Notes under the pieces: generated by a model
Seen by the model: only the letters and a program-made list of their open reading frames with translations
Database searches by the model: none
Told to the model about the DNA's origin: nothing
Shown here: positions 1-64,000 of the stretch, piece by piece
Position numbering within the stretch: the stretch's first letter is position 1
How the letters are laid out: each line of letters begins with the position of its first letter
Origin: Candidatus Binatia bacterium
GTDB taxonomy: Bacteria; Desulfobacterota; Binatia; HRBIN30
Direction of reading: 5' to 3'
DNA: 64,000 bases
Assembly: GCA_038245295.1 (NCBI GenBank)
Contig: JBBRSP010000010.1
Coordinates: 128,001-192,000, forward strand
Made by a program: the position numbers and the translations under genes

Positions 1-51
1 CCAGAAGATCACCGTCTCGGGCCAGCAGAGGCCGTAGTGAGGCTTCGCCAT
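1..51 (-). CDS. 5' end of a hypothetical protein running off the window (MAKPHYGLCWPETVIFW...)
   Basis: ATG at 51-49 overlaps the TGA of the upstream ORF (TGATG coupling); frame open to the window edge. Confidence 0.4.
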   Translation of the reverse strand, partial: MAKPHYGLCWPETVIFW

Positions 52-443
52 CAGGAGCCCGGGGGCTTAGGCGGAAACTCGATGCTTAGTAGTTCGCCGG
101 ATGAGGGAGACGACCAATCATCGATCTTGATGTGGAACAACACCAATCTTGTTGAATGGTAGGACGCGACCAGAGCGGCGACTAGGCTTGCATCGGTGGC
201 CCTGATCTCCAATGCGTCTTCCTCGATCAGAAGAGCTTTGGTCGTCGCGAGGTCAGTGAAGACGTTGCGACGCTTCTTCGAGTCGAACGGCCGTAAGGGC
301 TTCATGGAATAGTCAGGGCCGCTGGTAATCGTAAGGGTTACCGCGCCTCCCCCCTCTTCCCCTGGGACGGTCATACTCATACTTCTCACGATACCGACGG
401 TAATATGTTCTGTTTCCGAAGCAGGCGTCTCCGTGTCTGGCAT
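51..443 (-). CDS. hypothetical protein (130 aa)
   Basis: ORF 51..707; start chosen at ATG 443 (MPDTET...) because a purine-rich RBS (GGAAGGGAGGGAG) precedes it. Confidence 0.55.
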   Translation of the reverse strand: MPDTETPASETEHITVGIVRSMSMTVPGEEGGGAVTLTITSGPDYSMKPLRPFDSKKRRNVFTDLATTKALLIEEDALEIRATDASLVAALVASYHSTRLVLFHIKIDDWSSPSSGELLSIEFPPKPPGS

Positions 444-721
444 GGATCTCCCTCCCTTCCTGGCAGTTTTGACTGGCGTATAAGACGTGAACCGATCAAT
501 CTCGGCTAAGGGTGATGTATTGGTAGTCCGCTTCCTGATCAATATTTGCACGCTGTAATGGCGGAATTTCAAGTCGCTGCCAGAGTTACGCGCATGCCCT
601 TTGACCCCAAGCGAAACCGTCCTAATCCAGAATAACCCTAGTAAACCCAATTGAGTTCCAATGAAGCCTCTGGTATGTTGACCGGCAATGCACGGGCCGG
701 GCGTCAAGTTTGGGTGATTCG

Positions 722-937
722 ATGGACAACAGGTGGCTCTCCGTTGACGAGATCGCGGAATACCTCGGGGTTAGTAAGGATACGGTCTACACCTGGGTGA
801 CCTCGAAGGGCATGCCTGGCCATAAGGTTGGCCGATTCTGGAAGTTCAAACGCGAGGATGTTGACGCCTGGGTACGGGATGGTGGAGCTGCGTCATCCTC
901 CGAAGATCTTAATGAGAAGGAGCGCAAGGATGGCTAG
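722..937 (+). CDS. excisionase-family helix-turn-helix DNA-binding protein (MADS Mad1-like)
   Basis: WLSVDEIAEYLGVSKDTVYTWV...MPGHKVGRFWKFKREDVDAWV is a typical HTH_17/Xis pattern; overlaps the start of the next gene. Confidence 0.85.
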   Translation: MDNRWLSVDEIAEYLGVSKDTVYTWVTSKGMPGHKVGRFWKFKREDVDAWVRDGGAASSSEDLNEKERKDG

Positions 938-1232
938 GCCCAAAGCGGCTGCGAAGTCGGAGCCGGCGGCGGCCACCGACGAGAACGGCGGCTTGTCCGA
1001 GGAGACGACCGCCATCGAGGACGGCAAGACCCTCGACTACATCACGGGCAAGCCCGTCGCCGAGAACGACAAGGAGCGCGTTCGCCAGCGTATCGCACGC
1101 GCGCTGTTTCACGAGTACGGCATTTCGGTCGAAGATATGGAGCCCGACTTCCGAGCGGCATTTGCCGGGACACCCACTCCGCTAGCGTCGTCATTTCCAC
1201 TGGTTCGCCGCATAGTTGAGCGCCCTCCATGA
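930..1232 (+). pseudogene. truncated N-terminus of an HsdR_N / N6-adenine methylase-type gene (Mad2-like); similarity appears to end at ~1151
   Basis: DYITGKPV..KERVRQRIARALFHEYGISVEDMEPDF resembles HsdR_N-containing methylase N-termini; the frame then enters a palindromic element and stops. Confidence 0.6.
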
Positions 1233-1287
1233 GACTGTGTTGTCTTCGAAGTGCGCAGCAAGACGCTGTGGGTGTCCAGGCAATTCC
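1160..1287. repeat. inverted-repeat element, GGACACCCAC family
   Basis: ATTTGCCGGGACACCCAC (1160-1177) is complementary at 16/18 positions to GTGGGTGTCCAGGCAATT (1268-1285). Confidence 0.7.
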
Positions 1288-1308
1288 CGCTCGGCTTCTT
1301 CTTGCGGG

Positions 1309-3891
1309 TCACGGCGCGCCGCCCGCCTGGACTTGGAGGCGCTGCCGCACTCGTTCGCGGACCTCGGTGTAGATGTCGACGCCGATGTCGTCAGCGACCT
1401 CGAGGGTCACCGCGATCGCGTAGGGCACAACGCCCTCAAGGCCGGGCGCGTCCTCCCGGCAGCTAACGCGCACGACGATGTCCTCGCCGTCGATGAAGGC
1501 TGCAGCAGACTCGCCTTCGAACGTGTCGTGCTGCAGCGTTCCCCGTTGCGCGGTCTGCCAGTCGGGCCCCACGCGGCTCACCTTCAACTTCGACTTTGGT
1601 GTCTCGAACCAGAGTTGTGCCTTGCGCCACTTGTGGCTCAGCGGATTGACGGGCGTAAACCAGGCGAGCGTCACCGTGAGTCGTCGCCAGCCACGTTTAC
1701 CGCTCAGCGACGGGGGCAGCGGGAATCGATGCTCTGCGCCTCCTTCCGCTGCAAGAGTTCCACCTCCAACGCCCGTCACGCGCGTCGGCGAGCACTCGGT
1801 GACGTCGTCGATCTCAAGGCGGCCGAATCCAAGTAGACGCGTTACCTGCTCCGTCCTCTTGTCCGCGTTGTCGATGGACTCGAAGTGACCGTGCAGCGCC
1901 TTCCCAAGATCGCCCCAACGAGCGCCGTGGGCGAGGAGCGTCTTGATGAGAACGGCATCGGGCACATCGGCAAGAGCCGCTGCGCCATCAACTTGCCGAA
2001 GCTCCGAGATCACCGGCGCCAAGAACGCGCCTACACGACTCAAGAGCGCCGCCGCGTTGCTGGTGCCTCGACTCTTCGCCGTGTGCGTGAGGTCACCGGC
2101 AACTGCCCCAGGTGCAGCGATCTTCACACCAGGCGACGCCGGAACCCGCACCGGGCGAAGGCGCGTCTCTTGATTCAGCACAGGGCGGTCGAACTGAAGG
2201 CGGCCGCCCTGCACGAGGAGGTCGGGCTTGATCGAGCGGCGGTAGCCCAGACCATGTGCGTTGAGCGGGCTGGGATAGCCTGCAGGGACCGGATCGAGAC
2301 GCGTCGCTGTCGGCACGTCGGTGTCGTCATCCTCGTGCAGCGCGCCGACCGTGAGCGCGTTCATCGCCTCTGCCGGCGAGAGCGCACGGCGGTTCCGGGT
2401 GTCAGCGACAACAGACTGCAGGATGACGGCCGTGAGGTCTTGCTGCGCGAGCGCCTGCAATTCCGACCAGGGCTTGCCCGTGTCCACGTCGTGCATGTGG
2501 TTGCCGGCGCTGACGACGAAGAGAACGCCGTGGGTCCAGGACAACCAGTCGAGCAGGCGTGCGAGCGGGCTCAGCGTCCCAGTGAACGGCCTGTCGAGCA
2601 CGCAGATCGAGAAGTTCACGAGGGCGACATCAGGAGCGGCCGGAGCCGTGTTGCCGTCGACCTCGAATAGCCTCCGCACTGCTCGGTGCACGAGATCGAC
2701 GACGAGGGTTCCCTCTGGAACTAGCTCGTATGGCTCCTGACCTGTCCAGGCCGGAGGGAACACCGGCCGCATGATGGGGCGCACGTACAGGGGCTGTGGG
2801 ATAGGCGAGCAGTTGGGATCGTTGAGGTCGCCCCCGATGATGAGCGAAGCCATTCCCGTTCCGTGCGCGCGCGCATCGACCCGGTAGTCAGTCTCGAAGC
2901 TGTCGGGATCGTCGACGAGGAGTCGGTTGGCGAGCGCGTTGTGGTTCTGCAACGGAAGACCGTCGAGCAGTGCAACGCGCGCGGGGCCCGCAGCCTGCGG
3001 TCCCGCGTACACCGTCGTGGACGCAGCCTTCTCACCGGGCACGCGTACCGCCATCTGCCCGGCAGCGCGGAAGAACTGGATCTGCTCGCTCTGCACAAGC
3101 TGCACTTGGTTGCGGGTCTGCTCGTTGAGCACCTTTTGAACGGCGGCGATGGGAAGCCGCACGGCCAGGCCGTGGTAGTGGATGCCCGGCACGATGCCTT
3201 CGCTGAGCACCGTTCCACCGAGCTCTTGCACCCGCGCGCGAACCACCTGGGATGCCGCCTGCCGTCGTTGCGGGTTCGCTCGGAACCACAGCTCGATCTC
3301 GCAGTGGACGTGCTCCACGTTCTCCTGAACGCGCGTGGTCCAGTCCGAGAGCACGCCGGTTTCCTCAAGTCGGTCCTTCACACCCCACGGGCGAATGTCG
3401 CGCAGCAACTCGAAGGCGTCGCGCCACTTCGTGAGGCCGCGGTCGAACTTCGCTCCGCTCTGGAACCGCTGCCACAACGTTTGTAGCTGGCGGAAGGCGT
3501 CCTGGTTCGTGAAGACCATGTAGACGCGCCCGGTGTACGGGACGTGTGCGCCCTTCTTGTCGACGAAGAAGTCATCGTCGGATGGGATGTCCTGCTCGTC
3601 GTACTCGGACAGGAACTCGAAGCCGTCGATCTTGCTGACCGCCTTCACGAACTCCTCGACCGTGCCCGCAGTCTCGAGAACCAGCACGTCTTCGGGCACA
3701 ACACCGGTGGCTGCAGTCTGAAGCTGAACGCGCTTCGACTCGAACGCCTTCTCCAGCTCCTGAAGCCGTGGCCCCAAGCGCTCTTGCTGGCGCCCGGCGC
3801 CAAGCTTCGCGGGGCCTCCACCACCGCCGCCCTTCTTGCCTCGGGTCGCGGTGGTCGCCTCCGGTAGAAGCAGAAGTGGGCGTTCAGCCAT
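1309..3891 (-). CDS. S8 family subtilisin-like serine protease (IetS-like)
   Basis: Catalytic triad motifs ALLDG, HGTGMAS, GTSNAA; no signal peptide; start overlaps the AAA ATPase stop region. Confidence 0.9.
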   Translation of the reverse strand: MAERPLLLLPEATTATRGKKGGGGGGPAKLGAGRQQERLGPRLQELEKAFESKRVQLQTAATGVVPEDVLVLETAGTVEEFVKAVSKIDGFEFLSEYDEQDIPSDDDFFVDKKGAHVPYTGRVYMVFTNQDAFRQLQTLWQRFQSGAKFDRGLTKWRDAFELLRDIRPWGVKDRLEETGVLSDWTTRVQENVEHVHCEIELWFRANPQRRQAASQVVRARVQELGGTVLSEGIVPGIHYHGLAVRLPIAAVQKVLNEQTRNQVQLVQSEQIQFFRAAGQMAVRVPGEKAASTTVYAGPQAAGPARVALLDGLPLQNHNALANRLLVDDPDSFETDYRVDARAHGTGMASLIIGGDLNDPNCSPIPQPLYVRPIMRPVFPPAWTGQEPYELVPEGTLVVDLVHRAVRRLFEVDGNTAPAAPDVALVNFSICVLDRPFTGTLSPLARLLDWLSWTHGVLFVVSAGNHMHDVDTGKPWSELQALAQQDLTAVILQSVVADTRNRRALSPAEAMNALTVGALHEDDDTDVPTATRLDPVPAGYPSPLNAHGLGYRRSIKPDLLVQGGRLQFDRPVLNQETRLRPVRVPASPGVKIAAPGAVAGDLTHTAKSRGTSNAAALLSRVGAFLAPVISELRQVDGAAALADVPDAVLIKTLLAHGARWGDLGKALHGHFESIDNADKRTEQVTRLLGFGRLEIDDVTECSPTRVTGVGGGTLAAEGGAEHRFPLPPSLSGKRGWRRLTVTLAWFTPVNPLSHKWRKAQLWFETPKSKLKVSRVGPDWQTAQRGTLQHDTFEGESAAAFIDGEDIVVRVSCREDAPGLEGVVPYAIAVTLEVADDIGVDIYTEVRERVRQRLQVQAGGAP

Positions 3892-4882
3892 CGCGCTTCC
3901 TCATGGTCTCGGTCCTGGGCTTCACGCGCGCGTTCCACTGCTTGAGCCGCTGATTCACGATGGACCGCAGATCACCGTCGGGCAGCGCCAGGACATAGCG
4001 GCGCTGAACATCGAGCGCGAAGAGCTCGAGCTCGGCGAAGCTGATCGAGCCGAGGGTCTTCGCCAGGTTCGCGTGCGAATGTGCAAGCGAGAATCCCGCA
4101 CGCGCCTCGAACTGCTTGAGCCACTCGACGCGCTGTTCCTTCGTCGGCACGGGCAGCGGCAGTCGTACCTGGAAGCGACGCCACGCGGCACGGTCGAGGA
4201 GCTCGCCGTGGTTTGTCGCGGCCACAACGACCACGTGCGAGGGCAACTGGTCCACCTGCAGAAGCAGCGAGCTGACGACGCGCTTGATCTCGCCGGTCTC
4301 GTGAACGTCACCGCGCTCCTTACCGACGACGTCGAACTCGTCGAAGAACAGCACGCACCGCTCGGTGCGCACCTGGGCAAAAAGCTTTGCGAGCCGGACC
4401 GCCGTTTCGCCGAGATAGCTCCCGATGATGCTTTCGTAGCGAACGACGTAGAGAGGCACCGAAAGCTCGAAGGCCAGTGCCTCGGCGAGCGTGGTCTTCC
4501 CGTTGCCAGGTGGACCGCTGAGCAGGACGCGGTGGCGCGGCTCAAGGCCGTGCGACCGTAGCAGGTCCGCTCGCTGGTGTTCCTCCACCAGCTCGCTGCA
4601 GGCGTCTCGCACCACGGCCGGGAGCACGAGGCTCGCCAGGTTGCGGCGCGCCCGCACTTCGGCGAAGGCCGTACGGTCGCCGCCGTTTGACTCCGGCAGA
4701 GAGCGCGCCGGCCGCAGCGCGTTGCCGTTGAGGCGGAGGTGCGCGGCGAGCTGGTCGGCCAGCACGTTGTGCTGCTTCGCCTTCTCTTCGGCGATCAACG
4801 CCTCGAGGGTCTTGCGAAACAGCTCCTGGTTCCCCTCTGCTCCCGCCTTGACGATGTCGAGCAACAGATCAGCGCGAGCCAT
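3884..4882 (-). CDS. AAA+ ATPase (IetA-like partner of the S8 protease)
   Basis: Walker A GPPGNGKT, Walker B LFFDEFD, SRH AATNH..LDRAAWRRF; RBS GGAAGGAG before ATG 4882. Confidence 0.92.
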   Translation of the reverse strand: MARADLLLDIVKAGAEGNQELFRKTLEALIAEEKAKQHNVLADQLAAHLRLNGNALRPARSLPESNGGDRTAFAEVRARRNLASLVLPAVVRDACSELVEEHQRADLLRSHGLEPRHRVLLSGPPGNGKTTLAEALAFELSVPLYVVRYESIIGSYLGETAVRLAKLFAQVRTERCVLFFDEFDVVGKERGDVHETGEIKRVVSSLLLQVDQLPSHVVVVAATNHGELLDRAAWRRFQVRLPLPVPTKEQRVEWLKQFEARAGFSLAHSHANLAKTLGSISFAELELFALDVQRRYVLALPDGDLRSIVNQRLKQWNARVKPRTETMRKRDG

Positions 4883-4996
4883 GTTTGGGCTCCTTCCAAG
4901 AGGGCAAACGCAGCCATCGCCCGCCGAACGGGACACACATTCGATTCCTCTCGTCCACGACCTCGTACGCGCGTGGCGTCACTCCCGTTTTCGGGG

Positions 4997-7771
4997 TCAT
5001 GCGGTCCCCCCACTCACCTCGACCCAGCCGATCAGCTTCGCGGCGTAGCTCCCGCCCTCGGGAACGATCTCGCGGTGCTGCAGCTCGCGCTCGAGCATCG
5101 GCTCGACCTTCTCGTGGAGGAGCGCCGTGCGCGCTGACGCCGTCGTTCCGTTGACGTGGCCGGGACGCGTGAAGACGCCCGCACCGAGCCGTTCGAGGCG
5201 CGAATTGCGCTTGCCGTCGTCGCTCACGCCGAGGGGCAACACGGCGGCGCGGTGCTCGCCGGAGGGGCCGCGCGTCTCGACGAGCCACCACGTGAGCACG
5301 CCCGGACCTTCCTCACCCGAGACCGCGAGGCCGATGCCCTCCGGCGACACGGTCTGCCACCGCTTGATGGCCTCTTGCACGAGCGGATGATCGAGGCCGA
5401 GCAGATCGAGGTCGGCCCGCGCGCGGGCAGCATCGCGGTCGAGCGTGAAGCGGCAGACCACCTTCTGCTCGGCGTCCTTCACGACGTATGTGCCGTCCTC
5501 CTGCGCATCGACGCGGCGGCCATCGGCGGTGATGGATGCGCGCAGGAACTCCAGCACGCGCTCAAGCCCCGGCCTCACGTTGGCGAAGGGCTTGTAGTCG
5601 TCGAGCGAGAAGCCATCGAGATCCTGGAACAGCTCGAAGACCACCTTGCGCGCCTCGGAGGCGTTGGAGAGCGCCGCTTCGAGCTCCTCCTTCGTGCGAC
5701 GCAATTCGGGGTCACCGAGCGCTTCGCGATAGAGCTTGTCATACGTAAGACGCTCGGAGAGCTGGCCAAGCACCTGGCTGCGCAGGTCCTCGGCGACGTT
5801 CCCGTCCTCGTCGACCTTGCCGAGGGTCTTCGCAATCTCCTGCAGCTTCTCGTCGAGCAGCAGGAAGATCCTGCCCTCGATCGTGTCGGACAGGACGAGG
5901 TTGTAAACCTGCGCGGTATGTTTCTGGCCGTACCGATGGATGCGCCCGATGCGCTGCTCCATGTCCATCGGGTTCCACGGGAGGTCGAAGTTGAAGAGGA
6001 TGCGCGCGAATTGCAGGTTGATGCCTTCGCGTCCCGCTGCCGTGCAGACAAGCACGCGCGGACCGTCGGCCTTCCTGAACTTCCGCTCGGCGGCGAGCTT
6101 CGCCCCGTGGTCTCCACCGCGCAGGACGACGACGCCCTGGCCCGGGTATGCCTTCTCGATCTCGTGACCGAGCAGGTCGACGGTGCCGAGGTAGGTCGCG
6201 AAGATGACGACCTTCTCGGTCGGGTCCTGCTCCCACAGTGCGCCGAGTCCGCGCAGCAACTTGTCAACCTTCGTCTCGCGACGCTCGGGGAACACGCGGA
6301 GCAGCTCGCGGATGCGCAGGCGCTCCTCCGGCAGCGCAAGCTTCACAGCCATCACGGCCATGTCCTCGCCGCCGGTCGCTGCGAGCTCGCCAGCGCCGGC
6401 GTCCGACGCGAGCTCCAGCTCCTCCTCGTTTAGCTTCTTGAGGAGTTTTACGCGAAGGTCGGCGAGGATCGCATCGACCTGTCCGCGTCCCACCGAGTCG
6501 CGGGTCACCTCGAACTCGTCGTGGATCAGCTCGCGGGCCTCGGCGAGGAGCCGCTCGCGCGCGTCAATGTCAAGCTCCTCGTCCTTGAGGATGGCCTCGT
6601 GGAGCGTGAGCATCAGGATGCGTCGCCGAAGCGTCCGCCGAACGGCGGCAAAGCTCGACGCGGCGATCTTCTGGAAGATCGTCATCACGAAGCCGAGCGC
6701 GCGGCCTTGATTACCCTGGCGTTGAGCGAGCGCGAAGCCGTCCTCAAGGTACTCCTTGAGCGCCGCGTAGAAGGTGCGCTCCTGCTCGACCATCGTGAAC
6801 GACTCGGTGTGGACCCAGCGGCGAGCGAAGAGCGGTGAGCCATCAGGACGGCAGGCGTCGGCCTTGGTGCGACGGAACACCACCGAGTTCAGGCGGTGCC
6901 GATTGTCGACCATGTCCTCTGGACTCTTGAACAGGGTCGGGTTTAGGAGTTGCAGGAGCATCCAAAACCGAAAGTGGTCGCCTTGGTGTGGCGTGGCCGA
7001 GAGCAGCACGAGATCGCGGGAGTGCCCCTTGAGCGCCTCGGCTAGCTTGTAGTTCTCCGTCTTCGTAACCTTCCTGCCGTTACGGGAGGCTGTCAGGTGA
7101 TGCGCTTCGTCGAACACGACGAGGTCCCATTGCGGGGCTTCGAGCAGGCGCTTGATGCGGGCGGGGCGCTTGAGCGTGTCGATGCTCGCGATGAGCCTGT
7201 CGTGCTTCATGAAGGCGTTGGACTTGCGGTCGGTGACGTCCCCCTCGCTGCCAAATACCTCGAAGTCGAGGCGGAAGACCTCGTTCATCTCGCGGTGCCA
7301 GTTGTTCACGAGGCCTGCTGGGACGACCATCAGCGCGCGGTTCAGCTCGCCACGGCTCGCCAGCTCGCGAAGGAGCAACGCGGCCTCGATGGTCTTGCCG
7401 AGGCCGACCTCATCGGCGACGAGGTAGCGGCGGGGCGAGGCTGTTGCGATGCGATGGGTCAGCACCACCTGGTGCGGCAGGAGGTCGATCGGCGCCGCCG
7501 TCAGCGCAGCCGCGCTCTCCATGAGGGGCAGCGCGTGCGCCTCGTACTCGAGCCACGCCTCGCGCCGCCGGTCGTCGCTACCTGCGACCGAGCTGACGAC
7601 GCGGTCGGTGCGCGAGAGGAAGGGCTGGAGCGCTGTGACGGCGACGAGCCGCTCGCCGCCCGCGAAGAACGCTCGCACGTAGCCGTTGCGCTCGGAGTCG
7701 ACGACAACGCCCTCGCCGTGCTCGGCGTGGCTGACGCGCTGCCCAGGTTTGAACGCAGCGACTTCGCTCAT
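4997..7771 (-). CDS. SNF2/SF2 helicase-like ATPase
   Basis: ADEVGLGKT, DEAHH, LLSATP, EGINLQ, QRIGRIHRYG motifs; no obvious C-terminal nuclease motif. Confidence 0.92.
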   Translation of the reverse strand: MSEVAAFKPGQRVSHAEHGEGVVVDSERNGYVRAFFAGGERLVAVTALQPFLSRTDRVVSSVAGSDDRRREAWLEYEAHALPLMESAAALTAAPIDLLPHQVVLTHRIATASPRRYLVADEVGLGKTIEAALLLRELASRGELNRALMVVPAGLVNNWHREMNEVFRLDFEVFGSEGDVTDRKSNAFMKHDRLIASIDTLKRPARIKRLLEAPQWDLVVFDEAHHLTASRNGRKVTKTENYKLAEALKGHSRDLVLLSATPHQGDHFRFWMLLQLLNPTLFKSPEDMVDNRHRLNSVVFRRTKADACRPDGSPLFARRWVHTESFTMVEQERTFYAALKEYLEDGFALAQRQGNQGRALGFVMTIFQKIAASSFAAVRRTLRRRILMLTLHEAILKDEELDIDARERLLAEARELIHDEFEVTRDSVGRGQVDAILADLRVKLLKKLNEEELELASDAGAGELAATGGEDMAVMAVKLALPEERLRIRELLRVFPERRETKVDKLLRGLGALWEQDPTEKVVIFATYLGTVDLLGHEIEKAYPGQGVVVLRGGDHGAKLAAERKFRKADGPRVLVCTAAGREGINLQFARILFNFDLPWNPMDMEQRIGRIHRYGQKHTAQVYNLVLSDTIEGRIFLLLDEKLQEIAKTLGKVDEDGNVAEDLRSQVLGQLSERLTYDKLYREALGDPELRRTKEELEAALSNASEARKVVFELFQDLDGFSLDDYKPFANVRPGLERVLEFLRASITADGRRVDAQEDGTYVVKDAEQKVVCRFTLDRDAARARADLDLLGLDHPLVQEAIKRWQTVSPEGIGLAVSGEEGPGVLTWWLVETRGPSGEHRAAVLPLGVSDDGKRNSRLERLGAGVFTRPGHVNGTTASARTALLHEKVEPMLERELQHREIVPEGGSYAAKLIGWVEVSGGTA

Positions 7772-7781
7772 GCCAGTCCCT

Positions 7782-8816
7782 TCATAGTGCCGCCGAGGCC
7801 ATCCGTACCTCGAGCGCCCTCTTCATCTGCGAAGTCAGTGTTCGGTCTCTGTCGAAGAACGTGGGCTTGCGGATCTGGGAGCCGTCATAGCGGAGCAGCA
7901 CATCGTCGAGACCGTTCGAGCGATTGCACTCCCTGAAGAACTTGACAGCATCGTTGTCGATCGCGATCTTCAGCGTGGGACGAATCACGTACACCTTGGC
8001 GTCGAACAGCCGGTGGTGATTCGGACAGAGGGACACGCCGTTCCAGACTTCGTCAACCCCTTGCGGCTCGCAAGCGGGAATGATGTGTGCTCCCTCCACG
8101 ATGTTGAGCTGCGCCGAGCAGACTGCGCACGCGAAGTTGTATTGCGCGCCCACGAGCGGGGCGAACCGATGGTCGCGCGCGATGCGCTCAAGCACGATGC
8201 GTCGTCGAATCGTCTCGGCAGGAGTCGTCGGCATGGCGGTCGCCGGAACGACGGAGATGTTGGGTGTGCTTTCGAGAAGAAATGCCTCACGTTCGTCGCC
8301 TTGCAGCCCGCTGGCGTCGGCCTGGTGAAACTGCCGCATCAGGTGCAGTAGGTTCCCCGACGTGCAGGCGACGCGGACCTCTTCATTTCCACCGCTCCCT
8401 CGCATCGTTCGCGGCGATGCAACGGCCCACCCAGTCCTTCTCGCCTCGCTCAGCAAGTTCTCCTGAACCTGCACGGCCTTGCTATACGAGAAGTCAGCGT
8501 GAAACCTCGCCTCCCAAGCCACGAAGACTCCGAAGTCCGGCGAGTACCCAAGCAGGAATGTCGGCACCGCATCCAACTTGAGATCGCCACGATCACCACG
8601 CGTCTGGCCGGGCAAGATGAGCTGAATCTTGAACTCGTCGGCGGGGCGATCGGACGACTCGACGTGCGTGACAGTCCACAAGTAGAAGCGCGCCGTGCCG
8701 AAGTCAGAGATCGTGGCGAGTGCGGGGCGCGTTTCGTCGCCAGTGCTGAACGTCGTTCCCACGGCCAAAGCTGCGGCAAGCTTCGCCTTCAAGACATGCT
8801 GCGGCAGCGCGGGCAT
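7782..8816 (-). CDS. HNH endonuclease with an N-terminal domain of unknown (possibly modification-reading) function
   Basis: CAVC...GAHIIP...NGVSLCPNHHRLFD (HNH_2-type); ATG 8816 overlaps the upstream TAA (TAATG). Confidence 0.85.
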   Translation of the reverse strand: MPALPQHVLKAKLAAALAVGTTFSTGDETRPALATISDFGTARFYLWTVTHVESSDRPADEFKIQLILPGQTRGDRGDLKLDAVPTFLLGYSPDFGVFVAWEARFHADFSYSKAVQVQENLLSEARRTGWAVASPRTMRGSGGNEEVRVACTSGNLLHLMRQFHQADASGLQGDEREAFLLESTPNISVVPATAMPTTPAETIRRRIVLERIARDHRFAPLVGAQYNFACAVCSAQLNIVEGAHIIPACEPQGVDEVWNGVSLCPNHHRLFDAKVYVIRPTLKIAIDNDAVKFFRECNRSNGLDDVLLRYDGSQIRKPTFFDRDRTLTSQMKRALEVRMASAAL

Positions 8817-9337
8817 TAGGAAATCCTCGGATGATGGAGGCCAACGTAGGCTTCGCCGTCGAAGTCGGGGTTCTTTTCCTCGGAGACAAGAATGCGGCCT
8901 ACGTCGGCTTCGGCGCCGCCCCACAGGCACCGGCCCAGCGGCAAGCGTGCGCCATCCTTCGTCGCGCTGAACCGCCAGAAATACTCTTCGTCCGCAAGGT
9001 CCATGCCGATACGGGTGCGGCCCGATGCGAGCCAGAGGATGAGCGCGGCCTGCCCCTCGTAGTGCTCTTGGAAGCTTAACACCGCCGACTTCACGTCGTT
9101 CTCGAGCCATGAGACGGCGTCCTGCTCCGACAGTGAGTCGAGGCAGCCGTCGAGCCCGGCGACGACGAGGGCGTCGCCCTCGGAGCCAGGGAGGTCGTCG
9201 GGCCACGCCTTCCTCAACGCGAAGAAGTCGCGGATCGACACCACGGCAGTCGGTGCGATGACGGTGGTCAGAACACGCGGCTCCCACAGCAGCGAGAAGC
9301 CGCGACGCTTCCAGCGATCGCCCTGGACAGTGATCAT
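8816..9337 (-). CDS. hypothetical protein of the DUF499/PglZ/DUF1156 operon (173 aa, alpha/beta)
   Basis: Translationally coupled on both sides (ATGA at 9337-9334, TAATG at 8818-8814). Confidence 0.8.
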   Translation of the reverse strand: MITVQGDRWKRRGFSLLWEPRVLTTVIAPTAVVSIRDFFALRKAWPDDLPGSEGDALVVAGLDGCLDSLSEQDAVSWLENDVKSAVLSFQEHYEGQAALILWLASGRTRIGMDLADEEYFWRFSATKDGARLPLGRCLWGGAEADVGRILVSEEKNPDFDGEAYVGLHHPRIS

Positions 9338-12300
9338 GCCGCCCCCTGGTCTTCAAAGAAGGAGAGCGCCATCTGCTGCTGTTTGGGCTCCTGCTTCGCG
9401 ATGTAGGAGCGAAGAATTGTCTGGGCGCGCGACGCGGCATTGCGAACCTCCGACGTCGAGCCGCGCGTGGAGAACCATTCCAAGAGCGAACTGAGAGCGG
9501 GGTGACGCTTGAAGTTGCCGTTGGTGAGCGTCTCATTGGCGCTAATGCCGCTGTTCTCGAAGCACGCACCGATGAGGAACGCGGCCTGGTCGTAGTCGCT
9601 CGTCATGCCGCTCCGATGCTTGCGCTGCCACGTGCGCGCGACGTCGAGCGGCGACGTGACGAAGTAGGTCTTCTTTTCCTCGGAGCACCAGCCACGCACC
9701 TCAAAGTCAGACGGCGCGATGCCGGTGCCGCGCAGAAATTTCTGGATCTGGTCGCGCGGGATCTCCTTCACGCCGTCAAAGAGCCGAAGGAACTGTCGCG
9801 TGAACGGCTCTGCGTTGACCGGCGGCGGGTCCTTGATGCCTCCCGTTTCTTCATCGAGGAGCTGATTGATGCCGACGAGCGCTTCGAGCACCGTCATCGA
9901 GCGCCCCTCATTCACGAGCACCTTGCCGTAGTGCCGCGAGTAGTACTCGAGGGCCTTGCCGCGACGGATGACCTGAAGGTCGGCTTCGGGTAGACCGGCC
10001 TTCTGGTGGTGCTCAAGCATGCTCTTCAGGGCGCGCACGTCCTGCAGCACCTGGCGGCGCATCTTCGCCCAGCTCACCGGGGTCGGCTCCTCGAAGCGCT
10101 TCCGGCAAACATGGATGATGTCGTACTCGATCTGCTTCGAGCCAAACTCGCCTTCGCCCTTCGATTCGTCGCTGCGAATCGGGTACGTCGCTTCGAGATA
10201 GAATCCGGCGTCGAAGAGGCTCTCGAGAACGGCCACCCACGGCGCGTCTTCGCTATGATGGAACGTGAATGCGAGGATGCCGGACGGGCGAAGAAGCCGG
10301 GACGCTTCCCGCCAGCTCTCGGTCAGTACGCGCTTGTAGTGCTCGTCCGCGTCGTCAGGGTGCTGTGCCGGGTTCGAGATGGCTTCGAGCGTCTTCGGTG
10401 TGTACTCGCTGGAGAAAAACTCGGAGTACTTCGAGCGGAGAACCTTCCGAAGCCAGACGTAGAAGAAGTCAGCGAGCTCGGCGTAGAAGAGCAAGCCGCC
10501 GAAGGGAGGATCGGTGATGACAAGGTCAAAGCTACCGGTCTCCCATGAGTCGATATCGCTGGCAGAGCCACACTTCAGAGTCGAAAGCGTCGAGGGCGGA
10601 TCTCCAATGTATCCCTTCTCGCTCTTGCCCGTGAGGTCGGCAGCGATGGCGGGCGACTGCTGGGCGAGCCACTCGTTGCTGAGCACGTCCCAGGGGCGCT
10701 CGCGCCAATCGAGCGTCTCAGTGAGCGCCTCAGTACACGACAGCCAGTTGCCACGTCCCATCGCTCCGAACACGCTGTTCTCAACCACCACGTGTTTCGG
10801 GTGGTAGTTGTTGTTGCTCATGTGCGGTTCAAGCTTGTCCGCCTGGATGTTCCAAAAGGCAAACATGTTCTGGTTTCGCAGGTACTGCTGGAACGAACCG
10901 AGAACGAGTTCACGGGTTTCCCAACAGTGCTTCTCTCCCCCAACGCTCGTGATCGCTTTCAGCAGCAGCGCGTGAACCAGAAGCTGCCGCGCGTTGAACA
11001 TGTCGGCCCAGCGGAGGTAGCCGTGTTGCGGCAGCGGCTGCCGCTGATGGGTCATGTGACCGAAAGGGATTTCACTCTCGGGCCAGAAACCCTTGAGGTC
11101 TGCTTCACGGCGAGCCTCCCATTCGCGACAGGCTGCCTCGAACGGCGCGGGATCAATGGACGCATTGAAGAAACGACCGCTGTATGCAGCCCCTGTCTTC
11201 TTGAGGCCGGCACTGAAGCACTGCATGACGAGCGGCGCGACCGGGGCCGATTTCCCGGATGCGTTGGTCGCGACAACAATGCGCTGAACCGCGCCGCAAG
11301 CGCCGCATGCGAAGTGCCCGTCCTTCGGGACCGTCCCGCCCTTACTGGGTTGAACCGCGACTCCATCGACGGTGACACTGTCGGGGAGCGTCCCTCGCAG
11401 CTCGACGACAACTGCATCCTTCGAGCGGGCGTCCAACCAACGGCAGGTGTCTGCAGCGCTGTCAGTGACGCTTCCACCCAAGAGACCGGCGGGACTAGTG
11501 CCCGCAATTCCGGCCAGCCAGCGGGGGTGAGCCATCAGCGAAAGGCGAACCTTCTTCTTCACCGCCTTCCCGAGGTTCGGGAACGACTCCTTCGCTCCGC
11601 ACGACGGGCACGTGACGCTGCTGGTCCTCACATCGAGCGCGCAGAACGGCTTTTCATCGTCGGCGACAACGAGCTTGGCGTCAGGCGCCATGCGGGCTTC
11701 GGAGTCCTCAATGTCGTAGGACGTCTTGCACGCCTTGCACGTGTGCTCCCATGCCTTCACGGTGAGTTCTTTCAGAGCGATGACCGGCGAGGTCATTGCG
11801 GGTGTGCGATGCCCGCAACCAGTCATTGCGCAAGGAATGTGCTTGCCCCAGAAGACGTAGATGAGCTCGGGACCCTCGTATCTGTACGTCTTCCGCTCCT
11901 CTGGCTTGAGCGCTAGCGGGTCGAAGTCGGCGCCCATGGCCTTGTTGTCCGCGATGCGCGTCCACGTCCCGCGCTCTCCGTGCGGACCGTTACACGCGTA
12001 GAACGGCATGAGCTGCGGCTTTAGCTCGGCCTCGATGTCGGCGAGCAGCGCTTCGACCTTGGCCTTCTTCACGTCGGCCAGTTCGGTCTTCACGACGAAC
12101 CACGCCACCGGGTTCAAGTCGTTGCCGAACATCTGCATGCCGAGGCGACTGCCCTCGACGACGGTGGTGCCGCCGCCCATGAAGATGTCGGCGACCTTGA
12201 CGTTGGCGAACGAGCGCTTCTTCTGGTGGTTCGCGTAGTAGACGTCCCACACGGCCTTCGCGGCCTGCGACGTGTCCTCGGGCGCCTTCATCGACGCCGA

Positions 12301-12564
12301 GAGCAGCAGCGAGCGGAACACGCTCGATCTGCGTCGCGCCCACCACTTCGACATTTGGTAGATGGGCTTGCCCGCGTTGCCCTCGATGGTGGCGACCTGG
12401 TTCACGGGGAGGATCGGGAAGTCGACCTCGAGGCAGGTCTTCGGTCGGTTCGGGTCGCTGAAGTCGACCGTCTCGACCTGCACGGCCTTGCCCGCACCAA
12501 CGGCGTCGGCGACCGCCTTCGCCACGCGGGCAGCCTTCGTTCCACTCGTTGCTGCTTTGGCCAT
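9334..12564 (-). CDS. DUF1156-type DNA amino-methyltransferase with Zn ribbons
   Basis: KWWARR N-terminal motif, motif I DIFMGGGTT, motif IV TDPPF, several CxxC pairs; start MAKAAT at 12564 just after the PglZ-like stop. Confidence 0.9.
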   Translation of the reverse strand: MAKAATSGTKAARVAKAVADAVGAGKAVQVETVDFSDPNRPKTCLEVDFPILPVNQVATIEGNAGKPIYQMSKWWARRRSSVFRSLLLSASMKAPEDTSQAAKAVWDVYYANHQKKRSFANVKVADIFMGGGTTVVEGSRLGMQMFGNDLNPVAWFVVKTELADVKKAKVEALLADIEAELKPQLMPFYACNGPHGERGTWTRIADNKAMGADFDPLALKPEERKTYRYEGPELIYVFWGKHIPCAMTGCGHRTPAMTSPVIALKELTVKAWEHTCKACKTSYDIEDSEARMAPDAKLVVADDEKPFCALDVRTSSVTCPSCGAKESFPNLGKAVKKKVRLSLMAHPRWLAGIAGTSPAGLLGGSVTDSAADTCRWLDARSKDAVVVELRGTLPDSVTVDGVAVQPSKGGTVPKDGHFACGACGAVQRIVVATNASGKSAPVAPLVMQCFSAGLKKTGAAYSGRFFNASIDPAPFEAACREWEARREADLKGFWPESEIPFGHMTHQRQPLPQHGYLRWADMFNARQLLVHALLLKAITSVGGEKHCWETRELVLGSFQQYLRNQNMFAFWNIQADKLEPHMSNNNYHPKHVVVENSVFGAMGRGNWLSCTEALTETLDWRERPWDVLSNEWLAQQSPAIAADLTGKSEKGYIGDPPSTLSTLKCGSASDIDSWETGSFDLVITDPPFGGLLFYAELADFFYVWLRKVLRSKYSEFFSSEYTPKTLEAISNPAQHPDDADEHYKRVLTESWREASRLLRPSGILAFTFHHSEDAPWVAVLESLFDAGFYLEATYPIRSDESKGEGEFGSKQIEYDIIHVCRKRFEEPTPVSWAKMRRQVLQDVRALKSMLEHHQKAGLPEADLQVIRRGKALEYYSRHYGKVLVNEGRSMTVLEALVGINQLLDEETGGIKDPPPVNAEPFTRQFLRLFDGVKEIPRDQIQKFLRGTGIAPSDFEVRGWCSEEKKTYFVTSPLDVARTWQRKHRSGMTSDYDQAAFLIGACFENSGISANETLTNGNFKRHPALSSLLEWFSTRGSTSEVRNAASRAQTILRSYIAKQEPKQQQMALSFFEDQGAA

Positions 12565-12566
12565 GT

Positions 12567-13586
12567 CTATGCTCCACCCGTCCGCGAAAGCTCGATGAAC
12601 GGCACCGCTACTTCGAGGAGCGAGAGGCCACCGTGCGTGAGAGTTGGATAGCCGCCCTGGCTCTTCCACTTGCGACGGCCCAGCGCGAACGTCGCGTCGG
12701 CGTGGGCGGTCTTCAGCGGCAGATCGAGCGGCGGCACCCACGCGCCAGGGGCGGGCTGCTCGAGGTCGGCGACCTTCGCCCAGCGGCCACTGGCAAAGCG
12801 GTCCTTCAGGTACGAGGACTGCGCGGGGTCGATGGTGTCGGGGAAGTGTCCACTCGCCGCGTAGCCGTGGTCGGCGGTGATGACGAGGCGCCGTCCCGTT
12901 GTAAGCGTGTGGACCAGGGTCCAGAAGGCGTCGCTCGAGAGCTGCTCCGCGGCTTCCTTCGCCAGCGCCGCGAGGCCATGCCCCGGCGAGCGCAGCTCGT
13001 GGACGCGCTCATCGAGCCAGTCGTGCCAGAGCAGCCAATCGTGGGTGGCGTTGATCTGCGCCGCGCAGTCTTGCCACGGGAGGTTGGTCGAGTCGGTCGT
13101 CGCCCCGGTGAGGCGGCCCTTGCCGGCGCCGAGGTTGTTCTGGAGCGAGCTCCTGCGTGTGAAGCCGAGCGCCTCGGCAAACGGCGTCGTGTCGGCGGGT
13201 AGCTCGGCGCCCGTCGCGCGGGCCTGGTGGACCGTGTAGCCACGCTCCTTCACGCCCTTGAGCAGCCAGGGCACTTCGCGCAGCGAGAGCGCGTCGAGGA
13301 TGAGGACCGCGCGACCAGCACCACGCTCGGCCCACCACGACGCGAGCACGTCGGCGGTGCGCGGGACCACCGTCTCGTACGACTTCCAGAGGTCCCAGCC
13401 CGCCGTCGCGAGGAAAAGATCGGCCGCCCCGAGCTCGGCGTCACGCTTGGTTACCTCCGATGGGGCCTTGTCCTGTGCGAGCGGTGCCGAGCACGTGTTC
13501 CACGCGTGCTCGAACAGGCTCGCCCAGGCGGTGTCGGACGAGGCGGACTGAAGCTGCCGCAGCAACGTGAGCGGCAGCGGCATCAC
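12567..13586 (-). CDS. PglZ-like alkaline-phosphatase-superfamily protein
   Basis: LILDALS, ITADHGY and THGGLSLLEVAVP match the PglZ metal-binding motifs; start could also be ATG 13583. Confidence 0.8.
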   Translation of the reverse strand: MMPLPLTLLRQLQSASSDTAWASLFEHAWNTCSAPLAQDKAPSEVTKRDAELGAADLFLATAGWDLWKSYETVVPRTADVLASWWAERGAGRAVLILDALSLREVPWLLKGVKERGYTVHQARATGAELPADTTPFAEALGFTRRSSLQNNLGAGKGRLTGATTDSTNLPWQDCAAQINATHDWLLWHDWLDERVHELRSPGHGLAALAKEAAEQLSSDAFWTLVHTLTTGRRLVITADHGYAASGHFPDTIDPAQSSYLKDRFASGRWAKVADLEQPAPGAWVPPLDLPLKTAHADATFALGRRKWKSQGGYPTLTHGGLSLLEVAVPFIELSRTGGA

Positions 13587-16321
13587 TTCTCCTCCTTGTT
13601 CAGCGTCAGCTCATAGGTGATGCCGTCGGGCAGCTTCTTGAGCAGCTCGTTGAGCTGCGCGCCCGTGAGGTTCGCGACCTTGAGCTGGACGTCCTGAACC
13701 TGCGTGCCCGTCGTGATGCCCCAGCTCTCGACCTTACCGAGCAGATTGAGCGCGGAGGTGGCGCCCGCCGTGCTCAACTGTTTCAGCGTCGTGGTCGGGC
13801 CGTTGCCGAAGATGCTGCCGCCAGGCGCCGTCGAGATCGGGGGCTGCGCGCTGTCACCTCCAGCTTCACCGCCCGTGATGGGGGGCTGAGGGTTCAGGGG
13901 GAGCTGACCGGTGCCACCATTGATCGGCGGGACCACAGGTGGCTGCGGCGGCACCACACCCTCCGCGTGCGGCACGGCTTGTGGGAGGAGCACGTAGGTC
14001 TCGTCGAGGTGCTTGCCCGTTCCGAGCTTGCTACACATGCGCTTCCACGCGGTCTCCTCATTCTCGCCCGCGCGCACTTGCAGGTACTCCATACCACGCA
14101 GGTTGATGGCGATCTCGCCGCGGGCGCACGTCCTAAGGAGCTTCTCCTTCATCGCGATCTCGCCGAGCCAGGGGATGCAGTCCTCGCCACCCGGGCGCGG
14201 TTCCTGCAACTCGCGCAACAGCTTGCCGACCGACTCGTTCTGTTGGGCAGCCGCGAGGACGAGCGCGTCGAAGTCCTCCGAGACGAACAGGTTCTTCGCG
14301 ACGAGCTCGTCGACCTTCTCGGGGACCTTCGCGCCTTCTTCCTTGTGACCCTCGACGTGGAAGGTGCATTGCGACGGGGTCTGGAAGTTCCAGGTCGCGA
14401 GGATGGCGAAGCGATCGAAGCGGCGCTTGAGGATGTCGCGCAGCTCGCGCTCGTACTTTTGGTGGAGCTTCTTGAACTCGGGGTTCTGTGCCTTCCACTT
14501 GTCGGCGAGTAGCACCGCGCGCGCGAGCACGAGGAGGTCGCGGTCGTAGAATAGGTTCTCGCCGCCGTCGCGCGGCAGCAGGAAGCGCACCGCGTTGCGA
14601 CGCGTCTGCAACCGCTCCTTGAGCCAGGTGCCGAGGCGCGCTTCGACCTTGTCCGGCGGCTCGGGCAATACGAGCAACGGGATGCGTTCGTCCCACTGCG
14701 GGGGAAGGTCGGCCTCGTCGACGCCTGCCCACGGATCGGCCATCCAATTCGCGCCGAGCACCACGACACGGAATGCCTTGGCGACGCTCTCGGCGCCACC
14801 GAGGACGTAGCGCACCTCGCGCGCGAGCTGCAGACGGTCGTTGAGCTTGTCCGGCGTGTCCCCGAACAGCTTGTCGTTACGCGCGTTGGCGATGAGCTTC
14901 GCCTGCGGATTTTCCTCCTCGCGGAAGACGAGGCGCGAGCCCTCCTGGTGGATGTTGAAACTGTTCTCGACGATGGTCGACAGCTCGGCCGAGAAGAAGT
15001 TGTCGTCGACCGCCTTGGCCCGCGTTATGTCGACGTGCAGCTCGGCGGGATCGGCGCCAGCGTTCTTGATCGCCAGCGAGCGGAGCCAGAGCGCGCCCAC
15101 GATGTCCGCAAGGTGTGGAACGGTCTGCGCCGGGTCCTTCACCGCGTCGAGCACAGCGCTCAAGTTACGTTGCGCCTTCTCACGCAGGTTCGCGTGGTGC
15201 TGGTTTGACACGGAGTCGAGCAGCGCAACGATGCCGCTCTTGTCGTCGTCGAGGCGGAAGTCGGCTGCCGTGATGATCGGCGAGCTGGCGTTCCGTGACT
15301 TGAAGACGTCGGCGAGGATGCGGATCAGGTCACGGGTCTCCTGCGCCTGCGTCGCGACGAGCACTTGGTCCTCGAGCAACGTCATCAGATGCGGCGCGAA
15401 CGGCCAAGCCTCGACGAAGTCGGAGCGGACGCGTTGGTGCTCGGCGGGCGCGACGTCGGCGAGGCGCAGGTGCTCCGAGACGTGCCTCTCGATGACCGCC
15501 TCGATCTGCGCTGGCTGCACGTTCATCCGGTTATCGAACAGGCGGTGCAGGAGGAGGCGAAGGCGGTCGCGGCGCGCGTTCGGCCCCTTGAAATCGATTT
15601 GGCGTGGGTTCACGCGGTGAATCTGTTGGTACGCCTCGGTCTCGCCGTTGCGGACCGAGACGACGAGTACGAGCAACTCAGGGTGCTCCTTGGCGATCTC
15701 CGAGAGGAGCTGGATGAAGTTGAAAGCCCACGACTTCCACGGGTACTGCTTCGTGTTCGTCAGGCCGTCGTACCAGGTCTGGAACTCGTCGAGGACGAGC
15801 GCGGTCGGCGTGTGAGTGAACAGCTCCACGAGAAGCTTGTCGCCGGGGATGTCGGTCCGCTTGTCGCCCTGCGCCTCCCACTTGCCCTTGATGTACGCGC
15901 CGTGCGGGTGGCGCTCGAGGATAAGGTCCCACAGGAACTTGTAGTTCTGGCGGTGGAGGCTCTCGCTGATGACGAGTGTCTTCGGCCGCAGCCTGATCCC
16001 GTCCAGCGTCGGCTGACCCAGACGAATGCCCCACGCCTTCAGCCAATCCAAAGTGACCTCTGGGCTGTCGAAGCCGTGGTACAGGGCGGCGAGCAAATGC
16101 GACTTACCCTGGCCGCGCTCGCCGATGAGTACGACAGGCTGGCCGTGTCCCGGGCCGATCGCCTCCATCGCTGAGATCACGTCGGCCGTTGGGTACGTAA
16201 TACCGAGAAACTCGGAAGCGCCAATCTGCGTCGCCCCTGTATTGTTCTCATTCGCCAGCTCGATCGCCGTCCCCTTGAGACGACGGCCGTGGAATTCCTC
16301 GCGCAGTGTCAGTCCCAGCAT
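13583..16321 (-). CDS. DUF499-family AAA+ ATPase (BrxC/PglY-related)
   Basis: Walker A GERGQGKSH, Walker B LVLDEF, WPFAP and QETRDLIRILA motifs; first gene of the operon. Confidence 0.85.
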   Translation of the reverse strand: MLGLTLREEFHGRRLKGTAIELANENNTGATQIGASEFLGITYPTADVISAMEAIGPGHGQPVVLIGERGQGKSHLLAALYHGFDSPEVTLDWLKAWGIRLGQPTLDGIRLRPKTLVISESLHRQNYKFLWDLILERHPHGAYIKGKWEAQGDKRTDIPGDKLLVELFTHTPTALVLDEFQTWYDGLTNTKQYPWKSWAFNFIQLLSEIAKEHPELLVLVVSVRNGETEAYQQIHRVNPRQIDFKGPNARRDRLRLLLHRLFDNRMNVQPAQIEAVIERHVSEHLRLADVAPAEHQRVRSDFVEAWPFAPHLMTLLEDQVLVATQAQETRDLIRILADVFKSRNASSPIITAADFRLDDDKSGIVALLDSVSNQHHANLREKAQRNLSAVLDAVKDPAQTVPHLADIVGALWLRSLAIKNAGADPAELHVDITRAKAVDDNFFSAELSTIVENSFNIHQEGSRLVFREEENPQAKLIANARNDKLFGDTPDKLNDRLQLAREVRYVLGGAESVAKAFRVVVLGANWMADPWAGVDEADLPPQWDERIPLLVLPEPPDKVEARLGTWLKERLQTRRNAVRFLLPRDGGENLFYDRDLLVLARAVLLADKWKAQNPEFKKLHQKYERELRDILKRRFDRFAILATWNFQTPSQCTFHVEGHKEEGAKVPEKVDELVAKNLFVSEDFDALVLAAAQQNESVGKLLRELQEPRPGGEDCIPWLGEIAMKEKLLRTCARGEIAINLRGMEYLQVRAGENEETAWKRMCSKLGTGKHLDETYVLLPQAVPHAEGVVPPQPPVVPPINGGTGQLPLNPQPPITGGEAGGDSAQPPISTAPGGSIFGNGPTTTLKQLSTAGATSALNLLGKVESWGITTGTQVQDVQLKVANLTGAQLNELLKKLPDGITYELTLNKEEK

Positions 16322-16631
16322 GATTCCGCTCCGTTATGCAGGTGTCTCGCCCTCGGTCCGACTCTATTCCGCAGGCCTGCTCGGAAATCCAATCAATCCA
16401 AGTCAATTCGAAGGCAGCCCAGGAAATGGCCAAGCTTGAGACCCGATCTTCGCTTGTTGAAAGTAGTCCTCGAGCTGTCGTTGATTCACCTCGAGGTACT
16501 CTGCAATCTCAAAGCGCCTTGATTGCACTAGGATGTTGCGGATCCCTCCAGGGCACTTACCGCCGGGACGATACGGGATCTGTATCTCGAGAACAACGTC
16601 GTGGGTGAAGTTTTCAGGCGATCGAGGGCAA

Positions 16632-16699
16632 GGAATTGGGGACGTGGAGGTTATTCGGACGATTCACAATCGTCCGAATAACCTCTACATCCCTTTTCC
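16632..16699. repeat. long hairpin (GGAATTGGGGACG family); may also terminate the gene at 16726-17382
   Basis: Perfect 18-bp arms 16647-16664 / 16668-16685 with a 3-nt loop; imperfect extension to GGAA...TTCC. Confidence 0.75.
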
Positions 16700-16725
16700 A
16701 GGCTCCTTAAGAAGCTGCGGCCTAG

Positions 16726-17382
16726 CTAGAGGTCTTTGAGCTGGTCGACGCTTTGCTTCTCAGCAGAGCGATTCAGTTCATCCCACCGTGTCGGATGAAG
16801 AACTCGCAACTTCGCCTTGTCGACTGTATCAGCAGGAGAATTGAAAGAAATGACCGCGCCCTTGAGCTTCCAAATCGCGCCGACGCTGGGGAAAATACCG
16901 CCGAGCTTGTTACGCACCGTTCCACGTTTGATGGATGCTGGACGCCCATACTTCGCACTTAGGAGGCTGATGACCTGCTCAGCCGCACCCGAGTCAATCT
17001 CCTCCGTGGAAATCTCCATGATCTTGCCGTCGGAAGCTGGCGCGATGATGCGCCAAGAGTACCCGAGAATTGAGTTGAGCGAATCTGCAAATCTTAGTTC
17101 ACAACTTGATCGCTCTTGCGTGCACCTAACCAAACGCATTCTGTTGAAATCACGGTCGTATTCCGTGGCGACTGCGCACGGGGCCTGCTGGGGGGCCTTG
17201 TCCCCCCGCGGCGGACCGCCGTCGGGCCAAAGTTGATCTGCTGCCCAACTACAGACCGAGAGAGTATGAAGCTCCCACCCAATGGATACTTGACGGAACT
17301 TAAAGGGCTCCGCATGTGCGACACTTGCGGTAGCCAAAAGAACTAGAAGCAACCCTTCGACTAACCTGCGGGGGATGTACAT
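16726..17382 (-). CDS. hypothetical secreted protein
   Basis: Sec-like signal peptide (LLLVLLATASVAHA); visibly lower GC than its neighbours. Confidence 0.7.
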   Translation of the reverse strand: MYIPRRLVEGLLLVLLATASVAHAEPFKFRQVSIGWELHTLSVCSWAADQLWPDGGPPRGDKAPQQAPCAVATEYDRDFNRMRLVRCTQERSSCELRFADSLNSILGYSWRIIAPASDGKIMEISTEEIDSGAAEQVISLLSAKYGRPASIKRGTVRNKLGGIFPSVGAIWKLKGAVISFNSPADTVDKAKLRVLHPTRWDELNRSAEKQSVDQLKDL

Positions 17383-17992
17383 GGTTCGACGTCTTCACCT
17401 ATTGGTCGTTGATCGTCGTTTGTGCGGGCTTCCAGGAATTGGACGTGCGGTAGAGGTTGGGGGGAGGAATCGAGCCTCCCCGCGTCGCTCACTGGGAAAT
17501 GATCGCCATTTTGTAGGTTCTGCGCTGACCCTCGTATGGAGCGGATTGAACACCATGCCCCCCCACAGCAACGCTCCACACCATACGTCTACGAACCGGG
17601 ACGTGTCAATGAAAGTGAGACAGTCGACATCGGAATTTAGTCAGTGCGCGTGGCTGCGAGATCGGCATCCTGACCTCGCAGAAGCTGTTTTTGGGGGTAC
17701 CGTACCCTCACCCGAGTCGAGATCGTCGTTCCGAGAGTGGATCGGAAAAGGGGATGAGCCCCATTGTTGTGTGTTGGCACAACTCGGTCCAACACGAGGG
17801 AACCGAGGGGCGCAGGTCACCGCGGCGAAGGCCGCCGATGCGGCGTCACTCAAAGCAATCGCCCCGCGAAATGGGGGTCGTCATCCCCTTTACTGCACTT
17901 TCCGAGCCTGAAGTGTTCGAGCGGGTCAGGATGGCTGGACTTGTTCATTTGTCTGGCGCCAGCGATTGCGACCTTCCGGGAATGTTCGGGGT

Positions 17993-18229
17993 TCAGGATC
18001 CGGTTGCGGCAAGCTCGCGGACGTGAGCGACATCCCGGGGCTGGATCGAACGAACTTGCGCCGGCCGCAGCGTTACGACAGCCACCGTTTCTCCTGCGAG
18101 TGTCATGATTTCGACTTCGTAGGCGGCACCGCCCTTGTGGACATGCACCACGGTGCCGATATCGCCGGCTTCAAGACTCGCGCCGGAGACTTTCTCTGTG
18201 AGAACCACAATGTCGTGCTCGTTGATCAT
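17993..18229 (-). CDS. DUF4926 family protein (putative antitoxin)
   Basis: EHDIVVLTE...LEAGDIGTVVHVH...YEVE pattern. Confidence 0.85.
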   Translation of the reverse strand: MINEHDIVVLTEKVSGASLEAGDIGTVVHVHKGGAAYEVEIMTLAGETVAVVTLRPAQVRSIQPRDVAHVRELAATGS

Positions 18230-18360
18230 CGTCTTTCTCCTAGAGGATACGCCGTGATCAGCCGCGGGGCAACTTCGCCGCTATCGAGTTGCCACACGGA
18301 CCGCACCAGAGGGCCTCGGCCGTCAGGAGTCGCCAATGGGCCATCCACCTCATAGCGAGA
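18226..18360 (-). pseudogene. 3' fragment of a DUF6883-like gene (usual partner of DUF4926)
   Basis: Translates as RYEVDGPLATPDGRGPLVRSVWQLDSGEVAPRLITAYPLGERR*, ATGA-coupled to DUF4926; the 5' part is missing. Confidence 0.75.
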
Positions 18361-18711
18361 GGAATTGGACAGGACACCCACCCTTGAACGGCGTCGCTTG
18401 GCCGCGGAAGCTCAGCAGAAGGCAGGTTCCGTTGATTCATTAAGCTGTTAGCCAACCTGCGTTGGGAAACCTTTGCCTTCGACGCAGGATGGGGTCCGCC
18501 GTGGTCCCACCGGAGTGGAAGGCCGAGAATGCTGAGCTCGTCGGGCGTTGGGCGTTGGGGACAGGCGTGAAAACGGCTGGTAAGATTCAGCCTTCTCCCG
18601 GCGGGGCCGGCTGTCTCGGTTGCAGAGCTATAGAGGACCGAGCGCCGCATTCTTACAGCGCTAAGTCGCAAAGTTTTTGCAGGCGCTGTGCTCGCCGTGT
18701 CGGGTGTGCTG

Positions 18712-19614
18712 TTACCCGACGGCCTCGTCCAACGTGCGCGCTGTCAGAGCGCGTGCAGCGATGTTCTCGAGCTGTTCGATCGAGGAAGCCCGGATGCTCG
18801 CTTCGATCGCAGCGGGAACCTGACCGAATCGCAGGATCAGGAGCTTTAGCACCAAGGCGGCGCGGCCCTTGGCCTCACCGCGAACTTCACCTCGGGCCTC
18901 ACCTTCGGCTACCCCTTCGGCTCGACCCTGGGCCAACCAGCGCCGTGCATGCTCGCTTTGAGCCTCGTATTTAGTGGGGTCCATACTTTGCAGAGCCTCC
19001 GTTGCCGCTGCGCTCAACGACGCGTGTACCAAGTCAAAATACAACTTCGCGCGCTCATCGTCGAGTCCAATGCTGGCCGTCATCGCCGTTGCGGCAATCT
19101 GCGCCGCCTTGGCCGTGTCGGCGTCCTTGCCGTGCGCCATAGCCGACAACACCGCCAACTCAGGATCGTTGATGGCGCGTTGTCGGTCGGTGATCTCGGG
19201 CACGCCCGACGGCCCCAACACCAGCGGCACAAAGTGATTGCCGCCGCCGAGGTCAATGGGACGCGACGCCCAGCGTGCGACGCGATCGCTGACCGTCACC
19301 ACCAGAAGCACCACCTTGCAGCGAAAACGCGCGCGCAGTCCGGCAACGTACAGCGGCCACGAGAAACGCTTCGCCTTGCTCGGCTGCAGTTGGACCTCGA
19401 CGATAATCCCCAACACCGGTTTGCCATGGCTCAGCAACACCACCAGATCGGCACGATACTCGGCGGCCTGCAGGTTGGTGAAGTCGGCCGACTCGATGCG
19501 CACCTCGCTGTACTGCGGCAACACTTCGCACAGCGCCTCGCGCAGCAGCTCGGGCGCCAGGGCCGGTCGGTTGCGGAAAAGATACAGCAGAGCCTCGTGT
19601 TGCGGCGACGGCAT
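18712..19614 (-). CDS. Rpn/PD-(D/E)XK-like protein with a C-terminal DUF4351-like domain
   Basis: YRADLVV...IIVEVQL core, G(R/E)AEG repeats, LKLLILRFG tail. Confidence 0.8.
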   Translation of the reverse strand: MPSPQHEALLYLFRNRPALAPELLREALCEVLPQYSEVRIESADFTNLQAAEYRADLVVLLSHGKPVLGIIVEVQLQPSKAKRFSWPLYVAGLRARFRCKVVLLVVTVSDRVARWASRPIDLGGGNHFVPLVLGPSGVPEITDRQRAINDPELAVLSAMAHGKDADTAKAAQIAATAMTASIGLDDERAKLYFDLVHASLSAAATEALQSMDPTKYEAQSEHARRWLAQGRAEGVAEGEARGEVRGEAKGRAALVLKLLILRFGQVPAAIEASIRASSIEQLENIAARALTARTLDEAVG

Positions 19615-19703
19615 GCATGCAAGCTACGCGATGCCGACACCACCGCAATGACTGCGCCGCATGCATCCAAGGGCGCTGACGCGGGGACGTTGTTAGAACT
19701 TTC

Positions 19704-19805
19704 TCAACTCTCGCGGAGCTTGCGAAAGGTCTTACCGCGTCCCGCCTCGGCGTCCCCTGTTCCGGCTGCGTACATGAAGATGTTGGAGTCGAGCATTACG
19801 ATCAA
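19704..19805 (-). pseudogene. truncated VapC/PIN toxin N-terminus
   Basis: (M)IVMLDSNIFMYAAG PIN start overlapping the antitoxin stop (TTGA); similarity lost after ~19763. Confidence 0.65.
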
Positions 19806-19990
19806 GGCAGCAGCCGCGCCAGATCGGGTGTCGCCTGCCGGTTCATCGCGTCGACCGTCTCTACCGGCAAACTGAGTTCCCGCAGCGCGCGCGCCGCAAC
19901 GATGCGTCTGCCTTCCCGGCTCTTCGCCGCGGTCGTAGCGCGGCTGGAATCGCCGCTCGCGACGTCGTCTTCGTGGCGGACCTCCGAAAG
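19802..19990 (-). pseudogene. probable antitoxin (VapB-like) remnant; 5' end uncertain
   Basis: C-terminus ...AARALRELSLPVETVDAMNRQ... directly upstream of and overlapping the PIN fragment. Confidence 0.4.
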
Positions 19991-20019
19991 ATCGGTGTGG
20001 GCCCCCGGCACAGTGGACC

Positions 20020-20288
20020 CGCTCAAACCTCGAGGTTTTGGCGATCTGCCGTTTACAAATCGCTCGATCATCGATGATTGGCCGATCTGCGGTTTGCAAC
20101 CCGCTCAAGCCTCGAGGTTTTGGCGATCTGCCGTTTGCAACTCGCTCGATCATCGATGATTGGCCGATCTGCAATTTGCAAATCGCTCAAACCTCGAGGT
20201 TTTGGCGGTCTGCCGTTTGCAAACCGCTCGATCATCGATGATTGGCCGATTTGCAGTTTGCAAACGGCTCAAACCTCGATGTTTGGCG
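20020..20288. repeat. tandem array of 41-bp units alternating A/B (82-bp higher-order repeat), about 6.5 units
   Basis: Units start at 20020, 20061, 20102, 20143, 20184, 20225, 20266; A core AAACCTCGAGGTTT, B core ATCATCGATGAT. Confidence 0.95.
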
Positions 20289-20359
20289 CCCTGCGGACTC
20301 GCAGGCTGGCGTGATCGGCAGGCACGGCGCTTCCTTCGAACTGCGGCCGCGGGCGGCTT

Positions 20360-20425
20360 TCGAAAAAATTTGGGGTTCTGAAAATAGTTGGGAACGATTT
20401 ACCCCTCTGCCTGCATTAAGGGGGT
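20360..20425 (+). promoter_or_regulatory. possible ECF-sigma-type promoter
   Basis: AT-rich tract, then GGAAC (20391) and GCATTA about 17 nt downstream, upstream of the gene at 20604. Confidence 0.25.
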
Positions 20426-20603
20426 AACTATGTCGCGAGTCGCCAAACGGAGCCACTGCAGTCAACCGCGCGGTGGCGACGGCGGCCTTGGCCAAGGCCG
20501 TGATGGCTCGTTCTCCCCGATCTGGATCCTCGGTGGACCGACGTAGGAGGGAAGTGACGTTGGCATCGACCCTTCAACCAGAAAGGAAAGAGGAGAGAAG
20601 ACA

Positions 20604-21314
20604 ATGGAACAACTCAACACCAAACGCGCGATGGTCGGCGATGCAATTCTCGCCAAGGCCCAGATGGTCGATACGAAGCCGATCCGGGCTCGACTGAGCA
20701 GCTTTGCCGAAACGCACCGGAGCTACTGCGCGGCGCAACGCAAGGTCGACGAGGCCGAGCGCCAACGGCTGGCGACCGACCAACGGCTCGAACAGCTCGA
20801 TACGGCCCAGATCAAGGCGATCGAGGCTCTGGCCGTGGCCCTGGTCAATGAAGGTGAGCCGCGCTCGAATCCGTTCGAACGCTTCACCACCTGCGCCCCC
20901 GGCCAGATGAAGAAGCTGCTGTACGTGGACGAAGTCAAAGCCGTGCGCGAGATCGTCGCCGCGGTCAACGACAACAAGTCGCTGCTGCCGGCGACCAAGG
21001 CCCTGGGAGACACCGCGGCGCGCGCCGCGGATGCTCTCGAAGCGGCACTGCCGGAGCTCGACGCCAGCGAGCGCAACCTCGAGACGGCCCGCCAGATGCG
21101 CGATCCGCTCGAGCGCGACTGGGACAGCAGCTACGCCGTGCTGCGCTCGATCACGCGCACCATCGGCAAGGCCGAAGCGCCGGGGCTCTTCGGGAAGCTG
21201 TTCGGCCACACCCTGCGCAACACCCATAAGGCCTCGGCGGACACCCAGCCGCCGCCCAACCCGGCGCCGTCGCCGGCGCCGACGACAACCGGCGTGACCG
21301 AGGCAATGTCATGA
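20604..21314 (+). CDS. hypothetical all-helical/coiled-coil protein with a Pro/Thr tail
   Basis: Strong RBS (GAGGAG), high GC3, heptad-like segments. Confidence 0.8.
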   Translation: MEQLNTKRAMVGDAILAKAQMVDTKPIRARLSSFAETHRSYCAAQRKVDEAERQRLATDQRLEQLDTAQIKAIEALAVALVNEGEPRSNPFERFTTCAPGQMKKLLYVDEVKAVREIVAAVNDNKSLLPATKALGDTAARAADALEAALPELDASERNLETARQMRDPLERDWDSSYAVLRSITRTIGKAEAPGLFGKLFGHTLRNTHKASADTQPPPNPAPSPAPTTTGVTEAMS

Positions 21315-21559
21315 AGAACCGAAAACAGAGCCTCCTGCGCCCGACGCCGATTGCGGCGAAGAGGCCTCGCCGGCCAAGCCGCACTTCACCGCGCGTCGCC
21401 ACCCTGGCCGGAAAGACGCTCAGCGATGAGCACGCGTCGAAGAAGGCCAAGACCCTAGCTGCATCGGCTTTGGCACAATCCGCCTTCGCCAAGCCTACGG
21501 CGGACAAGTCGGCACTCCGCAAACCGGTGCGACCCAACCGCAAGTCGCGTGCGGCGTAG
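21311..21559 (+). CDS. small basic hypothetical protein (doubtful)
   Basis: ATGA overlap with the previous gene; part of it is a REP-like sequence (GCCTTCGCCAAGCCTACGGCGGAC). Confidence 0.3.
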   Translation: MKNRKQSLLRPTPIAAKRPRRPSRTSPRVATLAGKTLSDEHASKKAKTLAASALAQSAFAKPTADKSALRKPVRPNRKSRAA

Positions 21560-21838
21560 TCCGAAAGCCTGGCTGTCCCCTCCGTGCAGCAACACCGACG
21601 GCACCCGTGCTGCATGGAGGGCGACACCCCTTCGCCAAGGCTTCGTGCCTCAAAAAAGAGAACCGAATGTTACACAACGTCGCCCCATATCCCGACCAAT
21701 CCACTCCAACAGGAGCGTCTCCCGCCTGCGCTGGAGCTGCGGCGGGCAAGCGAGCCGCCCGGTTATGCCGACCGGGCGGTTTCTCCACCTCCTGCGGCGC
21801 TTGGCTTCCGATTCCGAATCGCGGTAGGATCGCCGGTG

Positions 21839-22375
21839 ATGCCACCAGAAGGGGGGGACATCGACCTCGTTGCACGTGTGAACGGGGGCGACGTGGCGGC
21901 GTTCGATCTCATTGTCGGGCGCTACTACGAATGGGTGCGCCTGCAGGCGTACCGCCAACTCTACGATTCCGAAGAGGCGAACGACGTGGCGCAGGAGACG
22001 TTCCTCTATCTCTATCGTCGCTTCCCCGGCTTCGAGCTGACCTCGGCTCTGAAGACGCTGCTGTACTCCACACTCGAAGGTCTGTGCCAGCGTCGCCGCG
22101 AGCGCGGCAAACGCACCGTGGAATTCGACGAGGAGACGGGGTCGCAATCCGCAGCCCACGAGGCCCACGGCGACAGCCACGATGCGGAGACGCTCGTGGC
22201 ACAGCTCTCCGCCGAGCAGCGCAACCTGCTGAGGCTGCGCTACAGCGACGATCTCAGCGTGCCGCAACTGTCGGAGATGCTCAGCGTGCCCGAAGGCACC
22301 ATCAAGTCGCGCCTCGCACGCGCCACCGACACGCTGCGCGATCTCGCCGGCGTGCCGATGCGGAGGCGGGCGTGA
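21839..22375 (+). CDS. ECF (sigma-70 group 4) RNA polymerase sigma factor
   Basis: GDVAAFDLIV, ANDVAQETF (region 2), LSVPEGTIKSRLARA (region 4). Confidence 0.92.
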   Translation: MPPEGGDIDLVARVNGGDVAAFDLIVGRYYEWVRLQAYRQLYDSEEANDVAQETFLYLYRRFPGFELTSALKTLLYSTLEGLCQRRRERGKRTVEFDEETGSQSAAHEAHGDSHDAETLVAQLSAEQRNLLRLRYSDDLSVPQLSEMLSVPEGTIKSRLARATDTLRDLAGVPMRRRA

Positions 22376-22418
22376 GAATTTTCATGACTCCATGGGTGCA
22401 GCGCGGCAGAGGGCGGTG

Positions 22419-23177
22419 ATGGAAGAACGTCTGCATCCCGACTACGGCGAGATTGAGGCCTACCGCACGGGCGAGGCCGAGCCAGCCATGGCGGCGCATA
22501 TCTCTCAGTGCAGCGAGTGCCTCGCGGCGCTCGAGGAGCTGAAGGCCGTCGCCGAGCTGCTGCGCGACGAGCCACCGCTGCCGCCGCTCTCCGAACAACG
22601 CAAACAGCAGCTAGCCGCGATGGTGCGCGACGAAGGCGCCCGCGTGCGCCGCGAGCTTGGCTTGTGGGACATGACGGGTCACCCCGACAACGCCGACCTC
22701 TCCATGCACCTGCGCGGCGAGGCCGATGCGGCGGTGGCCCAACACGTCGAGCAGTGTGAGGAGTGCCAGATCGGGCTCGCGGAGATCGCGGAGATTGCGG
22801 CGCTTTTGAAAAAGGAATTGGCGCGGGCTGGGGGCAGCCCGTCTCCAATGCCGGAGCACGTCGACCAGAAGATTCGCTTCGAAGCGCGACGCCACGCCGC
22901 CCGCGTGCGCCGCGAGCTGCGCCTGGCGGCGATGCGGCGCTGGGCCATTGCCGCGGCGATCGTGCTCAGCGCCGGGGGGCTGCTGATTTGGCGGCAGATG
23001 GAGCGCGGCACACCAGCGGCGGCGCCCCGCGTCGATATCGTCGATGCCCTGATCGCCTCGTACGGCAGCGCCACGGCGCCGGTGGGCGCTAGCTATGACG
23101 TCAACGGCGATGGCCGTATCGATGACGACGATGTCGACGGCCTCGCCCGGCGCGCCGTGATAGTGGGGAACGTGTAA
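22419..23177 (+). CDS. zinc-finger anti-sigma factor with two HxxxCxxC domains, a TM helix and a dockerin/EF-hand-like C-terminus
   Basis: HISQCSEC and HVEQCEEC; TM WAIAAAIVLSAGGLLIW; DIVDAL...YDVNGDGRIDDDDV. Confidence 0.8.
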   Translation: MEERLHPDYGEIEAYRTGEAEPAMAAHISQCSECLAALEELKAVAELLRDEPPLPPLSEQRKQQLAAMVRDEGARVRRELGLWDMTGHPDNADLSMHLRGEADAAVAQHVEQCEECQIGLAEIAEIAALLKKELARAGGSPSPMPEHVDQKIRFEARRHAARVRRELRLAAMRRWAIAAAIVLSAGGLLIWRQMERGTPAAAPRVDIVDALIASYGSATAPVGASYDVNGDGRIDDDDVDGLARRAVIVGNV

Positions 23178-23656
23178 TGACGCCCGAACCCCGACGCCCG
23201 ACGCCCGCCCCCCGACCCGCGACCACGCTGTTGTTCGCGCTCCTGCTTGCGGCAGCCTTGCCGCTCAATGCCATTGCCGAGGCGACCGCGACGCCGGCGT
23301 CGCGCTTCGTCACCGTCGGCATCGTTGTCGATAGCGGCAAGGATGATCTGGCGGCGTATCAGGTGGAAGTCGTCACCACCGGCACGGCGCAGTTCGTCGG
23401 CGTCGCCGGCGGCGAGCATCCGGCGTACGCTGCGCCGCCGTACTTTGATCCGGCGGCGATCCGCAGCGGCAATCGCGTCATCGTCGCCGCTTTCAGCCGC
23501 GACACCAATCTGCCCACGGGGGCCACGAAAGTCGCCGAGCTGCAGGTGCGCGAGGTCGGCCCGGTCACCTACACGGCGCGCCTGATGGCCGCGGCGCGCC
23601 CCGATCTGTCGCGCTTCACGCCAACGGTCCGGCTCGTCGTCGGAGGACAGCAATGA
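23177..23656 (+). CDS. secreted beta-sandwich protein (possibly cohesin-like)
   Basis: Signal peptide; alternating beta-strand pattern (FVTVGIVVDS, LAAYQVEV, VAELQV); TAATG coupling. Confidence 0.7.
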   Translation: MTPEPRRPTPAPRPATTLLFALLLAAALPLNAIAEATATPASRFVTVGIVVDSGKDDLAAYQVEVVTTGTAQFVGVAGGEHPAYAAPPYFDPAAIRSGNRVIVAAFSRDTNLPTGATKVAELQVREVGPVTYTARLMAAARPDLSRFTPTVRLVVGGQQ

Positions 23657-25665
23657 GCGTATGGAGTTGTGAGCTTGATCGCATCCGCATCACCCACTGC
23701 CGGCCGACTGCCGTCTACCGACTACCGTCCACCGTGTCGCGTGCCGGAATCCCAACCCTACTTGCCATGGCCATGCTCGGGCTCGCCGCCTGTACTCCGT
23801 TCGAACGCCCGGGCAATCGCCTGCAGGTTGCGCCGCCGCCAACGGCCACGCCGGCGGCGCCGTTGGTGCCGGCGTTACGCACGGGCGCCGAGGAGGTGTG
23901 GATCGTCGCGCGCACCGCGCCCGCAGCGCCGCCGACCGGCGCGGCGCCGCAGGTGCCCGCCCTGCCCTACCTGCAGGTTCGCGATGACGGCGCCGTCTTG
24001 CCGCTGCAGCACACCACCGTGCACGCCGCGGTGGCCGGGCACGTCGCCAGCGTCGATCTGCGCCAGCGCTTCCATAATGCCGGCGCGCCAGCGGTCGAAG
24101 CGGAGTACGTCTTCGCCCTGCCGCTCGACGCCGCGGTCGACGATTTCGTCATCACCATCGGCACGCGCACCATTCGCGGCTACATTCGCGAGCGCTCCGA
24201 GGCCGAGGTGATCTACGCCGACGCCAGGAAGCAAGGCCGGCGGGCCTTCCTGCTCACTCAGGAGCGGCCGGGCGTATTCCGGCAGGCGGTGGCCAACATC
24301 GCTGCGGGGCAGACGGTGGATGTCAGCCTGACCTACTTCCACACGCTGTCCTATCGTGATGGCGAGCTCGAGTGGCTGTTCCCGATGCGCGACGCGGCGG
24401 CGGCAAGCTCCATCGAGCTGAGCGCCGACATCGATGCCGGCGCGCCGATCGCCACGGTCCACAGCCCATCGCACCAGATCGTCGTCGAGCGCCCGAACCC
24501 CGAACGCGCTCGCGTGCAGTTGGCGCCACAAGAAGGTCGCAGCGCCGCCGACTTCGTGCTGCGCTTCGGCACCGCGGGCGACGATGTGAGATTCGGCCTG
24601 CTGACGCATCGCGATGCGCGTGGCGGGTTCTTCTCGTTGCTCTTGCAGCCGCCGGCCGACATCAGCCGCGTGCCGCGCCAAGCGCTCGAGCTGATCGCCA
24701 TTGCCGACTGCTCGGCCAGGATGGCGGGGGCGCCGATGGCCGGCGTGCGCGCGGCGATCAAGCAGGCTCTGCGCCAGCTCGACGACGGCGATCGTTTCAA
24801 CCTGCACTGCTCGACGGAGAGCTGGCCGTTTGCCGATCAGGCGCGGCCGGCCGATGCGGCGGGGCGCGCTGCCGCCATTGCCTGGATCGAGAGCCAGAAC
24901 GGCAACGGCAGCAGCCCTCTGCGCGAGGCTCTACGCGCCGCTCTCGCGGCACCGCCCGATCCGTCGCGCCGGCGTGTGGTGATGCTGCTCGGCGACGGGC
25001 GCAGCGACGACGACGGCGCGCTGGCAGGCGTGGTGCGCGAGCAGCGCAGCGCGGCGCGTATCCTCAGCGTCGCGATCGGTGCGGTGGTCGATGTCCACGA
25101 GCTCGTCGAGGTGGCTCGGCTCGGGCGCGGCGCTGTGGCGCAAGGCTTCACCGGCGCGCAAACCTGGGCTGAGATCGACGCGTTCATCGGCGTATTCTTG
25201 GAGGGTGTTCGGCGCCCGGTGCTGAGCGATCTCGAGATCGACTCGGACGGGCTCGAGCTTGCCGACCTCCACCCGGCGCAGTTGCCCGACCTGTTGGCCG
25301 GACGGCCGCTGGTGGTGACTGGGCGCTTCCGCGGCAACGGCCCCGCCGTCGTTCGCATTCATGGAAACGCGGCTGGTGCGGCGACGGCGGCCGGCAACGC
25401 CGGCGCAGAGCGCCGCAGCTTGACGCTGAAACTGAGCCCGGCCGAGTTGGCGCAGACCCATCCGGCGCTCGCCACCCTGTGGGCGCGGGCCAGTATCGCC
25501 GCACTGGAATACCGCGGGCTCGACCAGGCGGAGACATCTGGCGGCGATGGCACGTCGGTCTCCGCCGTCGTCGAGCAGATCAGGAATTTGGGGCTCGACT
25601 ATCACATCGTCTCGACCGCCACGGCATTCATCGCGATCGACGCGCGGGCGCAGGCCGAGGAATGA
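23653..25665 (+). CDS. VIT + VWA domain (inter-alpha-trypsin-inhibitor-like) lipoprotein
   Basis: LPLQHTTVHAAVAG..QRFHN..EAEYVFALP (VIT); ADCSARM, LLGDG (VWA); lipobox-like LAAC; true start may lie downstream. Confidence 0.88.
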   Translation: MSVWSCELDRIRITHCRPTAVYRLPSTVSRAGIPTLLAMAMLGLAACTPFERPGNRLQVAPPPTATPAAPLVPALRTGAEEVWIVARTAPAAPPTGAAPQVPALPYLQVRDDGAVLPLQHTTVHAAVAGHVASVDLRQRFHNAGAPAVEAEYVFALPLDAAVDDFVITIGTRTIRGYIRERSEAEVIYADARKQGRRAFLLTQERPGVFRQAVANIAAGQTVDVSLTYFHTLSYRDGELEWLFPMRDAAAASSIELSADIDAGAPIATVHSPSHQIVVERPNPERARVQLAPQEGRSAADFVLRFGTAGDDVRFGLLTHRDARGGFFSLLLQPPADISRVPRQALELIAIADCSARMAGAPMAGVRAAIKQALRQLDDGDRFNLHCSTESWPFADQARPADAAGRAAAIAWIESQNGNGSSPLREALRAALAAPPDPSRRRVVMLLGDGRSDDDGALAGVVREQRSAARILSVAIGAVVDVHELVEVARLGRGAVAQGFTGAQTWAEIDAFIGVFLEGVRRPVLSDLEIDSDGLELADLHPAQLPDLLAGRPLVVTGRFRGNGPAVVRIHGNAAGAATAAGNAGAERRSLTLKLSPAELAQTHPALATLWARASIAALEYRGLDQAETSGGDGTSVSAVVEQIRNLGLDYHIVSTATAFIAIDARAQAEE

Positions 25666-26276
25666 TCGTGAGGTGGAAAAGACAAGCCCTGATCTTGCGC
25701 ACGTTGGCGTTCGCCGGGGCGCTGATTGCGGCGGCCGGTTGCTACACCGTCGACGCCGCCGGGCAACGCATTTTCTGGCGCGATGACGCCGGCGGATCGG
25801 CGCACCGGGGATACGTCGACTTTCACCTTGCCGCCGACTCTGAGCTGAGCGACGGGGTTGTGGTCAGTCGCCCCGGGTGGTGGGCGCTACAGGAGATGGG
25901 TTTGGGGATCGTGCCAGACAGCCTGCTGTTCCCGGCGGCGCAACGCGGCCAGCCGATCCACAGCCGCGTTGCCGTCGAGGCCGGCATTGCCGCCTTCGAG
26001 CTGCACCTGCAGCCGCGCCCCGGCATCACGGCGCCGCGGCGCACGATCGAGGTGCCGGTGGAGGAAGGGATGCTCACCGTCGTTGCGGTCCGAGCCGTGA
26101 CCAGCGGCGTGATCTACCCCCAGAACGCGCCGGTCAGCCTCAAGACCATCCGATCCGGCGGCGCCTGGCTGACCTACGACCTAGAGGTACAGATCTCACC
26201 GCCACTGCGTTTGTCTTTGGCAAATGATGCAACGCCTGAAGTCGGCGTTAAAGCTGATCGTACCAAGGGCGATTGA
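25662..26276 (+). CDS. hypothetical lipoprotein
   Basis: ATGA overlap with the VIT-VWA stop; basic N-region, hydrophobic stretch, AAGC lipobox. Confidence 0.65.
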   Translation: MIVRWKRQALILRTLAFAGALIAAAGCYTVDAAGQRIFWRDDAGGSAHRGYVDFHLAADSELSDGVVVSRPGWWALQEMGLGIVPDSLLFPAAQRGQPIHSRVAVEAGIAAFELHLQPRPGITAPRRTIEVPVEEGMLTVVAVRAVTSGVIYPQNAPVSLKTIRSGGAWLTYDLEVQISPPLRLSLANDATPEVGVKADRTKGD

Positions 26277-26390
26277 ACTCCTGAGCCTTTGCCGAAGCCC
26301 GAGCCTTCAGCCTCAGCCGTCAAAGGCTTCCGCCTCCGCCCGGCTACGGTGGACGAGGAGGCACGGGCGTAGGCTGAGGCTGAGGATGAA

Positions 26391-26464
26391 TGGTCGCACC
26401 TGGACTCGAACCAGGGACCTCCTGCATGTGAGGCAGGCGCTCTAACCGTCTGAGCTATGCGACC
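26391..26464 (-). tRNA. tRNA-Val(CAC), CCA not encoded
   Basis: Acceptor GGTCGCA/TGCGACC, D arm TAGCTCAGACGGTTAGAGC, anticodon arm CCTGC-CTCACAT-GCAGG, T arm CCTGG-TTCGAGT-CCAGG. Confidence 0.95.
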
Positions 26465-26634
26465 GCGAACCATTTGGCCAGGTGGCCATTTGGTCGGTTT
26501 GCCATCTGACTTTGTGGCCGCGGGGCCAGTTGGTCATTTGGCAGAGGGCGCGAGGTAACACACGGCTCAGGGGGCTTCAAGATTCATCCTTCGCCTACGC
26601 CATTGCCTGTGCCTTCGCCTGTTCCCATCGTCCG

Positions 26635-26690
26635 GCCCTCACCCCGACCCTCTCCCACCGGCGGCGTGCTCGCTCGGAGTGGGAGAGGGG
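26635..26690. repeat. REP-like palindrome (CCCTCACCCCGACCCTCTCCC...GGGAGAGGG family)
   Basis: Same motif recurs at 40528-40639 and 63516-63633. Confidence 0.75.
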
Positions 26691-26781
26691 CGCTTTGGGG
26701 GCGTCAGGAGAATTCTTGACGCACCGCGTTGACATAACGACGCAGCGCGTTATTATGGGTTCTGCAAGGAGGCAACACGCA

Positions 26782-27363
26782 ATGGCAACCAAGGCAAAGA
26801 AGAAGATGGTGAAGAAGGCTCCGATGGTCACGACGCGGGCCGAGAAGATCCGCAAGGATGTCGAGAAGCAGGTACGCGAGGGTTTGGACCGCGCGATCAA
26901 CTTGCTGCCGCCTGTGCCGCGTAAGGCGGTGAAGGACGCGACGGTCAACGTCGAGAAGTTCCGCAAGACGGCTGAGAAGCAAGTGCGCCAGGGGCTCGCC
27001 GAGGCGACGGCCAACGTCGGCAAGCTGCGCAAGACGGCCGAGAAGCAGGTGCGTCAGGGGATCGATCAGGCGATTGGCATGATCCCGCCGGCGCAGAAAA
27101 AGGCTTTCAAGACCGCCACCACCAACTTGGCGACCGCTCGCAAGGATTTCCGCAAGCGTGCCGAGAAGCTGGTCGCCGAAGTGCAAGATCGTACCGAGAC
27201 CATCGTTGGTGACGTTCAGGAACGTTTCGCCAAAGTGGTCGAGCCGGTCACGCGTCGCCTCGATGTTGCTAGCCGCGCCGATGTCGAGCGTTTGCGCACG
27301 CGTCTCGACCACATCGAGCGCCGCATCGAGTCGCAGCTGCGTTCGACCCGCTCGGCCGCTTAA
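26782..27363 (+). CDS. phasin/PhaF-like granule-associated protein with internal repeats
   Basis: RBS AAGGAGG; C-terminal LDVASRADVERLRTRLDHIE; three RKxxEKQVRxG repeats. Confidence 0.7.
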   Translation: MATKAKKKMVKKAPMVTTRAEKIRKDVEKQVREGLDRAINLLPPVPRKAVKDATVNVEKFRKTAEKQVRQGLAEATANVGKLRKTAEKQVRQGIDQAIGMIPPAQKKAFKTATTNLATARKDFRKRAEKLVAEVQDRTETIVGDVQERFAKVVEPVTRRLDVASRADVERLRTRLDHIERRIESQLRSTRSAA

Positions 27364-27495
27364 TCTCTACCTCGCGCCCCGCGGCATCGCCCTTCGACAC
27401 CATGCGAAGAAGGGGCGCGAGTCGACTTTCTACAAGGGGCAGGGGTATCACGGCCTGGAGGTCGGGCAACCGATCTCCAGCCCCGTGCCTTCTGG

Positions 27496-29067
27496 TCAGC
27501 GCCGTTTGCCCCATCCGCCCCCGCCGGGCGTCTCGATGCGGATGCGTTCTCCCGACTTCACATCGACACTGACCTTGCCGGGCAACATCTCCGCCCGCCC
27601 ACGGCGGATCAGACTATTCTTGCCGCGCTTCCCATCAGCACCACCGCGTAATCCGTAGGGCGCTAGAACGCGTCGCTCACTCAGCAACGTCACGCGTGCC
27701 GACGCCAAATACTCGACCTCGCGAATCACCCCGTCGCCGCCGCGATGCTCGCCGGCGCCACCGGAGCCGGCGCGGATGCCGTAGTGGGTGACTCGCACCG
27801 GTAGACTCGCCTCGAGCGCCTCGATCGGCGTGTTCAGGGTATTGGTCATGTGCGTGTGTACCGCGCTGGCGCCGTCGCCTAGTGGGCCCGCGCCGGCACC
27901 GCCGGCGATGGTTTCGTAGTACGCGAACTGTGTCGCGTCCCGATCGGCGCGTGTGCCACCGAACGAGAAGTTGTTCATCGTCCCCTGGCTCGCCGCCGGC
28001 ACACGTTGCGGCGCCGCTTTGGCTAAGGCGCACAGCAATACGTCGACGATACGCTGCGACGTTTCGACGTTGCCGCCCGCCACCGCGGCCGGGAACGCCG
28101 CGTTGACGATGCTGCGCGGTGGCACGGTGATCCGGATCGGCCGCATGACACCGGCGTTCGACGGGATCGGCACGCGACTGAGGATCTGGACCGTGTACAA
28201 CACACTCGCCACCGTCACCGCGTAGTTGGCGTTCACACCTCCCGGCACCTGCGGCGATGAGCCGGTGAAATCGACGTGTACTTCGCCGTTGCCGAGCTTC
28301 ACACGGACACGAATTGGAATGCGCCGCGCCGCGAAGCCATCGTCGTCGAGGTAGTCGACGGCTCGATAGGTCCCGGCGCGCAACTCACCGAGCGCCGCGC
28401 GCATCAAGCGCTCCGAGTAGTCCTTCAGACCGCGCATCGCTGCCTGCACGGGTTGGCGGCCGGTGCCATCCACCAACTCGACCATGCGTCGGGCGCCGAA
28501 ACGCAAGGCGGCGAGCTGGGCCAGGAGATCGCCGCGGCGCTCCTCCGTGACACGTGTGTTGGCGAGGAAGAGCTGCATGACGTCGCGTGCCACGACTCCG
28601 GCACGCACCAGATGAACCGGCGGCAGGCGCAGTCCTTCCTGGTAGATCTCGGTTGCCAGAGCCATCGAGCCGGGGCTGCCGCCGCCGATGTCGGCATGAT
28701 GGGCGCGGTTGGCGACGTAGGCGAACGGCCGCCGCCCGCCCGGGAGAAACACCGGCGCGACGACGGTAACGTCGGGCAGGTGGGTTCCGCCCGCGAACGG
28801 ATCGTTCAGCATCACCACATCGCCGGCGTCCATCGGCAACGCGTCGATCGCGGCGCGCACCGAGAGGGCCGTCGAGCCCAGATGCACGGGGATGTGCGCC
28901 GCCTGCGCCACGAGCTCGCCGCCGGCATCGAACAACGCACACGAGAAATCACGGCGCTCCTTGATGTTCGCCGAGAAGGCGCTGCGGCACAGGGCAACGC
29001 CCATCTCCTCGGCGATGGCCGCAAAGCGGTGGTTGAAGATCTGGAGATCGATCGGGTTGAGGGTCAT
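27496..29067 (-). CDS. hydantoinase B / 5-oxoprolinase family protein
   Basis: [34 protein letters not shown]. Confidence 0.93.
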
Positions 29068-29119
29068 GTTAGAGCCTTCGTCCTGGCGAAGGAGTTTTGT
29101 TGGCAAGCTGACAAACCGG

Positions 29120-29195
29120 CTTCGACGGGCTCAGCCTGAGCGGTTGATGGGTTGAGATCATGAATCATTCTCCGCTCACCCTGAGCGCGTCGAAG
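29120..29195. repeat. REP-like inverted repeat (CTTCGAC..GCTCAG..TGAGCGG family)
   Basis: 29120-29143 complements 29172-29195; overlaps the last codons of hydantoinase A. Confidence 0.6.
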
Positions 29196-31273
29196 GGTGA
29201 CTGCGTCGCCGGATGGCGCAATACCAGATGCCCTTCCTCGCCGAGCGTCAGCCGCCAGCCCGGCGGGACAAACGTCGTGGCGCTGAATTCGGTGACCAGC
29301 AACGGACCACGCTGGTGCTTGCCCGGTACGAGTGAGTCGCGCCGGATCACCTGGGTTGGCCACCAGCGATTGTGCCAGCGCACGCGGCCGTGTGTGGGCG
29401 CTGATTTGATCGCGACGAGCGCGGTGGCGCGACCAGACACGGGTCGCGGCACGGCGGCGCTCAGACGCAGGCTGACGACCTCGATATCGCGTTGGCGATC
29501 GGCGTAGCCGTAGCGGCGTTCATGCAAGCTATGAAAGTCGCGCAGCGGATTGGCTCGCAGGGGAATGGCAAGCTCGTGGGCCTGGCCGATGTAGCGCATG
29601 TCGAGGCTGACGCGAATGTGCACTTTCGCCCGTGTTCCCGTCTGCTCGCGCATGTCGCGGCGGGCGCGCCGGATCAGTGGCGCCGCGGCAGCGCGTAGGC
29701 GTGCCGTTGTTGGGTTGATCCATCTCAGCGTGCGCACGTAGTCGCGCTGGATGTCGGCGCTGGCGGCACCGAGAGCCGATAGGACACCGGGATGGCGCGG
29801 GATTACCACCGTGGTCATGCCGAGTAGCTCGGCCAGATCACAAGCGTGCTGGCCGCCGGCACCGCCGAAGGCGATCAGCGCGTGTTCGCGTGGATCGACG
29901 CCGCGCTCGACCGACACCTGACGCAGGGCGCGCTCCATGCCGGCATTGACGACACGCACGATACCCTCCGCCGTGGCTTCGACACCTAGACCAATTTGCC
30001 GTGCGAGTGCGGCGATCGCTTTTCGAGAGCGGTCGACGTGTAACTTCATACGACCGCCGAGGAAGTTGTCGGCGGCGAGGCGCTGGAGAACAGCATTGGC
30101 ATCGGTCACCGTGGCGCGTGTGCCGCGGCCGTAACAGGCCGGCCCCGGATCGGCGCCGGCGCTTTCGGGTCCGACCTTCAAAGCGCCGCCGGCGTCGACG
30201 TAGGCTAGTGAACCACCGCCGGCGCCGACCGTATGAATATCGAGCGCCGGTACCTTGACCGGATGGCCGCCGATTTCCCACTGGTGGCGTAGAGGCATGT
30301 CGCCGGACAACAGGCTGACATCGGATGACGTGCCGCCCATATCGAAGGTGATGACGCGATCCAGGCCGAGCGCCTGCGCCACATGCCAGGCGCCGCGCAC
30401 GCCGCCGGCGGGGCCGGAGAGGCAGGTGCGCACCGCCTCGTGCGCCGCCAGGGCCGGTGTGATGGCGCCGCCATTCGATTGCAGGACAAACCAGCGGCGT
30501 TTGCCGAGACCCACGGCGAGGCGCTCCAAGTGACGGCTCATGACCGGACCGATGTAGGCATTGATCACCGTCGTGCTGCCGCGTTCGAACTCGCGATATT
30601 CGGCGACCAGCTCACTCGAGACACTGACGAAGATGTCGTGGCGGCGCAGCGCGGCGGCGAGCTGCTGTTCGTGTGCTGGATTGGCGTAGGAGTGCAGGAG
30701 GCAGATCGCTACGGCGTCGGCATTACGCCGGGCGAGCTTGGTGACTCGTTGTACTTCTGAAGCGGATAACCTCTGCAGCGCCGAACCGTCGAAGAGCATG
30801 CGCTCGCGGACACCGATGCGTTGGCGCCGCGCCACGAGCGGTTCGGCACGTTGCGGCTCGAGGGCGTAGAGATCCGGCCGGTTCTGGCGGCTGATCTCGA
30901 TGATGTCTTCAAAGCCGGCGGTCGTCAGCAGCGCGACGCGGGCGCCTTTGTGTTCGAGCAACGCGTTGGTGGCGACCGTCGAGCTGTAGGTCAGGGTGAA
31001 GTTGGGGGTCGGGCGGGGCATTCCGTCGTCGAACGTTGCCAGGAGCTGGTCCAGTCCCTCGAGAACGGCTCGCGACGGGTCGTCTGGTGTGGAGAGGACT
31101 TTGTGGAGATGGACGGCGCCGCGGTGCAGCGCGATCAGGTCGGTGAAGGTGCCGCCGGTGTCGATTCCGACCAACAGCGGAATGCCTCCCACCTTAGCCT
31201 CAGCCTGAGCCGTTGCCTTTGCCTTGTCAGACGTAGGCTTGGGCATTGGCTCGGGCTTAGTACTCCGGTTCAT
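29165..31273 (-). CDS. hydantoinase A / 5-oxoprolinase family protein
   Basis: GIDTGGTFTD, LSGPAGG, DMGGTSSDV, GAGGGS, GADPGPACYG; start uncertain. Confidence 0.93.
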   Translation of the reverse strand: MNRSTKPEPMPKPTSDKAKATAQAEAKVGGIPLLVGIDTGGTFTDLIALHRGAVHLHKVLSTPDDPSRAVLEGLDQLLATFDDGMPRPTPNFTLTYSSTVATNALLEHKGARVALLTTAGFEDIIEISRQNRPDLYALEPQRAEPLVARRQRIGVRERMLFDGSALQRLSASEVQRVTKLARRNADAVAICLLHSYANPAHEQQLAAALRRHDIFVSVSSELVAEYREFERGSTTVINAYIGPVMSRHLERLAVGLGKRRWFVLQSNGGAITPALAAHEAVRTCLSGPAGGVRGAWHVAQALGLDRVITFDMGGTSSDVSLLSGDMPLRHQWEIGGHPVKVPALDIHTVGAGGGSLAYVDAGGALKVGPESAGADPGPACYGRGTRATVTDANAVLQRLAADNFLGGRMKLHVDRSRKAIAALARQIGLGVEATAEGIVRVVNAGMERALRQVSVERGVDPREHALIAFGGAGGQHACDLAELLGMTTVVIPRHPGVLSALGAASADIQRDYVRTLRWINPTTARLRAAAAPLIRRARRDMREQTGTRAKVHIRVSLDMRYIGQAHELAIPLRANPLRDFHSLHERRYGYADRQRDIEVVSLRLSAAVPRPVSGRATALVAIKSAPTHGRVRWHNRWWPTQVIRRDSLVPGKHQRGPLLVTEFSATTFVPPGWRLTLGEEGHLVLRHPATQSPFDALRVSGE

Positions 31274-31322
31274 TAGTTCGGCGACGCATTTCGCGGCTGT
31301 TCGGAAGCATCGGGCTCACGCG

Positions 31323-31400
31323 CCGCAGGCTGAAGCCTGCGCCTACCAGACTGAGTACGCACCCTAAAGCGGATCGGTAGGCGCAGGCTTTAGACTGCGG
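31323..31400. repeat. GTAG-type REP doublet (CCGCAGGCTGAAGCCTGCGCCTACC)
   Basis: Inverted pair; near-identical copies at 39159, 41911-42096, 53883 and 62915. Confidence 0.85.
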
Positions 31401-31447
31401 AGGGCGGTTGCGGATACGTCACCGCATTTGTGCCGAACAGTACTTAG

Positions 31448-31795
31448 TTACGCCGCGGCGGCCGGTTTGCTCGGCTTCGCCTCGGATTTGCTTTCGGATT
31501 TGCTTTCGGACTTGCTCTCGCTTTTGGACTCCGACTTCGATTCCGACTTCGACTCGGACTTGGATTCACCGCTCGACTCGCTCTTCGAGTCGCCGTCTTT
31601 CTTGGAGCCGCCGGAGCCGGAGCGGCCGTAGTCGGTAATGTACCAGCCACTGCCCTTCAGTTGGAAAGACGTGTTGGAGATAAGCTTGGTGACCTTGCGC
31701 TTGCAGGTCGGGCACTTCTTCAGAGGTGGGTCGGTGATGCGTTGGGTGGTTTCGAACTCACCGCACTTGTCACAACGATATTCGTAAATTGGCAC
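31448..31795 (-). CDS. FmdB-family zinc-ribbon protein with an (SESK)n tail
   Basis: [11 protein letters not shown]...CPTC...[16 protein letters not shown] start with RBS GGAGG. Confidence 0.9.
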
Positions 31796-31916
31796 TGGTT
31801 AACCTCCGAACGATGGCCTGTGGGAGGGATTAACCACAGGCCATGGGTGTGTCAACGCGAATGGGCGGCGGTTTGGTGCAGCACGCCGCAAGCTAAAGCT
31901 AAGCTAAAGCTTGCGC

Positions 31917-32198
31917 CTACCGATCCACCGAGCAGTGCACCGCCAGAACGGCCTCGGCGGCGGCGACATCGGGCACGTCGATCTCGACGAGTTTGTTGCG
32001 GTTGCTGAGGCCGTGCAGGATGCGCACGTCGGCGCGGCGCACTTCGAAAACGTGGGCCAGCAACTCGATGACGGCTTCATTGGCGGCGCCGTCGCGTGGC
32101 GGGGCTTTCACCTGGACCTTGATGGCGTCGCCGTGGCGGCCGGTGATGCGACTCAGCGACGCTCCGGGTTGGACTCGCAAGCGCAGCCGCAACGGCAT
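31917..32198 (-). CDS. yggU: DUF167 family protein
   Basis: VQPGA...VKAPPRDGAANEAV; follows yggT. Confidence 0.88.
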   Translation of the reverse strand: MPLRLRLRVQPGASLSRITGRHGDAIKVQVKAPPRDGAANEAVIELLAHVFEVRRADVRILHGLSNRNKLVEIDVPDVAAAEAVLAVHCSVDR

Positions 32199-32204
32199 GG
32201 ACGG

Positions 32205-32507
32205 CTACCAGTGCAGTGTGACGGCAATGTCGCGCAGACTGCCGACGAGGAAGATCTGCAGGAAGTAGATAATCAGCAGGACTACCAGCGGCGACAGGTC
32301 GAGCCCGCCATAGATCACCGGCAGAGAGCGTCGAATGCGATAGAGCAGCGGCTCGGTAGCATTGTTCAGAAAGCGCACGAGCGGACTGCGCGGGTCCGGG
32401 TTCACCCACGACAACAGAGCGCGGATGATCATCAGCCACATATAAAGGTTGAGGAGGATATCGAGGACTCGGGCGAGGCCGAGAATGAAGTTGGCGATGA
32501 CGAACAT
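32205..32507 (-). CDS. yggT: YggT family membrane protein
   Basis: IIRALLSWVNPDP...TEPLL...LDLSPL. Confidence 0.92.
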   Translation of the reverse strand: MFVIANFILGLARVLDILLNLYMWLMIIRALLSWVNPDPRSPLVRFLNNATEPLLYRIRRSLPVIYGGLDLSPLVVLLIIYFLQIFLVGSLRDIAVTLHW

Positions 32508-32711
32508 TCGGTTGCAGGCGAGTCTAGCGGGCTGGGATTGGGGCAACAAGGAAGGGGCGGATGGTGACCGAGGCGGGAAGTTGGTCGAGAGTCGAGGCCG
32601 CCCGACCGGTCCGAGCCTAGCAGCGTTACACCCTTCTAATAGAATCTCGTCCACTGGGACCCTCACCTTGACGGGTCCGGGGGCAGCAACTAATTGCGGC
32701 CCAAGGGCTGA

Positions 32712-33815
32712 ATGACGACACCTGACAAGCAACTTCCCTCTGCTGCGGCTCCGGTTGACGGTGCGGCGCCAGACTCGCACGGCGCCTGGGCCAAATGGGC
32801 GATGATGCTTGGCTTCGTTGCGTTGGTCGGGCTGTTTGCCCTCTCCGACGGGCGCAAGTTGTGGGACGCGGCGCAGGCAATCGACGCCAAGCTACTGCTC
32901 TTACCCTTGGGCCTGGCCGTCGGCAGTTACATGGTGATGGCCCTGTCCTACCAAGGGATCGCGCGCGCCTCGGGTACCGAAGTGCCGTTCGGCACCATGC
33001 TGCGCATCACCTTCGTGTCCAATACGATCAACTACATCGTCTCCACCGGCGGCATCAGCGGCCTGGCGGTGCGCATCTACTTCTTTGTGCGTCTCGGCAT
33101 GCCGTCGGGCACGGCGGTGATCGTCGCCCTGGTGCAGACCTTCATCACCAACTCGGTATTGCTGATCTTTGTCGCCATCGGTTTTGGCATCCTGGTGCAG
33201 AATCACGAGTTGCACGGCCCGACGTTGTGGATGACGACCACGTTGCTTGGGATCTTCGTCGTCGCGGCGGTGTTGCCGCTACTCCTGCTCATTCATCGTC
33301 AGGTACGCCGCCGCACCTTGTTCTGGATCGCTGAGGCGACCAACAGTGTGATGCACCGTGTGGCGCCGAAGCGTAAGCCGGCGCGTGTGCGCATCTGGCG
33401 CTTCCAGCGTAATCTGAATCGCGGCATCGAGTTCGTCCTGTCGCAGAAGCGGCAGATGCTCGTTCCGACGCTGTGGATCTTCGTCGATTGGATCGTCACC
33501 TTGTTGATCCTGTACACGGCCTTTATCGCCGTCGGTTACCCGGTGCCGGTTAGTTTCGTGATTGTCGGCTTCGCGGTGGGGATCATCCTGTCGCTCATCT
33601 CATTCGTGCCGGCGGGGCTCGGCGTCATGGAGGGGTCGATGGCGGCGGTCTTCCGCAGCCTCGGCGTGCCGTTCGAGACGGCGGTGGTGGCGGCGCTGGT
33701 GTTTCGGTTCTCCTATTACATCATGCCTTTGATCGTCAGCGTGTTCTTCTTCCGCGGGATGCTGCAGCAGAGCCGCGAAGCGACGGCCGCGCCGGTGCCG
33801 GATCAGAGTGTTTGA
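32712..33815 (+). CDS. lysylphosphatidylglycerol-synthase TM / flippase-like (UPF0104) membrane protein
   Basis: Multiple TM helices; PAGLGVMEG and VFRFSYY motifs. Confidence 0.85.
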   Translation: MTTPDKQLPSAAAPVDGAAPDSHGAWAKWAMMLGFVALVGLFALSDGRKLWDAAQAIDAKLLLLPLGLAVGSYMVMALSYQGIARASGTEVPFGTMLRITFVSNTINYIVSTGGISGLAVRIYFFVRLGMPSGTAVIVALVQTFITNSVLLIFVAIGFGILVQNHELHGPTLWMTTTLLGIFVVAAVLPLLLLIHRQVRRRTLFWIAEATNSVMHRVAPKRKPARVRIWRFQRNLNRGIEFVLSQKRQMLVPTLWIFVDWIVTLLILYTAFIAVGYPVPVSFVIVGFAVGIILSLISFVPAGLGVMEGSMAAVFRSLGVPFETAVVAALVFRFSYYIMPLIVSVFFFRGMLQQSREATAAPVPDQSV

Positions 33816-33968
33816 TTCGGCCGTCGGCCGGCCCCATCAACCCTCAGCACAGGCTTCAGCCTGCGCTGAGGGCGCTTCGCAGGAAAATTCTCCTTCCATC
33901 CGAGCTTTCGGTTGACAGCGCGCGTCGCATAACACACACTGCGCGCCTGGCTTTGGTGGGAGGGGTAT

Positions 33969-35132
33969 GTGAAGAAAAGTCCCCGGTTGAGAGTGTCGTA
34001 CGCCATTTTGGCCCTTGGATTTCTGGCGACCACAGCTGTGGCTACGCCGATTCGTTCGAATCGGCCGCCGCAAATCACCGCCCGGTCATTGATTTTAATC
34101 GACAATTCAACTGGACAGGAGCTTCTATCCCAGAATCCTGACCAGCCCTTGCCGCCGGCCAGCACGACCAAGGTGCTCACGGCGCTGATCGCCCTCGAGA
34201 GCGGCCGTCTCGATGAATCGATGTATGTCTCGGAACAGGCCGCCGAAACGCCTCCTTCGAAGATCGGTGTCAGGGCCGGCTGGAAGGTGCGGCTCTACGA
34301 TCTCGTCTATGCCCTCATGCTCAACTCGGCCAACGACGCCAGCGTCGTCATCGCCGAAGGTCTGGCCGGTTCGGTGCCCAACTTCGCGGCTCGCATGAAC
34401 ATCAAGGCGCACTCGCTCGGGGCGCGCAATTCGCATTTCAACAATCCCAACGGCTTGCCCGACGACGAGCACTATTCGACGGCGCGCGATCTGGCGACGA
34501 TCTTCGGACACGCGATGCGCGACCCGCTGTTCCGCCGCGCCGTCAGCACCAAGGTTGGTGAGATCACGCCGACCGCCGGTTCGGTGCGCCGCATCAAGTT
34601 GCATACGCACAATCGCCTGCTCGACGAGGGGCCGATTCAAGTGGTTGGTAAGACCGGTTGGACCCGTGCCGCCAAGAAGTGCTTCGTCGGTACGGCCAGC
34701 CAGGGCGGACGCGAATTCACGTTTTCAATCATGGGATCGCGCGATCTGTGGGGCGACATCCGCCGCCTGCTCGATTACGCCTTCGAGGGCGGCATGCGGC
34801 CGGAGCCGGGGCCGCAGGAACTGCTCGTGGCTTCCGCGTCGAAATCGATCTCGCGTGGCGGCGGCGATCGCAGTCGGCCTGAACCAGTCGCGGACGCCGG
34901 TCGCTACTCGATCAAAGTCGGCGCTTTCCGCAGCATGAAGGACGCCACGGCCGTAAGCCATGCCGTGGCTCGCCACGGCTACAGCGCCCGTATCGAAAAG
35001 GTCAAACACAAGCGCGGCGAGATCTACCGCGTCGCCGTAGGATCCTACGATGATCGGCGCGAAGCGCAGCGTGCTGCCAAGACGATTCAGCGCACGCAGC
35101 GCGTGCCAGCCCTTGTCGTAGCGCACCGCTAA
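33969..35132 (+). CDS. D-alanyl-D-alanine carboxypeptidase (S11) with a C-terminal SPOR domain
   Basis: PASTTK, SAND and KTG motifs; YSIKVGAF...YRVAVGSY SPOR pattern. Confidence 0.9.
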   Translation: MKKSPRLRVSYAILALGFLATTAVATPIRSNRPPQITARSLILIDNSTGQELLSQNPDQPLPPASTTKVLTALIALESGRLDESMYVSEQAAETPPSKIGVRAGWKVRLYDLVYALMLNSANDASVVIAEGLAGSVPNFAARMNIKAHSLGARNSHFNNPNGLPDDEHYSTARDLATIFGHAMRDPLFRRAVSTKVGEITPTAGSVRRIKLHTHNRLLDEGPIQVVGKTGWTRAAKKCFVGTASQGGREFTFSIMGSRDLWGDIRRLLDYAFEGGMRPEPGPQELLVASASKSISRGGGDRSRPEPVADAGRYSIKVGAFRSMKDATAVSHAVARHGYSARIEKVKHKRGEIYRVAVGSYDDRREAQRAAKTIQRTQRVPALVVAHR

Positions 35133-35143
35133 GAACCGCGACG

Positions 35144-35635
35144 ATGGCGATTCGCGACGCCACGGAAGCTGACCTCAGCGCCATCGTCGCCATCTACAAC
35201 AGCTCGATTCCAGGACGCCTGGCGACCGCCGACACCGAACCGGTGAATGTCGAGTCGCGTCGAGCCTGGCTGCATGAGCATTCGCCGACAACCTATCCCT
35301 TGTGGGTCGCCACGGCCGACGAGCAAATCGTTGGCTGGTTGAGCTTCCAGGCCTTTTACGGGCGACCGGCGTATCGCGCCACGGCCGAGTTGAGCATCTA
35401 TGTCGAACCCGCCCGGCAGCATGCCGGTATCGGTCGAGCCCTACTCGATGCCGCCATCGTCCGAGCTCCGCAGCTGCACATCAAGACCCTGCTGGCCTTC
35501 ATCTTTGGGCACAATGAACCGAGTCTGCGACTCTTCGGTAGTCGCGGGTTCGAGCGCTGGGCGCATCTGCCGCGGGTGGCCGAGTTGGATGCGGTGGAGC
35601 GTGATCTGGTGATTCTGGGGCGACGGTTGGGGTGA
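35144..35635 (+). CDS. GNAT N-acetyltransferase (phosphinothricin/YncA-like)
   Basis: AIYN..I..RLATAD, RPAYRATAELSIYV, GIGRALL. Confidence 0.9.
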   Translation: MAIRDATEADLSAIVAIYNSSIPGRLATADTEPVNVESRRAWLHEHSPTTYPLWVATADEQIVGWLSFQAFYGRPAYRATAELSIYVEPARQHAGIGRALLDAAIVRAPQLHIKTLLAFIFGHNEPSLRLFGSRGFERWAHLPRVAELDAVERDLVILGRRLG

Positions 35636-35659
35636 CACCACGGCGCTGATTGACGCAAG

Positions 35660-35687
35660 GTAGGGGCGGCTCGCGAGCCGCCCCTAC
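35660..35687. repeat. perfect 28-bp palindrome (GTAGGGGCGG REP family), possible bidirectional terminator
   Basis: GTAGGGGCGGCTCGCGAGCCGCCCCTAC between convergent genes; relatives at 49071 and 49661. Confidence 0.75.
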
Positions 35688-37684
35688 GCGGTCGGGAACA
35701 CTAGCACGCGACTGGTTCGCGGCGGCACCTCGCCGAAGTTGGCGACGCCGTCGGCGATCGGCACGCTGCCGCCCGACCACAGGTCGTTGGCATACGGCGC
35801 GCCGCCGGTGTTGATGCCATACTTGGCCAGGTCGAGGGTCAAGCGCAGCGAATGATCATTTGCATTGATCGCTGCGACGACCGTTTGCTCTTTGCCGCGC
35901 GATACCAACAGGGCCGGCACGTCACGCTCGAGAATATCGACCAGGCGCGGCGTGCCGCCTACCAGCTTGAGTGCCTGCGCCAGCAAGGCCTGACTTTGCG
36001 GCGACAGCTTCTCCAGCCGATCACTCAAGACGAGCAAGCCATCGGTGACGGCGATGGTTGTTGCCAGGGTCTGGATCTCGGGAATCGTCAGGTCGGTGTC
36101 GCTGTCGCGCACCATCAAACAGTCCGGATCGTTGAGCCACCAGCGCCGGTGCACGAAGGCGCGCGTCAGCGTGTTGCGAATGGCGTGTTTGGTGGCGACT
36201 CCATGCTGGTCGCGCTGTATGCTGCGGCTCAACACTCCACTCCAAAATGGCGCGACATCCGGGCCGATGCGCATCGCGTCGACGACACCGACGGCCGGCG
36301 TCAACGGGCAGCCGCAGCCGATGAGGAACGCGTCGTCGCCAGCGCCCTCGCGGATGGCGTCGAGGCCGCGTCGTAATGCCTCGGCGCGCGACGCCTGGCG
36401 ATCGTGGCGTACGCCCGGCAAGGCAGCGGCGTAGAGGAAGTCGAGCTTGAGGACATTGTAGCCCCACTCGTGCACGATCGTACGGAACGTCGAGCGCAGC
36501 CAATCGAGCACCTTCGGGTGCGTCGTATCGAGGGCGTAGCAACCGCCGAAACCCCACATCGGGTTCCACAACGCGAAGCACGGCGTGCCGCGGTCGTTCT
36601 TGACGAACCAGTCGGGATGCTGCTCCAGCAGATCGGAGCCGGCGCGGGCAATGAACGGGGCCGTCCAGATGCCGGCTTCGAAGCCGGCGCCACGGATTCG
36701 TTCCGACAGCCAGGCCATGCCGTGCGGGAACTTGGAGTTGGGCGTCAGCCAATCACCGATCGCCGATTGGTAGCCGTCGTCGACCTGCACATAGTCGCAG
36801 GCGAACCGGTCGCGCATCGCCGCCAAAGCTTGGACGTTCTCGAGAATCTTCGCCTCGTCGATGTTGGTGAAGTAGTAGTACCACGAGCACCAACCGGTGG
36901 GGTTGCGGTCGCCGATGCGTGCTTGCATCGTCTCGCCCGACACGCGGGCATAGTCATCGAGTAAGGCGCTTGGATCATCACCCGCAGCGATCCAAAGAGG
37001 TTGCGTCGTTAGCGACGCGCCCGGCGCCAACAAGCGATCATCCCAGTCGATCGTCGCGGCCCACAGGCCACACTGACGTGGCCCGAGCGACACCTCGACG
37101 CCGGCGAAACTCTCCTTGCCGGAGAGGAACCCGGCAACCAACGCCTCGCCGCTCACCAGGTTGCCCATGGCAATGACGGTATCGGAGCGGAAGCGTCCGG
37201 GCTGACCAGCCGACGGGCGGCGCAAATCGATCAAGCTCACCTGCAGCAAGTGGCTCCACGGGTCGAGGTCGGTTTCCGTCGGGCGAAAGCTGCGCGCGCC
37301 GGTCCACGATTGATAACCCTGGCGGAATACGCCCCACTCCGAAACGTCCTTGCCGAGCCGCAGGTCGCCGGAGGCGCGCAGGGCGAGCGGCGAGACTTCG
37401 CGTAGCCGCAAGGCTTCCGAGGAACGATTGGTTACGGTTAGCTGGGCAACCAACGCGTTGCCGCGCGGTTCGATTTTCAGCGTCGCCGTGAGCGGCGAAT
37501 CCGCGTCGTTGCTTTCGAAGCCGTCGCCGGCCGGTCGAAGATGCGGTCGCCAGCGCCGCGGGTCGTCGCCACGCAGGATGACGACCTCCGGTTGCAGGCC
37601 TTCGATGAGAATGTTGGCGGCGCCCTGGCAATCGAGGTGCAGGCGGCCGGCGCGCAGAGTGTGGATCAGGCGAGGATTCTTCAT
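35684..37684 (-). CDS. alpha-galactosidase (GH36)
   Basis: GWCSWY, QVDDGYQ, LKLDF, MRIGPD, NDPDC. Confidence 0.92.
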   Translation of the reverse strand: MKNPRLIHTLRAGRLHLDCQGAANILIEGLQPEVVILRGDDPRRWRPHLRPAGDGFESNDADSPLTATLKIEPRGNALVAQLTVTNRSSEALRLREVSPLALRASGDLRLGKDVSEWGVFRQGYQSWTGARSFRPTETDLDPWSHLLQVSLIDLRRPSAGQPGRFRSDTVIAMGNLVSGEALVAGFLSGKESFAGVEVSLGPRQCGLWAATIDWDDRLLAPGASLTTQPLWIAAGDDPSALLDDYARVSGETMQARIGDRNPTGWCSWYYYFTNIDEAKILENVQALAAMRDRFACDYVQVDDGYQSAIGDWLTPNSKFPHGMAWLSERIRGAGFEAGIWTAPFIARAGSDLLEQHPDWFVKNDRGTPCFALWNPMWGFGGCYALDTTHPKVLDWLRSTFRTIVHEWGYNVLKLDFLYAAALPGVRHDRQASRAEALRRGLDAIREGAGDDAFLIGCGCPLTPAVGVVDAMRIGPDVAPFWSGVLSRSIQRDQHGVATKHAIRNTLTRAFVHRRWWLNDPDCLMVRDSDTDLTIPEIQTLATTIAVTDGLLVLSDRLEKLSPQSQALLAQALKLVGGTPRLVDILERDVPALLVSRGKEQTVVAAINANDHSLRLTLDLAKYGINTGGAPYANDLWSGGSVPIADGVANFGEVPPRTSRVLVFPTA

Positions 37685-37708
37685 AGAGTTTGTGAAGCAG
37701 TGTCTTTC

Positions 37709-39007
37709 CTAGATTGCCTGGCGGATCAACCGGTCGATGTCTTCTTGCGATTTCTCGAAGTCGGCGTCGGCCAATAGCGTAAACAGGGTATCGATGGGTA
37801 GGCGAGCGGTTAGCGGTGAATCGAGTTGGGGCAGGTTTCCGGCGCCCATTTCCTGCCACTGGCTCGGCGTCGGCGAGTAGAAGAAATCGCCGAAACCGGC
37901 CCTGTCGAAGTGGCGGAACACGTCGTCCCCATCTCGTAGCGCGGCGAATTCGCGTGTGGCGCGGAACTCCGACAGAAATTGGATCAATTCGGGTTCGACC
38001 TTGTACGTTCGGGCGATCCCCTTGGTGCCGAGGCAGTCGTCGACGTCGGGCGCAACACCCAGGCGATCCTCGTAGGAGGTATCCAGCTGGCTGGTGATCT
38101 GCTCCGGCGCCAACTCGCGTTGCTCCATGAAAGAGCGAATAGCGCCGCAGGGCGACGTGAAGCCGTCACAGCCGGCGACGTGCACGAAGGTGCGCCAGTC
38201 GCGTAGACCGGCGACCGTCAGTTCGGTTTTGATTGCGGCGGTGCGGCGCAGTTGTGTCAGCCAACGTTGGGCGCACAGGTCGACGTGTTCGCCGAGCAGC
38301 TCCGCTTTGAGTCCGTGGTTCAGGCGCCACGTGAAGATGTTGGTGAGTGTGACATTGGCAAACAAACCGCCAACGACAACTTGACGGGCCGAAAAGGTGG
38401 AGGTCAGGTTTACCGGAATACCTTCGTTCTCCAGGTCGCGCGCGACCAGCAGGCATTGCGGCGCGTGTGGGAGGAAGGGCACCTTGATAACAGCCGACGG
38501 CACCATGCGACGCAGGACGCGTCCGATACGTTTTGCCGCGTCCGGCTCGGTCGGCAATTGCATGTGCAGTTGCAGACTGATGTCCCACGGACGTCCCGAG
38601 GCTAGCGAGCTGACGATGTTGTTGGCGATGCAACCGTTGAGGATGGTGTAGATCAAGCCAACCGTTTCGTCGGCGGTCAGAGTCGAGTCGATCAAGCGCA
38701 GGCGCTTGGCGTATTCAGCGACGGCGCCACCCGTGAGATGGCCATCGACGACCTGGCGCAACAACCGCTGGTTGGAGGTCGAGCCGTTGATCTCCTGGAC
38801 GGTCCGGCCATCGCGGTTGACCAGTGTGTCGATTTCTTTGGTGTCGGCGGAGGCGGCGTAGATATGTTTGGTTCCGGCGCGGCGCAGCGCCGCGAGGGAT
38901 GGATTCGACGCAAAGCGGCGCGGCTGCGAACCAGCGGTGTGACCGCCGAGCGCTACCAGCTCGTCGTCGAGGCCATCCTCGCTCAGGCGACGCGCATGAG
39001 CTTGCAT
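37709..39007 (-). CDS. transaldolase-family protein (divergent)
   Basis: STSNQ, VIKVP (catalytic Lys), GIPVNLTSTFSARQ. Confidence 0.75.
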   Translation of the reverse strand: MQAHARRLSEDGLDDELVALGGHTAGSQPRRFASNPSLAALRRAGTKHIYAASADTKEIDTLVNRDGRTVQEINGSTSNQRLLRQVVDGHLTGGAVAEYAKRLRLIDSTLTADETVGLIYTILNGCIANNIVSSLASGRPWDISLQLHMQLPTEPDAAKRIGRVLRRMVPSAVIKVPFLPHAPQCLLVARDLENEGIPVNLTSTFSARQVVVGGLFANVTLTNIFTWRLNHGLKAELLGEHVDLCAQRWLTQLRRTAAIKTELTVAGLRDWRTFVHVAGCDGFTSPCGAIRSFMEQRELAPEQITSQLDTSYEDRLGVAPDVDDCLGTKGIARTYKVEPELIQFLSEFRATREFAALRDGDDVFRHFDRAGFGDFFYSPTPSQWQEMGAGNLPQLDSPLTARLPIDTLFTLLADADFEKSQEDIDRLIRQAI

Positions 39008-39158
39008 GTCTCTTTCCTCCGCCCCGCCATGTCCGCTTCTCTAAACCTCAGGATAATTGCCCCCTACTGCACTTTTCGTTCGAAGCGCCCTCACAGTCAA
39101 GTTTGTTCTCGAACAATTGGCGCTTGGGAGCCTCTCCCGGGTTTTGCATCGGAGCACT

Positions 39159-39220
39159 CCGCAGGCTGAAGCCTGCGCCTACCGACTTGCGGAGATCCGG
39201 AGGGTAGGGGCAGCCTGCGG
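39159..39220. repeat. GTAG-type REP with a degenerate partner
   Basis: CCGCAGGCTGAAGCCTGCGCCTACC at 39159-39183. Confidence 0.75.
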
Positions 39221-39316
39221 TCAGCCGAGCGGAGCGTGGAGTTCATAGGCAAAGCAGCCGTGAGCGTCGACGAAATCCCTTGCAACCATCCGGGCGTGAA
39301 TTCTAAGGGAAGTCGC

Positions 39317-39640
39317 ATGCTGACTATCGACGAGTTCATGAAGGTGGAGCTACGCGTCGCGACAATCCTGGCTGCCGAGCCACATCCCAATGCCGATCGC
39401 TTGCTAGTGCTGCAGATCGATCTCGGCGACGAGAAGCGGCAGTTGGTTGCGGGCATTCGCGCCCACTATGAGCCGGCGACACTTGTCGGTCGGCAAATCA
39501 TCGTCGTCGCCAACCTGCAACCGGCGACGCTGCGCGGCGTTGAAAGCCAGGGCATGCTGTTGGCTGCGACGGATGCCGAGGGGCGTGTTGCCTTCGTTAC
39601 TTCGGAGAAGCCTGTTTCTGCGGGGGCCAAGGTTAAATGA
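39317..39640 (+). CDS. stand-alone tRNA-binding OB-fold protein (MetG C-terminal/Trbp111/CsaA)
   Basis: HPNADRLL, RQLVAGI, VANLQP..LRGVESQGMLLAA. Confidence 0.92.
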   Translation: MLTIDEFMKVELRVATILAAEPHPNADRLLVLQIDLGDEKRQLVAGIRAHYEPATLVGRQIIVVANLQPATLRGVESQGMLLAATDAEGRVAFVTSEKPVSAGAKVK

Positions 39641-39686
39641 GCAAGCATCTCAACGACTGCACGGGCGGGGGCACGGGCGCGGGGGA

Positions 39687-40436
39687 TTACATCCAGGCGC
39701 CGCCGTCGACGCGGAGGATCTTGCCGGTGACGAAGCTGGCGTCCTCGCTAGCCAGATAGACCGCTGCTTTGCCGATGTCTTCGGGTTGGCCGGGGCGGCC
39801 GAGCGGGATCGTCGACAGCAGGGCGTCGCCGTAGAACTTGATCATGCGGTCGCCCATGTCGGTGGCGACGACTCCGGGCGCAATGCAGTTGACGCGTACA
39901 CCGGCGGCTGCCGTTTCCTTTGCCAGCGACTTGGTCAGCGCGTTCACCGCCGCCTTGGCGCAGTAGTACGGCGCGCCCAGCGGGCCGCACATGTCGGCAC
40001 CAACCGATGAGATCAGGATGATCGTGCCGCTGCGCCGATCGACAAGATGCTTGGCGGTCGCTTTGCACGTGTAGAAGGCGCCGTGGAGATTGGTGCCGAT
40101 GACCTTGTGCCAATGCTCGACGTCCATGTCCCACACCGACTGCACGCGTGAGGCAATGCCGGAGTTGGCGACGACGATGTCGAACCGCCCGAAGGCTTCG
40201 ATGGTCTTGGCGACCAGATTCTGAACCTGGCTCCAATCCGACACATCCCCTTGCACCGCGACAGCGCGGCGGCCGAGGGCGCTGATGGCTTCAACGGTGG
40301 CGTGCGCCGCTTCCTCATCGCGGCGGTAGTTGACGACGACGTCCGCTCCTTCACGGGCGAACTCGATCGCGATACCGCGGCCGATGCCGCGAGAGGAGCC
40401 GGTGACCAGGGCGATCTTTCCTTGCAAGCGAGGCAT
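39687..40436 (-). CDS. short-chain dehydrogenase/reductase (FabG-like)
   Basis: TGSSRGIG, YCAK catalytic YxxxK, VNCIAPG. Confidence 0.92.
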   Translation of the reverse strand: MPRLQGKIALVTGSSRGIGRGIAIEFAREGADVVVNYRRDEEAAHATVEAISALGRRAVAVQGDVSDWSQVQNLVAKTIEAFGRFDIVVANSGIASRVQSVWDMDVEHWHKVIGTNLHGAFYTCKATAKHLVDRRSGTIILISSVGADMCGPLGAPYYCAKAAVNALTKSLAKETAAAGVRVNCIAPGVVATDMGDRMIKFYGDALLSTIPLGRPGQPEDIGKAAVYLASEDASFVTGKILRVDGGAWM

Positions 40437-40527
40437 GGTGCTTTCCTTCCAATCTGATGCCGATGATTTGAACTTCTCTCCTGAAAGCAATCATCCCCTC
40501 GCCCAGATCGAATGGAATCACCGACGC

Positions 40528-40639
40528 TGGGAGAGGGTTAGGGTGAGGGCCACCAGTGGAATCGCATTGCGATATCTACGGGCCCTCACCCCGACCCTCT
40601 CCCACAATTTGCGAGTCCACTCGCGGCGGGAGAGGGAGA
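40528..40639. repeat. REP-like palindrome cluster (CCCTCACCC family)
   Basis: TGGGAGAGGGTTAGGGTGAGGGCC / GGCCCTCACCCCGACCCTCTCCCA. Confidence 0.75.
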
Positions 40640-40640
40640 T

Positions 40641-41828
40641 CTACTGCCGGGCGCCGACCAGGGCCTGCACCGCCTGGCTGAGGCCGTCGACGCTCAGGTG
40701 GTACATCGGGAAGACGCGGCGGATGGTGCGGCAGGTGTCAGCCTCCCAGTATGCCGGGCCTTCCGGATTCATCCACACGGCGCGATCGAAGTATTGCGCG
40801 ATGCGCTGCAGCCAGACGATACCGGGCGTCGACGAGGTCCGGCGCGGATCGATGTTGCCGAATGATTCTACCAATTCGGCCGGATGCATCGCGGCGTCGC
40901 CGACAACGACGACCTTCCAGCGGCTGTCGAGGCGGCGCAAGATGTCGCCGGTCGGTACCGCGTCGCTGCGCAACATGCGCGCCTTGTTGAAAACGTTCTC
41001 GTAGATGCAGTTGTGGAAGTAGTACGCCTCGAAAGCGCGCAGGCCGCGCTCTTCGTGCAGCGCCGTGAGCAGTTGGCTGACGGGCTCGAAATACGGGTCC
41101 ATCGTGCCGCCGACGTCCATCAGCAACAGCAGACGCACGTCGTTCTTACGGGGCGCCCGGAAGACCATCTCGATCTCGCCGGCGTTCTTGCACGTCTCGT
41201 CGATCGTCTCATCGAGATCAAGCTCGGTGGCATCACCGCGGCGGGTCAGTTGCCGCAGCCGGCGCAAGGCGACGCGCATCTGGCGCAGGTCGAGGGTGAT
41301 ATCGGTGCGGTAATCCTTGAACTTGCGTTCTTCGGCGACCTTCATCGCCGAGCGACTCTTGGCCGGACCGCCGACACGAATGCCGGTCGGATGTTGGCCG
41401 CCGTGTCCATAGGGCGACTTGCCACCGGTGCCGACCCACTTGTCGCCGCCGTCGTGGCGCTCGGTCTGCTTCTGCAGCGTCTCGAGAAAACGCTGCATCA
41501 GCTCGTCGTGCGAAAGGCGCTCCAACTTAGCGAGATCTTCGGGCGACAGGTTGGGAAAATTCTTCGGATCGCGCAGCCAGTCGTTGACCTTCTCGGCGAC
41601 ATCATCGCCGAAGGCGCCCTCGACACCGTGGAAGACACGCGAGAAGACGCGGTCGTAGGCATCGAAGTAAGTTTCGCTCTTGATCAGACACGAGCGCCCG
41701 AGGTGATAGAAACGCAGCAGGCTCGAGCCGTGCAGGCCCTCCTCGAGGGCGCTCAGGAAGGTCATCCACTCCTGGATCGCCAGGGGCACGCCCGCGTCAC
41801 GCAGTCCGTAGAAGAGATCGAGAAACAT
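40641..41828 (-). CDS. VWA domain protein (CoxE-like)
   Basis: GGDKWVGTGGKSPYG, LLMDVGGTMD, YFHNCIY, VGDAAM. Confidence 0.88.
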   Translation of the reverse strand: MFLDLFYGLRDAGVPLAIQEWMTFLSALEEGLHGSSLLRFYHLGRSCLIKSETYFDAYDRVFSRVFHGVEGAFGDDVAEKVNDWLRDPKNFPNLSPEDLAKLERLSHDELMQRFLETLQKQTERHDGGDKWVGTGGKSPYGHGGQHPTGIRVGGPAKSRSAMKVAEERKFKDYRTDITLDLRQMRVALRRLRQLTRRGDATELDLDETIDETCKNAGEIEMVFRAPRKNDVRLLLLMDVGGTMDPYFEPVSQLLTALHEERGLRAFEAYYFHNCIYENVFNKARMLRSDAVPTGDILRRLDSRWKVVVVGDAAMHPAELVESFGNIDPRRTSSTPGIVWLQRIAQYFDRAVWMNPEGPAYWEADTCRTIRRVFPMYHLSVDGLSQAVQALVGARQ

Positions 41829-41910
41829 CGTCGCTCACCTACCAGCTTTCCATTCTTACTCAACCTGGGGCCCGCATTTGGTGGCGCCACACGGCGGCGG
41901 CGGGGCCATT

Positions 41911-42096
41911 GGTAGGCGCAGGCTTTAGAGGGCTCCGCGACGGCCCGGCACCGAGGCGGTGAGGTAGGCGCAGGTCTTTAGCCTGCGGCGGATAGAGCGC
42001 TTCAGCACGGGCATTCCGCCGCAAGCTAAAGCTTGCGCCTACCCCGCGACGGCCCGGCATCGATGCGGTGAGGTAGGCGCAGGTCTTTAGCCTGCG
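41911..42096. repeat. cluster of four GTAG-type REPs
   Basis: GGTAGGCGCAGG.. three times plus inverted GCTTGCGCCTACC; duplicated spacer CCGCGACGGCCCGGCA. Confidence 0.8.
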
Positions 42097-43514
42097 AAGG
42101 CGCGCCGCAGCGCGCTCTGCGCCGCGAAGTAACCGCACAGCCCGTGCACCCCGCCGCCCGGTGGAGTTGATGCCGAGCAGAGGAACAGCCGAGGATTCGG
42201 CGTCGAGTAAGGATCAAGCCGCGCCACCGGGCGGGTGAAGAACTGCAACAGATCCGACACACCGCCGGTGATGGCGCCGCCGACGTAGTTGGGATTGTCG
42301 CGGTACAAGTCGGCCGTGTTCATCGCGTGGCGCGCCAGAATGCGATCGCGGAATCCCGGTGCGAAGCGCTCGATCTGCGCCTCGATGGCCTTGGTGCAAT
42401 CGACCGTCGAACCGGACGGGACATGACAGTACGCGTACCCCGTGTGTTTACCCGCCGGCGCACGGCTGGCGTCGAACTGGCTCTGCTGCACCACCATGAC
42501 GAACGGTCGCGGCGGATGTTCGCCACGCCACACGGCCGCCTCGGCCGCGGCGATTTCTTCCACGCTGCCGCCGACATGGACTGTCGACGCCTCAAGGCAG
42601 CGTGGATCGCGCCACGGGATCGGACCGTCTAGAGCCCAGTCGAGTTTGAACACACCAGGCCCGTAACGATAACGCCGCAGACGTTGCACGTAGGGCGCCG
42701 GCAAAACGGGTGCACCGATGTCAGCCAACTGATCCGGACTGGTGTCGAACAGAACCGCGCCGGTCTGCGGCAGGTCGCCCAACGATTGGATGCGGCGGCC
42801 CACTTCGATGCGTCCGCCAAGCTCGTGAAAGTAGGACGCGAGAGCATTCGTGATGGAACGCGAGCCACCCTCGGCGACCGGCCAGTCTTCGACATGCCCG
42901 GTGAACGCGAAGATCATGGCGACAGCCGCCGTGAGCGGTTGCTCGAGCGGCAAGATCGAATGGGCGGCGCAGCCGGCAAGTAGGACGCGGGCTCGGTGGC
43001 TGCGAAAACGCAGCTTCAGGAATGTTGTTGCCGGCAACAGTCCCGGCAAACCAAAACGCGCCATGCGCAGCGGATGGTGCGGGATGCGGAACGGACCGAG
43101 GAGATCCGCCAGCAACTCATGCGGCTGGTGCAGGAATGGCGCGAAGAGATTGCGGTAGCTGGCGGCATCCGCGCCGAGGTCGTCCGCCGTTTCGTCGAGT
43201 GAGCGCCGCAGCAACACCGCCGGTTCATTGTCGAGTGGGTGGGCGGCTGAAGCAATCGGACGCAGCCAGCGCAGGCCGTGTTGCTCGAGCGGATACTGGC
43301 GCCATACGGGCGACAAGATGCCCATCGGATGGCAGCCGGAACAGACGTCGTGCCAGAAGCCCGGCAGTGTCAGCTCCGCCGTGCGGGTGCCACCGCCGAT
43401 CTCGTCGCGTCCTTCGACAACGACAACCGACTTGCCATGGCGCGCCAACTCGATCGCCGCGGTAAGCCCGTTCGGCCCGGAGCCAATGACGACGGCGTCG
43501 TCCACGCCGCTCAT
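42087..43514 (-). CDS. phytoene-desaturase-family FAD-dependent oxidoreductase
   Basis: IGSGPNGL, HDVCSGCHP, CSASTPPGGGVHGLCG; ATGA coupling. Confidence 0.9.
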   Translation of the reverse strand: MSGVDDAVVIGSGPNGLTAAIELARHGKSVVVVEGRDEIGGGTRTAELTLPGFWHDVCSGCHPMGILSPVWRQYPLEQHGLRWLRPIASAAHPLDNEPAVLLRRSLDETADDLGADAASYRNLFAPFLHQPHELLADLLGPFRIPHHPLRMARFGLPGLLPATTFLKLRFRSHRARVLLAGCAAHSILPLEQPLTAAVAMIFAFTGHVEDWPVAEGGSRSITNALASYFHELGGRIEVGRRIQSLGDLPQTGAVLFDTSPDQLADIGAPVLPAPYVQRLRRYRYGPGVFKLDWALDGPIPWRDPRCLEASTVHVGGSVEEIAAAEAAVWRGEHPPRPFVMVVQQSQFDASRAPAGKHTGYAYCHVPSGSTVDCTKAIEAQIERFAPGFRDRILARHAMNTADLYRDNPNYVGGAITGGVSDLLQFFTRPVARLDPYSTPNPRLFLCSASTPPGGGVHGLCGYFAAQSALRRAFAG

Positions 43515-45142
43515 ACCTTGCCGTAGTCCCACGGCGCGCGCCGCTTGAGCTCTGCCAACTCGACGTACCCTTGCTCGATCAGGCCGCGCTTGGCGTCGAC
43601 GATGCGCCAATGCAGCGTCGAGCCGAGCAGTGGTTGCGACTCGACCATGATGGCGCGCAGCTCGCCGTCTTCGAAGTGGCATTGCGACTGGATACACTCG
43701 AGCAACTGCTCGTCGCACAGATGGCCTTCACCGAAGTTCCAACCGAGCACCGAGGCGGCGATCACTTCGCCATCGTAATAATTGTAGTCTTCGAACGGTC
43801 GCCCCTCGATCGCCTTGGGCAACATCAAGCCGAGGGTGCGCCCCTGCAAATGCAGCGAGCGGAAGGCCATGCCACGCGAGTCCATACCTTCGGCATCCGC
43901 CGGTGAGAACTTCTCGAGTTGCTCACGTAGCAGCGGTGCCGCACGCTTGAGTTGGTCGAGCTTCTTGTGGCTATCGCCGCGAAACATCCAGGCGCTCCAG
44001 GCCCAGTTGCCGGCGTAATAGCGCATGGCGAGCAGGAAGGAGATCTGCGCCGGCACCAGGTTGCCGACCAATGGCAGCAGCACGAGCATGATGGTCAGGT
44101 ACAACGCCAGCGGCGTCGAGCCGATGCCGAGAACACTGATTTCCGGATGACCGACGAACAGAAAAAAGGCGGCGAAGAGGCTCACCGTGTTCCATTCAAA
44201 CACGGCGCCGGCCGGCATGTTGCTGATGATGAAGCCGTGCAACAGGATCGCGAAGCAGATGCCGATGACCTGTAGCGGCCCCGGCCCGGTGACGAATAGA
44301 AGTGTGAGCGGTGCCGCAAACTCGAGGAAGGTGCCGCCGTGGGCCATCAGCTTGCCGAGGCGTGACGGCGTCAGATCCTCCGGATACGAAACGAACATCC
44401 GGCGTCGCAGCGTCGGGCTGCGTAGCATCGGGTTGTTGACGGTCATTACCGGCACGACGTAGCTGAAGGCCACCGTCAGTTTGGACACGCCGGCCCAAAA
44501 CCACACCGCCAGCTGCACCGCCTTGCAGGCGGCGATCCAGTTGCCGGCGAACAGAAAGCAGATGATCATCGCGAAGTGGTGCTCGAAACGCGCCGCCAGC
44601 AGCACGGTCTTGTCGCCCAGGCCGCACAGCGGCAGCAACACGACGATCGGCCAGAGAAGCGTGGCATCAATCGCCGGGGCTACCAAAGCGCGCAGCAGGG
44701 AGAGGGTGAAGGCGGCATACAAGGCAACGTCGAGCCAGGTGCGCGTTACACCCCCGAACAGGGGCAGATTCGGAAACGGCGCCAGCTTGATGGTTCCGGG
44801 GCGCAGGAAATGCAGGAAGGCGGTGAACGGCGGGAAGATGCGGAATCCCAAAGGTCCGCTCATACAGCCGAAGCCGAGCACCTCGACCAGGCAGGCCCAG
44901 ATGAACGCTTTCTGGAAGACGATGCCTTCGGCCCACCACGAGCGGAAGTTGAACGGGGAGCCCAGGCCGGGCGTGAAGCTACAGAAGTACATCCAGGCCA
45001 GGATCAGCAGGGACAGCTTGACCGCGTGGATGATGTAGGCGGCGATCGGTAGGCCGATTCCTTTGAGGACGTAGTCTTCACATCCGGCGCGGACGAGCTC
45101 CGAAAATCCCTGCTTCGGTCGGAGGGTGGCTTCAGCATTCAT
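43511..45142 (-). CDS. DUF3556-like membrane protein
   Basis: GCMSGPL, DKTVLLAARFEH, MRYYAGNW, LGWNFGEGHL. Confidence 0.8.
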   Translation of the reverse strand: MNAEATLRPKQGFSELVRAGCEDYVLKGIGLPIAAYIIHAVKLSLLILAWMYFCSFTPGLGSPFNFRSWWAEGIVFQKAFIWACLVEVLGFGCMSGPLGFRIFPPFTAFLHFLRPGTIKLAPFPNLPLFGGVTRTWLDVALYAAFTLSLLRALVAPAIDATLLWPIVVLLPLCGLGDKTVLLAARFEHHFAMIICFLFAGNWIAACKAVQLAVWFWAGVSKLTVAFSYVVPVMTVNNPMLRSPTLRRRMFVSYPEDLTPSRLGKLMAHGGTFLEFAAPLTLLFVTGPGPLQVIGICFAILLHGFIISNMPAGAVFEWNTVSLFAAFFLFVGHPEISVLGIGSTPLALYLTIMLVLLPLVGNLVPAQISFLLAMRYYAGNWAWSAWMFRGDSHKKLDQLKRAAPLLREQLEKFSPADAEGMDSRGMAFRSLHLQGRTLGLMLPKAIEGRPFEDYNYYDGEVIAASVLGWNFGEGHLCDEQLLECIQSQCHFEDGELRAIMVESQPLLGSTLHWRIVDAKRGLIEQGYVELAELKRRAPWDYGKV

Positions 45143-45348
45143 GCGTCGAGAATCTTTCCACCCCGGGCAACTGCCATGGATGCGGGGTGGTTTCTAGAGG
45201 CGATGGGTGCGTCTTGCGTTGAGGGTCTAGAGTCGGGAGCGTCTGACCGACCCTGCACCCCGCACCCGCTGCGTTCTTGTCCAAGAACCCTTGCGGCCTA
45301 CCAACTCGCATGTTAACACGCGCCGCCAATACAAAGGTTGGAGGAAAG

Positions 45349-45618
45349 ATGGGACTGGCTCCCGAACGTGTCCAGGAGCTGATTCAGAAGTACCAGCGTC
45401 ACGCTGGCGATACAGGTTGCGCGGAAGTGCAGATTGCTCTGCTGACCGGCCGTATCGAGTACCTTACGGAACACTTCAAGACGCACAAGAAAGATCACCA
45501 CTCGCGTCGTGGCCTACTGAAGCTGGTTGGCCAACGTCGGCGTATGCTCGATTATCTGAAGCGCGAAGAGTTCAGCCGGTACCGTAGCGTGATCGATAGC
45601 CTGGGCATCCGTAAGTAA
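45349..45618 (+). CDS. rpsO: 30S ribosomal protein S15
   Basis: [13 protein letters not shown]...[18 protein letters not shown]. Confidence 0.98.
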
Positions 45619-45692
45619 AACGGCCCGCGCCTGGATATCCTTCGCCCCTTTCCCTCCCACCACGAGGCCGCAAGGCCAGGGAGGTACCTAAT

Positions 45693-47777
45693 ATGATGAA
45701 GAAGATACAAGTGGACTTCCACGGACGTCCACTTACCTTCGAAACCGGTCGGATGGCGAAACAGGCCAGCGGATCCGTCGTAGCTTCGCTCGGCGAATCC
45801 GTTGTCCTCGTCACCGCTGTCTCCGACCGCAAAGCTCGGGAAGGAATCGATTTCTTCCCGCTCACCTGCGACTACCAGGAACGCACCGCTGCGGCCGGAA
45901 AGATTCCCGGCGGCTTCTTCAAGCGCGAAGGACGTCTGTCCGAGCGTGAGACGTTGACGTCGCGCCTGATCGACCGTCCGATCCGACCGCTGTTCCCGGA
46001 TGGGTTTCTCTGTGAGACCCAGGTCATCGCCACGGTGCTGTCGCACGACCGCGAAAACGATCCGGACGTTCTGGCGGTCACCGCCGCGTCGACGGCTCTG
46101 CATATTTCCGACATTCCGTTCAACGGACCGATCGGTTGTGTGCGCATCGCCCGTGCCGGCGACAAGTTCGTCATCAACCCAACCCTCGAACAGTTGGCCG
46201 CCAGCGATCTCAACATGATCGTTGCCGGGAGCCGCGAAGGTCTGGTGATGGTCGAAGGTGGCAGCAAGGGCCTGTCGGAAGAAGTCATGCTCGACGCCCT
46301 GTTCACGGCGCACGCGGCGATCCAGCCGCTGCTCGATGTGCAAGACGAGCTGCGTAAGGCGATCGGCAAGGAGAAGCGCAAGGTCGAGGCCCCGAAGGTC
46401 GACAAGGCGCTGTTCACCAAGTTTTCCAAGGAAGCCACGCCGCGCATTACGAAAGCCTTCGAAGTGAAGGGCAAGTTCGAGCGCTCCGCCGCCGTGCGTG
46501 CGGCGGTCGAAGAGTCGATCGCCAAGTTCGCAACCGACAGCCCTGAGCGCCTGGGCGAGTTGAAGCACTTCGCCGAAGAGGTCAAGTCGACGGTCATGCG
46601 TATGGCCATCGTCAAGGACAGCCGGCGCGTCGATGGCCGCGGTCTCACGGACGTTCGCGCCATCAGCTGCGAAGTCGGCGTTCTACCGCGCACCCACGGC
46701 TCGGCACTGTTCACGCGCGGCGAGACACAAGCTCTCGTCACCGCCACGTTGGGCACCTCGTCCGACGAACAGCGCGTCGATGCCCTGGTCGGCGAACATT
46801 TCAAGAAGTTCATGCTGCATTACAACTTCCCGCCGTTCAGCGTCGGTGAAGTCAAGTTCCTGCGCGGCCCGGGGCGACGTGAAATCGGCCACGGCGCGTT
46901 GGCGGAACGCTCGATTCTGGTGACTCTGCCGGATGAGGACAAGTTCCCCTACACGATCCGCATCGTCTCGGACATTCTCGAGTCGAACGGCTCATCGTCG
47001 ATGGCGAGTGTCTGCGGCGCCACCTTGGCGTTGATGGATGCCGGTGTGCCGATCAAGGCGCCGGTGGCCGGTATCGCCATGGGCTTGATCATGGAAGGCA
47101 AGGAAGTCCGGGTTCTGTCGGACATCCTCGGCGACGAAGATCACCTCGGCGACATGGACTTCAAGGTTGCCGGCACCGCCGAAGGCATCACCGCTTTGCA
47201 GATGGACATCAAGATCGGCACGGTGACGCGCGACATCATGAAGACCGCCCTGTATCAGGCTCTCGAGGGACGTCTGCACATCCTCGGTGAGATGAAGAAG
47301 GGCCTCGAGCTGCCGCGTGGCGAGATGTCGGTGTACGCACCACGCATCCACACGATGAAGATTCGCCCAGACAAGATCCGCGACGTCATCGGACCTGGCG
47401 GCAAGGTCATCCGCGGCATCATCGAGGAGACCGGCGTCAAGATCGATGTCGAAGACGACGGCACGGTGCGTATCGCTTCGAGCGATGGAGTTGCGATGCA
47501 ACGTGCCATCGAGATCATCGAAGGGATCACGGCCGAAGCCGTAGTCGGCAGGGTCTACAAGGGAACCGTCGTTCGTATTGTCGACTTCGGTGCCTTCGTG
47601 CAGATCATGCCGGGGACCGACGGTTTGCTGCACATCTCGCAAATCGGACCCGGCCGTGTGAACAAAGTCAGCGACGTCCTCAAGGAAGGCGAAGAGATCC
47701 TCGTGAAGGTTCTCGAAGTCGACCGCTCGGGCAAAATCCGCTTGAGCCGTAAAGAGGCCGAAGAGCAGGCGAAGTAA
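45693..47777 (+). CDS. pnp: polyribonucleotide nucleotidyltransferase
   Basis: [25 protein letters not shown] and S1 domains. Confidence 0.98.
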
Positions 47778-47787
47778 GCTGCCGGCC

Positions 47788-49056
47788 ATGGCTCAGCCAG
47801 TAGTGTCCCGGACCCGCTTGCCGAACGGCTTGCGGGTGGTGACGGAAGCGATGCTTGGTGTACCCTCGGCGACGATCGGGGTGTGGGTCGAAAACGGCTC
47901 GCGCTACGAACGTCCCGAGCAAGCCGGCATCTCGCACTACCTCGAGCACCTGTATTTCAAGGGCACGGAACGCCGCTCTGCCGCGCAAATCGCCGAAGAG
48001 GCCGACGCGGTAGGCGGCGTTCTGAACGCCTTCACCGGTAAAGAATCGACGTGTTACTACGCCAAGGTCCTTGGCGAGAACGTCGCCATCGCCGAAGATA
48101 TTCTAAGCGACATCTTTCTGCACTCGCGCTTCGATCCGACCGAGATCGACCGTGAGCGCTCGGTCATCTTGCAGGAAATCGCCCAGGCCGAAGACCAGCC
48201 GGATGACTACATCCACGAGCTGTTCAACTTGCGTTACTGGCCTGGTCATCCGTTGAGTTTCCCGGTCGCCGGACGTTCCGAAACTGTGAAGGACCTGACA
48301 CAAGCCGACTTCCTTGCGTTCATCGAGCAACGCTACCGGCCCGACCGACTGATCATCGCCGCCGCCGGCGACATCGAGCACGAGCATATTGTCGAGTGGG
48401 CGAACCGCGAGTTCGGTGGCCTTTCCGGGGTCACGCCGCCTCCCAATGGCGAAGCGCCGCAAGCCTCGCGCAACGTGACGTACGAACAGAAGAACCTCGA
48501 GCAGGTGCATCTGTGCCTCGGCACGCCTGGCATCGGCCACGGCGCGCCGGAGCGTTACGCGGCGTACCTCATGAATACAGCGCTTGGCGGCGGCATGAGC
48601 TCGCGGCTGTTTCAGGAAGTGCGCGAGAAACGCGGCCTCGTCTACAGCGTCTATTCGTTCCTCAATTCCTACGCCGACGGCGGCTATCTCGGCATCTACG
48701 CCGGCACGAGTCCCGACTCGGTGGATGAAGTCATGACGCTGATCCTGCGCGAGCTTCAGAAGATGGAACGCGACGGCTTGGCGCCGGGCGAATTGGCGCG
48801 CGCCAAGAATCAGCTCAAGGGCAATATCCTCCTCGGGCTCGAAACCAGCGACAGTCGCATGCACCGCATCGCGCGCAACGAGATCTACTTCGGCGCCGAC
48901 GTATCTCCCGCGGAAGTGGCAGCGCGTATCGACGCGACGACCAATGACGAGATCATCGCCCTGGCCAAAAAGCTGTTCGACACGGATGCACGCGGCCTGA
49001 CCCTGGTCGGCAACCTCGGTGAGAAAAGCCCGGGCGAAGAGATCCTCGGCCTCTAA
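47788..49056 (+). CDS. M16 family zinc peptidase
   Basis: HYLEH (HxxEH), NAFTGKE, LGGGMSSRLFQEVRE. Confidence 0.93.
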   Translation: MAQPVVSRTRLPNGLRVVTEAMLGVPSATIGVWVENGSRYERPEQAGISHYLEHLYFKGTERRSAAQIAEEADAVGGVLNAFTGKESTCYYAKVLGENVAIAEDILSDIFLHSRFDPTEIDRERSVILQEIAQAEDQPDDYIHELFNLRYWPGHPLSFPVAGRSETVKDLTQADFLAFIEQRYRPDRLIIAAAGDIEHEHIVEWANREFGGLSGVTPPPNGEAPQASRNVTYEQKNLEQVHLCLGTPGIGHGAPERYAAYLMNTALGGGMSSRLFQEVREKRGLVYSVYSFLNSYADGGYLGIYAGTSPDSVDEVMTLILRELQKMERDGLAPGELARAKNQLKGNILLGLETSDSRMHRIARNEIYFGADVSPAEVAARIDATTNDEIIALAKKLFDTDARGLTLVGNLGEKSPGEEILGL

Positions 49057-49180
49057 GTCTGGGCTAGTTGGTAGGGGCGGTTCGCGAACCGCCCGGCGGC
49101 CGACGCTGCCTCCGTGCACCGACCATCACCGCTGATCCCCGCGGTTCCCAGCGTAACGAAGAGCGTGTAGGAAGGCCCGC

Positions 49181-49633
49181 ATGCATTCCATCCAAGTCCT
49201 CGTCCGCCGCGTCCGCCCAACGGACGACCCACTCCCACTGCCGCGCTACATGACCCCCGGCGCCGCCGGCATGGATCTGTTCGCCGATATCGACACGGAT
49301 CTCGTCATCAACCAGCAGCAGAGCCTACTCGTGCCGACCGGCCTCGCCGTCGCCATCCCCGAAGGCTTCGAAGCCCAGATCCGTCCTCGTAGCGGTCTGG
49401 CGTTGAAACATGGCCTGACGATACCGAACGCCCCCGGCACCATCGACAGCGACTATCGCGGCGAGGTCCAGATCATTCTTCTCAATCTCGGCGATCAACC
49501 CTACGTCATCAAACGCGGCGAACGTATCGCCCAGATGGTCGTCGCGCCCGTGATCCAGGCCGAACTGGAGCTCGTCGAGGAGCTGCCGAGCTCCGAACGC
49601 GGCAGTGGCGGCTTTGGGCACTCCGGTACCTGA
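49181..49633 (+). CDS. dut: dUTP diphosphatase
   Basis: [32 protein letters not shown]. Confidence 0.97.
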
Positions 49634-49660
49634 AATCAAGCGTTGGAAAGCGTACCGCTG

Positions 49661-49692
49661 CGTTAGGGGCGGTTCGAGAACCGCCCCTAACG
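49661..49692. repeat. near-perfect palindrome (REP/terminator) after dut
   Basis: CGTTAGGGGCGGTTCGAGAACCGCCCCTAACG. Confidence 0.65.
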
Positions 49693-49851
49693 AACAGTCA
49701 CGGCCTGATCCTCCAAAGTCGTTTTGACTTGGCGCCAGCCAGGAGTAGTATCGCTGCTGTAACGCATTAGTAGCTGCACGAGCGAGATGACGTCTTCAGG
49801 CGTGTCTGCGAGCGCCACGAGGATCAATCCGCTCTTAAGGAGAATGCATCC

Positions 49852-51729
49852 ATGGCGGTTCCTCCTCCCGACTCGATTGGTGCGACGGCTCTAAAATCGA
49901 CCGAAGAACGCGAGTCCGTCGTCATTCGTTTCTGCGGCGATTCGGGCGACGGCATGCAGGTCGCGGGCATGCAGTTCACCGCCGAATCGGCCCTGGCCGG
50001 TAACGACTTCAGCACACTGCCCGACTTTCCCGCCGAGATCCGCGCTCCCACGGGCACCTTGGCCGGCGTGTCCGGATTTCAACTCAACTTCTCGAGCCGC
50101 GAAGTTTTCACCCCGGGTGACGATCTCGATGTGCTGGTCGCCATGAACCCGGCGGCGCTGAAATCGAATCTCGCCGATCTCCAGGCCGGCGGGATTTTGA
50201 TCGTCGATCAGGAACAGTTCAACGAGCAGAACCTCACGAAGGCGGGATACAAGGCGAGCCCGCTCGCAGACGCTTCGCTCGCCGCGTATCAGTTGTTTAA
50301 GGTCGACATCACCAAACTCACCGCCGCGACCTTGCGCGACAGCAATCTTCCGGCGCGTACCGTCAATCGTTGCAAGAACTTCTTCGCCTTGGGCCTGGTC
50401 TCGTGGCTATTCCACCGGCCGATTGGCTCGACCGAGCAGTGGCTTGAGCAGCGCTTCAAGAAGACCCCGGAGCTGGCGCAGGCCAACATGCGGGTGCTGC
50501 GCGCCGGCTACAATTTCGGCGACACGACGGAAATCTTCGCGCACTCCTACGAGATCAAGCCGGCTCGCATTACGCCGGGGACATATCGCAACATCACCGG
50601 CAACACGGCGCTGGCTCTGGGCCTCGTGGTCGCGGCGCGGCAAGCCGGTCGTCCGCTTTTCCTGGGCTGTTATCCAATCACGCCGGCGAGCGACGTCCTA
50701 CACGAGCTGGCGACGTTCAAGAACTTCGGTGTCTACGCGTTCCAGGCTGAAGACGAGATTGCCGGTGTCGGAGCGGCGCTCGGGGCGGCCTTCGGCGGGG
50801 CGATCGGCGTGACGACCACGAGCGGGCCCGGGATGTGTCTGAAAGCCGAGACGGTCAACCTTGCCATCAGTGTCGAGTTGCCGTTGGTGATCTGCGACAT
50901 CCAGCGCGGCGGGCCAAGCACCGGGTTGCCCACGAAGACCGAGCAGGCTGACTTGCTGATGGCGATGTATGGCCGCAACAGCGACTCGCCGATCCCAATC
51001 CTGGCGCCGACGACGCCGGCCGATTGTTTCGATATGGCCATCGAGGCAGTGCGCCTCGCCACCAAGTACATGACTCCGGTCATCCTGTTGTCGGACGGAT
51101 ACCTGGCCAATGGCGCCGAGCCGTGGCTAATCCCCAAGGTCGCCGATCTGCCGCCGGTGGATGTCGAGTTCCGAACCGACCCCGAAGGATTCTTCCCGTA
51201 CCTGCGCGACCCCCACACCCTGTCGCGGCCGTGGGTCATTCCGGGGACGCCGAACATGGAGCATCGCATCGGCGGTCTCGAGAAGGAGCACATCACCGGC
51301 AACGTCAGCTACGCGCCGGCCAATCACGAGCAAATGGTACGCGTGCGCGCCAGCAAGATCGCCGGCATTGCCGCCGACATCCCGCCGACGGAAGTGCACG
51401 GGCCGCCCGACGGTGATCTCGTCGTCGTCGGTTGGGGCAGCACCTACGGGTCGATCGCCGCGGCCGTTCTCGACGCGCAACGGCGCGGCCAATCGGTGGC
51501 CCACGTCCACCTGCGCCATCTCAACCCGCTGCCGCGCGACCTCGGCGATATTTTGAAGAGCTTCAAGCAGGTGCTCGTGCCCGAGATGAACATGGGGCAG
51601 CTCATCAAAATCCTACGCGCCGAGTATCTCGTCGACGCGGTTGGCATCAACAAGATCCAGGGCCTGCCGTTCAAGGTCTCGGAGCTCACACAACGCATCA
51701 ATCGCATGTTGCGCATGTTGGAGGCGTAA
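49852..51729 (+). CDS. korA: 2-oxoacid:ferredoxin oxidoreductase alpha subunit
   Basis: GDSGDG, PAEIRA, YPITPAS, QAEDEI, QRGGPSTGLPT. Confidence 0.93.
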   Translation: MAVPPPDSIGATALKSTEERESVVIRFCGDSGDGMQVAGMQFTAESALAGNDFSTLPDFPAEIRAPTGTLAGVSGFQLNFSSREVFTPGDDLDVLVAMNPAALKSNLADLQAGGILIVDQEQFNEQNLTKAGYKASPLADASLAAYQLFKVDITKLTAATLRDSNLPARTVNRCKNFFALGLVSWLFHRPIGSTEQWLEQRFKKTPELAQANMRVLRAGYNFGDTTEIFAHSYEIKPARITPGTYRNITGNTALALGLVVAARQAGRPLFLGCYPITPASDVLHELATFKNFGVYAFQAEDEIAGVGAALGAAFGGAIGVTTTSGPGMCLKAETVNLAISVELPLVICDIQRGGPSTGLPTKTEQADLLMAMYGRNSDSPIPILAPTTPADCFDMAIEAVRLATKYMTPVILLSDGYLANGAEPWLIPKVADLPPVDVEFRTDPEGFFPYLRDPHTLSRPWVIPGTPNMEHRIGGLEKEHITGNVSYAPANHEQMVRVRASKIAGIAADIPPTEVHGPPDGDLVVVGWGSTYGSIAAAVLDAQRRGQSVAHVHLRHLNPLPRDLGDILKSFKQVLVPEMNMGQLIKILRAEYLVDAVGINKIQGLPFKVSELTQRINRMLRMLEA

Positions 51730-51733
51730 ACCT

Positions 51734-52747
51734 ATGTCGACCGCTGTTGCGACGAACAAACTGACACGTAAGGACTTCATTACCGATCAAGACGTCCGCT
51801 GGTGCCCCGGCTGTGGTGATTATGCGATTCTGGCGCAGGTGCAGAAGGTCATGCCGGAGCTCGGTGTGGCGCGCGAGAACATCGTCTTCATCTCCGGCAT
51901 CGGCTGCTCGAGCCGGTTTCCATATTACATGAACACGTACGGCTTCCACAGCATCCACGGCCGCGCTCCGGCGATCGCCAGCGGTCTAAAGATCACGCGT
52001 CCGGAGCTGTCGATCTGGGTGGTAACCGGTGACGGCGACGGCTTGTCGATTGGCGGCAACCATCTAATCCACCTGCTGCGGCGCAACATCGACGTCAACG
52101 TGCTGCTGTTCAACAACCGCATCTATGGGCTCACCAAGGGGCAATATTCGCCGACCTCGGAGATGGGCAAGGTGACCAAGTCGACACCGGCCGGCTCCGC
52201 CGACTTCCCATTCAGCCCACTCACCGTCGCCCTGGGCGCTCAGGCAACGTTCATGGCACGCACCATCGATGTCGAGGCCAAGCACCTGCAGGACATGATT
52301 AAGCGCGCCTACGCCCACAAGGGCACATCGTTCGTCGAGATCCTGCAAAACTGCAACATCTTCAACGACGGCGCCTTCGCCGACCTGAGCGATCGCGACA
52401 GCAAGGCCGATCACCAGCTTGTCCTCGAACATGGTAAGCCGATGATCTTCGGCAAAGATCGCAACAAAGGCATCCGCCTGCGCGACCAGAAGCTCGAGGT
52501 TGTGACGATCGGCGAGACGATCAGTGAAGGCGATCTTTTGGTGCACGACGAACAAAACGCCATGCTCGCCTTCCTGCTGGCGCACATGGGCCCGCCACAG
52601 TTTCCGACTCCGATCGGTGTCCTGCGTGCCGTCGAGCGTCAGCTCTATGAGGAGATTGTCGCCGAGCAGATCAACAAGGCGCAGCAGCGCGGCATCGGTG
52701 ACCTCGATGAGCTGCTGCACCGTGGCGACACCTGGGTTGTCCGCTGA
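51734..52747 (+). CDS. korB: 2-oxoacid:ferredoxin oxidoreductase beta subunit
   Basis: WCPGCGD, GIGCSSR, GDGDG, YGLTKGQYSPT. Confidence 0.93.
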   Translation: MSTAVATNKLTRKDFITDQDVRWCPGCGDYAILAQVQKVMPELGVARENIVFISGIGCSSRFPYYMNTYGFHSIHGRAPAIASGLKITRPELSIWVVTGDGDGLSIGGNHLIHLLRRNIDVNVLLFNNRIYGLTKGQYSPTSEMGKVTKSTPAGSADFPFSPLTVALGAQATFMARTIDVEAKHLQDMIKRAYAHKGTSFVEILQNCNIFNDGAFADLSDRDSKADHQLVLEHGKPMIFGKDRNKGIRLRDQKLEVVTIGETISEGDLLVHDEQNAMLAFLLAHMGPPQFPTPIGVLRAVERQLYEEIVAEQINKAQQRGIGDLDELLHRGDTWVVR

Positions 52748-52766
52748 AGCGATGCCGCTCCGAAGG

Positions 52767-53394
52767 TTCACCACGAAGAGCGCGAAGGGCACGACGCGGG
52801 CTTTTTGCCCGCAACCCAACCCCACACCCCGCAGAGCGAATTCAACAGGATAAACAGGATAAACAGGATGGAACGGGGAAGACATTCTTGTCGTGTTAAT
52901 CCTGTACATCCTGTCCATCCTGTTGAAATGCGCGTCCTGCCACAAAATCGGACGTAAGTAATACGACAATCGCTGCCCGGAACATTCATCTCGCCGGAAC
53001 TTTTGACGCGGAGGCGCGGAGCCACGGAAGGGACGATTACCCCGCAGAAAAGCGCGAGTTCATGGTCGGATTCCGCGCTCTCGTTCCGCGCCTCCGCGTG
53101 AGAGAGTCCCTTGGTTTCACCGCGGCGCTGTAGTGCTCTCCGTCGCGATTCCTTATGCTCCGCTTCGTATCACCGTCGTTCGAAATCATCGCGGCGCGCG
53201 ACGATCTGGCGAGCTTGAAAGCAGCGTGCGGTTCCTTGCCACGGATGAACACAGATGCAGGCCCGTCGGGCCTGTGATGCTGGCGATGTCTGTTTACAAG
53301 CCATCTGTGTTCATCCCATTCATCTGTGGCAATAGGCCTGCGTTGGGTTGCGGGCGAAGCCCGCGTCGTGACCTTCGTGAGCCCTCGTGGTGAA
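52767..53394. repeat. nested inverted-repeat element (about 53-bp outer IRs enclosing three hairpin pairs)
   Basis: 52767-52820 is complementary to 53342-53394; inner pairs at ~52843-52924, ~53006-53099 and ~53238-53330. Confidence 0.75.
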
Positions 53395-53470
53395 GATCTG
53401 CGTCTGATCGAGGCGATCAAGGCATCTGTCTGAAGAAGGGCGCGGGGGCGGAACCACCGGTTGAAAGAGC

Positions 53471-53836
53471 CTAGGGGCGAAGTATTCCGGCAAGGGTCTC
53501 ACCGAACCACGAAGCAGCCTCGTAGCCTGCCACGACAGCCCCGGTCTCAACGATCGCGACGAGGCCCGCGCACCACCCGCGCGATCGGAAAAAGTAGTAG
53601 GGCAGGCCGATGATCGCCAGGCCAACGGTCAGCGTGCGCAGACCGAAGCCTACCTCGTAGTTGTGCTCGGCGCTGTCGAGCGACAGCCACTGCAGCAACA
53701 GCACGATGGCAATGGCGATGGTGGCCCATTCGCCCGGGCCGACCGGGTCGATCTCGCCGGTGGCAAGTCGTTCGATGAAGGACACCAGGAAGCCGGAGAT
53801 CAGGAACAGGGCTACGACGTTGCGCTTTTTCTGCAT
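53471..53836 (-). CDS. hypothetical membrane protein
   Basis: Three to four hydrophobic helices; RBS GAGGAG. Confidence 0.7.
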   Translation of the reverse strand: MQKKRNVVALFLISGFLVSFIERLATGEIDPVGPGEWATIAIAIVLLLQWLSLDSAEHNYEVGFGLRTLTVGLAIIGLPYYFFRSRGWCAGLVAIVETGAVVAGYEAASWFGETLAGILRP

Positions 53837-53882
53837 CGGTCTCCTCGCGGCTATACTCGAAGGTAATCCGGCGATGCCAGCT

Positions 53883-53954
53883 CCGCAGGCTGAAGCCTGC
53901 GCCTACCCCGCTCCGGCGAAGCGCCGGTCGGTGGGCGCAGGCTTCAGCCTGCGG
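53883..53954. repeat. GTAG-type REP doublet
   Basis: CCGCAGGCTGAAGCCTGCGCCTACC...GGTGGGCGCAGGCTTCAGCCTGCGG. Confidence 0.85.
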
Positions 53955-54081
53955 CGTGTGTCGCCGCGACCTTGAGAGCAAGCCGCCCGACCCTCAACCG
54001 CCCAACCCAGCCGGGTGACAAGACCAAGCGAACCGGCTAGGGAGTTGTGCGAGTGGCGCGCTCGCTGCTCGGAGCCAAACG

Positions 54082-54792
54082 ATGGAAAAACGCGAGTTGC
54101 TCTACGAGGGGAAGGCGAAACGGGTGTTCTCGACGGACGACCCGAATCTCGTCATCCAGTATTTCAAAGACGACGCTACCGCGTTCAACGCCAAGAAGCG
54201 CGGCACCATCGAGTCCAAAGGTATTTTGAACAATCAGATCAGCTCGACGTTCTTCCGCCTGCTTGGCGAGAAGGGGGTGCCGACGCATTTCGTCAGCCAT
54301 CTCAACGACCGTGAGATGCTGGTCAAGAAGCTCGAAATCGTCCCTGTCGAGACCGTCGTCCGCAATATTGCCGCCGGCAGCCTGGCCAAACGCCTCGGGA
54401 TCGAGGAAGGCAAGACGCTGCCGGGACCGATCGTCGAGTATTACTACAAGAGCGACGCCCTCGACGACCCGATGATCAACAACTTCCACATCACCGTATT
54501 GGGCATGGCCACTGCCGAGGAACTGCAGCGCCTCACCGAGATGTCGCTGCAGATCAACTCGATCTTGCAGCCGTTCCTCGATGCGCGCGGGCTGTTGTTG
54601 GTCGATTTCAAGCTCGAGTTCGGCCGCCACAAGGGGCAACTGCTGCTGGGCGACGAAATTTGCCCGGATACCTGCCGTTTCTGGGACAAGGCGACGCGCA
54701 AGAAGCTCGATAAGGATCGTTTCCGCCAGGATCTCGGTGAGATCGAAGAAGCGTATCAGGAAGTTCACCGGCGCATCTGCGCCGCGGCGTGA
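54082..54792 (+). CDS. purC: SAICAR synthetase
   Basis: LYEGKAK, DFKLEFG, DEICPDTCRFWD, DKDRFR. Confidence 0.97.
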   Translation: MEKRELLYEGKAKRVFSTDDPNLVIQYFKDDATAFNAKKRGTIESKGILNNQISSTFFRLLGEKGVPTHFVSHLNDREMLVKKLEIVPVETVVRNIAAGSLAKRLGIEEGKTLPGPIVEYYYKSDALDDPMINNFHITVLGMATAEELQRLTEMSLQINSILQPFLDARGLLLVDFKLEFGRHKGQLLLGDEICPDTCRFWDKATRKKLDKDRFRQDLGEIEEAYQEVHRRICAAA

Positions 54793-54804
54793 GGAGGCAG
54801 AGGG

Positions 54805-55047
54805 ATGCGGGCGCGTGTCTTCATTACCCCGAAACAGGGGGTTCTCGATCCACAAGGCAAGGCCGTCGAGCATTCGCTCCACTCGCTCGGCTTCAAAGAC
54901 GTACACGATGTTCGCATCGGCAAGTACGTCGAGCTGGTGCTCGAAGCCACCGATCGTCAGGGCGCCGAACAACAAACCGACGAAATGTGCCGCAAGCTAC
55001 TCGCCAACGGCGTCATCGAGGATTATCGCTTCGAGCTGACTGAGTAG
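54805..55047 (+). CDS. purS: FGAM synthase subunit PurS
   Basis: VLDPQGKAV, VRIGK, LLANGVIEDY. Confidence 0.96.
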   Translation: MRARVFITPKQGVLDPQGKAVEHSLHSLGFKDVHDVRIGKYVELVLEATDRQGAEQQTDEMCRKLLANGVIEDYRFELTE

Positions 55048-55101
55048 AAGACGCGCGCGGCGATGTCGTGCGACGCTGCAATTCAAGCATGAGGTGAAGC
55101 G

Positions 55102-55842
55102 ATGCGCTGGGGAGTGGTAACCTTTCCGGGTTCCAACGACGATCACGATACTCAATACCTGCTCGACCACGTGCTCGGGCAGGATGTGGTGGCGCTGTGG
55201 CACAAAGACCGCGAGCTCCAGGGCGCCGACTGCGTCATTCTGCCGGGCGGCTTTTCCTACGGCGACTATCTGCGCTGCGGTGCCGTGGCGCGCTTTTCGC
55301 CGATCATGGAGCCGATCATTGAGCACGCCCGCGCCGGCGGCTTCGTGTGGGGAATCTGCAATGGCTTCCAGATCCTCTGTGAGTCCGGCCTGCTACCCGG
55401 CGCGCTGCTGCGCAATCGCGATCTACGCTTTATCTGCCGGCCGCAACGGCTACGCGTCGAAGAAACCGGCACCCCGTTCAGTAATCAGTGCCGCTCAGGT
55501 GAAATCCTTACACTGCCGATCAAGCACGGCGACGGCTTCTACATCGCCGATCCCGTGACCCTGGAGCAGATCGAGAGCAACCGCCAAGTTGTCCTGCGTT
55601 ACGTCGATGCCAGCGGGCGTGTCACCGCCGATGGCAATCCGAACGGCTCCATCAACAATATCGCCGGGATCACCAACGCGCGCCGCAATGTCTTCGGCCT
55701 CATGCCGCATCCCGAACATGCCGGCGAGAAGGGCCTAGGCGGCGAAGATGGTCTGAAGTTGTTCCGTTCCGTGATGACAGCGCACGCCGAAGGCGCCCTC
55801 GGCTCGGCCGGCGCGCCCACCGCCGTGGCTTCGGGGTTGTGA
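55102..55842 (+). CDS. purQ: FGAM synthase subunit PurQ
   Basis: [28 protein letters not shown]. Confidence 0.97.
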
Positions 55843-55846
55843 TCGC

Positions 55847-58096
55847 ATGAGCAAGCAGACGGACCCGGTCAGCGAACGCGACGCCATTGATCACGGCCTG
55901 ACAACCGACGAGTTCGCGCACATCTGCAAAGTTCTCGGGCGCAATCCCAACATGGTCGAGCTCGGGGTCTTGTCGGTGATGTGGTCCGAGCACTGCAGCT
56001 ACAAGAGCTCGCGCCGCCATCTGAAGCGCCTACCGACCAAAGGTCCGCGCGTCCTTCAGGGCCCCGGTGAAAACGCCGGGGTTATCGACATCGGCGACGG
56101 CCTGGCGGTCGTCTTCAAGATGGAAAGCCACAATCATCCGTCGTTCGTCGAGCCCTACCAGGGCGCGGCCACGGGTGTCGGCGGCATCCTGCGCGACGTT
56201 TTCACCATGGGCGCTCGCCCCATCGCCAATCTCAATTCCCTGCGCTTTGGTAGCTTCGACAACGCCCGCACCCGTTTCCTCATTAATGGTGTCGTGCGCG
56301 GTGTCGGCGGCTACGGCAACTGTATCGGCGTGCCGACCGTCGGCGGCGAGGTCTACTTCGACGCCGGTTACAACGGCAACAACCTGGTGAACGCCTTCAC
56401 GCTCGGTATCGTACGCACCGACCGCATCTTCCTCGCCAAGGCGGCCGGCATCGGCAACCCGGTGATGTACGTCGGGTCGAAGACCGGTCGCGACGGTATC
56501 CACGGCGCCAGCTTGCTCGCATCCGCCGAATTCAGCGGCGAAGCGGAAGTGAAACGACCGACCGTCCAGGTCGGCGATCCGTTCACCGAAAAACTCCTGC
56601 TCGAAGCCTGCCTGGAGCTGATGCAGCTCGACGCGATCGTTGCCATCCAGGACATGGGTGCCGCCGGGCTCACCAGCTCGAGTGTCGAGATGGCCGGCCG
56701 CGGCGGCATGGGCATCGATCTGGATCTCGACAAGATCCCCGTGCGCGAAGTCGGTATGACGCCCTACGAGATGCTGCTCTCCGAATCGCAGGAGCGTATG
56801 CTGATTGTCGCCCACCGCGGCAAGGAAGATATCGTCGAACGCGTCTTCTCGAAGTGGGATCTCGATGCGGTGGTGGTCGGTACCGTCACCGACGACGGCC
56901 TGTTCCGCGCCCGATTCCATGGTGAAGAAGTCGCCTGTATTCCGATCCCGCTGGTGACCGACGAGGCGCCGGCCTACGATCGCCCGCTCGAAGCGCCGGC
57001 GGACAATCAAGCCAATCCGCTTCTGGCGTTGGACCAGCTGCCGCTGCCGGGCGACTACAACCAGGTCCTGCTGAAGCTCCTCGATTCGCCGAACATTGCG
57101 TCGAAAGAGTGGGTCTACCGCCAATACGACTACCTCGTCCGCAGTAACAGCATCGTTGTGCCGGGTTCGGACGCCGCCGTCCTGCGCGTCAAGGGAACGC
57201 AGAAAGGCGTTGCCCTGAGCGTTGATTGCAATAGCCGCTATTGCCAGCTCGATCCTTATGTCGGTGCGATGATCGCGGTCGTCGAGAGCGCCCGTAATGT
57301 CGTGTGCTCCGGTGCCGAGCCGATCGGCCTTACGGATTGCCTCAACTTCGGCAACCCGGAGAAGCCGGCGATCATGTGGCATTTCTCCGAGGCCATCAAC
57401 GGCATCCGCGACGCCTGCAACGTGCTTGGTGTGCCGGTCGTCAGCGGCAACGTCAGCTTCTACAACGAGACCGAAGGGCGTCCGATCCCGCCGACGCCCA
57501 CCGTGGCGATGGTCGGCCTGCTCGAAAACATCGACCACCACATGACCCAGTGGTTCCGTAACGAAGGCGATATCATCGTCATGCTCGGGCGCACGCGCGA
57601 AGAGCTCGGTGGCAGCGAGTACCTGGCGTTGCAGCACAAGAAGGTTACCGGCGCCCCACCCTGGATTGATCTCGCCTTCGAGAAGCAGGTGCAGCAGGTC
57701 TGCCTCGGCGCCATCCGCGAGGGCCTGGTGCAATCGGCCCACGATACCAGTGAAGGTGGCCTGGCCGTCGCCCTGGCCGAATGCTGCATCAGCGGGCCCG
57801 GGCCGGTGATGGGCGCGGCGATCGAGCTCGAAGGATCGATTCGACCCGACGCCCTGCTGTTCGGCGAGAGCCAATCACGCATCATTCTGTCCATGCGGCG
57901 TCGCCATCTGGCGCGCCTGAAGGAGTTGGCCGGTACGGATGTTCCGGTTCATGTGCTCGGTGAAGTGCGCGGCCGCCGCCTCGTCATTGCGCCCTTGATC
58001 GATGCCGACTGCGAGCAACTGCGACGGGTGTGGACAACCGCCCTGCCGCGTCGCATGGAGAGCGAGGCCGGCGAGGTGCTCGCGGCGCCGGCTTGA
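55847..58096 (+). CDS. purL: FGAM synthase subunit PurL
   Basis: [32 protein letters not shown]. Confidence 0.97.
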
Positions 58097-58168
58097 GGGG
58101 GCACTTTCCCTCGTCACTTGAATCACGGTAAAGAAGACCTAACTACTCAAACTCGTCACAAGGAGCGG

Positions 58169-59578
58169 ATGGATCGTTTTCGCGAAGAGTGCGCGGTGGT
58201 GGGAGTGTTCGGGCATCCCGAGGCGTCGAACCTCGTCTACCTGAGCCTGTACGCCATGCAGCATCGTGGGCAGGAAGGCTCCGGAATGGTGTCGGCCGAT
58301 GCCGGCATGCTGTTATCGCACCGTGGCCTCGGCCTTGTGGCTGAGGTCTTCAACGAGGACATCATCCGTCGCCTCAGCGGTACCGCGGCCATCGGCCACA
58401 ACCGCTACTCGACCGCCGGACAGACCCTGCTCAAGAATACCCAGCCGTTTGTCGTCGAATATGGGCGCGGCGGTCTCGCCGTGGCGCACAATGGCAATCT
58501 GGTCAACGCCATCGAATTGCGCGAGCGCCTCGAGGCGAGCGGCTCGATTTTCCAGTCGAACGTCGATACCGAAGTCATCGTTCACCTGATCGCCACCGCC
58601 AAAGGCGAACGCATCGTCGATCGTGTATCTGCCGCCCTGGCCGCCGTGCGCGGCGCCTACTCGCTGGTCTTCCTGACGCCACGCGAGCTGATTGCGGCGC
58701 GTGACCCGCATGGGTTTCGTCCGTTGGTTCTGGGACGCATCAAGGAAGCCTACGTTGTGGCCTCCGAGACCTGCGCGTTCGACTTGATGGACGCCGAGTA
58801 CGTGCGTGAAGTCGAGCCCGGCGAAGTCATCCGAATCTCCGACGACGGCCTGGAGAGTTTCTTCCCCTTCGGCCCGGCGCCGCGCGCCGCGTGTATTTTC
58901 GAGTACATTTACTTCTCTCGCCCCGACAGCAAAGTGTACGGGCGCAGCGTCTACAACGTACGCAAGGAGCTCGGCCGGCAACTGGCGCGCGAGGCGCCCG
59001 TGGAAGCCGATATCGTGATCCCGGTGCCGGATTCCGGTGTTCCGGCCGCCCTTGGTTATGCCGAGGAAGCGCAAGTACCGTTCGAGATGGGCCTGATTCG
59101 CAATCACTACGTCGGCCGCACGTTCATCGAGCCGCAAGATCACATTCGCCACTTCGGCGTGAAGGTGAAGCTCAATGCGCAGGCGGACGTGTTACGCGGC
59201 AAACGAGTCGTCGTGGTCGACGACTCGATTGTCCGCGGCACGACGAGCAAGAAAATCGTCCAGATGCTGCGGCACGCCGGCGCTGCCGAAGTCCACATGC
59301 GGATCAGCTCGCCGCCCACCATTGCTTCGTGTTTCTACGGTGTTGATACGCCGACAACCAAGGAGTTGATTGCCTCGACCTCGAGCGTCGAGCAGATTCG
59401 CCAGTTCATCACCGCCGACAGCCTTGCCTACTTGAGCGCCGAGGGCATCTTCGCCTTCCGTGAAGACAAGGCGAGCAACGGTTTTTGCGCTGCCTGTTTC
59501 ACCGGCAAGTATCCTGTCCCCGTCACCGACGTGGGTCGCAAGAATCAGCTGGTGCTGTTCGAAGTGGGCGACCGCTAG
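58169..59578 (+). CDS. purF: amidophosphoribosyltransferase
   Basis: [35 protein letters not shown]. Confidence 0.97.
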
Positions 59579-59598
59579 GCGGGGCACGTGCGGCGCGT

Positions 59599-60093
59599 AT
59601 GAAGTGTCCGTTCTGTTACGACCTCGATAACCGCGTCATCGATTCGCGGCTCACGAAAGAGGGCTTCACGATCCGCCGGCGCCGCGTGTGCGAACACTGC
59701 GACCGCCGCTTCACGACCTACGAACGCGTCGAGGAAGTCCTGCCGATGATCGTCAAGAAAGACGGTCGCCGCGAGGTATTTGATCGCCAGAAGGTCGTCG
59801 CCGGTTTGAAGAAGGCATGCGAGAAACGGCCTGTCAGCACGACACAGATCGATCACACCACCGACCGCATCGAGCAATCGTTGCAAGAGCGCGGCGAGAA
59901 AGAAGTTGCCAGCTCGATTGTCGGTGAGGCCATCATGCGCGAGCTGCACAAGCTCGATCAGGTGGCGTACGTACGCTTCGCCTCGGTGTATCGCGAGTTC
60001 AAGGACGTCAACGAGTTTATGCAAGAGCTCCAGGGCCTGATGCGCGAACGCCGCGGCACCGCCCGGCCGAAGAAAGCAAAGCGTCCAAAGTAG
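59599..60093 (+). CDS. nrdR: transcriptional repressor NrdR
   Basis: [33 protein letters not shown]. Confidence 0.97.
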
Positions 60094-60098
60094 CCGCC

Positions 60099-61196
60099 GT
60101 GGGCGATCCGAGCGACAAGCGCTTCATGCGCATGGCGATCCGTCTGGCCCGGCGCGGACTGGGACGGACACGTCCGAACCCGCCCGTCGGCGCCGTCGTT
60201 GTGCTGGATGGAACGGTCGTCGGACGCGGGTATCATCGCAAGGCCGGAACGGCGCACGGCGAAGCGGCAGCGCTCGTGGCGGCTGGCGACAAGGCGCGCG
60301 GCGCGACATTGTATGTCACTCTCGAGCCATGTGCCCATCATGGGCGCACGCCGCCATGTACGGAGGCTGTCCTGGCTGCCGGCATTCGTCGTGTTGTCAT
60401 CGGCACACGCGATCCAAATCCGAAAGTCGTGGGACAGGGCATCGAGCGTCTGCGCGAGGCGGGGCTCGACGTCGCGTATGGCATCGAGCAGCGGGCCTGT
60501 GACGCCCTGATTGCCGGCTTTCGCCGCCATGCGTCGACCGGCTTGCCGTTTCTTACGTTGAAGCTGGCGACCTCGTTGGACGGTCGCATCGCGACCGTTG
60601 GGGGTGAATCGAAATGGATCACCAACGCGCGTTCGCGCCGTCATGCGCATCGCTTGCGCAACGAACACGATGCGATTCTGGTTGGCGCGGAGACCGTGCG
60701 CCGTGATGATCCCGAGCTGACGTGCCGCTTGCGCGGTGGGCGCAACCCGCTGCGGGTGATCCTTGACGGACGTTTACGAATTCCCCTCACCGCCAAGGTG
60801 CTCGATGTCTCACTGGCGCCGACGCTGGTGATCGCCGCCGCCAGTGCGCCGGCGCGGCGCGTCGCTGCCTTGCGGGAACGTGGCGTCGAAGTCGTTTGTC
60901 TGGCGGGGACCCGCGGGGTCATTCCGTTCAAACGTGTGCTGCAGGAGTTGGGGCGTCGCGACATCACCTCGGTCCTTGTCGAAGGTGGTGCGGCTGTGGC
61001 TGCTTCGGCGTTGCAGGCGCGTGCCGTCGATCAACTTCTGATGTTCATGGCGCCAATCCTCATCGGCGGCGACGGCAAGGGCGTGCTTGGTCCGCTCGGG
61101 GTGCGCCGCTTGCGACAAGTCGTGCGCCTCGGCACCCTGCGGGTGAAGCGGTTTGCCGAAGACCTGCTGATTGCTACGGAGGTGTCACGAACATGA
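60099..61196 (+). CDS. ribD: riboflavin biosynthesis deaminase/reductase
   Basis: [33 protein letters not shown]. Confidence 0.95.
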
Positions 61197-62398
61197 CCGA
61201 TTCAATGATCGAGGCGGCGCTGAGCGACCTGCACGAGGGCCGCATGGTGCTGATTCAGGACGCGCGTCGTGGCGAGGCAATCGTTTGCAAAGCTGCCGAG
61301 CGGGTGACCCCGGACGATGTGAACTTCATGGCGACCCATGCGCGCGGCCTGGTCGAGGTCGCGCTGCCGAAGGAGCGCCTGCAGCTCTTGGGAATTCCGT
61401 TGATGCCTGAGGCGACGCCGCAGGGTAAGCGTTACGGCGCGTCGGTGGAGGCGAGCAAGGGTGTGACGACGGGAATCTCGGCCGGCGATCGGGCCGCGAC
61501 GATTCGTGTTCTGGTCGCCAAGGGCAAGGGTCCGGATGACGTCGTGATGCCCGGACATGTCTTTCCGATTCAGGTGCACAGCGGTGGTGTCCTAGGTTTT
61601 GCCGGCCTCGCCGAAGCCTCGGTGGATCTCGTGCGGCTGAGCGGCATGAAGCCGGCCGCAGCAATCTGTACGGTTCTCGACGATGCCGGGAATCTCGCCG
61701 ACCGTGAGGATCTCAAAAGTTTTGCCGACTTGTTCGAGCTCAATGTCGTATCGATCGACGACCTGGTGAACTATCGACTGCGGCGCGAGGCGTTGGTTGA
61801 ACGGGTTGCCGACGTGCCGATCGTCACGGCGTTCGGCACCAAGTTCCGCATGGTCGTCTACAGCAACGAGGTGGATCGCAAGGAACACCTGGCGTTGGTG
61901 AAGGGGCGCGTCAAGCCGGGCGAGGCGGTTCTGTGTCGCATCCACTCTGAGTGTTTGACCGGCGATGTCTTCGGTTCGGAGCGCTGCGACTGCGGCGATC
62001 AGCTGCGTCAGGCACTGGCGCACATCGATGCCGAGGGCAAGGGTGTGCTGGTCTACATGCAGCAGGAGGGGCGTGGCATCGGGCTCGCCAACAAGATTCG
62101 CGCCTATGCGTTGCAGGATCAGGGGCGCGATACGGTCGAGGCCAACCTCGAGCTGGGCTTCGCCGACGACGGGCGCGACTACGGGATGGCGGCGCAGATT
62201 CTGCGCAACCTTGGCGTCACCAAGGTTCGTCTGATGACCAACAACCCGAAGAAGATCGAAGGCATCACCGCCTATGGGATCGAGGTCGCCGAACGCGTCG
62301 GCATCGAGATCCCGCCGCACCGCGGCAACCTGCGTTACTTGCAGGCGAAGAAGCAGAAGCTCGGGCATCTGTTCTCGAATCTCAACGTTCCAAACTAG
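61193..62398 (+). CDS. ribBA: GTP cyclohydrolase II fused to a degenerate DHBP-synthase domain
   Basis: [28 protein letters not shown] intact; RibB motifs altered. Confidence 0.9.
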
Positions 62399-62410
62399 GA
62401 AGAGCCAACC

Positions 62411-62875
62411 ATGCCACGTGTTCTCAGGGGCAGTAACGACGCGCGCGAGTTGCGCATCGGCATCGTCGTGTCGCGCTTCAACAGCATCGTCACCGAGCGG
62501 TTGTTGAACGGAGCGCTACGGGCGCTCGAAGCGTGTGGGCGAGGATTGGGCGATCTTGATGTGGCGCACGTCCCGGGCGCCTTCGAGATCCCGCTGCTGG
62601 CGGAAGCGATGATCGCCACCCAACGTTACGACGCCATCATCTGCCTCGGCGCCATCGTGCGCGGCGACACGATGCACCACGAGTACCTCGGCAAAGCGAT
62701 CTTCAATACCCTGCAAGAGATGCAGGTGCGGCACCGTCTGCCGATCGCCGTCGGCATCCTGACGACGGAGAACATGGAACAAGCCCTGGCGCGCGCGTCG
62801 GACGACGTCGGCAACAAGGGTTACGAGTCGGCGATGACCGTCATCGAGTGCGCCACGCTGCTGCGGCAGCTCTGA
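62411..62875 (+). CDS. ribH: lumazine synthase
   Basis: SRFN, VPGAFEIP, LGAIVRGDT.H, NKG. Confidence 0.96.
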   Translation: MPRVLRGSNDARELRIGIVVSRFNSIVTERLLNGALRALEACGRGLGDLDVAHVPGAFEIPLLAEAMIATQRYDAIICLGAIVRGDTMHHEYLGKAIFNTLQEMQVRHRLPIAVGILTTENMEQALARASDDVGNKGYESAMTVIECATLLRQL

Positions 62876-62914
62876 CGCCGCGGTCCTGCGGCCTCGGACC
62901 GCATCGGGGCGAGG

Positions 62915-62993
62915 CCGCAGGCTGAAGCCTGCGCCTACCGGTTCCGATTCCACCTGCATGTTCAGCGTGGTAGGCGCAGGCTTCAGCCTGCGG
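62915..62993. repeat. GTAG-type REP doublet
   Basis: Complementary 25-bp arms CCGCAGGCTGAAGCCTGCGCCTACC / GGTAGGCGCAGGCTTCAGCCTGCGG. Confidence 0.85.
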
Positions 62994-63054
62994 AGTGCTC
63001 CGACGCCGGCCCGGTTTCTCCGCGCTCGTTTCATTGCTAAGCCCTGTCGGACAC

Positions 63055-63501
63055 ATGGGATCACGACGCAAAGGACGCGAGCTTGCTGTGCAGGCTCTGT
63101 ATCAGATCGAGGTGCGTGGCGGCTCTTCGGCGCCGGACATGGCCCTCTTCTGGGAACAGGCGGATGCCGGTGAGCGGGCACGTGAGTTTGCTGCCGAGTT
63201 GATTTCTGGCGTGCGCGAGCGTCAGGCCGAGATTGATCCGCTGATCGCCGCCGCGGCGCAGCACTGGAAGCTGGAACGTCTGCCCCCCGTCGATTTGTGT
63301 GTGCTGCGCGTCGCGACGTACGAGCTTGTCGAGAGTGACCGCCCGCCGACCAGCGTCGTGATCAACGAGGCGATCGAGGTCGTGCGCAAGTTTGGGACGA
63401 TCGACTCGAGTAAGTTTGTCCACGGCGTGCTCGATCAAATTGCCGTCAAGCTCGGCGTGAAGGAACGGCCGGGCGAGGAGAAGCAGGAAGCCGACGATTA
63501 G
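63055..63501 (+). CDS. nusB: transcription antitermination factor NusB
   Basis: RRKGRELAVQALYQ, WKLERL, INEAIE, FVHGVLD. Confidence 0.95.
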   Translation: MGSRRKGRELAVQALYQIEVRGGSSAPDMALFWEQADAGERAREFAAELISGVRERQAEIDPLIAAAAQHWKLERLPPVDLCVLRVATYELVESDRPPTSVVINEAIEVVRKFGTIDSSKFVHGVLDQIAVKLGVKERPGEEKQEADD

Positions 63502-63515
63502 ATTGCGGCGGCGTT

Positions 63516-63633
63516 GCCCTCACCCTAACCCTCTCCCACCAGTGGGGCCTCCGCTGGTAGTGGGAGAGGGGACTCACTCCCTCTCCCGCCTCATCAGGAC
63601 CATCAAACGGCGGGAGAGGGTCGGGGTGAGGGC
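63516..63633. repeat. REP-like palindrome cluster (CCCTCACCC family)
   Basis: GCCCTCACCCTAACCCTCTCCC...GGGAGAGGGTCGGGGTGAGGGC. Confidence 0.75.
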
Positions 63634-63658
63634 GCGCAGCCGAGCAGTTAGGAACATC

Positions 63659-64000
63659 ATGGAAGAGCGTTACGATTCGACAACGGTAGAACAGAAATGG
63701 CGTCGCCTGTGGCACGAGCGCGGCACCAATAGTCCCAACCTGCGCGACGCCAAACGCCCGTACTACACGTTGATGATGTTCCCCTATCCCTCGGCGGAGG
63801 GGCTCCATGTCGGGCACGCCTTTGCTTTCCCCGGTGTCGATATCCACGGGCGCTTCAAACGCCTGCAGGGTTACGATGTCTTCGAGCCCATCGGCTTCGA
63901 TGCGTTCGGCATTCACTCGGAGAACTACGCGCTCAAGGTCGGCAGCAACCCGATTCAACTGATCCCCAAGACGATTGACAACTTCCGTCGTCAACTGAGT
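63659..64000 (+). CDS. leuS: leucyl-tRNA synthetase, partial (runs off the window)
   Basis: MEERYD...MMFPYPSAEGLHVGH...GFDAFGIHSENYA. Confidence 0.95.
   Translation, partial: MEERYDSTTVEQKWRRLWHERGTNSPNLRDAKRPYYTLMMFPYPSAEGLHVGHAFAFPGVDIHGRFKRLQGYDVFEPIGFDAFGIHSENYALKVGSNPIQLIPKTIDNFRRQLS

What the first reader, a model, noticed from the sequence alone, without database searches (positions are those of the whole stretch)
4997..16321. BREX-related candidate defence operon: DUF499 ATPase, PglZ-like, DUF1156 methylase, small ORF, HNH, SNF2
Seen: six co-directional genes with overlapping or near-touching starts and stops, intact ATPase, phosphatase, MTase, HNH and SF2 motifs. Known: DUF499 + DUF1156 + SNF2, usually with DUF3780, forms a 'restriction-like' anti-phage system, while PglZ plus a BrxC/PglY ATPase defines BREX. 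Here a compact stand-alone PglZ-like gene (339 aa) and a 173-aa unknown protein occupy the accessory slots, and no brxA, brxL, pglX or pglW gene is apparent. Inference: a hybrid between BREX and the restriction-like system that marks self DNA by methylation. Similar gene sets may already have been noted computationally, so novelty of the core needs checking.
Basis: partly seen in the sequence, partly recalled or inferred. Interest (0 to 1): 0.85.

Follow-up and report, generated by a model that had tools for sequence, protein, structure and literature searches.

The report
Type-3 BREX-related operon with captured nuclease
This six-gene bacterial operon matches the Type-3 BREX-related defence systems described computationally in 2026; it likely marks the cell's own DNA by adenine methylation and likely cuts unmarked invading DNA, and this copy carries an extra nuclease gene whose relatives usually sit beside a different methylase.

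Summary
The six genes are real, intact and tightly packed (minus strand, 16321-4997). The 'hybrid of BREX and the restriction-like system' is already described as the Type-3 BREX-related (BR) system (Rakesh & Krishnan 2026, PMC12839542): DUF499 ATPase, DUF1156 adenine methylase, nuclease-less SNF2, stand-alone PglZ and an inactive STAND protein. Five genes keep this order in 59 of 80 related loci. PglZ folds like PorX/BREX PglZ with all seven catalytic residues invariant. The 173-aa protein has no Walker A, a weak P-loop-like fold, and is predicted to dock on the ATPase nucleotide site as BrxB does (0.87; controls 0.00). The methylase target-recognition region is swapped among close relatives. 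The MTaX1-HNH gene is accessory (3 of 80). Its distant relatives mostly adjoin an M.PvuII-like methylase, which was not found in this genome, and near relatives occur only with this methylase allele; linkage could explain that. An IetAS pair follows. My searches found no experiment on Type-3 BR. Earlier scan notes report Type-3 BR variants in other genomes. Verdict: new member of a known kind.

The parts
13583..16321 (-). DUF499 AAA+ ATPase (BrxC/MtsA counterpart), 912 aa; Walker A G67-S74, Walker B D178/E179, H82 and R330 invariant
   Evidence: Pfam DUF499 E 1.4e-6, 26.8 bits over cut-off 23; invariant columns in 56 sequences; MtsA uses H82 for ATP stacking and R336 as sensor 2; the equivalence is inferred from position
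12567..13586 (-). Stand-alone PglZ phosphodiesterase/nuclease domain, 339 aa; D98, T133, D192, H196, D239, H240, H318
   Evidence: Invariant in 80 of 80 aligned sequences; model pLDDT 92.9; Foldseek top hits PorX E 3.7e-11 and BREX PglZ 9zn5_B E 9.2e-8; PorX residue set
9334..12564 (-). DUF1156 alpha-class N6-adenine methyltransferase, 1076 aa; motif I at 128, inserted target-recognition region about 290-660 with eight conserved cysteines (two predicted 4-Cys zinc fingers), motif IV DPPF at 685
   Evidence: region swapped among close relatives
8816..9337 (-). 173-aa protein, likely the inactive STAND (BrxB-like) subunit; C-terminal R171 is a candidate arginine finger
   Evidence: No family hit; model pLDDT 91.8; weak P-loop NTPase fold matches, Z up to 5.1; predicted complex with ATPase 1-480 scores 0.87 vs 0.00; R171 in 75 of 84, Walker A pattern in 0 of 84
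7782..8816 (-). Accessory MTaX1-HNH endonuclease, 344 aa, inserted between the 173-aa gene and the helicase
   Evidence: Pfam MTaX1 E 3.9e-20, HNH_2 E 5.2e-10; in 3 of 80 loci; DNA alignments show it cleanly missing in close relatives; family context
4997..7771 (-). SNF2-family helicase-like ATPase without a fused nuclease (BrxHII-like), 924 aa
   Evidence: PADLOC best hit BrxHI|BrxHII E 2.7e-98; no PLD or restriction-nuclease Pfam domain; 57 homologues 918-1053 aa
3884..4882 (-). ietA AAA ATPase of an adjacent, separate IetAS system
   Evidence: PADLOC IetA E 2e-145; ATG at 4882; follows the operon in 4 of 80 loci
1309..3891 (-). ietS S8 peptidase of the adjacent IetAS system
   Evidence: PADLOC IetS E 0; Pfam Peptidase_S8

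Best explanation
This is a Type-3 BREX-related operon that likely works as an ATP-driven restriction-modification machine, with the methylase likely marking host DNA and PglZ as the likely nuclease. Shown here: the gene set, its conserved order, intact catalytic motifs, the PglZ fold and exchange of the methylase target-recognition region. Predicted: the 173-aa protein docks on the nucleotide-binding face of the DUF499 ATPase, with its C-terminal Arg171 in the interface, as BrxB does on BrxC. Inferred from MANTIS (Type-2 BR) and Type I BREX: (1) the ATPase loads the methylase on a short site chosen by its target-recognition region, and an adenine on one strand is methylated; (2) at unmethylated sites on phage or plasmid DNA the same complex engages the SNF2 motor; (3) because this helicase has no nuclease, the stand-alone PglZ nicks or cuts the DNA. 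The HNH gene is an optional extra nuclease, likely a backup layer. IetAS is a separate neighbour.
For: Published definition matches gene for gene. Five genes in order in 59 of 80 loci chosen by the 173-aa protein. Of 63 loci with enough flank, 55 hold all five, and 4 more have the ATPase about 6 kb upstream beyond an insert. PglZ fold and all seven metal/nucleophile residues; BREX PglZ is a metal-dependent DNase whose catalytic mutant loses about 3 logs of defence (passages). ATPase-173-aa complex 0.87, best of 3 controls 0.00; the mark was reached by 116 of 157 solved complexes and 2 of 215 mismatched pairs; runs agree in at least 87% of contacts, partner pLDDT at least 89; ATPase residues 69, 74, 179, 325-334 face partner residues 170-173. 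BrxB supplies an arginine to the BrxC ATP site. Methylase 290-660 is 47-55% identical in 9 close relatives whose methylase N-terminus is 87-97% identical, and 85-96% in 5 others; in MANTIS this region sets specificity. Patchy spread: the 173-aa gene was found in 1 of 40 relatives of the host, yet at 83-94% identity in Planctomycetota, Myxococcota, Rubrivivax and Micromonosporaceae records. Defence cargo fills the operon's gaps in relatives.
Against: No methylome or phage assay was found for this or any Type-3 BR system. The fold match of the 173-aa protein is weak: Foldseek gave nothing at E<=0.001, VIA Z at most 5.1, and BrxB itself was not listed; profile comparison with the ATPase was negative. 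The complex score may reflect likeness to the solved BrxC-BrxB complex, and the calibration holds only roughly for my alignments and ligands. BrxB binds PglZ through PglZ residues 1-98, a domain the stand-alone PglZ is described as lacking, so how PglZ is recruited is open. In Type I BREX, substantial defence survives loss of PglZ catalysis. The paper's supplement could not be read, so placement in its Type-3 ATPase clade is untested.
Confidence: 0.68

Rival explanations
1. Same Type-3 BR system, but PglZ is not the main DNA cutter. The ATPase-methylase-SNF2 complex would block invader replication at unmethylated sites, and PglZ would act as a scaffold or as a phosphodiesterase on oligonucleotides.
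For: Closest structures are PorX proteins, which cleave cyclic and linear oligonucleotides. BREX with catalytically dead PglZ stays active though weaker. The stand-alone PglZ lacks the accessory domains of BREX PglZ.
Against: PglZ is present exactly in the BR type whose helicase lost its nuclease (here). In 68 of 77 loci the helicase directly follows the 173-aa gene with no nuclease between them. Catalytic residues are invariant.
Confidence: 0.17
2. In this allele the HNH protein is a coupled restriction enzyme. It is a Type II endonuclease that left its usual methylase and now depends on the BR methylase allele for self-protection.
For: 24 of the 40 best metagenome loci of the HNH family have an M.PvuII-like methylase within 600 nt, 2 more within 2 kb (several loci are near-duplicates). 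In L107 and L116 the pair sits among housekeeping genes. No full-length such methylase was found in this genome (96.6% complete) or in the 3 other genomes with HNH in the BR operon. All 4 related BR loci with this HNH carry the window's target-recognition allele; none of 9 with other alleles has it. The family also sits next to other BR-type methylases (L119, L123, L130).
Against: 2 loci with the same allele lack the HNH (L002, L011). The genes lie about 2 kb apart, so linkage and descent explain the association. The BR-linked HNH is only about 40-56% identical to the methylase-paired ones, so its target may differ. One-strand methylation, as in MANTIS, would protect poorly against a free-standing enzyme. 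CAGCTG depletion is shared by loci with and without the HNH.
Confidence: 0.1
3. The operon is a mobile methylation cassette with no real defence role, or a decaying copy.
For: No functional data. 4 of 63 loci with enough flank are incomplete.
Against: All six frames and catalytic motifs are intact. Types 1 and 2 of the same family restrict phage. Specificity-region exchange and defence cargo are typical of immunity loci.
Confidence: 0.05

Closest known systems
Type-3 BREX-related (BR) system (Rakesh & Krishnan, NAR 2026, PMC12839542; computational)
   Same: DUF499 ATPase, DUF1156 N6-methylase with inserted target-recognition region and the two-zinc-finger variant, nuclease-less BrxHII-like helicase, stand-alone PglZ with intact site, small separate Walker-less protein.
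   Different: This copy has an MTaX1-HNH gene inside the core; the paper says Type-3 BR loci lack conserved stand-alone nucleases, lists HNH among auxiliary effectors generally, and does not mention MTaX1 in the main text. IetAS follows the operon. Whether this clade is among the paper's 569 taxa could not be seen.
MANTIS / Gao_RL 'restriction-like' system = Type-2 BR (bioRxiv 10.64898/2026.09.23.753747)
   Same: DUF499 ATPase, alpha-class methylase with central target-recognition domain, SF2 motor; source of the ATP-dependent loading and hemimethylation model.
   Different: No DUF3780/MtsB gene and no PLD nuclease on the helicase here; PglZ and the 173-aa protein are present instead.
Hma = Type-1 BR (PMC11232893)
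   Same: DUF499 + DUF1156 + Snf2 core; operon gaps take up other defence genes.
   Different: HmaA has a C-terminal PD-(D/E)xK nuclease, absent here; Hma has no PglZ or small ATPase-like subunit.
BREX Type I/III (BrxC-BrxB-PglZ core; PMC13326643, PMC12205998)
   Same: AAA+ ATPase, PglZ catalytic domain, a predicted BrxB-like docking of the small protein; helicase closest to BrxHII models.
   Different: No BrxA or BrxL match; ATPase hits DUF499; PglZ is 339 aa against about 640-870 aa.
Type II R-M pairs of an M.PvuII-like N4-cytosine methylase and an MTaX1-HNH gene (seen)
   Same: The accessory nuclease belongs to this HNH family.
   Different: The partner methylase was not found in this genome.

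Membership tests
Type-3 BR system | DUF499-family AAA+ ATPase with intact Walker motifs | tested here: met
   Pfam DUF499 26.8 bits over cut-off 23; Walker A/B invariant in 56 sequences. The C-terminal RRM domain was not examined.
Type-3 BR system | N6-methylase with N-terminal DUF1156 and a target-recognition insert inside the catalytic core (some with two 4-Cys fingers) | tested here: met
   DUF1156 E 0.0015, below cut-off; motif I at 128 and DPPF at 685 flank a variable region; 8 cysteines kept in 56-58 of 58 homologues
Type-3 BR system | Swi2/Snf2 helicase without a fused active nuclease, BrxHII-like | tested here: met
   Best PADLOC model BrxHI|BrxHII E 2.7e-98; no nuclease Pfam domain; weak RapA_C hit; lengths 918-1053 aa
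Type-3 BR system | N-terminal TUDOR domain on the helicase | not tested
Type-3 BR system | Stand-alone PglZ with conserved metal-binding site and PorX-like fold | tested here: met
Type-3 BR system | Separate small gene with eroded Walker motifs and no C-terminal helical bundle | tested here: met
   Walker A pattern in 0 of 84; model ends in strands with no helical lid; gene conserved in the core
Type-3 BR system | That small protein has the BrxB-like iSTAND fold with a three-stranded cap after strand 4 | tested here: inconclusive
   Best matches are P-loop NTPases at Z 4-5.1, rmsd 4-5 A over about 115-130 residues; BrxB not listed. A strand insert follows strand 98-102. Predicted docking on the ATPase supports the role.
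Type-3 BR system | No conserved stand-alone nuclease in the core | tested here: met
   HNH in 3 of 80 loci; helicase within 150 nt of the small gene in 68 of 77. This locus is one of the exceptions.
Type-3 BR system | ATPase falls in the Type-3 DUF499 clade of the published tree | not testable with these tools
   Supplementary data could not be read
MANTIS / Gao_RL (Type-2 BR) | DUF3780 (MtsB) gene | tested here: not met
   No DUF3780 hit on any operon protein or on 84 family members of the 173-aa protein. The genome-wide search was also blank but its control was silent.
MANTIS / Gao_RL (Type-2 BR) | HKD/PLD nuclease fused to the helicase | tested here: not met
   No PLD domain; NF042964 159 bits against cut-off 1100, matching only the helicase part
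Hma (Type-1 BR) | Helicase with C-terminal active PD-(D/E)xK nuclease | tested here: not met
   924 aa, no NOV_C/DUF3883 hit; HmaA model matches residues 84-653 only
Canonical BREX (Type III) | Multi-domain PglZ and a brxA gene | tested here: not met
   PglZ is 339 aa, NF033449 17 bits against cut-off 250; no BrxA match in operon or scanned flanks; genome-wide BrxA search blank with a silent control
IetAS (adjacent pair) | AAA ATPase gene followed by S8 peptidase gene | tested here: met
   PADLOC IetA E 2e-145 and IetS E 0; the NCBIfam equivalog cut-offs are not reached

The most novel reading that the evidence does not exclude
A Type II restriction endonuclease (MTaX1-HNH) has shed its usual M.PvuII-like methylase and been plugged into a Type-3 BR operon, where one particular target-recognition allele of the BR methylase now protects the host from it. 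The BR methylase would then license two nucleases, PglZ and HNH, and effectors could be moved between R-M and BREX-like systems by matching methylation sites.
Probability: 0.12. Interest if true: 0.62.

Novelty: new member of a known kind. Interest (0 to 1): 0.3.

Why it matters
The core is a published, still untested subtype. It is among the smallest natural systems in which PglZ is the only conserved nuclease candidate, so it makes a standing BREX question directly testable: is PglZ the cutting effector, and what does a BrxB-like subunit do? This locus adds three usable handles: a specific predicted interface and residue (Arg171), natural methylase specificity alleles in near-identical backbones, and natural versions with and without the HNH cassette. 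A specialist would not find the operon itself surprising.

Tried and rejected
Sequence searches gave no family for the 173-aa protein: Pfam, PADLOC and NCBIfam on 84 members, PDB profiles, ESM Atlas best score 0.77. hhalign against the ATPase was negative. BrxB did not appear in three fold searches, which does not exclude it. PDB sequence searches with the ATPase found only weak DnaA-like rows. 'ATPase-less variant' in L030, L034, L041, L044 was rejected: the ATPase lies about 6 kb upstream, beyond a dcm/GHKL/receiver insert. 'CAGCTG is the target of this allele or of the HNH' got no support. The operon has 0 sites against 4.6 expected, but the depletion is shared by close loci without the HNH and by 41 other loci (88 observed, 197.7 expected), other palindromes are depleted too, and the methylase-HNH pairs show none (6 vs 7.9). 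In the host genome CAGCTG is only 8th lowest of 64 palindromes. That M.PvuII acts on CAGCTG is recalled, not from a call. No sigma-70-type promoter was found. Binding between the 173-aa protein and PglZ was not modelled (one complex job only). The paper that first described MTaX1 was not held. Earlier scan notes hold no sequence look-alike of the 173-aa protein.
Full report
Observation. The six genes exist as described, on the minus strand from 16321 to 4997, with junction gaps of -4, +2, -4, -1 and +10 nt. The methylase most likely starts at the ATG at 12564 (1076 aa) and the HNH at 8816 (344 aa). Family scans give DUF499 above cut-off, a weak PglZ hit, DUF1156 below cut-off with N6_N4_Mtase, nothing for the 173-aa ORF, MTaX1 plus HNH_2, and an SNF2 helicase closest to BrxHI|BrxHII. 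An ietA-ietS pair follows 114 nt downstream in the same direction.

What is known. Rakesh and Krishnan (PMC12839542; I read the abstract, sections 12, 18, 21, 28, 29, 30, 33, the first parts of 25 and 35, and search passages) define three DUF499-centred BREX-related (BR) types. Type 3, in 569 taxa, has a nuclease-less BrxHII-like helicase, a stand-alone active PglZ and, in 82%, a separate inactive STAND protein; some of its methylases carry two 4-Cys fingers. The supplement could not be read; it may list this clade and the HNH association. The 'restriction-like' system is Type 2, now characterised as MANTIS (bioRxiv 10.64898/2026.09.23.753747, not peer-reviewed; abstract and sections 3, 5, 12, 17). 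There the ATPase loads the methylase, a 6-bp site is hemimethylated, and the target-recognition domain sets specificity. Three searches showed no experimental study of Type 3; most subscription journals are not in the library.

Conservation. A GTDB scan with the 173-aa family confirmed 142 relatives and kept the best 80. The order ATPase-PglZ-methylase-small gene-SNF2 holds in 59 of the 80. Of 63 loci with enough flank, 55 hold all five; 4 more have the ATPase beyond a 6-kb insert; 4 are incomplete. The HNH occurs in 3 of 80 and ietAS in 4 of 80. DNA similarity to close relatives begins near 16344 and ends near 4996, and the HNH cassette is cleanly missing in several of them. The small gene was found in 1 of 40 relatives of the host but at 83-94% identity in several phyla, which points to horizontal spread. 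Gaps in the operon of relatives hold PIN, HipA-HIRAN, GmrSD-HEPN, DUF5131, Eco57I-type and RmuC genes (24 ORFs scanned, 8 without a hit).

PglZ. D98, T133, D192, H196, D239, H240 and H318 are invariant in 80 sequences. Their order and spacing follow PorX D239, T272, D361, H365, D415, H416, H500 (PMC9757075 passages); the DHG and HGG pairs are aligned directly. The model (pLDDT 92.9) matches PorX first and BREX PglZ next. BREX PglZ nicks and cuts dsDNA; its catalytic mutant loses about 3 logs of defence but keeps some (PMC12205998 passages).

The 173-aa protein. It has 300 cluster representatives at E<=0.001 and no library family. The model (pLDDT 91.8) is alpha/beta without a C-terminal helical lid. 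Foldseek found nothing significant. VIA's best rows are nearly all P-loop NTPases, at Z up to 5.1, which is weak, and BrxB is not among them. No member has a Walker A pattern, and R171 is kept in 75 of 84. A complex prediction with ATPase residues 1-480, ATP and Mg scored 0.87, best of 3 controls 0.00; the mark was reached by 116 of 157 solved complexes and 2 of 215 mismatched pairs; runs agree in at least 87% of contacts and partner pLDDT is at least 89. The interface covers the ATPase's Walker A, Walker B and 325-334 region and the partner's C-terminal residues 170-173. This mirrors BrxB, which supplies an arginine to the BrxC ATP pocket (PMC13326643, abstract, first part of section 28 and passages). 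The pass may partly reflect that solved complex, and it shows likeness, not binding. Interface residues of the small protein are barely more conserved than the rest (0.49 vs 0.47; ATPase side 0.86 vs 0.76).

Methylase. Motif I and DPPF flank a variable region with eight conserved cysteines. Across residues 290-660, identity to the window is 85-96% in L001, L002, L004, L011 and L103, but 47-55% in nine other close loci whose methylase N-terminus is 87-97% identical. This is the pattern of specificity exchange; the site itself is unknown.

The HNH. It has 173 homologues. Of the 40 best metagenome loci examined (of 80 kept), 24 have an M.PvuII-like methylase within 600 nt and 2 more within 2 kb; 5 have a match to the BR methylase within 1.5 kb, some weak; 9 have neither, several being cut at a contig end (1boo E 3e-109). 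Some loci are near-duplicates. In L107 and L116 the pair lies among housekeeping genes, which suggests the HNH is normally that methylase's restriction partner (inference). No full-length such methylase was found here or in the three other genomes with the HNH inside the BR operon. The four related loci with this HNH share the window's target-recognition allele; two with that allele lack it, and none of nine with other alleles has it. Linkage explains this as well as coupling does, and a test for CAGCTG avoidance did not discriminate. MTaX1 is described as possibly discriminating modified DNA (PMC10853773, one passage).

Mechanism. Most likely the ATPase, with the small protein docked on it, loads the methylase and host sites are adenine-methylated; unmethylated invader sites engage the SNF2 motor and PglZ cuts. 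All functional steps are inferred from MANTIS and Type I BREX. How PglZ joins the complex is open, because the N-terminal domain that binds BrxB in BREX is not part of the stand-alone protein.

Verdict. A new member of the published Type-3 BR kind (membership about 0.9), with an accessory MTaX1-HNH and a neighbouring IetAS. Eight earlier scan notes describe Type-3 BR variants in other genomes; I had reached this reading from the paper before seeing them and did not check their claims. Interest 0.3.

Noticed in passing
window 1309-4882 (-): Complete IetAS pair directly downstream; DNA similarity continues into it in L010 and L011, and more distant copies follow the operon in L036 and L040, so BR plus IetAS recurs (4 of 80).
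   Followed up: partly
window 16644-16688: Hairpin with a 20-bp stem about 320 nt upstream of the ATPase and just after the 16726 stop; a second copy of this stretch (88% over 85 nt) lies on contig C16. Possibly a terminator or small repeated element.
   Followed up: partly
window 828-1232 (+): Short frame that reads by eye like the start of a Type I-style methylase gene and ends at the ietS 3' end; no Pfam hit; 113 nt resemble a stretch upstream of the operon in L006. Possibly a truncated remnant.
   Followed up: partly
L030, L034, L041, L044, between ATPase and pglZ: An insert of about 6 kb splits the operon; in L030 it encodes a C5 cytosine methylase, a GHKL/HEF_HK protein and a receiver-domain protein, with a second GHKL gene after the helicase.
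   Followed up: partly
L002 and L011, 10520-11330: A different two-gene insert (about 125 and 145 aa, no Pfam hit) fills the slot that holds the HNH here, and appears to run into the helicase start.
   Followed up: partly
L119:5103-9044, L123:612-2711, L130:1-2154: MTaX1-HNH homologues also sit beside Hma-type (Type-1 BR) methylases and in a distant Type-3-like locus, suggesting repeated recruitment into BR operons.
   Followed up: partly
L183:7399-9051 (G000:C10:126399-128051, -), at the window's left edge: 550-aa ORF whose start (IFWGAGAT) looks by eye like a Sir2-type motif (recalled); no Pfam or PADLOC hit.
   Followed up: partly
window 18712-19614 (-): 300-aa Rpn-like protein with a C-terminal DUF4351 domain.
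   Followed up: no
window 21584-25665 (+): ECF sigma factor, a probable anti-sigma and a VIT/vWA-type protein (by eye); tRNA-Val at 26391-26464. Not linked to the operon.
   Followed up: no
BR operons L001-L080: Several six-base palindromes (CCGCGG, GAGCTC, CAGCTG) are under-used relative to codon shuffles across these mobile operons, as expected for DNA passing through hosts with Type II restriction.
   Followed up: partly
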